Program-made: the position numbers and the translations under genes | Notes under the pieces: model-generated | The model's input: the letters and a program-made list of their open reading frames with translations, nothing else | What the model was told of the DNA's origin: nothing | The model's database searches: none | DNA from: Macrostomum lignano | Lineage: Eukaryota | Assembly: GCA_002269645.1 (NCBI GenBank) | Contig: NIVC01002966.1 | Location: forward strand, 1-29,948 | Length of the DNA stretch: 29,948 nt | Direction of reading: 5' to 3' | Shown: positions 1 through 29,948 of the stretch, in pieces | How positions within the stretch are numbered: position 1 is the stretch's first letter | Layout of the letters: each line of letters starts with the position of its first letter

Positions 1-99
1 AAGCTATGAGCACAGATTTTCTCTGCCAAAAAGACGTTTGTTGGAGAAAGTAGTCAGAGTGTGCAATGTCAGTAATCCTTCACTATCTATTGCTTGAGT

Positions 100-103
<4 letters not shown>

Positions 104-134
<31 letters not shown>

Positions 135-168
135 AGAGAGAGGGAGAGAGAGAGAGAGAGAGGGGGGG

Positions 169-199
<31 letters not shown>

Positions 200-259
200 G
201 AGAGAGAGAGTGAGGGAGAGGGGGAGAGAGGGAGAGGGAGAGAGATAGAGGGGTATTGT

Positions 260-316
<57 letters not shown>

Positions 317-391
317 GAGAGAGAGAGGTAGAGAGAGAGTGAGAGAGGAGAGGGAGAGAGGGAGAGGGAGAGAGAGAGAGAGGGAGATGAG
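104..391. repeat. (GA)n-rich microsatellite
   Basis: Uninterrupted GA/GGA dinucleotide tract seen directly; explains the ERER and LSLS ORFs. Confidence 0.97.
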
Positions 392-2040
392 ATTCAAAAG
401 TGAAAGTGCACTCTCGTACTTTGGCAGCGAGAACAAACGACCCCCAAAAGTGTCTCGTGGGTCCAATAAACGCATATTATAAGAGGCAAGCAAGATCGAT
501 GCGTTAACCATCTTATAGAATGAAGTGTCAGGGCACTGTCTGCATGTGTGTCCTCATCCTCAGGAGAAAGCCGGCTGGCATGTAGGTCGATTTTAATATT
601 GCTTTTTTCAGGCCAGTTACTCCTGGGCCTCCTGCCGACATGGCCGCGCTGATGAAGGGCAAAGTGACGCGGACTTCGCCGGCTCAGCAAAGTTATTGCA
701 AAGAAACATTGCTCCAAGGGCCAAGCTTATTTGCATTGCTGAAGACAGACCGCTAATTTGGCCTAATAGAATATTCTGACTAATGATTTTAAAGGCACTC
801 ATTTGCAAGTTTCTTTCAATATTGGTCCAGAGCGCTCTTTTTTAACGTTTTGTGCCTCAACTTTACGAAGGTCGAAATTTGAAACTCTTCTTGCCCCCTC
901 CTGTATGAACTAATGTACTTTTCCAGTCAATTTCAAGCCTCAATTTGGATTTTTACAACCATCTTTGGTCCGTCATTATATTACCTTTAATCCCCATTTT
1001 TCCTTATTTACTTAAATATCCCATAATTAGCATTCTGACATCGAGAATACCTACACTGACAAAACCTGTTTTTTTCTAACTTTTCCACCAATTTTCAATT
1101 CAAATTCTTGTCTTGCATTTTTACCTGAAACCAAAACAGGTGCCGTCATTCAATTAGTTAGCCAGCAAACGAACTCAAAACACAGGTGTTTGCCCCAACA
1201 CCTACCGCTCAATCTGGCACTGTAGATTATTGTTGCTAATGTCAAAGAAATGAACTCTGACACTAAGTTAACTAAGCTCATTCATTGAAGTAAGATATTG
1301 CTGATTGGTTAACTTCTTTAAATGCTCAGCAGATTCAGTCCTAACCCATACGACCTGAGAATTTCCCTGCAACAATATAATCTCTTTGGTGCGCGGACAG
1401 CTGCCAACTCGACCGAGTCATTCATTTTTTAGCATGCCAGATTTGTCAGAAGGAATCTCGTTTGATCGCGTATAGAAAGAGAGAGAGAGATTTTTATTTT
1501 GTCCACGACTGAAGTACTCGCGCCTTTGTGACAGGAACGTTCACAAAAGAGCGGCTATAAAGCTCCTGCTTGACTTGCTTCTCGACTAGATTCCTCTCAA
1601 ATAGCCTTATTGATGAGCCTTGAAGCAGCTTGGTACACGGGTCTAATAGCGCTTGTCAGAGAAAAGCAGCTAGCTAGGGATCAATCGGACTCTTTGTGCT
1701 CAAATGAATAACCTTTTTGCCTAAGCTGGTATGCGACCGACTGCTTTATAAAGATCTCTCAAGAAATATTTGTAGAGCGAGTAGCTTGAACGGGAGGCTC
1801 ATCAAGTCCTACCGACTTTCTCTCAAATATTTCCCCGAAAGTTGTCTGCCTCCATTTCACGGTTGGACTGGCAACAGCTTGAAGGACTGCATAGTGACGG
1901 TAAAGCATCAGTTTTCCACGCTGGATACTCGTAAATGAAAAATTGTCTTTTTCTAGGATTGCGACTGCTTCAGTCTCAACTTTATTTCAGGGGCACCTGG
2001 GACTGCAGGGATTGAAGCTGACCATGAGTGCTTGGAGGTA

Positions 2041-2240
2041 TTCACCTACCAGATCATCCCTTCACCTACTTGATCACCCATTCACCTACTTGCTCACCCG
2101 TTCACCTGCTTAATCTCACATTCACTTGCTTGATTAACCATTCACCTACTTGATGACCCATTCACCTACTTGATGACCCATTCACCTACCTGATCACCCG
2201 TTTACTTAATTGATCACCCACTCACCCACTTAATCATTTA
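2041..2240. repeat. 20-bp minisatellite, about 10 diverged copies (TTCACCTACTTGATCACCCA)
   Basis: Units recur in exact 20-nt register from 2041. Confidence 0.9.
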
Positions 2241-2467
2241 CCTATTCGATCACTCAAACCAGCCCCAGACCCGAGTTTCCAAATAAATGGGGCGAATGTG
2301 GGAATCGAACCCATGAGCCTGGATATGACCTAACCCCAAAATTTCTCTATCTATGTACGCTAAGTAGCTCGCTCAGAACCCGGTTACTTTTAAATTCAAT
2401 CAACTAAAAGCAAACCAGTTAATTTTACAGATGAAAAACAGAACAGCATGATCGAGTCTAATCTCAC

Positions 2468-2732
2468 TGGTAAAGGTGCTCGAGATCAGATTCAACGGCA
2501 GGCAGAAAATAGCAACCAGTGTGTCTGCTGTGCTCAAATTGCAGATAAAATAATTAATCGCCGTGTGCATCGAGGGTATCCTGTAGACGGTTGCTATGAC
2601 AACAACGTTACCGATGATTGACAGAGTGAATACCACGGTGTAGGCCAGCGAGAGAAATGCAAGCATTGGCGGTGTCTGCTTGAGCTCCCACATGTTCGAC
2701 GCTTCCAAAGGGGCGCTGTCGTTAGTGTCCAT
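2468..2732 (-). CDS. First coding exon (N-terminus, TM1, TM2) of a rhodopsin-family neuropeptide GPCR, SIFamide/NPFF-receptor-like
   Basis: MDTNDSAPLEASNMWELKQTPPMLAFLSLAYTVVFTLSIIGNVVVIATVYRIPSMHTAINYFICNLSTADTLVAIFCLPLNLISSTFT contains the TM1 GN and TM2 NLxxAD motifs. Phase-1 donor A|GTGAGA at 2467. Upstream acceptor TTATTTTATAG at 2761 with an in-frame TAA before the ATG. No downstream GPCR exon recognised in 1-2467. Confidence 0.88.
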
Positions 2733-2782
2733 GATTGAGGCGGCTGGCAAAGCTTAATGGCTATAAAATAAGCTTAGCGTCT

Positions 2783-3950
2783 TTTGGTGTCGTCTGTTGT
2801 CGTCTGTTGTCTGTTGTAGTTTAGTGTTGTCTGTTGTCGGTTGGTGTCGTCTGTTGTCGGTTGGTGTCGTCTGTTGTCGTTTGGTGTCGTCTGTTGTCGT
2901 TTGGTGTCGTCTGTTGTCGTTTGGTGTCGTCTGTTGTCGTTTGGTGTCGTCTGTTGTCGTTTGGTGTCGTCTGTTGTCGTTTGGTGTCGTCTGTTGTCGT
3001 TTGGTGTCGTCTGTTGTCGGTTGGTGTCGTCTGTTGTCGTTTGGTGTCGTCTGTTGTCGTTTGGTGTCGTCTGGTGTCGTTTGATTTCGTTTGCTGTCGT
3101 TTGGTGTCGTCTGTTGTCGGTTGGTGTCGTCTGTTGTCGCTTGGTGTCGTCTGTTGTCGTTTGGTGTCGTCTGTTGTCGTTTGGTGTCGTCTGTTGTCGT
3201 TTGGTGTCGTCTGTTGTCGTTTGGTGTCGTCTGGTGTCGGTTGGTGTCGTCTGGTGTCGGTTGGTGTCGTCTGTTGTCGTTTGGTGTCGTCTGTTGTCGT
3301 TTGGTGTCGTCTGTTGTCGTCTGTTGTCGTCTGTTCTCTGTTGTAGTTTAGTGTCGCCTGTTTTCGTCTGTTGTCTGTTGTCGTGGTGTCGTCTGTTGTC
3401 GTTTGGTGTCGTCTGTGGTCGGTTAGTGTCGTTAGTTGTCGCCTGTTGTCGTTTGTTGTCGTCTGTTGTCGCTTGGTGTCGTCTGTTGTCGTTTGGTGTC
3501 GTCTGTTGTCGTTTGGTGTCGTCTGTTGTCGTTTGGTGTCGTCTGTTGTCGTTTGGTGTCGTCTGTTGTCGGTTGGTGTCGTCTGTTGTCGTTTGGTGTC
3601 GTTTGGTGTCGGTTGGTGTCGTCTGGTGTCGGTTGGTGTCGTCTGTTGTCGTTTGGTGTCGTCTGTTGTCGTTTGGTGTCGTCTGTTGTCGTCTGTTGTC
3701 GTCTGTTCTCTGTTGTAGTTTAGTGTCGCCTGTTTTCGTCTGTTGTCTGTTGTCGTGGTGTCGTCTGTTGTCGTTTGGTGTCGTCTGTGGTCGGTTAGTG
3801 TCGTTAGTTGTCGCCTGTTGTCGTTTGTTGTCGTCTGTGGTCGGTTAGTGTCGTTAGTTGTCGCCTGTTGTCGTTTGTTGTCGTCTGTTGTCGGTTGGTG
3901 TCGTCTGGTGTCGTTTGATGTCGGTCGCTCGGTGTCGTCTCTTATTAATT
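2783..3950. repeat. 20-bp minisatellite (TTGGTGTCGTCTGTTGTCGT, two related 10-mers) with a 372-bp higher-order duplication
   Basis: Direct reading; variant block CTGTTCTCTGTTGTAGTTTAGTG recurs at 3331 and 3703. Confidence 0.97.
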
Positions 3951-5784
3951 TCTGTCGTTTGCTATCGGTTTCTGACGTTTTTTTTCAACGGACAAATTTA
4001 CAGCTACAAAGAATAGAAGCGAATTCTTTGCTTTTTATTCTGAAATCCATGGCTTTAGGGAGCGACAAACCGCTTGCGGATTGGTCTCTGCAGGCCGCAC
4101 AACTGGGGAAGAGGGTTAACAGCGATTCACGTTGTGACTTCTTTTCTCACCTCCTCCTCTGCACCCCAGCACTGCAGTACCCGTAGCTACATAGCTGTGA
4201 ATGCAACGAAGTTGTTCAAGCGATAATCAGGATTACGTGTGTAGATACGAGCCTGCGATTGAGTTAAGCCCTATGGAGCGATCATTTTATTTAGCAGCAG
4301 GACTGGAGGCTACTACATGCATGCGGAATAAATCCAGAAAAAATAGCTTCAAAGTAGACAGAAACTGAGACAAAAGACATGGTCTAATGCCTTGAAGTCG
4401 TACAAGACAACGCGTGTCATAAAAGTGTCATAAAAGTATTAGAAAAACTCACGCGGCTAATCCTGCGGTTTAACAGATGTAAACAAAACTTTCTTCTAAC
4501 TTTTATTTAATAGGATTATTAAACTGCTCTCAATCAATCGACCTCTTTAGCTCGATCGAGTCGCAATGCTGATACGTTATGCACTCTATCTGTGCAAGAT
4601 CCGCAGAAAGACCCTTACAGCTTCATCTCATCGCATTCCCGTACTAATTTTATTTGAGGCTAGACTTCTATTCTCACACATTGACCAAATGCGGGTCGAA
4701 GTGCCAGGGAGAGGGAGAGGCCCAAGCTTTTCCTGTTGGAGAAAAAGAAACCTTATTTGGTCCGCGATTTGGACTCTACCGCGTGCCCAGTTTTCAAATT
4801 CCACTTCGACACGCTTCTCCGCAGATTGTTTGGACTGTGACGAATAAATAAACTCATCTGCTACGACCCGGATCAGATCCTGTCATATTCTCAATTGATG
4901 GATGAGTGATGGCAACTTTTTTTCTTATTATTTCATGCCGAACTTCTGATTTTCCACTCAGATGATTTTGATAAATAAATAAAGCTAGATGAGTTGTGGA
5001 GATTAATCTTCGAGTAAATAATGATAATAATTAATTAAAAGTGCAAGAGCGCTTGGGACGGGTTGTCGCTGCAAAATTAATTAGTCATCGGAGTATCAAG
5101 TCAGTTGGATGCTTTTGCACTAAACTTCCACCCTCTCTCACCTTTTGCAACTTCTCTCAAGTGTTTTTTCCTAAGATTTTTCTTTGTAAGTTGATCCAAA
5201 TAAGTACATATAAGTCCAAAAGAGGATTGCGGAAAAAACATCGAGCCGTATAGTTGTTTTCGCTACGCAGAAGCCATAATAAAAAAGGTATGACGACTAC
5301 AGAGACATTGTATCATTTCATTCTTCTTTTATTCGGTAGTTCAATTTTCATCTAGTAAAACTGTCTCTGTTTGCTTTATATGCGATGAAGCATGACTTTC
5401 TCGGGAGCTGAATATATCATAAAAATCTTCCGGATCTATAAATAACTACTTTAGAATGCATGTGTTTATTTCCTGAACATAGAGCTAGAAATTCTCTAAT
5501 AACTTCTGTTAGTGACATACGCTCGTGCAATAGTCTATGGCCGCTGCGCCTCCCTCATCCCTTCCTAATATATAAGTGTCCTACCTTCATAATCTTGTTA
5601 CAACCCCCGCTAACATTAATGTGGTCCTAAAGCCAAATAAACAAGCAAAGCAAGATACGAGCTTCGTTATTCATCAAGCACTAGAGTTGCCATCAGAGCA
5701 TCACAGTTAGTCTCTTAAATGTTTTAAAAAATATGAACTTTATTTGGAGTGGCTGGAAAATTTTTGTGTCTTCGTTGGCACTAG

Positions 5785-6552
5785 TGTCTCTTGGTGGGCG
5801 CTCCGTCTCTTGGTGGGCGCCCCTGTTTCTTGGTGGGCGCATTGTCTCTAGGTGGGCGCCCTGTCTCTTGGTGGGCGCCCCTGTTTCTTGGTGGGCGCAT
5901 TGTCTCTAGGTGGGCGCCCCTGTCTCTTGGTGGGCGCCCCTGTTTCTTGGTGGGCGCATTGTCTCTAGGTGGGCGCCCCGTCTCTTGGTGGGCGCCCCTG
6001 TCTCTTGGTGGGCGCTCCGTCTCTTGGTGGGCGCCCCTGTTTCTTGGTGGGCGCTGTCTCTTGGTGGGCGCCCTGTCTCTTGGTGGGCGCCCTGTTCTTG
6101 GTGGGCGCTGTCTTGGTGGGCGCATTGTCTCTAGGTGGGCGCCCCTGTCTCTTGGTGGGCGCCCCTGTTTCTTGGTGGGCGCATTGTCTCTAGGTGGGCG
6201 CCCCTGTCTCTTGGTGGGCGCCCCTGTTTCTTGGTGGGCGCATTGTCTCTAGGTGGGCGCCCCTGTCTCTTGGTGGGCGCCCCTGTTTCTTGGTGGGCGC
6301 ATTGTCTCTAGGTGGGCGCCCCTGTCTCTTGGTGGGCGCCCCTGTCTCTTGGTGCGCGCCCCGTCTTTTCGTGGGCGCCCCTGTTTCTTGGTGGGCGCCC
6401 CGTCTCTTGGTGGGCGCCCCTGTTTTTTCGTAGGCGCAGTGTCTCTAGGTGGGCGCCCCTGTCTCTTGGTGGGCGCCCCTGTCTCTTGGTGGGCGCCCCG
6501 TCTCTTGGTGGGCGCCCCCGTCTCTTGGTGGGCGCCCCGTCTCTTGGTGGGC
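5785..6552. repeat. About 20-bp GC-rich minisatellite (TGTCTCTTGGTGGGCGCCCC) with recurring variant units
   Basis: Direct reading; no unique spacers. Confidence 0.97.
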
Positions 6553-7583
6553 ATCGTGTCTCCATCGACGATGTCAACATTGGATTAGACGTATATCTAC
6601 TACTGTAGTAGCTTTATTCAGCAATTGGCAAGGTGAGATTCTCAATTTATAGCCAAAAAAACCTGAAAACTTTCTGACGCGGATTTGGTGGCAAAAGTGC
6701 AATTACTAGTGCAGAATCATTCTACTTTAATGGTGCATGGACGCGTCAGAATACCTGGATTTATTTGAAACAATCGTCAGCAATTCAAATTTAAAATTGA
6801 TGAGTTGCAACTTTATGAGTTTGAAAGTTAAAAGCAAGTTTAAACAAATGCATCAAGAAATCAAATTTCGAGCTAAAGTTGCAGCTTAACTTAATCTTCT
6901 CATGGCAGTCACTTTAATAATTTTAACAAAATTTATATCCACCAAGTTAATTTAATACTTTGTGTTGCTAGCAATCAAATTGAAAATCGCAGTCTGATGA
7001 GGACGCACTTTTTCCCAAATCCCGCGCTAGCACATGGGCTCTAAACTTACTTGCCTACTGACAGTGGACAAGGGGCATTTTTATCCTTTTTCTGCAAATT
7101 GTCATAGAATCTATACTAGATATAATGTCTGGCCATACTAGTAGTCATAATAACATAGGCGTAGCTTTTTGGGTCGTAAATCATCGCTTCCGAAGTTGGT
7201 CTCACAGCCACCTGCGCCTCACTCAGTGTTGAGACGGGCGCCAGATGGTCTGAGAGGATGCGGGCGGTAGCTTTTTTCTCATCATTTTGACAGGCCATCA
7301 AGATTTATGAGGTCAGAGCCTATTGTTCGGATTCACTCAAGCGTGTGACAGCTTTGACAGCTATGCGTTTTACCCCTGAAAGTACTTTGGGATTAGCGAT
7401 TAGCGATTTCTCTTCATTATCTTCACTTTCTATTTAATAAGAGCTTTCTAATGTATATTTTTTCATTAATTTCTGTCAATCCTACGCGAAAAGTCATAAA
7501 TCATTTTGTTGCGATTTTGAGTGATTTATGGCCGCACCTGTCATCTTTTTACGACCCTGTGGGAACTGATAGGATCTCTCGGT

Positions 7584-7740
7584 CACGTGATTCTGGGTAG
7601 CAACAAGCTTAGCCAATCAGAAAATTCGGCGCTCATTTTAACAAAACGGCTCAGCCAATCAGAATCGACGTGTTCCGTTATAACAAACTGCGGTCCAGTT
7701 GGCGGCTATTTAAACCGGAGTTTTTGGCCCGCTCGGACCA
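7584..7740 (+). promoter_or_regulatory. Pol II promoter-like cluster (E-box, two CCAAT boxes, TATA-like), possibly the U3 of an LTR or other retroelement 5' end
   Basis: CACGTG 7584-7589; AGCCAATCAG twice (CCAAT at 7613 and 7655); TATTTAA 7707-7713. No second LTR, TSD or recognisable coding region found. Confidence 0.35.
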
Positions 7741-10553
7741 ACTCTTGCTCGGGTCCAGCACGCAACTTCTGGTTCCCGGAGCGCGACCGTCGTTTCTTGA
7801 TCCCCGGATTGCGACTTCCCCCCATCATCATCAAGGACGAGTCCCCCGGTCGTCAGCAGCGAACATCAAACGAAGATCACCACCTGCTAGCTATCAGCGA
7901 AGATTGTATCAGCATCATCCCGAGTCTACAGCTACAGAGCATCAAGCCGATTCGGTCACTGTGGATTACCTGGTCTCCGGCTGTTGAGTTTCTGATTTGT
8001 TGGGTGAGAGGCTACCTAGACTTGCTTGATTGGGTGATTCCCTGTCTGTCCCCTGTTTCAGTAGCTGGATTAGGCGCACACTTTTGCTCATTTTGTTCAG
8101 TGGTGCTGGTACTGAGGCAGAAATCACTTAATAATACTGCTAGTAGTCTGAAACTCCAATTCAATCTGAGGTGTGAAGTGATTTAAGGAGAAGGCTAAAT
8201 CTGACAGTTATTTTTATCGGTTTTATTTCTTTGTTCGCCGATGGCTCAGATGAGTAGCTAAGCTAGTAGGCGCCGGTCACAGTGGGCCAATGGCAAGGCA
8301 GTTCTCAGTCGATCAATCAATCAAATCAGTGAGCAAAACTGCCAGAAGTGCAGAATCGGCGCCAGAGATGTACTTTGTGCACTCTAGGTTCGCCAAGCGG
8401 CTCGGGTAATGAATCATGCGGTCTCTGAAGTTCGAGTTAGTCTATCATCAGCGCTATGAGAGGCTAGTTGGCGCGTTGAAGGCCAAAAGTACATATCTTC
8501 GTATTTAGCAATGTAATAGTACATGTAGCTACCCCATAGACTCGCCACTGCAAGAATCCCCTGCACAAGTCCCCTCTGTACCTGCATGGCCAATGCGATC
8601 TAGTCCCAGCAGTGTCCCTTATCATCGGCTATGACTTCGAGATTGACAGCAAAAAGACACTAGTTGGCAGGTAAGTGCAAAGCCCCTTCTAGTCGGAAGC
8701 CCGATTTCGAGAGTCCCGGTGTGGTGAGCCAGGACGCACGGGCTGGTGGCAGCGAGTTAGCTTAGTCTGCGGTTTAGCTAATTTCTACCTTCAAAATTCT
8801 CCCTGCTTGTCTCTCGCTGTCCCTCTCTTAGCTATAGGACCTAGACTGCTCGCCACACGATCAAGCTACCATGGGGCTGACCATCTGACAGGAGTGGGGG
8901 GCCAGGACTCTAATTGATTTATTTCTGAGGCCTGAGGCCCGAAGGCTTCCTAACAAGGAGCCCGAAGGTCGAAACCCATCAAGTCTAAATAAAGTGTCAG
9001 GGCCTATTTGAAACCTCTGTCGCCTGTCTCTGCCACTTAGCTGATGAAATTTACAACTACAAATTCAATTCCACAAAAGCTCCTGACGAGTATTTGACGT
9101 CAAGACAACTCATTTTAACGGGCCGGGTCATTTCGTCAAGACAGTTTTCAAAAAAGGTCAGGTCAGACCTCACGTCACGTAAAAGACATTGTTTGCTCAG
9201 GTTCTGTTTTTTTAATGATTTCTTCTCAGCTACTTGAGCTCCTTTTGCTGGATATAATAGTTGGACTTGAGGTGAGATGTCCGGAGTACACTGACAACTG
9301 ACAAACACCAAATACTCGTAAAATGCCAATAGCTATTTCGTCAAGTAGAAAATTTTGACGAACTGTCCATTAGAGAATTGTTTGTCAGAGTTGGTTTAAA
9401 AATATCACTAGTAGACAACGAACTTTAAACAATTTGGCTAAAATCTTTTGGCTCAATCTTTTTTTGTCATCAATTAAAGAGCTACTGTCAGTTTTGATAT
9501 CAATACGGGTTTGACTTGCCTTGCCATTTAAAACAAACGAAAAACCCAGATTGTGGGTTGAAGTTTCAAGCTTTAAAAAATTTCGGCGAGATGAACTATC
9601 AAAGCTGACGCATCGTTTTGCAAGCATTGTTGTTTTCAAACTTTTTTTCGAGTATATCTTTTTTAAATTATATTTTGCTAAAATGCATTTCATACTACTT
9701 ACGACTGATGAATATTAGTACAAAAATTGATTTCTTGTCAACGTAAAAAATGTGGATAAGGACAAAATTATCAGTAGTAGACAAACGATTTAGGAGAAAA
9801 TCTATTCTGAATGGTATGGCCCTCTTAAAGAATTTCGGGTGGCAGTCAAGTGGAGGAAGTGGATGACTGCAGTCTTAGAAAAGGCGTTTAGCATCACCGG
9901 TTTTTGAAAGAATCTTTGAGGCCGCGGCGACACCACCGGATATTTAGTGAATGTCATCATTGTTCAGTCGTAGCACCCTCTTTTTATAAAAAAACAGCTT
10001 TTGTGAGTTTTTGAATCATTTGAAATAGCGTTTTACCTTGCATGTATCGATATCCTGTAGCAGAGCTTATTAAACTATTAAAAGTGTTTTAAGATTCACA
10101 GAGCAGTTTACGCGAGTATAAAACTGGTTTGTATGTATTTTTGAGATTATTAAGAAAAACAAATAGGCTATCGACTTGATCAGTTTGCGATTTGAGCATT
10201 TTTGACTGCGACCTAAGCCTTAAATCAGTCAGTATTGAACGAGATTAATTTGGGTAAGGGCATATTAAATAAAGTACGATATAACAAATGTAGATAAAAC
10301 GCTGGAAATGTTGAATTAAAGCAGAAATATTTCAACTCAGCTAAATAGGCACAGTAGATACAAACAATATCAACTCGCATCGCAACAAGTGTGCATATTT
10401 GCCTGGAAGAACAAAAAAGTGTTAAAAGCCAGAATAACGAAACTCGGTGAATTTAAAACAAATTTAATTTCAACAGAATTTTAAAACTGAAAAAAACCGA
10501 AGACATTGTCTTGAAAAGCGAAGTGCTGGTGCATGACTAGACAAGATTTCAAC

Positions 10554-10992
10554 TCAGCGGAATCGTCCTGCACCTGCAGTGAGCAGGAAGAGCGGATCAG
10601 GTGACGATTCGACACCAGCAGGAAGTGGGGCGGCAGGTTGCGTCAGCTGCTGCTGCGGTGGCTGCTCCAGCGTCAAAGGTCCCGGAGCTGCCGTCTGCTG
10701 ACACCAGCTAGAGACAGTGGTGCCGCTGGTATTGGCGTTCTCAGGCCCGCTAGTGCTGTTATTGTTGCTGTCACCGCATGGTGACAAGCTGAGTTTGTTC
10801 CTGGCACAGATGGAGGCCGCTGGATAGCCGTAGATCCTGGCGTGCAACTGCTGCAGCCAGCGCTCCACTTGTTCGTCGTTGGCGAAGATGCTGCAGAACC
10901 GACCGTCGAACAGTTCCACAGGGATGCAGTGCATCAGGGCTTCCCGGCCGAGGTCGTGATCGCAGATTCGGATAAATGTGGTAATGACGTAT
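10554..10992 (-). CDS. CNOT9: CNOT9/Rcd1-like protein, exon 2 (last coding exon)
   Basis: Acceptor CATCAG at 10993. Reads (K)YVITTFIRICDHDLGREALMHCIPVELFDGRFCSIFANDEQVERWLQQL, which aligns by eye to CNOT9 [34 protein letters not shown]. Followed by a low-complexity tail to TGA at 10554. Confidence 0.88.
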
Positions 10993-11695
10993 CTGATGAG
11001 GATTAAAATACGATGATGGGTCTGCTGGGAATCTACGTTGAGACTGAAGGTAAAATCAACACACCCTCTGATGATACTGGAGGTTGTAACATCAGTGCAT
11101 GACTAGCAGTCAGCGCCCCCCCCCCCGTTGGGGAGCCAAAAAATGCAGTAAAAGTTTTTAATAAACTACATGTAGCGTCTCATTGCAGCAGCCTCAGCAA
11201 TCCCTTGTAAGCCTTGACATCTCAGCAATTCTCCCCCATAATCCTTAAAATATCAACTTTCCCCCCTCAACATCTCAGCGATGACCCCAATAAGTCTTGA
11301 AATCTTAAAAAATCTCCTGTCAACCTTCTAACCTTAACCCTAACCCTAAAGCATTGAAATTTCAGTAATTCTCCCCAAGAGAATAGCATTAGCATTACAT
11401 CATTATAGCGATTCCCTCCAAGCCGTCGACATCGTAGTGACTCCAAAATGAATCTCTTAACTTCAACATGACGCTTCTTTGATCAGCGACCCCCGTGAGG
11501 AGCCAACAAATAATTTGATAAAAAGTTTTGAATAAACTACATTTAGCTTCTGACTTTAGCCTTGACATCTCAGTTATTCCCCCGTGAGCATTGAGCATTG
11601 AGACAGCAACTATTCCCCCCGTAAGCTTTGATTTAAAATTCAAAGCCATCCTAAAACCGATAAGAAAGAATTCAATCTCTAATGGATTGACTTAC

Positions 11696-12576
11696 TTGAA
11701 AACTCGTTTAGACTGGTCGCTAAAATCTGACAGAAACTTTCTCTCTAGCCGGATTACCAATCGTCCCATCGCCCACAGCAGCTCTCTGAAGCGGTCGTAA
11801 CTGTGGCACAGGTAGTTCAACACATCGTCACAGCCTAGAAAGCTCATGAGGATCTTTAGCGCCATCGACCGGCCAACCTCGGAGATGCACTCGCCCAGAC
11901 AGAAGGTGACTAGACGGAGGAGGTCGCCTCTGGTTGGCTGTAGGTGCTGCAACAACTGCTGCGGCTCCTGACGCTGGCAGACGGTCAGAATTAGCGACAA
12001 GGTGCAGATTCTCAGGTGCTCAGTGTCGCGAGTTTTCCCTACAACGCCCAGGAAAGGGAAGAAGAGGCGCAGAGTGCCGGACTCCAGGAACGGCTGTCGG
12101 GTGCGCCTGTCAATGACCAGACGCTGCTGCAGTGCCGCCACAGAGCAGAGCAGATGCACACCTTGGCTGTCCAGGTGCGGCGGATGAATGTCCGGATACA
12201 GCCGAACAGTCTCCATCACCAGCATAGCCAGCACACCTGGAGTGCACCACAGCAGACAGGCCAAATCCGGTATGATGTCGGACTTCTTGCAAAGTTCAAT
12301 AATAGCTGAATATCGCCTAGTATTGTCGGCTAGATCGGCCAGGGACATTGCCCAGTCCAACTGCTGCTGCTGCTGTTCTTGCAGCTGCTGATAGGCAAAT
12401 TCTGAGCCGTCGAAAGTTTCCCCGACTGGACTGTCTGTCGCCCCGTTGTACAGAATGTCCTGCTGCATCAGGGGCACGGAAGCTGAGTTGGTAAAGTCGC
12501 AATAACCCCTGCTCCATTCGATATCATACGATGCCTGGTGTGAGTGCTGCATCGGGTGGTCGGAAAGGTCAGCCAT
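11696..12576 (-). CDS. CNOT9: CNOT9/Rcd1 (CCR4-NOT subunit 9)-like protein, exon 1; divergent homolog, 439 aa after splicing
   Basis: IIELCKKSDIIPDLACLLW, LYPDIHPPHL, FFPFLGVVGKTRDTEHLRICTL and LNYLCHSYDRF match Rcd1 armadillo motifs ([62 protein letters not shown]). Phase-2 donor AA|GTAAGT at 11695 is frame-compatible with exon 2. Confidence 0.9.
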
Positions 12577-13315
12577 GTCTCGCTTTCTGTCTCTCCGTTG
12601 GCAGTCTGTCTAGATTTGATGCGCCAGGCTCTACTTATAAATCATCGGAGACCAGATGACTCATACACCTATTCAATAACTTCACTGTACGAGCTACTCT
12701 TCCCAGACTTGAATGTTGAGAGAAAAGGCAAAGTCAGTGAGCGTACACTGAAATGTACACAATCGGCTCATCGATATTTCTTGTCATTGGCTATCACTTT
12801 GTACAGTTGCCTTTTCGCTACACCTGTGAGTTCTGTTGTATCCGATATAATCGTGTGCAAATAACAGAAACGGAGATTATATTCATGTGTGTAAGTAGTC
12901 GCGTTGAAATTAAAATACCCTCTGCATAACCAATTAGTCAGTGAGTCAAAATAAAAGTCTTCATCATACGAACTAATTTTATCAGCATGAAATACAGTAC
13001 ATATCCAAGTCAAAACAGAGTGGCCAACAACTTTGTTTTACATACATACTTTTTAGAAATAACTTAGCGCTTTATCCTTTGCTTGTAGGCCTGCTATAAT
13101 TTCTAGTGTTGAAACTATAAATAAATAGATATATTTAGACTGTCAGCATCTGAGTCTGTCTAGAAATCACACCGTTAATCACCTAAATGTAGGAGTAAAT
13201 GGATTCATAAAGAAAACATGCAAACGAATAGTTTATCTTTAAACTTGTCAGTGTCGTTACAAAAATCTGATTGCAGTTTCTTTCTGATACAATTTAAAGA
13301 ACTGATGGAAAAGTT

Positions 13316-13891
13316 TTATCCAATCTTTTTTATGGAGATTGGTGGCAGACCGTTGAAGCCTCGTCGAATGTCCCCAACGCTGGGTATGGTGACAGGAGCC
13401 AGCTTATTGAAGTCGCAAAGTCTGGCTCGAGTTGCGCAGCGGATATTGCTGTACAGCAATGACTGCTGCTGCTGCTGTTGTTGTTGTTGCTGCTGCTGGT
13501 GGTAGCGTCTCTGCGTTAGTGTACTCGCCTCGGGGGCGGTGGCGAACGAGTTGTACCTCTCGGTTAGGTTTCTGAAGCTGAGCTGTTGCTTGCCTTTAAG
13601 TTCGGAGTCTACTACAGCTCGTCCAACCGTAAGCTTTGGCAAAGAGACGGTCGCCGGCTGAGGCGGGTTACCGTTCCTCAGAGTCGGCAGCTGGCTTCGC
13701 TGTCTGTGCTTGTGCTGGTCGGTTCGATTGCTACTGCCATCTGCTTGAAGATATGTCAGCCGGTGAGCTTGAGTCGTCTCACCAGAGGCAGCAAGGCTTC
13801 CGCTGCGGCTGTTGCCGCTGAGGTAGTTAGAGTACCACTTGGGAAAGCGAAAGGCTCCGTCAGTTTGTTGAGGCAGAGCCAGGATGTTCAT
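13316..13891 (-). CDS. Putative orphan 191-aa low-complexity protein with polyQ
   Basis: ATG in AAAAATG context, GC-richer than its flanks, CAG/CAA polyQ run; no recognisable domain. Confidence 0.35.
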   Translation of the reverse strand: MNILALPQQTDGAFRFPKWYSNYLSGNSRSGSLAASGETTQAHRLTYLQADGSSNRTDQHKHRQRSQLPTLRNGNPPQPATVSLPKLTVGRAVVDSELKGKQQLSFRNLTERYNSFATAPEASTLTQRRYHQQQQQQQQQQQQSLLYSNIRCATRARLCDFNKLAPVTIPSVGDIRRGFNGLPPISIKKIG

Positions 13892-14963
13892 TTTTTGATC
13901 CTTATCGACTGTGAGTTTTGTCTCCTGAGAAAAGCAGAGTTCTCATTCAAACTGGCTGTCTGCTCCTTCTTATCTAGTTTGAACTGTCTGCTTTTGGTCG
14001 ACTGTCTATCAAAAAGCAAGCTTTAACTGCACTAACCTCCTACCCCTAATCGCCTATGCGTCTCTGGTTGCCGATAGATACAATTACCAACTAATCTGTT
14101 TCGAAAGAAAATGGCGAATAGATACCAGAGAGGCCCAAGGAGAGACAGCAAGAAAAAAGATCGACATAGGCCAGCGCGACCCCGCGCTTAGGGGGCAACA
14201 CAGATTGCCTAAAATAGCTCGTAACAAATTAACTATTCAGTTAACGAAGTTGTTGCGAACTCTCTCCACCAGCACTATGCCGGTAGTCCGCATACAGGAA
14301 AGGCAAGAGAGCAGCTTAACCGTACACGTGGTCACTACAAGATGGACCATCACTTCCTTTGTTAGCCAATGCCAGAATCTGGATATTAATCACCTACTTC
14401 AGACTATGGAATTCTTGCCGGTTGCATGTAGCATCCATTGAAATGTACAATAAATCTTAAATTTGACTGAATGTTTACAAAAACTGAAAACTTCAGCGCT
14501 TACCCCTTACCCTTCTTATATTTATTGTATTTCAATTAGCAAAGCATGCAAATATTACATTGGGCGTTGAGTTGTAATTAACGACAATCCAAACCTTGGA
14601 ACCCGTTTTAATGTTTTTTTTTCTGTGTACCTTCAAAAACACTTATATGATCCTTCGGAATGAGGGAGAGGGACAATACAATTGTTAGCAACTGACTACT
14701 CATTAGTAATGTGCCATGCTAGCGGAAAATTAGTGAAATGATGTCAGCAATCAGAGGAGAGGTAGACTGACGGTCCCTTTCTCATTTTTAAAGTTATCTG
14801 GATGTCCTCTTCGAAAGTTATTAATTTTGCTTAATAGTAAGTCGTCCCTATTAAAATTTTCATCAATTGTCTTGCCTCTACGCTTATCTACCCATCCCTC
14901 CATGCTCTCGAATTGACGTCTCAGTCAACAACAAACAGGTGAATATTAGCCGCCAGGTGCGAC

Positions 14964-15339
14964 TCAATCTCGTTCGCTTGGCATCAGCGAGTAGCGCGGG
15001 CAATCCCGACGCCGTTTCAGGCATCGACCGCGGTGGAGCCACCGAGCCGACCTGTCGCACACGCAGCCTCCGACGCAGTCACTGCAGCGTTCCCGTCGCG
15101 CTCTCTGTCGACCACACTGACGAAGATCGCGGCAAACGCAATTAGAGTAGCGAAATTGCGGCGGGCAAAGCTGATCACCGCCTTGCTCTTCAGAACACGG
15201 GCGCGACAGAGCCGGGTCCATGGCTAGGACGGGAATGCCAACGTTGGCGCAGTCTCGCAGGGCGGCTCGAACCACCGGACACAGACAGCGCTCTGGGCTA
15301 CGCTGGTTGCGACAGGCGCACAGACGTTCGGTGCACCAG
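14964..15339 (-). CDS. BMPER: Crossveinless-2/BMPER exon 9 (end of C8 domain, TIL domain, stop)
   Basis: (N)WCTERLCAC..CLCPVVRAALRDC..CPPQFRYSNCVC..CVGGCVC..C. AAG acceptor at 15340, frame-compatible with exon 8; TGA at 14964. Confidence 0.85.
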
Positions 15340-15605
15340 CTTTGGGTAGTGATTGATAGGACCATGTGCATTCAGATGATGTTATATTAGTATTTTTGCA
15401 ATGATTTGAGAGGTCAATTGTTTGGGCCCAGAACAATGTCTATGTAACCCGGACGTTAAAAAATTTTCAAAGAGCAGCTTCAAACTAAATTACCATTGCA
15501 ATACCTGGACCCGGTTAATAACTCAGGTTAATAGCACACCCCTTTGCCCGCAATGGTCGCGAACATATTTCAAAGATAAATTCATTATCTAGAAGACTTT
15601 CTCAC

Positions 15606-16208
15606 TTGAAGTACAACTGCACCTGCACTCGATCCGAGCAACGCAGTCTCCGAAGCGCTCCGCAATGCTGCCTACGCCATCGCCTTAAACGACGTCGTTG
15701 TTTTGGTCGACCGCGAACCTCTGGGCAGGTCGCTAGCAACCGTCTTCGTCGACTGCCTCTCCTGCTACCGCGACTGTTCCCAGCTCGACAGATACCCCGA
15801 CGCCAAGACCTGTCTGGACGCCGTCGTCTTCGCTTGGCCGTCTCGCACAGCCCCTTGAACTGATTAGCGAGACTGCGCGGCCTCGCCTGCAGTTCCAGAT
15901 AGTCAGCGCCGTCCCATAGAATTGCAAGCCGACTAGAAGCTCCGGACACTCCAGACAGCGAGACCAACGCGTGTCCGGAAACGATTTCCATAGCAACCAA
16001 CGGCTCAGAGAGTGTTGGATCAATACGTGCGAGTCCAGTTGCTAGGACAGCTCGGCTGACCCAGCGACCGTTCAGGCGAGGCTGCAGTTCGGGGCCGAGC
16101 GTGAGCCGCCTGCCAGCGCCCCATCGGATGCTGAGCGTGGCGGGTACTCGACCGCCCGCTGTGAATCTGATTGATAAGCCTGTTCGCCTGCGTCTTGCTA
16201 GGGTGTAC
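15606..16208 (-). CDS. BMPER: Crossveinless-2/BMPER exon 8 (VWD body, Arg-rich linker, start of C8)
   Basis: Acceptor TTGACAG at 16209; YTLARRRR...ILWDGADYLELQARPRSLANQFKGLC (VWD WDG..GLC motif); donor AA|GTGAG at 15605; 603 nt, phases consistent. Confidence 0.85.
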
Positions 16209-16241
16209 CTGTCAATTTTTGTTTGGAGTCTTGGGTTTCAC

Positions 16242-16265
16242 ATCCTCCTATATACTAAAAATGGC
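16242..16265 (+). mobile_element. Helitron-like 5' terminus in a cv-2 intron (3' end not located)
   Basis: CATCCTCCTATATACTAAAAATG shares CTATATACTAAAAATG with 27901. Confidence 0.3.
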
Positions 16266-16777
16266 AAAATATCAAATATTCAACGTGCCAATCTTAGTAT
16301 CGAGATACCCTTAAATCGAGGACGTAGCCAAAATTTTAATCGTGCAGGGACATCGCTAGGGGCATTAACACAAGGAGCTTTAGCACCAGGGGCTTTAACA
16401 CCAACCCTCAATTCCCTCTGCTACGCTTCTGCCGTAGATACAAAATTAGGAAAGCTAGCAGTAGAATAAAAAGCTAGAAGTAAGAGTATGAGTATGTTTA
16501 CGGCTTCTACAGTCTTTAACCACTGCAAGAGCTAAATACTTCACTTTCTCTCCGTCCTGTAGAGCCGTCAGAAAATGAACTAAAAAAGTGGCACAAGTAG
16601 CGCAAGCACGAGCAGTATGTACGAGCTTATGTATGTTAGGAATGAAAAGGGTGTAAAGGGTGTAAACTTTAAATTCTTCGTTGACCGAGGACGTACACTG
16701 TAGTAGAGACATTTCCAGTTGCGGGAGGGAATTGGAAGGTAGAGCTGACGTTGGTTCGACAGCATTACTATGCTCAC

Positions 16778-16983
16778 CGACAGCCTTGAAGCATCTCGGC
16801 CGATCGAGCGTCGAAAGTTCGCAGCCTCTGCCGACTTGGCAGCCAGACGCAGACAGCCGACGCGTAGGTGTCGTTGCGTTGCTGACCGTCCGTCGATGCC
16901 AGACAGTCCAGCTGACGGCAGGACATCTGGCCAGAGTGGCAGGAGCACAGTGAGCACTTGTCGGGGCGCCACGTCTCGCCGTG
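16778..16983 (-). CDS. BMPER: Crossveinless-2/BMPER exon 7 (truncated VWC5, start of VWD)
   Basis: Acceptor CTCCCAG at 16984; HGETWRPDKCSLCSCHSGQMSCRQLDC...AVCVWLPSRQRLRTFDARSAEMLQGC; donor CG|GTGAG at 16777. Confidence 0.88.
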
Positions 16984-17301
16984 CTGGGAGAGATTTAGAA
17001 TAAAGCGGAAGTTTATGTCAGGAAAGCGTGTTGGGCTCATGGGTGCACTTCGAGTTTTTGAGTATTTGATATACGCATCATCTGATTGACTCTTGATTAT
17101 GACATGGAGACCTTGAACGAGAATCTGAAGTGTTCGGCCCCACCAAAAACACGGAGTATTAGTTTATAACTCAGTTTTGCAATTTTTTGCAAATAATTGA
17201 CTCTAGACTTTTTTTAATTCCTCGAAAGTTCATTCTGGTTACTATTGACTCTGGCCTGAGAAACAATGAGGACTGCAAGGCCAAAGATCCATCAAAGACA
17301 T

Positions 17302-17356
17302 GATCATCTTCTTCTTCATTATCAACATCATCATCATCATTATTATCATCATTATC

Positions 17357-17408
<52 letters not shown>

Positions 17409-17430
17409 CCATCATCACCATAATCATCAC
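17302..17430. repeat. (CAT)n trinucleotide microsatellite, intronic
   Basis: Direct reading; source of the polyH, polyD, polyM and polyI ORFs. Confidence 0.95.
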
Positions 17431-18181
17431 TCAGATGATTTACTGGTCCAAAGCGAAGCTGTGGCAGAAAATCCGCAAGAATGTTACAATTTTCGCAGCG
17501 TTTCCAATTAACATGACGAAATCCAAGATGCCACAACTGTACCAGCACTGTGGAATCGAGGTTCAAATCAGAACCTTACGCGCAATCTGAGAAGCACAGC
17601 CCTAATCTCTTTGCATACCCTTGAACTAGTGAACTAGATTCATCTAGATCTGTCCGAGTTTTCTCTTTCCCTCTCGCATTTGGTTTATTATTTCTGCTAG
17701 GCAACTATAAATCTTGGACAATAACTTTCTACCCAACTGTCTAAACCGGTCCCCCATTCCTAGTCAAAGGAGAAAGTCGCTAGTAGATGATAAACGTTTC
17801 TATGTGGTCCATCAGTTAGATGCTTATACCACTGACCATATTGGAAAGCTGACGATTAATAATTTTCTTTTTATCTCGCCACAGTTCATCGGCAGGTGAC
17901 TTTGCCGACAGCTGATTTTGTCTGGGCAACAAAATTTTGACTGGCCGCCAATCAAGCAGATTTTCTGACTTAGATAGGAGGATCGCTCTGATTAATCATG
18001 GATGTACCTCTTTTCCAAAGAAACTTCGGTTGCTCTTATCGTTATATCGTCTATGGCAAAAATCCATTCAGAGCTAGGCTAATTTGTTGCAAGTGTGCAG
18101 ATGTACAACCGACAGCTCAGCCGCAGCTATTGCGCGGCGCATCTGAAGGCTCCATCCAAGTCCAAGGTCAGTCCAAGGACT

Positions 18182-18370
18182 AGGGGGGGGGGTCGCCACA
18201 CACACACCTCCAATTACCCCAGCTAATGCTGGCACCCATTTTACGGCTGGGTGATCTGAAGCAATGCAGAGTTAAGTGTCTTGCTCAAGTACACAAATTG
18301 TTTTAGTGGGATTGGGAATCGAACCCCGGAACTCAAGTCGTGAGTCCAACGTTCTGACCACTAGGCTACA
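18182..18370 (-). mobile_element. tRNA-derived SINE with a CORE (MIR-like) domain
   Basis: Minus strand: A box TAGCCTAGTGG, B box GGTTCGATTCCC, then TGTGTACTTGAGCAAGACACTTAACTCTGCATTGCTTCAGATCACCCAGCCGTAAAATGGG, resembling the CORE consensus TGTGACCTTGGGCAAGTTACTTAAC...CTGTAAAATGGG. Confidence 0.75.
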
Positions 18371-18416
18371 ACCTCAATCTCTAAGCTTAAAAATTGATGT
18401 AATGTCAAAGCTTTCT

Positions 18417-18585
18417 TAGAGGCAGGGGGGTTGTGTGCACCCTGGCGCACTTTAAGCGACATTGTCACACAACCGGCGAGAGGCATTACTGCCCATTCCG
18501 CCGACTCCACTGAGCAGGAGGCACACAAGCGCGCGGATACGTACGCAGTCATACGCACAGGTAGGAGTGTACAGCGGCCCTAGAT
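18417..18585 (+). repeat. Dispersed repeat (probable MITE fragment), copy 1
   Basis: About 130 bp are the reverse complement of 25225-25362; the 3' end CAGCGGCCCT resembles the reverse complement of 27567-27615. Confidence 0.8.
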
Positions 18586-18738
18586 TTAATTATCGTTAGG
18601 CATGTACACTTCACTGTGCCTTCACTGTGCCTTGGGGGTTGGCCTCAAGGGCGTTAATAGCACGAGCAGAGCCAAGCCGAGATTCCAATTTAGCCCCAAA
18701 TTAATGTGACAAGAATTTAGGAATACAGAGCAGCTCAC

Positions 18739-18891
18739 CCGATAGCGTCTACCGCTGGAGTCGCCGCAGTCCTCCTGTCTGCGGCCACTGCTGCAGACTT
18801 TGCAACACTCTGACGGACTTGGCAGCAGCTGCTGCGACTCCGGACAGGTCAGAATCGGACAGTTAGTTCGTCGACAATGAACCGTGCCCGC
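18739..18891 (-). CDS. BMPER: Crossveinless-2/BMPER exon 6 (VWC4 C-terminal half, VWC5 start)
   Basis: AGTVHCRRTNCPILTCPESQQLLPSPSECCKVC...CGDSSGRRYR; acceptor CCACAG at 18892, donor GTGAG at 18738; 153 nt, phase 0/0. Confidence 0.9.
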
Positions 18892-19072
18892 CTGTGGGTT
18901 GCGTCAAGGAAGTCTGGGATTATTTCATATGATTTTTGTACCACCTTAGCAAGTGCCTGAAGAAAGAAGAAGCAAAGATGTTTCCCCACGTAAATTTCGA
19001 CAATTTGTCAGAGAAGCCAAAATCTACTTTCAGAAATCAGTCACGCTAATTGTATCTTCAGAGCAGAACTAC

Positions 19073-19197
19073 CTGACATGAGCAATGGGTGCAGGCGTCC
19101 TGCCGCCAGCTGGTGCCATTGACGTACGCGGAGCCTTCGAACAGGCACTGATCCAAGCTGGTCATGCGCCTGAGACGGCGGTCTTCGCCAAATTGTT
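19073..19197 (-). CDS. BMPER: Crossveinless-2/BMPER exon 5 (VWC4 N-terminal half)
   Basis: QCLFEGSAYVNGTSWRQDACTHCSCQ; acceptor TTTTGCAG at 19198, donor CAG|GTAGT at 19072. Confidence 0.9.
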
Positions 19198-19404
19198 CTG
19201 CAAAATTCGAAAAATGAACAAAAACTTTTTTAGCACCATGCCAGTTCGATATTTCAACTGGGAATTCAAACTGGTTAAATAATTTACGCTCGTAGGCAGG
19301 TGTCCCTTTTAAAAATTTACGCCTTCAAACTACTAATTACTCGTTTCGAAAACAATTATGTCATGACTAATGAATCTTTGAGCGCATGTCATGAAAGAGA
19401 CATA

Positions 19405-19545
19405 GAGATATAGAGAAAGAGAAGAGAGGGAGAGAAGGGAGAGAGGGAGAGAAGGAGACAGATAGAGAGGGGAGAGAAGAGAGAGAAGGGAGGGTTGGAG
19501 AGGGAGAGAGAGAGGGAGAGAGGTAGAGAGAGAGAGAGAAGAGAG
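19405..19545. repeat. GA-rich simple repeat, intronic
   Basis: Direct reading. Confidence 0.9.
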
Positions 19546-19575
19546 GTCACGGCGTGTTTAAAAAAAATTGAATAT

Positions 19576-19617
19576 GGGCTACCGGTTTCGAGCCTCTGGG
19601 CTCTTCGTCAGCTGCCC
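19576..19617 (-). ncRNA. Minimal type I hammerhead ribozyme-like motif (Penelope-like element type)
   Basis: Minus strand GGGCAG-CTGACGA-A-GAGCC-CAGA-GGCTC-GAAA-CCGGTA-GCCC: CUGANGA and GAAA cores, 5-bp stem II, palindromic ACCGGT stem III, GUA triplet; stem I imperfect. Confidence 0.7.
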
Positions 19618-19701
19618 GTGTTTCTAAGTCAAGTAAGTAAAATGCTTAGAGATTGTGAAGGCAAATAATATTTTACCCAATGCGAAAGACAAAAAACTCA
19701 C

Positions 19702-19886
19702 TTCTGCAACTCATGCACTGGCCGTCCATCTGTTGCACCTCACGTGGGCAGTTGGGCACGTGACAGACATCCTTGTGGCAGGCCAGAGTGCCACCCGAGC
19801 ACCGGCACACGATTGATTGGTCGTCGAATGGTCTCACGATTTCGTCTGGCAGCATCGGCAACTGCTTTAGCGAGCAACCGAAGCAG
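19702..19886 (-). CDS. BMPER: Crossveinless-2/BMPER exon 4 (VWC3)
   Basis: CFGCSLKQ...VCRCSGGTLACHKDVCHVPNCPREVQQMDGQCMSCR; acceptor CCAACAG at 19887, donor A|GTGAGT at 19701. Confidence 0.88.
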
Positions 19887-19938
19887 CTGTTGGAGAAATG
19901 CATCTGGCTTGTACTTGCATTTTAATGTAATTACTTGT

Positions 19939-19981
19939 AACTAACAAACAAACAAACAAACAAACAAACAAACAAACAAAC

Positions 19982-20026
<45 letters not shown>

Positions 20027-20027
20027 C

Positions 20028-20086
<59 letters not shown>

Positions 20087-20115
20087 GACTGACTAACTAA
20101 CTAACTGACTGACTG

Positions 20116-20194
<79 letters not shown>

Positions 20195-20259
20195 GACTAA
20201 CTAACTGACTGACTAACTAACTAACTGACTGACTGACTAACTAACTAACTGACTGACTG

Positions 20260-20294
<35 letters not shown>

Positions 20295-20350
20295 GACTGA
20301 CTAACTAACTAACTGACTGAGTAACTAATCAACTGACTGACTAACTAACT
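19939..20350. repeat. (AAAC)n followed by (CTAA/CTGA)n tetranucleotide microsatellite, intronic
   Basis: Direct reading. Confidence 0.97.
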
Positions 20351-20439
20351 ATATAAATAGAATAAGCGACTAAATAATTTCCCAGCGTTCCTGAGTCTCC
20401 CGTAATTTTACATCCCTGTTTATTATACAGAGGACAGAC

Positions 20440-20723
20440 CTGGGGCAACACTGGCCCGGCAACCTCAGCTGATACTCTGGCGAGCATGGCGGATGGCACA
20501 GCCTGCGGAACTCGGTGACAACACCTGCCACGCAGAGGCTGATCTCGCACGCATCTGACGATTGAGGCCGCTGGACCAGCTCACGATGAAGCAGCAGCTG
20601 CCGGTTGCCAGGCTGGCGAAGTCTGCAGGAGCGACAGTTCTGGCAGCAGACGTCATTCTGAGTGACGTAGCAAGAGGTGTCCACACTGGGGCACTGAGCC
20701 AGCCAACAGGAGTAAATGCCGTT
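20440..20723 (-). CDS. BMPER: Crossveinless-2/BMPER exon 3 (VWC1 C-terminal half, VWC2)
   Basis: NGIYSCWLAQCP...CCQNC...CVAGVVTEFRRLCHPPC...GQCCP; GVVTE matches BMPER VWC2 as recalled; acceptor ATGCAG at 20724, donor AG|GTCTG at 20439. Confidence 0.9.
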
Positions 20724-20976
20724 CTGCATAACGAGTCAATTTGGGAACAAAATCAAATAGCAAGTCACGCATATTCTGGTTTTCTGCTGACAAATGGAGT
20801 CAAATATCACGCTACTAAGATATTTAATGTTCTCAAAAATCAACTTGTCCACTGATCAAACAGATCAATATAGATCGTACTCATCTATCTATGCATGAAT
20901 TTCACTTTTCATCAACTTAATCAGGCATCGACTGACCAATAAAATCATCAATAGAGCTTATTTACTCATCAAAGGC

Positions 20977-21400
20977 ACTCATCTACTCACCAATAGAACT
21001 CATCTACGAGTACTAACCAATAGAACTCATCTACTAACCAATAGAACTCATCTACTAACCAATAGAACTCATCTACTCACCAATAGAACTCATCTACTCA
21101 CCAATAGAACTCATCTACTCACCAATAGAACTCATCTACTCACCAATAGAACTCATCTACTCACGAATAGAACTCATCTACTCACGAATTGAACTCATCT
21201 ACTTACCAATAGAACACATCTACTCACCAATAGAACTCATCTACTCACCAATAGAACTCATCTACTCACCAATAGAACTCATCTACTCACCAATAGAACT
21301 CATCTACTTACCAATAGAACTCATCTACTGACCAATAGAACTCATCTACTCACCAATGTAGCTCAACTACTCACTAATAGAACTCATCTACTCATCAATG
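20977..21400. repeat. 21-bp minisatellite (CCAATAGAACTCATCTACTCA), about 20 copies, intronic
   Basis: Direct reading. Confidence 0.95.
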
Positions 21401-21529
21401 GAAAAAAGCAAATCAGATTGTCTAGTCATTAATAAAATAACGGGCTTTTCCGTACTCGGTCAAAAAATCAGAATTCTCTAGAGAGAGAAACTTCTACCAA
21501 CCGAAGACATCAACAAGCGTCTCACTCAC

Positions 21530-21606
21530 TCGACAGCTGCACTGATGACACGGCGGACTAATAAAGTCCCTTATTTGTCCACTGCATCGGAGAAATTGTT
21601 CTTCAC
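21530..21606 (-). CDS. BMPER: Crossveinless-2/BMPER exon 2 (VWC1 start)
   Basis: (G)EEQFLRCSGQIRDFISPPCHQCSCR; acceptor TCTTCAG at 21607, donor GTGAGT at 21529; phases match both neighbours. Confidence 0.82.
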
Positions 21607-21676
21607 CTGAAGATAAAATCAATACTTGTCAAAAATCTGTCCCATTTTATAAACACACCTATGAAGCAGAACTCAC

Positions 21677-21743
21677 CAACAGAGTATGGTGATACAAGAA
21701 GCAGATTAATAAATAACAGCAATGAATTTGTGCAGATATCCAT
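21677..21743 (-). CDS. BMPER: Crossveinless-2/BMPER exon 1 (signal peptide)
   Basis: MDICTNSLLLFINLLLVSPYSVG is a hydrophobic leader; phase-1 donor G|GTGAGT at 21676; the nine exons sum to 2076 nt (691 aa plus stop). Confidence 0.78.
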
Positions 21744-21949
21744 AAGGTTCTCGTAATTCCAATTGTTAATTTTCGCTATCGAAAACCGTGTTCGCTTTAT
21801 CAGCTATTCTATCCATCGTATTTATATCTGGACTTTATTATCACGACATTCTGATTGGTTCATCGGTTTGCTTTACAACTTAATTGACTTTTCGGTAGGA
21901 CAGTGACTATTCGGCAAATTGGGGAGCTGGGGAAGAATATTGAGAATAA

Positions 21950-22752
21950 GATGAAAGAGGAGAGAAAGAAAGAGAAAGGTGGGAGAGGGGAGAGATGCAA
22001 ATAGAGGTTAAAGACGGGAAGACCGAAAAAGATAGAAGAGAAGGAAGAAAGGGGAGAGGATGGAGAGACGGAGAGAGGGGAGAGGGAGAGAGGAGAGATG
22101 AGAGAGAGGGGGAGAGAGAGAGGGGGGAGAGGGAGAGAGGGGGAGAGGGAGAGAGGAGAGATGGGAGAGAGGGGGAGAGAGGGAAATAGGAGAGATGAGA
22201 GAGGGGGAGAGAGGGAAATAGGAGAGATGAGAGAGGGGGAGAGAGGGAGAGAGGAAAGATGAGAGAGGGAGAGAGAGGGAGAGAGGAGAGATGAGAGGGG
22301 GAGAGAGGGAGAGAGGAGAGATGAGAGAGGGGGAGAGAGGGAGAGAGGAGAGATGAGAGAGGGGGAGAGAGGGAGAGAGGAGAGATGAGAGAGGGGGAGA
22401 GAGGGAAAGAGGAGAGATGAGAGAGGGGGAGAGAGGGAAAGAGGAGAGATGAGAGAGGGGGGAGAGGGAGAGAGGAGAGATGAGAGAGGGGAGAGAGGGA
22501 GAGAGGAGAGATGAGAGAGGGGGAGAGAGGGAGAGAGGAAAGATGAGAGAGGGAGAGAGAGGGAGAGAGGAGAGATGAGAGGGGGAGGGAGGGAGAGAGG
22601 AGAGATGAGAGAGGGGAGAGAGGGAGAGAGGAGAGATGAGAGAGGGGAGAGAGGGAGAGAGGAGAGATGAGAGAGGGGGGAGAGGGAGAGAGGAGAGATG
22701 AGAGAGGGGGAGAGAGGGAAAGAGGAGAGATGAGAGAGGGGGAGAGAGGGAA
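21950..22752. repeat. GA-only compound repeat with an approximately 25-28 bp unit (GAGAGGGAGAGAGGAGAGATGAGAGAGGGG)
   Basis: Direct reading; nearly pure purine strand. Confidence 0.95.
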
Positions 22753-22844
22753 AGAGTCGTAAAACCCTTAAGCACTGGCGCGGTAGCGCAGATGCTTAAG
22801 CGAATTGTAGATGTTTGGAATATTTTATATTCTTCCTGAGAGGG

Positions 22845-23135
22845 TAGACGGGAAAGAGGGAGAAAGGGAGAGAGGGAGAGAGAGAATAGAGAGAGAAGAG
22901 AGAGAGGAAAGGAGGAAGAGAAGTAGAAAAGGCAGGTTGGGAAGAGGAACAAGAGAGAGGGATAAGGAGAGGGGGAGAAGGAGAGAGGGTAGAAGGGATG
23001 GGGGAGAGAGAGGGAGAGGGAGAGGGAGAGGGAGAGGAGTGAGGAGAGATAGGGAAAGAAGTAGTGGTGGAGCGGGGGAGAGGGAGAGGGAGGGAAAGAG
23101 ACTTGAGTGGATTACCAAGAAGAGATAGGAAAGAG
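22845..23135. repeat. GA-rich low-complexity tract
   Basis: Direct reading. Confidence 0.9.
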
Positions 23136-23744
23136 TAAACTCAGAACGGGTTGAAATGAACTCTTCCGTACAGACCACCATATTGGATCTAGAAATCCTG
23201 ATAAAGCATCAGTGGTCGCATACGGCTTTCTAAGAAAAGCAGTGAAAGTCGGTTCTAGCTAAGTTAGAAATAAAAAAAACTGTTTAGAGTCCAGCGCGCT
23301 AACAGTCATGAGCCCACTTTGGCTGGTCAATTGCATGTGACTTAAGTGAAACTTTTCAGCGGGCAGCTCAACTGATAAGAGCTCAGCACTGCAATTGACT
23401 TACAGATTTTTGTGCCTAGATATGCCATGCTCTGTTATCAAAGCCCTGTCTCACTCTACAGGTCATAAGGCTAACTGGTTTCTACACTGTAAAGCGTTGA
23501 GCATTGAGAAGCAGGGTATTCGTTTCTGCTTTGGATTTTGGAGCTAACAATTTTGAAATCAGAAATGCGAGAGCGGCAGCTGAACTGGTGCCAGCTGGCA
23601 GTCTGTCTAGCTACCCTAGTTAGCTTGGCTGAGTGTGGACGTGCGTCTTATTGTTCGAAAGTGGAAAATGAAGGTTAGGTTCTGCACTATTGTATTTAGC
23701 GTTTGCTTTGACCTTGGTATATACTGAAGCCTCGATAGCACCCC

Positions 23745-24325
23745 TAGATCCACCAAAGGACCCCTTAATCCTCCAAATGACCCCAAGATCCTCTAAAGGA
23801 CCCATGTTCCTCCAAAGGACTCCTTGATTCTACAAGTAGCCCCTTGGTTCCACAGAAGACCTCTTGATTGTTCGAAGGGCCCTTTGATCCTACAGGAAGC
23901 CCTTGATCCTCCAAACGACCCCTTTGATCTCCTAAAGGACTCCTTGATCCTACAGAGGACCCCACGATCCTCCAAGACATCCTTATCCTCCAAAGGACCC
24001 CATGATCCTCTAAAGGACCTCATGATCCTCCAAAGGACCTCATGATCCTCCAAAGGACCCCATGATCCTCCAAAGGACCCCATGATCATCTAGCGGACCT
24101 CTTGATCCTCAAGCGGACTTCTTGATCCTCCAAAGGACCTCATGATCCTCCAAAGGACCCCATGATCCTCCAAAGGACCTCATGATCCTCCAAAGGACCC
24201 CATGATCATCTAGCGGACCTCTTGATCCTCAAGCGGACTTCTTGATCCTCCAAAGGACCCCTTGATACACCAAAGAACCTCCCATTGATCCTTCAGCAAA
24301 CCTCTTCGTCCTTAACGATCCTTCA
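23745..24325. repeat. 20-bp minisatellite (TGATCCTCCAAAGGACCCCA) with short higher-order duplications
   Basis: Direct reading; variant TGATCATCTAGCGGACCTCTTGATCCTCAAGCGGACTT recurs 120 bp apart. Confidence 0.95.
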
Positions 24326-24548
24326 GTGAACCATCAGTGTAGGGAGAGCCAGGAGGCGTAACGGACGCCAGACATTAGCACAGTTGGCCTGGATTAAAAT
24401 TATTCCTGACTACTAAAACAGTGTTTCAGCATGATAGCTGCGTTGAAAGCCTCATTGAAAATCTCACTTTTTAGTGCTGCAGAGTGTATTTTAGCTATTT
24501 GAAGTTTCTCACAGATTCGCAGTGTCCCGGCACAAATCAACCTTGCAG

Positions 24549-24746
24549 GCCCATCGCCACCGTCAATTTCGAATATTTTTCAAGCCAAAATCGAAATGAA
24601 GGATAAGGTGCGCAACAAATCCACCGAGATGGAGATGTGGTTCGAGTCTGAGCAGCAATTGGCTCGGCTCAACATGCTGCAGGAGAGCACAGAGTACGAT
24701 GCGTACTATTCGTTCAAAACTCAAGAGATATTCATTGTCTCTAAAG
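24549..24746 (+). CDS. Ependymin/LolA-like repeat-domain protein, first exon identified (5' end uncertain; alternative in-frame acceptor at 24515)
   Basis: PSPPSISNIFQAKIEMKDKVRNKSTEMEMWFESEQQLARLNMLQESTEYDAYYSFKTQEIFIVSK; donor G|GTGGG at 24747. Confidence 0.75.
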
Positions 24747-24832
24747 GTGGGAACAGATTTGTCAATTAAAATTCGAGCTGAAACGTTTACGTCGTAATCA
24801 ATACTTGAGTGCACTTTTATTATCACTTGCAG

Positions 24833-24963
24833 AATTTCCCTGCACAGTATTCAATATGACAGCCAGAAACGAGCTGGTGGTACTCATTGGCAAGTCTGTG
24901 AACGGAAAAATTGTGCCTAAAGATACGATGAGCATGTTTCGGCTGAATCCTGAGTTTGGAATT
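24833..24963 (+). CDS. Ependymin/LolA-like repeat-domain protein, exon
   Basis: EFPCTVFNMTARNELVVLIGKSVNGKIVPKDTMSMFRLNPEFGI; CTTGCAG acceptor, GTGAGT donor, phases consistent. Confidence 0.8.
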
Positions 24964-25224
24964 GTGAGTCGTTGAATAGTTTGGAGATTTGGTTTAATGA
25001 ACAGGTGGGGCATAGCCCAGTTGTCTAGCATGGCGTTCTGATGTGTCCTCAATTCCAAGTGCAGTCACATTAATTTTGGGACGAAATTGAAATCTCGGAT
25101 TGACTCTGCTCGTGCAATTAATGCACAACTTGAGGGCCAGCCCCCAAGACAGTGAAGTGCACATGCCTAACGATAAATAAAGTTAGGACCGCTGTACACT
25201 ATCGTTCGAGATAGTGTACGTATA

Positions 25225-25362
25225 GCGTACGCATCCGCGCGCTTGTGTGCCTGCTCAGGGGAGTCGGCGAAATGGGCACATTGTCACACAACTGGCTCTC
25301 GCCGGTTGTGTGACAATTGTCGCTTAAAGTGCGCCAGGGTGCACACAGCCACCCTGCCTCTA
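25225..25362 (-). repeat. Dispersed repeat, copy 2 (inverted relative to 18417), with an internal 17-bp-stem hairpin
   Basis: Reverse complement matches 18417-18545; hairpin ATTGTCACACAACTGGC-TCTC-GCCGGTTGTGTGACAAT at 25280-25317. Confidence 0.8.
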
Positions 25363-25498
25363 ATAAAAAAGGGGGATCTGTTGTTTAATTATTTAGCAAA
25401 CAAACAATCGAACTCAGGATATATGATGAGAAGTTTGGCCCGCTGACTAACGAGACTATTAGATTTTGTATGCAGCTACTGTGTCCCCCCTTTTCCAG

Positions 25499-25610
25499 AA
25501 ATACTTTGCCACCGACACGAAAATTCGAGGCATTGCGTCTGACCGATGGTACAGCTGTCAGAGTTGGCCAGAGATGAACTCGGAATTAGAGGTCAACTGG
25601 TACTTTTCGA
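25499..25610 (+). CDS. Ependymin/LolA-like repeat-domain protein, exon
   Basis: KYFATDTKIRGIASDRWYSCQSWPEMNSELEVNWYFS contains an RGIxxDxW motif; TTTTCCAG acceptor, A|GTGAG donor. Confidence 0.85.
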
Positions 25611-25915
25611 GTGAGCCCAAATCATAATTCATAATTATGTTGAGTAGAATTTACAACATTTACTCGTTTCTGAAGGTGGAAATTGTAAAAAAATTGTTAG
25701 GATTTTGTCGGAAGCTGGATGTATACCGTTAGGACATAGATACACTCTGACAAAAATTAGTGATTCCTACTGAAAAAATTCTGAAATTATATCAAGTGCT
25801 GTTGATTTTATGCATAATTGGAAATAAATTGTAATGTTGCCTTCTGTTTCTGAACAGCAAGAAAGGAGCTGTCTATATAATTTAAAAGAAGTTGCCCCCC
25901 CCATTTTCACTCCAG

Positions 25916-26070
25916 AACCCGGATGGAGCTCTCCATCGGCAGCCCCGATCCCGCTGCGTATAGAAATGCACGGAGTTCGCACTGAGTCAAACATTACGAG
26001 AAATTTCTATCACGTGTACGACTTTGTTCAATTTCGAAACTACCTGGAATCTCCAATGTCAGTATTTCAG
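25916..26070 (+). CDS. Ependymin/LolA-like repeat-domain protein, exon
   Basis: PGWSSPSAAPIPLRIEMHGVRTESNITRNFYHVYDFVQFRNYLESPMSVFQ; ACTCCAG acceptor, CAG|GTTAG donor. Confidence 0.85.
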
Positions 26071-26355
26071 GTTAGATTTTATTTTAAGCATTTTTATTTG
26101 CCTCACTGACAATTTCACTGCCTCACTGACTTTCTGAGAACAGTGGCCTAGCAGCCAGCGAGGACACCTATTCTTAAATCAAACTTGTAAACTTGACAAT
26201 TGTCCAAAGTTCAAATAGGTTCGATTTAATTTGAGCTTTGACACTCGGCCCTGAGCACTCGACATCGCTTGATTCGGAATTCTCCTATGGCAATTCTCCT
26301 ATGACAAAAAACTGGGAGCAAAATTCGACTCATTTTATATTCTATTCAATTCTAG

Positions 26356-26781
26356 ACACCGCAAGGCACCTACTGCCGTGACCGGATCAGGACCAAGCCT
26401 CTGCCTGACCTGCACCCAATCATGACCTTCACCTGGGAGGTGATAGCCGGACGTGCTGAAGCGCTGGACTCGGTCTTTTATGGGAGATTAAGCTACGACA
26501 GCTCGCAAAACATGGTCCGCTACGACTACAGAGAGCCCGAATCCATGTACAAAGGTCCATTTTACAATATAGGCACCCTGACTGTTATTCACGACTTTAA
26601 TTCTGGTGTGGCTTATTATATCGACGGAGTGAGAGGGAACTGCACAGACCAGGCCATCGGGTCCGAGTTCATCGACACGAACGATGTGGACATCATCGAC
26701 TCGCCTGGTTGGCACCTGGTTGAGCTGAGGAGTCCTAAAGACCTGTTCCGGTTCGATGACTCTTACCAGTATGAGGGCAAG
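26356..26781 (+). CDS. Ependymin/LolA-like repeat-domain protein, exon starting a second repeat; gene continues
   Basis: TPQGTYCRDRIRTKPLPDLHPIMTFTWEVIA...YDSSQNMVRYDY...IHDFNSGVAYYID...GNCT...DLFRFDDSYQYEGK; TTCTAG acceptor, AAG|GTAAG donor; 426 nt. Confidence 0.88.
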
Positions 26782-26797
26782 GTAAGGCGTTTCTGGG

Positions 26798-27415
26798 CGC
26801 TTACGGACATTTCCCCTCCGGCGTTTCCCCTCCGGACACTTCCCCTCCGGCGTTTCCCCTCCGGACACTTCCCCTCCGGCGTTTCCCCTCCGGACATTTC
26901 CCCTCTGGATATTTCCCCTCCGGACATTTCCCCTTCATCTATAACGAAATAACAGTGCCTTCGGACATGTCCAAAGAGAACATAAGTTGCATGTATATAT
27001 ATATGTATGTATAGCAGCATAGCCACATATATATTAATAATAAAGAGAATAATAATATATTATATTATAATTTTATTATAATAAAACCTATAATAAAACA
27101 TAATAAAACCATCTACTCTCACTTTTTACTTACATAATTTTTAAAATAAAAGCGATCTAACAGCATAACTACATGGATGTGACGAACATGCGTGCAAAAC
27201 TTTTTTTGGCATGTTCTGAAGCTCTGTTATTTCGTTATAGCTGGATGGGAAATGTCCGGAGGGGAAACGCCGCCGAGGGGAAATGTCCGGAGGGGAAACG
27301 CCGCCGAGGGGAAATGTCCGGATGGGGAAATGTCCGGAGGGGAAACGCCGCCGAGGGGAAATGTCCGGAGGGGAATCGCCGGAGGGGAAACGCCTGAGGG
27401 AAATGTCCGGTAGCC
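26798..27415. mobile_element. Non-autonomous foldback (Mutator-like) MITE, 618 bp, with a 9-bp TSD
   Basis: Exact direct repeat GTTTCTGGG at 26789-26797 and 27416-27424. Ends CGCTTACGGACATTTCCC versus reverse-complemented GGCTACCGGACATTTCCC. Each arm is an array of 14-15 bp CGGACATTTCCCCTC units plus unique inverted sequence (TATAACGAAATAACAG) around an AT-rich spacer. Confidence 0.85.
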
Positions 27416-27901
27416 GTTTCTGGGGCGCTGCAGAGGGGGGGGGCAAAGCGTGCGCGGCCTTGTTGTGTGCACGAAAATTGACCAGTAGGTTGTTGTGCGA
27501 TTCCCACCCATGAGGGCCAACCCCAAGGCCCAGAGACTGTACATGCCTGCCGACTAGAAAATCAAAGTCAGGGCCGCTGTAACACCTTGTGTGAGCGTGT
27601 GTACGACTGCGCGCCTGCGTACAGTGTTGGCTTGCTTATATGTGCTCAGGAGTTAGCGGAATGAGCGGAATCGTCTCAGTGCTGGTTGTGGTACGTACGA
27701 TATCGCCAGAAGCCACCGAGATACAACTCTCCTGTGAATATTTTGGGGTCACTTTCGCAAGGCCGACATTTCGAGGTTATGAAAGATTCATTTGATGATG
27801 TGAAATTTTTAGCTTATGAAACGAATTTTGGAACAAGAGTTTGCTACTCAGAATAAAAGTTTGCGTAATCTTATGGCGCTTGCTTTAACTACGTTATTTT
27901 C

Positions 27902-28050
27902 ATCCTATATACTAAAAATGAGTTGGCTGTGGGTAGGTAGGTAGGTAGGTATGCGATAGATTTCAGAAAAAATGGCTCGACTGATTTTTTTTAAAACTTG
28001 CACCATTCGATCAGAAATTTTCCTGGGACGGTACATGCATCTTGGCTAAG
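27902..28050 (+). mobile_element. Helitron-like non-autonomous element, 5' end (3' end not located)
   Basis: A|TCCTATATACTAAAAATG followed by a (GTAG)n microsatellite and GGCTCGACTGATTTTTTTTAAAACTTG, a layout typical of invertebrate non-autonomous Helitrons. Confidence 0.45.
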
Positions 28051-28387
28051 AAATTGCTCAATATTAAAGGGATTAAATATTCGAAAAACATGCTTTTTGC
28101 AAAGGTCAAGCAGCTCTTTCGACCTGAAATGCATTGTAAGAATGCTAGAGACAAAACTGACTGACTGAATTCCAATTGTGATAAAGATTACATCACAACC
28201 AGTTGAAAACAGTGCCGAAGAAATGCACACAAAACTTGATTTAAATTGCGTAACAATATTGCTAACTTAATTGACACTGATACTGGCTGACTGAGAAATT
28301 GATTATGTCATAACTTTTTACTCTAATTGACTTGCTGTAAGAATTGAATTATAAGGGCCACAATTCATGTTCTCCAATTGACGAGAG

Positions 28388-28452
28388 ATAGCATAGATGC
28401 GAACAGACTGGACTGCTAATGCAGCGACCTGGGTTCGAATCTTAGTAGTGCA
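28388..28452 (+). pseudogene. Degenerate tRNA-like sequence (SINE head or tRNA pseudogene)
   Basis: Anticodon-like arm CTGGA-CTGCTAA-TGCAG (GCT) and T-arm CTGGG-TTCGAAT-CTTAG; no acceptor stem. Confidence 0.3.
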
Positions 28453-28524
28453 AAAAGATTTTTTTATTAAAACACCTTAAAAACACGAAATGCTAAACAC
28501 AAAAAAGCACAAAGTCAAAATTAA

Positions 28525-29846
28525 AAGAGCCACTATATCGAACATTAAAGAGCCACCATGTCTAACATTAAAGAGCCACCATGTCGAACATTAAAGAGCC
28601 ACTATGTCAAACATTAAAGAGCCACCATGTCGAACATTCAAGAGCCCCATGTCCAACATGTATGTGACTCCATGTCAAACATTAAAGAGCCACCATGTCA
28701 AACATATATGTGACTTCATGTCAAACAGTAAAGAGCCACCATGTCAAACATTAAAGGGCCACCATGTCGAACATTAAAGAGCCACCATGTCAAACACTAA
28801 AGAGCCACCATGTCAAACATAAAAGGACCACCATGTCAAACATTAAAGAGCACCATGTCAAAAATTAAACAGCCACCATGTCTAACATTAAAGAGCCACC
28901 ATGTCAAACATAAAAGATACACAATTTCAAACGTAAAAGTAAGCGTCATGTCAATTTTAAAGGAGCCACTATAGAGCTAAGGAAATTGTTGCACTAGCTA
29001 CTTATTGTCTGGTGGATGCTTACTATTTGGGGATGCTTGCTATCTGGGGGATGCTTGCTATCCGGGAGGGGGGATGCTTCCTATCTGGGGGATGCTTGCT
29101 ATCTGGGGGATGCTTGCTATCTCGGGGAATATTAAAGAGCCACCATGTCAAACATTAAAGAGCCACCATGTCAAACATAAAAGAGCCACCATGCCAAACA
29201 TAAAAGAGCCACCATGTCGAACATTAAAGAGCCACCATGCCAAAAATAAAAGAGCCACCATGTCAAACATAAAAGAGCCACCATGTCAAACATAAGAGAG
29301 CCACCATGTCACACATAAGAGAGCCACCATGCCAAACATAAAAGAGCCACCATGTCAAACATAAAAGAGCCACCATGTCGAACATTAAAGAGCCACCATG
29401 TCACACATAAGAGAGCCACCATGCCAAACATAAAAGAGCCACCATATCAAACATAAAAAATACACAATTTCAAACGTAAAAGTAAGCGTCATGCCAATTT
29501 TAAAGGAGCCACTATAGAGCTAAGGAAATTGTTGCACTAGCTACTTATTGTCTGGTGGATGCTTACTATTTGGGGATGCTTGCTATCTGGGGGATGCTCG
29601 CTATCTGGAGGGGGATGCTTGCTATCTGGGGATGCTTGCTATTTGGGGGATGCTTGCTATCTGGGGGATGCTTGCTATCTGGGGGATGCTTGCTATTTGG
29701 GGGATGCTTGCTATCTGGGGACGCTTGCTATCTGGGGGATGCTTGCTATTTGGGGGATGCTTGCTATCTGGGGGATGCTTGCTATCTGGGGGATGCTTGC
29801 AATCTGGGGGATGCTTGCTATCTGGGGGATGCTTGCTGTCTTGGGA
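28525..29846. repeat. Composite satellite: [23-bp array + about 90-bp spacer + 18-bp array] x2, spacer copies 543 bp apart
   Basis: Unit A AAACATTAAAGAGCCACCATGTC, unit B GGGGGATGCTTGCTATCT; near-identical spacer at 28918 and 29461. Confidence 0.95.
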
Positions 29847-29948
29847 TGATTTCTTTTTGCATTACACTTTATTTGAGCAGTTTTTCTGTTGTCTTTGTGA
29901 AGGCTTTATTTGGCTGTCTTTTTGTTACTTTTAGAGAACAGAGATTCT

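Follow-up and report, generated by a model that had tools for sequence, protein, structure and literature searches.

A divergent BMPER/Crossveinless-2 family gene of Macrostomum lignano without the GDPH self-cleavage motif

The DNA analysed here, referred to below as the window, is a stretch of 29,948 nucleotides from Macrostomum lignano (NCBI GenBank assembly GCA_002269645.1, contig NIVC01002966.1, positions 1 to 29,948), and it carries a minus-strand gene resembling BMPER/Crossveinless-2 (Cv-2) that runs from 21743 to 14964. Rebuilt independently, outward from exon 7, this gene has 9 exons and 691 codons and ends in a TGA stop; all 8 introns are GT-AG, with all 16 splice sites canonical. The encoded protein appears to be laid out as a signal peptide (a hydrophobic N-terminus judged by eye), five VWC domains, a VWD, a C8 and a TIL domain. 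Exons 3 to 9 have a GC content of 58–64% against 32–44% in the introns, the short exons 1 and 2 lying outside that exon range. A stop-free run of 691 codons has a chance of about 1e-10, given the base composition of the coding sequence, and the two alternative frames of the coding sequence contain 15 and 20 stops. The intact 691-aa frame, signal peptide and splice sites that an earlier note on this DNA had described were recovered in the rebuild (the signal peptide by eye), and its view that the gene does not look like a pseudogene agrees with the open frame, the canonical splice sites and the selective retention of cysteines described below.

Translation starts at the ATG in exon 1 (21677..21743), which encodes the predicted signal peptide MDICTNSLLLFINLLLVSPYSV(G) and ends at a phase-1 donor, GTGAGT. 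The first half of VWC1 (EEQFLRCSGQIRDFISPPCHQCSCR) is encoded by exon 2 (21530..21606), and its second half together with VWC2 by exon 3 (20440..20723), where an HMM match covers 20732-20412 and corresponds to hmm 56-157. VWC3, lacking C2 and one cysteine of the CC pair, lies in exon 4 (19702..19886). Another splice choice at exon 3/4 was dropped, as only the chosen junction yields the consensus CCPxCxGC. Exon 5 (19073..19197) encodes a linker and the first half of VWC4, exon 6 (18739..18891) its second half together with the beginning of VWC5 (CGDSSGRRYR), and exon 7 (16778..16983, donor GTGAGC) the remaining part of VWC5 subdomain 1, a 17-aa linker and the start of a VWD without GDPH. An Arg-rich, degenerate VWD core follows in exon 8 (15606..16208) along with the first part of C8; the exon contains the polybasic ARRRR/T (16198-16181; here and below, a slash within a polybasic motif marks the putative cut) and KGLCETAK (15856-15833), with one Cys where the family has CGLC. 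C8 is completed in exon 9 (14964..15339), which also encodes the TIL domain and carries the TGA stop. All of these features lie on the minus strand.

Directly downstream on the minus strand is an Rcd1/CNOT9-like gene (10554-12576) with at least two exons, represented by open reading frames of 294 and 126 aa. CNOT9 is normally among the most conserved eukaryotic proteins, and this copy looks unusually divergent, with Pfam Rcd1 matches of only 110 and 37 bits, which could mean that the genome or region evolves fast or that the gene is a paralog. By a rough count by eye, the Rcd1-like open reading frame also seemed poor in Lys and rich in Arg. On the plus strand, a 198-aa open frame at 26356-26949 has a weak Ependymin match (Pfam E 0.15) and may be an exon of another secreted-protein gene. 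The window is dense in 18-23-bp minisatellite arrays, (AG)n and purine-rich tracts, with repeat tracts at 104-392, 2779-3923, 5785-6552, 17299-17429, 19938-20351, 20945-21403, 22037-22756, 23740-24279, 28514-29482 and 29551-29845. Repeats inside the BMPER-like gene include a 21-bp array in intron 2, (TAAC)103 in intron 3 and (CAT)44 in intron 6. Rfam and tRNA scans of the window returned no matches.

Comparators were collected with human BMPER as a query lead, which retrieved 393 proteins; the top 120 of these were all vertebrate BMPERs, at up to 95% identity. A profile (A1) built from ten vertebrate BMPERs was then run against 1.84 billion representative proteins, and the best 150 matches included BMPER-length proteins aligned in a single stretch. 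Named by source, the BMPER-like comparators came from Cherax, Amphibalanus, Oratosquilla, Drosophila, Tubulanus, Ruditapes and Styela, joined by an unnamed Meganyctiphanes protein and a 'crossveinless' protein of the xenacoelomorph Meara. Queries with the full model and with aa 24-370 against a 5.8-billion-protein index found no relatives; for the full model, Arg-rich words may have filled up the list of 8000 candidates. Exact look-ups of two open reading frames of the window and a metagenome scan yielded no related contig either.

Against the model protein, the vertebrate BMPER profile produced one collinear domain of 121 bits, aligning hmm 61-682 to model residues 36-681. When 270 retrieved proteins were compared by phmmer, the best single-domain matches were of BMPER type (led by the crustaceans Cherax at 139 bits and Amphibalanus at 124, then Tubulanus 123 and Drosophila 117). 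Per domain, BMPER-type proteins scored 102-139 bits, whereas multi-VWC, KCP-like proteins reached at most 75 and obtained higher totals only by summing many repeats, each at or below that value. The model has only five VWC domains, not the long VWC array of the KCP type, and these five units are collinear with VWC1-5 of BMPER. Pfam recognised VWC above threshold in 4 stretches; on sub-segments, C8 was also above threshold (30.9 bits), and VWD (12.6 bits, E 0.17) and TIL (15 bits) were weak. Sub-HMMs built from 20 BMPER-type proteins gave the model 180 bits for VWC1-5, 20 for VWD, 36 for C8 and 18 for TIL, and every region outscored all 1000 composition-matched shuffles. In a neighbour-joining tree, KCP-like sequences separated from the rest in 100 of 100 bootstrap replicates, and the model formed a long branch of uncertain placement, basal to the BMPER-type clade, so that it may be an ortholog or a divergent paralog.

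Intron positions were compared with BMPER loci mapped in the barnacle Amphibalanus amphitrite, Drosophila navojoa and the clam Ruditapes philippinarum. Half of the model's introns (2, 5, 6 and 8) fall at the exact alignment column and phase of barnacle and/or clam BMPER introns: intron 2 is matched in barnacle, fly and clam, intron 5 in clam, intron 6 in barnacle and clam, and intron 8, in phase 2, in barnacle and clam. Intron 1 lies within 2 alignment columns of the first intron of all three genes, in identical phase. Introns 1 and 4 agree with the reference genes in phase and in their place relative to anchor residues, and are probably also shared with them; introns 3 and 7 are absent from all three. 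The intron between VWC5 and the first VWD strands occupies three places in barnacle, clam and fly (VCT/VFGDPH, CVE(S)/RAVC and SFQ/GSCKY, slashes marking the intron). The model has none there and has its own unique intron 7 after QGC(R); the rearranged stretch of exon 7 (16778-16983) runs across the place where that intron is missing. In barnacle and clam the gene is split into 13 exons, and the nemertean BMPER-like sequence (P0212, Tubulanus polymorphus OZ123232.1, L002 1001-3166) is a single uninterrupted open reading frame of 2166 nt, which may be a retrocopy. No synteny was seen with the barnacle or nemertean loci.

The collinear architecture, the best single-domain matches and the conserved intron positions together support placing the gene in the BMPER/Cv-2 family, at the level of sequence and gene structure, and so uphold the homology proposed in the earlier note. 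The model resembles vertebrate, Drosophila, crustacean, mollusc, nemertean and xenacoelomorph BMPER/Cv-2 in its apparent domain layout and in its length of about 690 aa, and canonical BMPER in having a basic C-terminal half, 64-65 of 73 conserved cysteines, and 4-6 of its 8 introns at the same positions and phases. It differs from canonical BMPER in lacking GDPH, VWC5 subdomain 2, one VWD disulfide pair and one VWC3 pair.

The GDPH site itself was read from the minus-strand translation of 16770-16989, which gives ...HGETWRPDKCSLCSCHSGQMSCRQLDCLASTDGQQRNDTYASAVCVWLPSRQRLRTFDARSAEMLQGCR followed by the GTGAGC donor. The VWD begins with CVWLPSRQRLRTFDA (16851-16807, aa 342-356), in which the Cys equivalent to human C364 and TFD are kept. 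In a MAFFT alignment with 20 BMPER-type proteins, 19 of the 20, spread across Bilateria, carry C..[FY]GDPH[YF].T[FY]D; in the model, LPSRQRL (16842-16822) fills the FGDPH[YF] columns and no Asp-Pro bond is present. Both the replacement motif and the missing Asp-Pro had been reported in the earlier note, as had the early end of VWC5, and translation and alignment agree on each. The last residues of VWC5 are SCRQLDC (16923-16903); C7-C10 are absent, so that the 10-Cys pattern lacks its subdomain 2, and a 17-aa linker, LASTDGQQRNDTYASAV (16902-16852), stands in place of subdomain 2 (CP...CCP.C).

An alternative exon that supplies GDPH was sought throughout the window and rejected there. The tetrapeptide is absent from all six frames of the whole 29.9 kb, the remaining two frames of exon 7 contain nothing like it, and a three-frame scan of 22000-14800 with the BMPER family HMM matched only the exons of the model, in the model's frames. 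Close to the gene, GDP occurs only once (...RCVCGDPPP, at about 18183-18284 on the minus strand in intron 6); this tripeptide was judged a chance occurrence, because a stop follows it, no VWD similarity surrounds it and no HMM match covers it. A compensated frameshift behind the altered GDPH region and the Arg-rich VWD was likewise rejected: the other frames have no BMPER similarity and in-frame anchors lie on both sides, the altered stretch being flanked, in the same frame and exon, by the well-aligned residues GQQR, AVC, TFD.R and QGC.Y.

In GDPH cleavage, the Asp-Pro bond is hydrolysed by acid catalysis. Cleavage is abolished by the P370L substitution in human BMPER (PMC6456722) and by mutation of the Asp or Pro in FCGBP (PMC8267560). 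The model differs from the autocleaving GDPH-VWD proteins (MUC2 D4, FCGBP, RGM, SUSD2) in having no Asp-Pro in a GDPH context, and its product would not be expected to self-cleave, given the absent bond, the established chemistry and the behaviour of these mutants.

The loss of GDPH is part of a wider change. In leave-one-out comparisons against family profiles, the VWD of the model scored 20 bits where every other BMPER tested scored 183-229, so that the picture of an otherwise normal BMPER with one motif replaced, which the earlier note had drawn, is not supported in that form. The difference was smaller for C8 (36 bits against 66-99) and for VWC1-5 (180 against 222-326). Outside the cysteines, the VWD of the model is 16-27% identical to those of BMPERs, while BMPERs of different phyla share 42-46%; in the VWC region the corresponding values are 15-24% and 22-27%. 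The VWC array has thus diverged about as much as BMPERs have between phyla, whereas the VWD, normally the best-conserved part of BMPER, is stripped of nearly all family conservation. Since this affects the whole domain, the absence of GDPH is one sign that constraint on the domain as a whole has been relaxed or has shifted, and not a clean motif swap; the model represents a derived member of the family, not a new mechanism. AlphaFold2 applied to exon 8 with a shallow alignment (15 vertebrate BMPER rows) was uninformative (mean pLDDT 39.5).

Cysteines have been kept far better than other residues, with 64 of 73 conserved Cys retained against 36 of 82 conserved non-Cys positions (Fisher p = 7e-9). 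The nine cysteines counted as lost include one in TIL, at reference position 642, which was discarded as a MAFFT misalignment, C..C.C being intact by eye. The mature protein has 66 Cys, an even count. The disulfides of CV2 VWC1 are C1-C4, C2-C8, C3-C5, C6-C9 and C7-C10 (PMC6270503). The absence from VWC3 of C2 and of one cysteine of the CC pair is consistent with the loss of one disulfide, and in VWC5, by analogy, the loss of C7-C10 leaves C2 and C6 able to pair together. The VWD lacks the Cys of TKDC and the first Cys of CGLC, which we take, by analogy with VWF D3, to form one disulfide pair. On these assignments, the lost cysteines fit whole disulfide pairs. In human BMPER, the C364-C497 disulfide straddles the cleavage site and tethers the two fragments (PMC6456722); the cysteines that align to them in the model, C342 and C487, are both present.

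The protein is 15.2% Arg and only 1.3% Lys. Net charge rises from +6 in the VWC part to +20 in the VWD (pI 11.9) and +31 in C8 plus TIL, which makes the C-terminal half hyper-cationic, at about +51 with 17-24% Arg. Basic C-terminal halves also occur in other BMPERs, especially those of arthropods, but are less extreme. The Arg-rich, Lys-poor composition may in part be compositional drift rather than selection. Motifs of the form RX[KR]R lie at aa 212, 371 (LARRRR/T), 492-493, 519, 539, 542 and 646.

BMPER/Cv-2 can promote as well as inhibit BMP signalling, and the role of GDPH self-cleavage in this is disputed (PMC6456722, PMC2654123). In BMPER, the half at the C-terminus mediates heparan-sulphate binding and short-range action (PMC6456722, PMC8377005), and in VWC1 of zebrafish CV2, Ile27 is a contact with BMP-2 (PMC6270503). 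VWC1 of the model has the C1-C4 and C3-C5 cysteines; its C1-C2 loop is 11 aa long instead of 16 (5 aa shorter), a His stands at the Ile27 position, and there is no Gly in the clip. With a divergence similar to that between BMPERs of different phyla, the VWC array probably still serves to bind ligands, with BMP, chordin or Tsg-type proteins as putative partners. The role as a BMP modulator put forward in the earlier note is not supported in the form stated, and its suggestion that BMP gradients might be shaped in a different way is speculation.

Natural absence of GDPH is rare in the BMPER family but not unique. A BMPER-type transcript (P0260; Logan SRR21676462 contig 7527, L005 349-2493), which groups with the barnacle in the neighbour-joining tree, reads CTAFGDSGYKTFDG, with GDSGY instead of GDPHY and TKDG instead of TKDC. 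It shares with the model the missing Asp-Pro and the missing Cys of TKDC, but its VWD is otherwise conserved (183 bits), its VWC5 complete and its composition normal, and it is therefore a cleaner natural case of motif-only loss than the window gene. Human BMPER with the diaphanospondylodysostosis mutation P370L (GDLH) likewise has no cleavable Asp-Pro, and both its secretion and its inhibition of BMP in culture persist (PMC6456722). Unlike the model, that protein carries just one pathogenic change in a VWD that is normal in other respects; it is prone to proteolysis extracellularly and is linked to loss-of-function disease, while in the model the whole VWD is remodelled in a presumably viable wild-type genome.

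Among the retrieved vertebrate BMPER entries shorter than 1000 aa, 79 lack GDPH, many of them annotated isoforms. In the six that were aligned, the motif is lost through exon skipping; the GDPH-less entries include P0014, P0024, P0086, P0089, P0091 and P0100. Mammalian X2/X3 isoforms of 575 aa, which are database predictions, skip approximately aa 360-470, and predicted isoforms of alligator (X3) and ibis skip exactly the exon that codes for the end of VWC5 subdomain 2 and GVCTVFGDPHY...FQ, the same two elements that are missing from the model. These vertebrate forms are computational predictions of alternative splicing beside a canonical isoform, however, and in them the segment is removed, not replaced. 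In other families, about 37% of the motif-pattern-matched VWD starts in multi-VWD matches have no GDPH, and in human FCGBP this holds for 2 of the 13 VWDs (PMC8267560). Multi-VWD proteins (VWF, FCGBP, mucin-like) thus resemble the model in that VWD folds without GDPH work without autocleavage, but they belong to other families and architectures, and their VWDs are still clearly recognisable by sequence.

On balance, and with only somewhat better than even confidence, we read the locus as an intact gene for a functional, secreted, single-chain, matrix-bound derivative of BMPER/Cv-2. Under this explanation, the VWD would have been released from its usual constraints, keeping its disulfide skeleton while losing GDPH and nearly all family-specific residues, shedding one disulfide pair and turning extremely arginine-rich. 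Without an Asp-Pro bond there would be no acid-catalysed self-cleavage, so a single chain is predicted instead of the two-chain BMPER. The polycationic C-terminal half (about +51) could hold the protein on heparan-sulphate-rich cell surfaces or matrix, where it would act as a short-range, non-diffusing binder. That the protein is secreted, stays uncleaved, binds matrix or acts on BMP signalling in any way is predicted from the sequence. Counting against this explanation, VWC1 differs at known BMP-2 contact features and Pfam barely detects the VWD (12.6 bits); the genome may also carry a canonical BMPER at another locus, in which case this gene would be a redundant, drifting paralog.

That last point leads to the view, which we think unlikely, that the gene is a decaying or redundant copy, drifting towards a pseudogene after duplication or after the need for the VWD was lost, and has no BMPER-like role. 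About 90% of the VWD family score is gone, together with GDPH, VWC5 subdomain 2 and three further cysteine pairs; the VWC1 contact features are altered, AlphaFold2 confidence is low, searches of the 5.8-billion-protein index with the model found no relative, and the adjoining Rcd1-like gene is abnormally divergent too. Decay fits poorly, however, with 691 stop-free codons (P ~1e-10) and 16 of 16 canonical splice sites, with cysteines kept far better than other conserved residues (p = 7e-9), lost in pairs and left at an even 66, with a VWC divergence no greater than that between phyla, and with the sharp GC contrast between exons and introns. It is also doubtful that we are dealing with a neofunctionalised, lineage-specific paralog beside a canonical, GDPH-bearing BMPER, for example a polycationic matrix or adhesive protein. 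The long branch outside the BMPER-type clade in the neighbour-joining tree, a basic charge of VWD and C8/TIL beyond that of other BMPERs, and introns 3 and 7, not shared with the three reference genes, would suit such a protein, but exactly five VWC domains, the domain order and the 4-6 common introns argue for direct descent from BMPER, and arthropod BMPERs already have basic C-terminal halves.

We regard it as very improbable that GDPH is missing only because of a mistake in the assembly or consensus, or because an exon was modelled wrongly, with the motif present in the true transcript. Intron 7 is unique to the model and the VWC5-GDPH intron of barnacle, clam and fly is missing, as a mis-modelled exon might produce, but GDPH occurs in none of the six frames of the 29.9-kb window and no out-of-frame or intronic sequence matched the BMPER HMM. 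Moreover, the altered stretch lies within one exon, in frame between well-aligned residues, and the decay covers the whole 166-aa VWD, beyond the reach of any local error, which together make an artefact unlikely. A variant on the cleavage question, to which we give little credence, is that self-cleavage has been replaced by cutting by a furin-type convertase at LARRRR/T, giving a disulfide-linked two-chain form under cellular control. LARRRR/T (aa 369-375) fits a polybasic convertase motif perfectly; it follows the lost GDPH site at a distance of 20-30 residues and sits between C342 and C487, the equivalents of the tethering cysteines. If this were true, the switch between cleaved and uncleaved BMPER would be regulated.

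The window gene alone opens no new mechanism, and its interest is a modest one, as a natural deletion experiment in which cleavage, VWC5 subdomain 2 and most of the VWD sequence are gone while the VWC array and the disulfide skeleton are kept. This suggests that the lineage retains a need for the protein without cleavage, VWC5 subdomain 2 and most of the VWD sequence, and that these parts are dispensable there. A VWC array joined to a cationic anchor may then be the minimal functional unit.

What the first reader, a model, noticed from the sequence alone, without database searches (positions are those of the whole stretch)
19576..19617. Hammerhead ribozyme motif in sense orientation inside intron 4 of cv-2
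Seen: on the transcribed (minus) strand, CUGACGA and GAAA cores flank a perfect 5-bp stem II (GAGCC/GGCUC, CAGA loop), then a palindromic ACCGGU stem III and a GUA triplet, with predicted cleavage between 19580 and 19579. Known: minimal type I hammerheads with palindromic stem III occur in Penelope-like element pseudo-LTRs and work as dimers. Caveats seen: one extra A after the core, and stem I (GGGC/GCCC) is offset by two bases. Inference: a retroelement remnant that, if active in cis or through dimerisation, could cut the pre-mRNA of a BMP regulator; no RT ORF is nearby, so it may mark a small non-autonomous ribozyme element.
Basis: partly seen in the sequence, partly recalled or inferred. 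Interest (0 to 1): 0.7.

Follow-up and report, generated by a model that had tools for sequence, protein, structure and literature searches.

The report
Decayed retroelement-type hammerhead motif in intron
A 42-base sequence in a flatworm gene intron has the layout of the small self-cutting "hammerhead" RNAs carried by Penelope-like jumping genes, but it looks like a lone, damaged relic that is unlikely to cut the gene's RNA.

Summary
The motif is in the sequence exactly as described, on the minus strand at 19617-19576. It reads GGGC-AG-CUGACGA-A-GAGCC-CAGA-GGCUC-GAAA-CCGG-UA|GCCC. It lies 84 nt inside a 504-nt GT..AG intron (19701-19198), between von Willebrand factor type C (VWC) repeat exons. 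The window is the whole contig NIVC01002966.1 of Macrostomum lignano.

The layout matches the minimal hammerheads of Penelope-like elements (PLEs) on five published hallmarks. One defining feature fails. Helix I is pushed out of register by an AG dinucleotide, whereas every intact comparator has helix I abutting C3.

Chance is unlikely: a Markov null gave 0 hits in 40 Mb for the hallmark descriptor.

The motif is solo. I found no second hammerhead, no reverse transcriptase (RT) and no other copy of the element in about 90 kb of this genome. The monomer is predicted to fold into an inactive rod. Of three duplicated loci, two keep the motif and one has lost the helix III palindrome.

Most likely this is an inert, decayed PLE-type or retrozyme-type hammerhead remnant. 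The cv-2 identity and the intron number are unverified. A whole-genome copy search could not be run.

The parts
19614..19617 (-). Helix I 5' strand, GGGC. It can pair with GCCC at 19579-19576, but only 2 nt out of register.
19612..19613 (-). AG dinucleotide between helix I and C3. Removing it would give an in-register GGGC/GCCC helix I with the C2.1-G1.1 pair seen in all 12 comparators of the alignment. It is present in all three M. lignano copies.
19605..19611 (-). Conserved core box CUGANGA (CUGACGA; C3-A9).
19604..19604 (-). Unpaired A between A9 and G10.1. This is a hallmark of PLE minimal hammerheads.
   Evidence: PMC4209133; 33 of 33 intact comparators have it
19590..19603 (-). Helix II: GAGCC / CAGA loop / GGCUC. 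Five Watson-Crick pairs, closed by G10.1-C11.1.
19586..19589 (-). Conserved core box GAAA (G12-A15.1).
19581..19586 (-). Palindrome ACCGGU, a minimal helix III. It cannot close as a hairpin. It could form 6 bp between two copies (-8.3 kcal/mol).
19579..19582 (-). GUA cleavage triplet and N1.1. The predicted scissile bond is 19580|19579.
   Evidence: Inference from hammerhead numbering; not assayed.
19576..19579 (-). Helix I 3' strand, GCCC.
19546..19575 (-). 30-nt A/U-rich stretch between the motif and the microsatellite. It may be the 3' end or 'tail' of the inserted element. Its boundaries are not established.
   Evidence: Analogy and PMC8557442.
19396..19545 (-). (CT)n-rich microsatellite directly 3' of the element on the transcribed strand. 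Its length varies among the three loci.
19623..19624 (-). Junction where the window lacks a 64-nt GC-rich block. That block precedes the motif in the two duplicated loci, L082 and L084.
19198..19701 (-). The 504-nt host intron: GT at 19701-19700 and AG at 19199-19198, phase 1.
19702..19886 (-). Upstream exon, encoding a VWC-like cysteine-rich repeat. The acceptor at 19887|19886 is inferred.
19073..19197 (-). Downstream exon, the N-terminal half of a VWC domain. Joined to the exon at about 18891-18790, it gives a full-length VWC match.

Best explanation
The sequence is a solo, degenerate copy of a Penelope-like-element-type minimal hammerhead. The source was either a heavily 5'-truncated PLE pseudo-LTR or a short non-autonomous derivative of one.

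It inserted next to a (CT)n microsatellite in an intron of a multi-VWC gene of Macrostomum lignano. This happened before the duplicated copies of this locus diverged.

Its catalytic boxes, helix II and palindromic helix III are intact. Helix I is displaced from the core by a 2-nt AG insertion. There is no second copy to dimerise with. The monomer prefers a rod-like hairpin that ties up C3-G5.

The motif is therefore expected to be spliced out with the intron without cutting the pre-mRNA, and to be drifting neutrally.

Shown: the anatomy, the position in the intron, the absence of partner or RT, the presence in two of three loci, and the architecture match to real PLE hammerheads. Inferred: the retroelement origin, the AG being an insertion, and the inactivity.
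For: (1) All published hallmarks of PLE minimal hammerheads other than helix I register are present. These are exact CUGANGA and GAAA boxes, an extra base between A9 and G10.1, a G10.1-C11.1 pair, a palindromic 15.2-16.2 plus loop 3, and a GUH site.

(2) A metagenome scan used a pattern fixing only the two boxes and helix II. It returned 81 loci. Thirty-three matches are intact min-HHRs with the same layout, and all 33 have the extra base. The 12 matches without the extra base are not hammerheads.

(3) In those comparators, helix I and helix III were not part of the search pattern, yet they covary. 94% of cells are paired, and 0 of 500 shuffles reach the observed covariation score.

(4) One comparator family shows PLE structural hallmarks: inverted head-to-head copies and an optional ~35-nt 3' tail.

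(5) Hammerheads of the same architecture flank a PLE ORF (RVT_1 / DUF8422 / HTH_animal) in L088. The same architecture also spans the unit junction of the Poseidon_Ac consensus.

(6) Chance expectation is 0 hits in 40 Mb for the hallmark descriptor.

(7) Deleting AG would restore a 4-bp in-register helix I with the same C2.1-G1.1 pair as all 12 comparators of the alignment.

(8) About half of the eukaryotic family members in the comparator set carry disabling changes, so decayed solo copies are common.

(9) Evidence for inactivity: the monomer minimum-free-energy fold is -20.4 kcal/mol and pairs G2.1-C3-U4-G5 with CGGU, against -15.8 for the hammerhead-compatible fold. There is no second motif in the contig. 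Published PLE hammerheads are inactive as monomers and weak as dimers, or protein-dependent (PMC4209133; PMC11167929).

(10) Locus L084 has a 3-nt insertion plus a G>C change that destroys the palindrome, so there is no sign of constraint.
Against: - No other copy of the element, and no PLE ORF, was seen in about 90 kb of M. lignano DNA.
- I could not search the whole genome, so membership in a repeat family is unproven.
- I found no report of PLEs or hammerheads in Macrostomum.
- Helix I, a defining feature, is out of register.
- The direction of the L084 difference is unknown. If L084 is ancestral, the palindrome arose secondarily.
- Rfam hammerhead models do not match. They also miss the bona fide comparators, so this negative carries little weight.
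- The comparators were retrieved with a pattern taken from this motif, so their shared helix II sequence is not independent evidence.
Confidence: 0.65

Rival explanations
1. Chance look-alike. An intronic GC-rich imperfect hairpin happens to contain CUGANGA and GAAA in the right places, and it has no retroelement ancestry.
For: - The motif is single-copy in all M. lignano DNA available here.
- Helix I is out of register.
- The whole 42 nt folds as one rod-like hairpin with z = -4.1.
- Relaxed descriptors do occur by chance at about 25-50 per Gb.
- One duplicated locus lacks the palindrome, and the direction of that change is unknown.
- No Rfam hit.
Against: - The hallmark descriptor gives 0 hits in 40 Mb. 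My analytic estimate is under one hit per M. lignano genome.
- The GGGC/GCCC complementarity is explained by a simple 2-nt indel.
Confidence: 0.22
2. A functional, host-retained intronic ribozyme. It would cleave the VWC-gene pre-mRNA, in cis or through intermolecular dimers, and so tune expression. This would be analogous to the conserved intronic hammerheads of amniotes.
For: - Sense orientation, 84 nt into a short intron.
- Catalytic boxes intact and identical in two diverged loci, 42 of 42 bases.
- Intronic hammerheads with a proposed regulatory role exist in vertebrates (my own knowledge: HH9 and HH10).
Against: - The third locus has lost the palindrome and the GUA context.
- Conservation of the motif is no greater than that of the adjacent intron sequence.
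- Helix I is out of register and helix III is minimal.
- There is no loop-loop tertiary contact architecture.
- No cis partner is present.
- An inactive rod fold is favoured by 4.6 kcal/mol.
- Min-HHRs show no monomer activity in vitro (PMC4209133).
- Retrozymes are depleted from introns in vertebrates (bioRxiv 10.64898/2026.07.22.740005).
Confidence: 0.05
3. A structured element of another kind, such as a small-RNA precursor hairpin or a fragment of an unrelated repeat. On this view the hammerhead resemblance is irrelevant.
For: - Stable 54-nt hairpin: -20.4 kcal/mol, with 0 of 200 shuffles folding as well.
- A 64-nt GC-rich block adjoins it in the duplicated loci.
Against: - No Rfam family matches at E<=10 in the window or in L082.
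- The stem is only 13 bp, with a 5x5 internal loop.
- With the 64-nt block included, the fold is no more stable than shuffles (z = +0.5).
- The block is unrelated to the motif.
Confidence: 0.03

Closest known systems
Minimal hammerheads (min-HHRs) of Penelope-like element pseudo-LTRs (Cervera & de la Pena 2014, PMC4209133), for example the Poseidon_Ac hammerhead (PMC11167929)
   Same: - Type I topology with exact CUGANGA and GAAA boxes.
- An extra unpaired base after A9.
- A G10.1-C11.1 pair.
- Helix III reduced to an A-U pair plus a palindromic insert.
- A GUH cleavage site and a short GC-rich helix I.
- Occurrence as a solo copy without an ORF.

Poseidon_Ac reads ACCU|CUGAGGA|U|GCCUGCC..GUGGGC|GAAA|CG|UC|AGG.
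   Different: - Helix I is displaced by 2 nt (AG) from C3.
- No family of copies has been demonstrated.
- No pLTR or ORF context is present.
- Helix II is 5 bp, against the 6-8 bp reported for flatworm PLE motifs.
Metazoan non-LTR retrozymes (Cervera & de la Pena 2020, PMC7229834; Li et al. 2026 preprint)
   Same: Non-autonomous elements that carry type I hammerheads with a weak helix III and appear to derive from PLE pLTRs.
   Different: Retrozymes are tandem repeats of about 170-400 nt, with canonical loop-loop contacts. Here there is one copy and no tandem array. Retrozymes are reported to be depleted from introns.
Conserved intronic hammerheads of amniotes (Rfam Hammerhead_HH9 and HH10)
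   Same: A sense-strand hammerhead motif inside an intron of a protein-coding gene.
   Different: Those are canonical, stable, active monomers under strong conservation. This one is minimal, out of register, missed by the Rfam models, and disrupted in one of three duplicated loci.
Sm-alpha SINE-like hammerhead of Schistosoma (my own knowledge; cited in PMC4209133)
   Same: A flatworm genome, a short non-autonomous retroposon carrying a type I hammerhead, and a helix III too weak for monomer cleavage.
   Different: Sm-alpha has a canonical helix I and II with tertiary contacts, and thousands of copies. No sequence similarity or copy number has been shown here.

Membership tests
PLE-type minimal hammerhead (min-HHR) | Exact catalytic boxes CUGANGA and GAAA at the correct spacing | tested here: met
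   CUGACGA at 19611-19605 and GAAA at 19589-19586.
PLE-type minimal hammerhead (min-HHR) | One unpaired nucleotide between A9 and G10.1 | tested here: met
   A at 19604. All 33 intact comparators have it, and the 12 pattern matches without it are not hammerheads. Stated as a hallmark in PMC4209133.
PLE-type minimal hammerhead (min-HHR) | Helix II closed by G10.1-C11.1 and at least 4-5 bp long | tested here: met
   GAGCC/GGCUC, five Watson-Crick pairs with a CAGA loop. This is shorter than the 6-8 bp reported for Schistosoma PLE motifs.
PLE-type minimal hammerhead (min-HHR) | Helix III reduced to A15.1-U16.1 plus a palindromic insert (dimer design), followed by H17 | tested here: met
   ACCGGU followed by A17 (GUA). 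The palindromic positions covary among comparators.
PLE-type minimal hammerhead (min-HHR) | Helix I (3-6 bp) directly abutting C3 and the cleavage site | tested here: not met
   In register, only 1 of the 4 junction-proximal pairs forms. GGGC/GCCC pairs only with AG bulged next to C3. All intact comparators, the Poseidon_Ac hammerhead and the L088 hammerheads are in register.
PLE-type minimal hammerhead (min-HHR) | Member of a multi-copy family in the same genome, with compensatory changes | not testable with these tools
   No collection here holds the M. lignano genome for DNA search. In the roughly 90 kb reachable (window, L082, L084, L086, L087) the only copies are the duplicated loci themselves.
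PLE-type minimal hammerhead (min-HHR) | Lies in a pseudo-LTR next to an RT/GIY-YIG ORF, or is a truncated remnant of one | tested here: inconclusive
   No [YF]xDD or GIY..YIG motif occurs in any frame of the window or of the duplicated loci. Solo copies are the majority in published genomes. The adjacency to a microsatellite fits the PLE insertion bias, but that is weak evidence.
PLE-type minimal hammerhead (min-HHR) | Self-cleavage, as a dimer or with PLE protein | not testable with these tools
   This needs a bench assay. Folding predicts that an inactive rod is favoured by 4.6 kcal/mol.
Rfam hammerhead families (Hammerhead_1, _3, _II, HH9, HH10) | Covariance-model score at or above the gathering threshold | tested here: not met
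   No hit at the gathering threshold, and none at E<=10 in 601 nt or in L082. Control: the same models also miss bona fide min-HHRs in L006, L001, L043 and L037, so this does not exclude the PLE subtype.
Non-LTR retrozyme | Tandem head-to-tail repeats, each carrying a hammerhead | tested here: not met
   No tandem or dispersed second copy is present in the window.
Conserved functional intronic hammerhead | Motif preserved by selection across copies or species | tested here: not met
   The motif is identical in L082 but disrupted in L084 by a 3-nt insertion plus G>C. The flanking intron is equally well conserved.

The most novel reading that the evidence does not exclude
The motif is a working, host-retained intronic ribozyme of a free-living flatworm. 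With help from a protein or from intermolecular pairing of ACCGGU between nascent transcripts, it cleaves the pre-mRNA of a multi-VWC (possibly BMP-modulating) gene in competition with splicing. The AG bulge and the rod-shaped alternative fold would act as a built-in off switch.
Probability: 0.04. Interest if true: 0.65.

Novelty: new member of a known kind. Interest (0 to 1): 0.25.

Why it matters
If the reading is right, this is an ordinary fossil of a class of retroelement ribozymes already known to litter invertebrate genomes. It adds Macrostomum lignano to the list, since I found no report of hammerheads or PLEs for this species. It also gives a clear example of how such motifs decay: a 2-nt indel at the helix I junction, and loss of the palindrome in a duplicated locus.

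It would matter more if the motif cleaved, because sense-strand ribozymes in introns could then affect expression of a developmental signalling gene. The evidence here argues against that.

There are two methodological points. The Rfam hammerhead models miss this whole subtype. The "extra nucleotide" should be treated as diagnostic rather than as a defect.

Tried and rejected
- **Rfam scans.** Scans at the gathering threshold and at E<=10 found no hammerhead. I rejected this as evidence, because the control scan also misses bona fide min-HHRs.
- **Viral-contig scan.** The pattern scan found nothing.
- **Full-text sequence search.** Searching the paper library for the motif's strings returned only unrelated primer sequences. 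No supplements were held for the two key PLE papers.
- **Homologue search with VWC exons.** Concatenated VWC exons found nothing.
- **Exact-product look-ups.** These failed for three window ORFs. They then succeeded for the 191-aa ORF, which identified the contig.
- **PLE RT search.** A search seeded with Poseidon_Ac, meant to reach M. lignano PLEs, returned 4606 hits, but none of the 120 listed is from Macrostomum. It was used only to fetch a PLE locus as a positive control. The look-up for P0037 failed.
- **64-nt block as a second hammerhead.** I tested whether the 64-nt block in the duplicated loci is a decayed tandem hammerhead. Its alignment score equals the shuffle mean, so I rejected the idea.
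- **Collagen IV similarity.** A PDB sequence search suggested collagen IV NC1 similarity for two exons. Per-domain E-values are only about 0.014. I judged this a cysteine-pattern artefact, given the VWC hits.
- **Covariance model.** I did not build one from the comparators. They share helix II with the query by construction, so its score would be circular. I used explicit feature counts and pair counting instead.
- **Six-frame Pfam scan.** The tool refuses translations containing stop codons. I replaced the scan with motif regexes and targeted ORF scans.

Full report
**What is there**

On the minus strand, 19617-19576 reads GGGC AG CUGACGA A GAGCC CAGA GGCUC GAAA CCGG UA GCCC (coordinates checked).
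- both catalytic boxes are exact;
- helix II is five Watson-Crick pairs with a CAGA loop;
- ACCGGU is a palindrome;
- a GUA triplet puts the predicted scissile bond at 19580|19579;
- there is one extra A after the first box;
- a GGGC/GCCC helix I pairs only if AG (19613-19612) is bulged next to C3.

My own descriptor finds this as the only candidate on either strand of the window, and only when helix I may be offset. It stays the only candidate when one core mismatch is allowed and helix I is not required. So there is no second, even degenerate, hammerhead in the 30 kb.

**Is it more than chance?**

I generated 40 Mb of first-order Markov sequence with the window's composition.
- A relaxed descriptor hits once or twice. 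That is about 0.001 per window, or tens per gigabase.
- A descriptor built only from the published hallmarks gives 0 hits, even with helix I offsets of 0-2 allowed. Those hallmarks are the extra base, G10.1-C11.1 and a palindromic helix III.
- My analytic estimate for that descriptor is about 3e-10 per position, which is less than one hit per genome of this size.

**Where it sits**

The window is the complete contig NIVC01002966.1 of the Macrostomum lignano assembly GCA_002269645.1. It was identified through a 99%-identical Rcd1-like protein and an exact product look-up.

The motif lies 84 nt inside a 504-nt intron. The donor GAA|GTGAGT is at 19702|19701 and the acceptor TTTTGCAG| is at 19198|19197. 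Splicing keeps the reading frame. The downstream exon joined to the next one gives a full-length von Willebrand factor type C (VWC) domain at 55.8 bits. Further VWC-like exons lie upstream and downstream.

Between the duplicated loci these exons differ by about 1.8%, against 6-8% for the introns. The cysteines are kept and there are no stop codons, so the gene looks real. The GenBank record has no gene model over it. I could confirm neither that it is cv-2/BMPER nor that this is intron 4. The motif is in sense orientation.

**Comparison with real PLE hammerheads**

Cervera and de la Pena (PMC4209133) define the minimal hammerheads of PLEs by several features:
- the conserved boxes;
- an unpaired base between A9 and G10.1;
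- a conserved G10.1-C11.1 pair;
- palindromic 15.2-16.2 and loop 3;
- a short helix I;
- low activity that needs dimers.

To test this on data, I scanned metagenome contigs with a pattern fixing only the two boxes and the helix II sequence. It returned 81 loci with 83 matches.
- Thirty-three matches are intact minimal hammerheads with a palindromic helix III, a UH site and an in-register helix I of 3-7 bp.
- All 33 have the extra base.
- All 12 matches without the extra base are non-hammerheads, mostly in bacterial contigs.

Helix I and helix III were not in the pattern, yet they covary among these sequences. 94% of cells are paired, and 0 of 500 shuffles reach the observed covariation score.

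The largest family comes from termite-gut metagenomes and presumably represents host DNA. It shows PLE structural hallmarks: inverted head-to-head copies and an optional ~35-nt 3' tail (compare PMC8557442).

There are two direct positive controls. A contig with PLE ORFs (RVT_1, DUF8422, HTH_animal) carries hammerheads of the same architecture on both sides of an ORF, one of them inverted. The Poseidon_Ac consensus carries one across its unit junction.

The Rfam hammerhead models miss the window motif. They also miss the bona fide comparators. That negative is therefore uninformative.

**The one failed feature**

In the alignment of 12 comparators plus the window, the window row is the only one that fails the three junction-proximal helix I pairs. 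All 12 comparators have C2.1-G1.1. The window has G1.1, and its C lies two bases further upstream. Deleting AG would restore GGGC|CUGA with four in-register pairs.

The simplest reading is a 2-nt insertion in a once-canonical motif. About half of the eukaryotic family members in the comparator set carry comparable disabling changes, so decayed copies are normal.

**Duplicated loci**

The DV1 assembly is known to be redundant (PMC5730564). I recovered two further copies of this locus.
- L082 (NIVC01000012.1) is about 93-95% identical overall. It has the 42 nt unchanged.
- L084 (NIVC01002965.1) reads GAAACC-GCT-GCTAGCCC. That is a 3-nt insertion plus a G>C change, and it destroys the palindrome.
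- Both L082 and L084 carry a 64-nt GC-rich block directly 5' of the motif. The window lacks this block. The junction shows AAACAC microhomology, so a deletion in the window is likely.

The block is not a second hammerhead. All three copies share the AG. The adjacent intron sequence is as well conserved as the motif, so there is no sign of selection on it. With three sequences, the direction of the L084 change cannot be determined.

**Solo status**

I found no other copy of the element or its flanks in the window, L082, L084, L086 or L087, about 90 kb in all. No RT or GIY-YIG motif occurs in any frame. The metagenome comparators resemble the window only across the hammerhead itself.

I could not search the whole M. 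lignano genome. I found no paper reporting hammerheads or PLEs in Macrostomum.

**Would it cut?**

Several lines argue against cleavage.
- The 54-nt monomer folds into a rod at -20.4 kcal/mol (82% of the ensemble, z = -4.1). In that fold G2.1-C3-U4-G5 pair with CGGU of helix III.
- The hammerhead-compatible fold is 4.6 kcal/mol worse.
- A helix III between two copies would be 6 bp (-8.3 kcal/mol), but no partner exists in cis.
- Published PLE minimal hammerheads show no monomer cleavage and only weak dimer cleavage at high Mg2+ (PMC4209133). The Poseidon_Ac ribozyme cleaved only with PLE protein and left no cleaved reads in RNA-seq (PMC11167929).
- The AG bulge sits at the junction, and I infer that it disturbs the core.

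Cleavage of the pre-mRNA is therefore improbable. This is an inference, not an assay.

**Verdict**

Most likely (about 0.65) this is a solo, decayed PLE-type or retrozyme-type minimal hammerhead. It would have been carried into the intron next to a (CT)n microsatellite before the locus was duplicated, and it is now inert. Chance resemblance remains possible (about 0.2), because family membership in this genome could not be tested. A functional intronic ribozyme is unlikely (about 0.05).

This is a new member of a known kind, of modest interest.

Noticed in passing
window 1-29948; L084 (NIVC01002965.1); L082 (NIVC01000012.1): The window is an entire 29,948-bp contig of M. lignano. It is 99.8% identical to NIVC01002965.1 over about 17 kb (window 18094-1163). 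Identity drops to 92-94% in the ~2 kb around the hammerhead intron (window 20351-18161). This is a mosaic pattern, suggesting recombination or gene conversion between duplicated haplotypes, or an assembly chimera.
   Followed up: partly
window 14900-21700, minus strand: A multi-exon gene encodes at least four or five VWC (chordin-like cysteine-rich) repeats. It has no gene model in the GenBank annotation of this contig or of the two duplicated loci. Exons are about 3-4 times better conserved than introns between the copies.
   Followed up: partly
window 11692-12576 (-), plus a further exon downstream: An Rcd1/CNOT9-like gene (Pfam Rcd1, E = 1.4e-31), annotated as hypothetical protein BOX15_Mlig013979. 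At least five copies exist in the assembly (g1, g3, g5, g7 and others).
   Followed up: partly
window 2403-2753 (-): The first exon of a rhodopsin-family GPCR (7tm_1, E = 6e-11). In L086 the corresponding gene is called as a 422-residue product.
   Followed up: no
window 19938-20351: A very long (TAAC)n microsatellite: 103 units, 93% matches. It lies in the intron immediately upstream of the hammerhead-bearing one. Large CT-rich and other tandem arrays occur at 22008-23180, 2830-3850 and 5760-6560.
   Followed up: no
L082:2630-2693 and L084 (about 2851-2914): A 64-nt GC-rich block (CTGCAGTAGATCCGGGCATCGGGGAGCGGGAAGGCGCTGGTGCCTGTTCCGAAAACACCTGGGCG) lies directly 5' of the motif in the duplicated loci and is absent from the window. 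It has no Rfam match and no similarity to the hammerhead. It may be more of the inserted element.
   Followed up: partly
L004-L081 (many JGI termite-gut metagenome contigs); L022:607-686: Contigs from termite-gut metagenomes carry a repeat family with minimal hammerheads. Copies are often arranged head-to-head and inverted about 200 nt apart, and some have an optional ~35-nt 3' tail. L022, from a different dataset, has two hammerheads on opposite strands only about 30 nt apart. These look like host PLE remnants inside 'microbial' metagenomes.
   Followed up: partly
P0063: A protein annotated as 'hypothetical protein, partial [Escherichia coli]' is 62% identical to the Poseidon_Ac PLE reverse transcriptase. 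This is almost certainly animal DNA contaminating a bacterial assembly.
   Followed up: no
window 19703-19861 and 20631-20720 (-): Two cysteine-rich exons gave a weak PDB sequence match to the collagen IV NC1 domain, through a PM(M/L)P...VC...A.H...VP.CP pattern. Per-domain E is about 0.014. This is probably a cysteine-pattern coincidence with VWC, but I did not resolve it.
   Followed up: partly
window 26422-26952 (+): A 176-residue ORF of ordinary amino-acid composition has no Pfam match and no exact product on record. It lies on the opposite strand, next to a repeat encoding RRFPSGHFPS-like units.
   Followed up: no
L006:828-982: The inverted-repeat arrangement of the termite PLE remnant scores as several miRNA precursor families in Rfam at sub-threshold level (for example mir-8517, 45 bits against a gathering score of 70). 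This illustrates that such inverted transposable-element copies can mimic miRNA hairpins.
   Followed up: no
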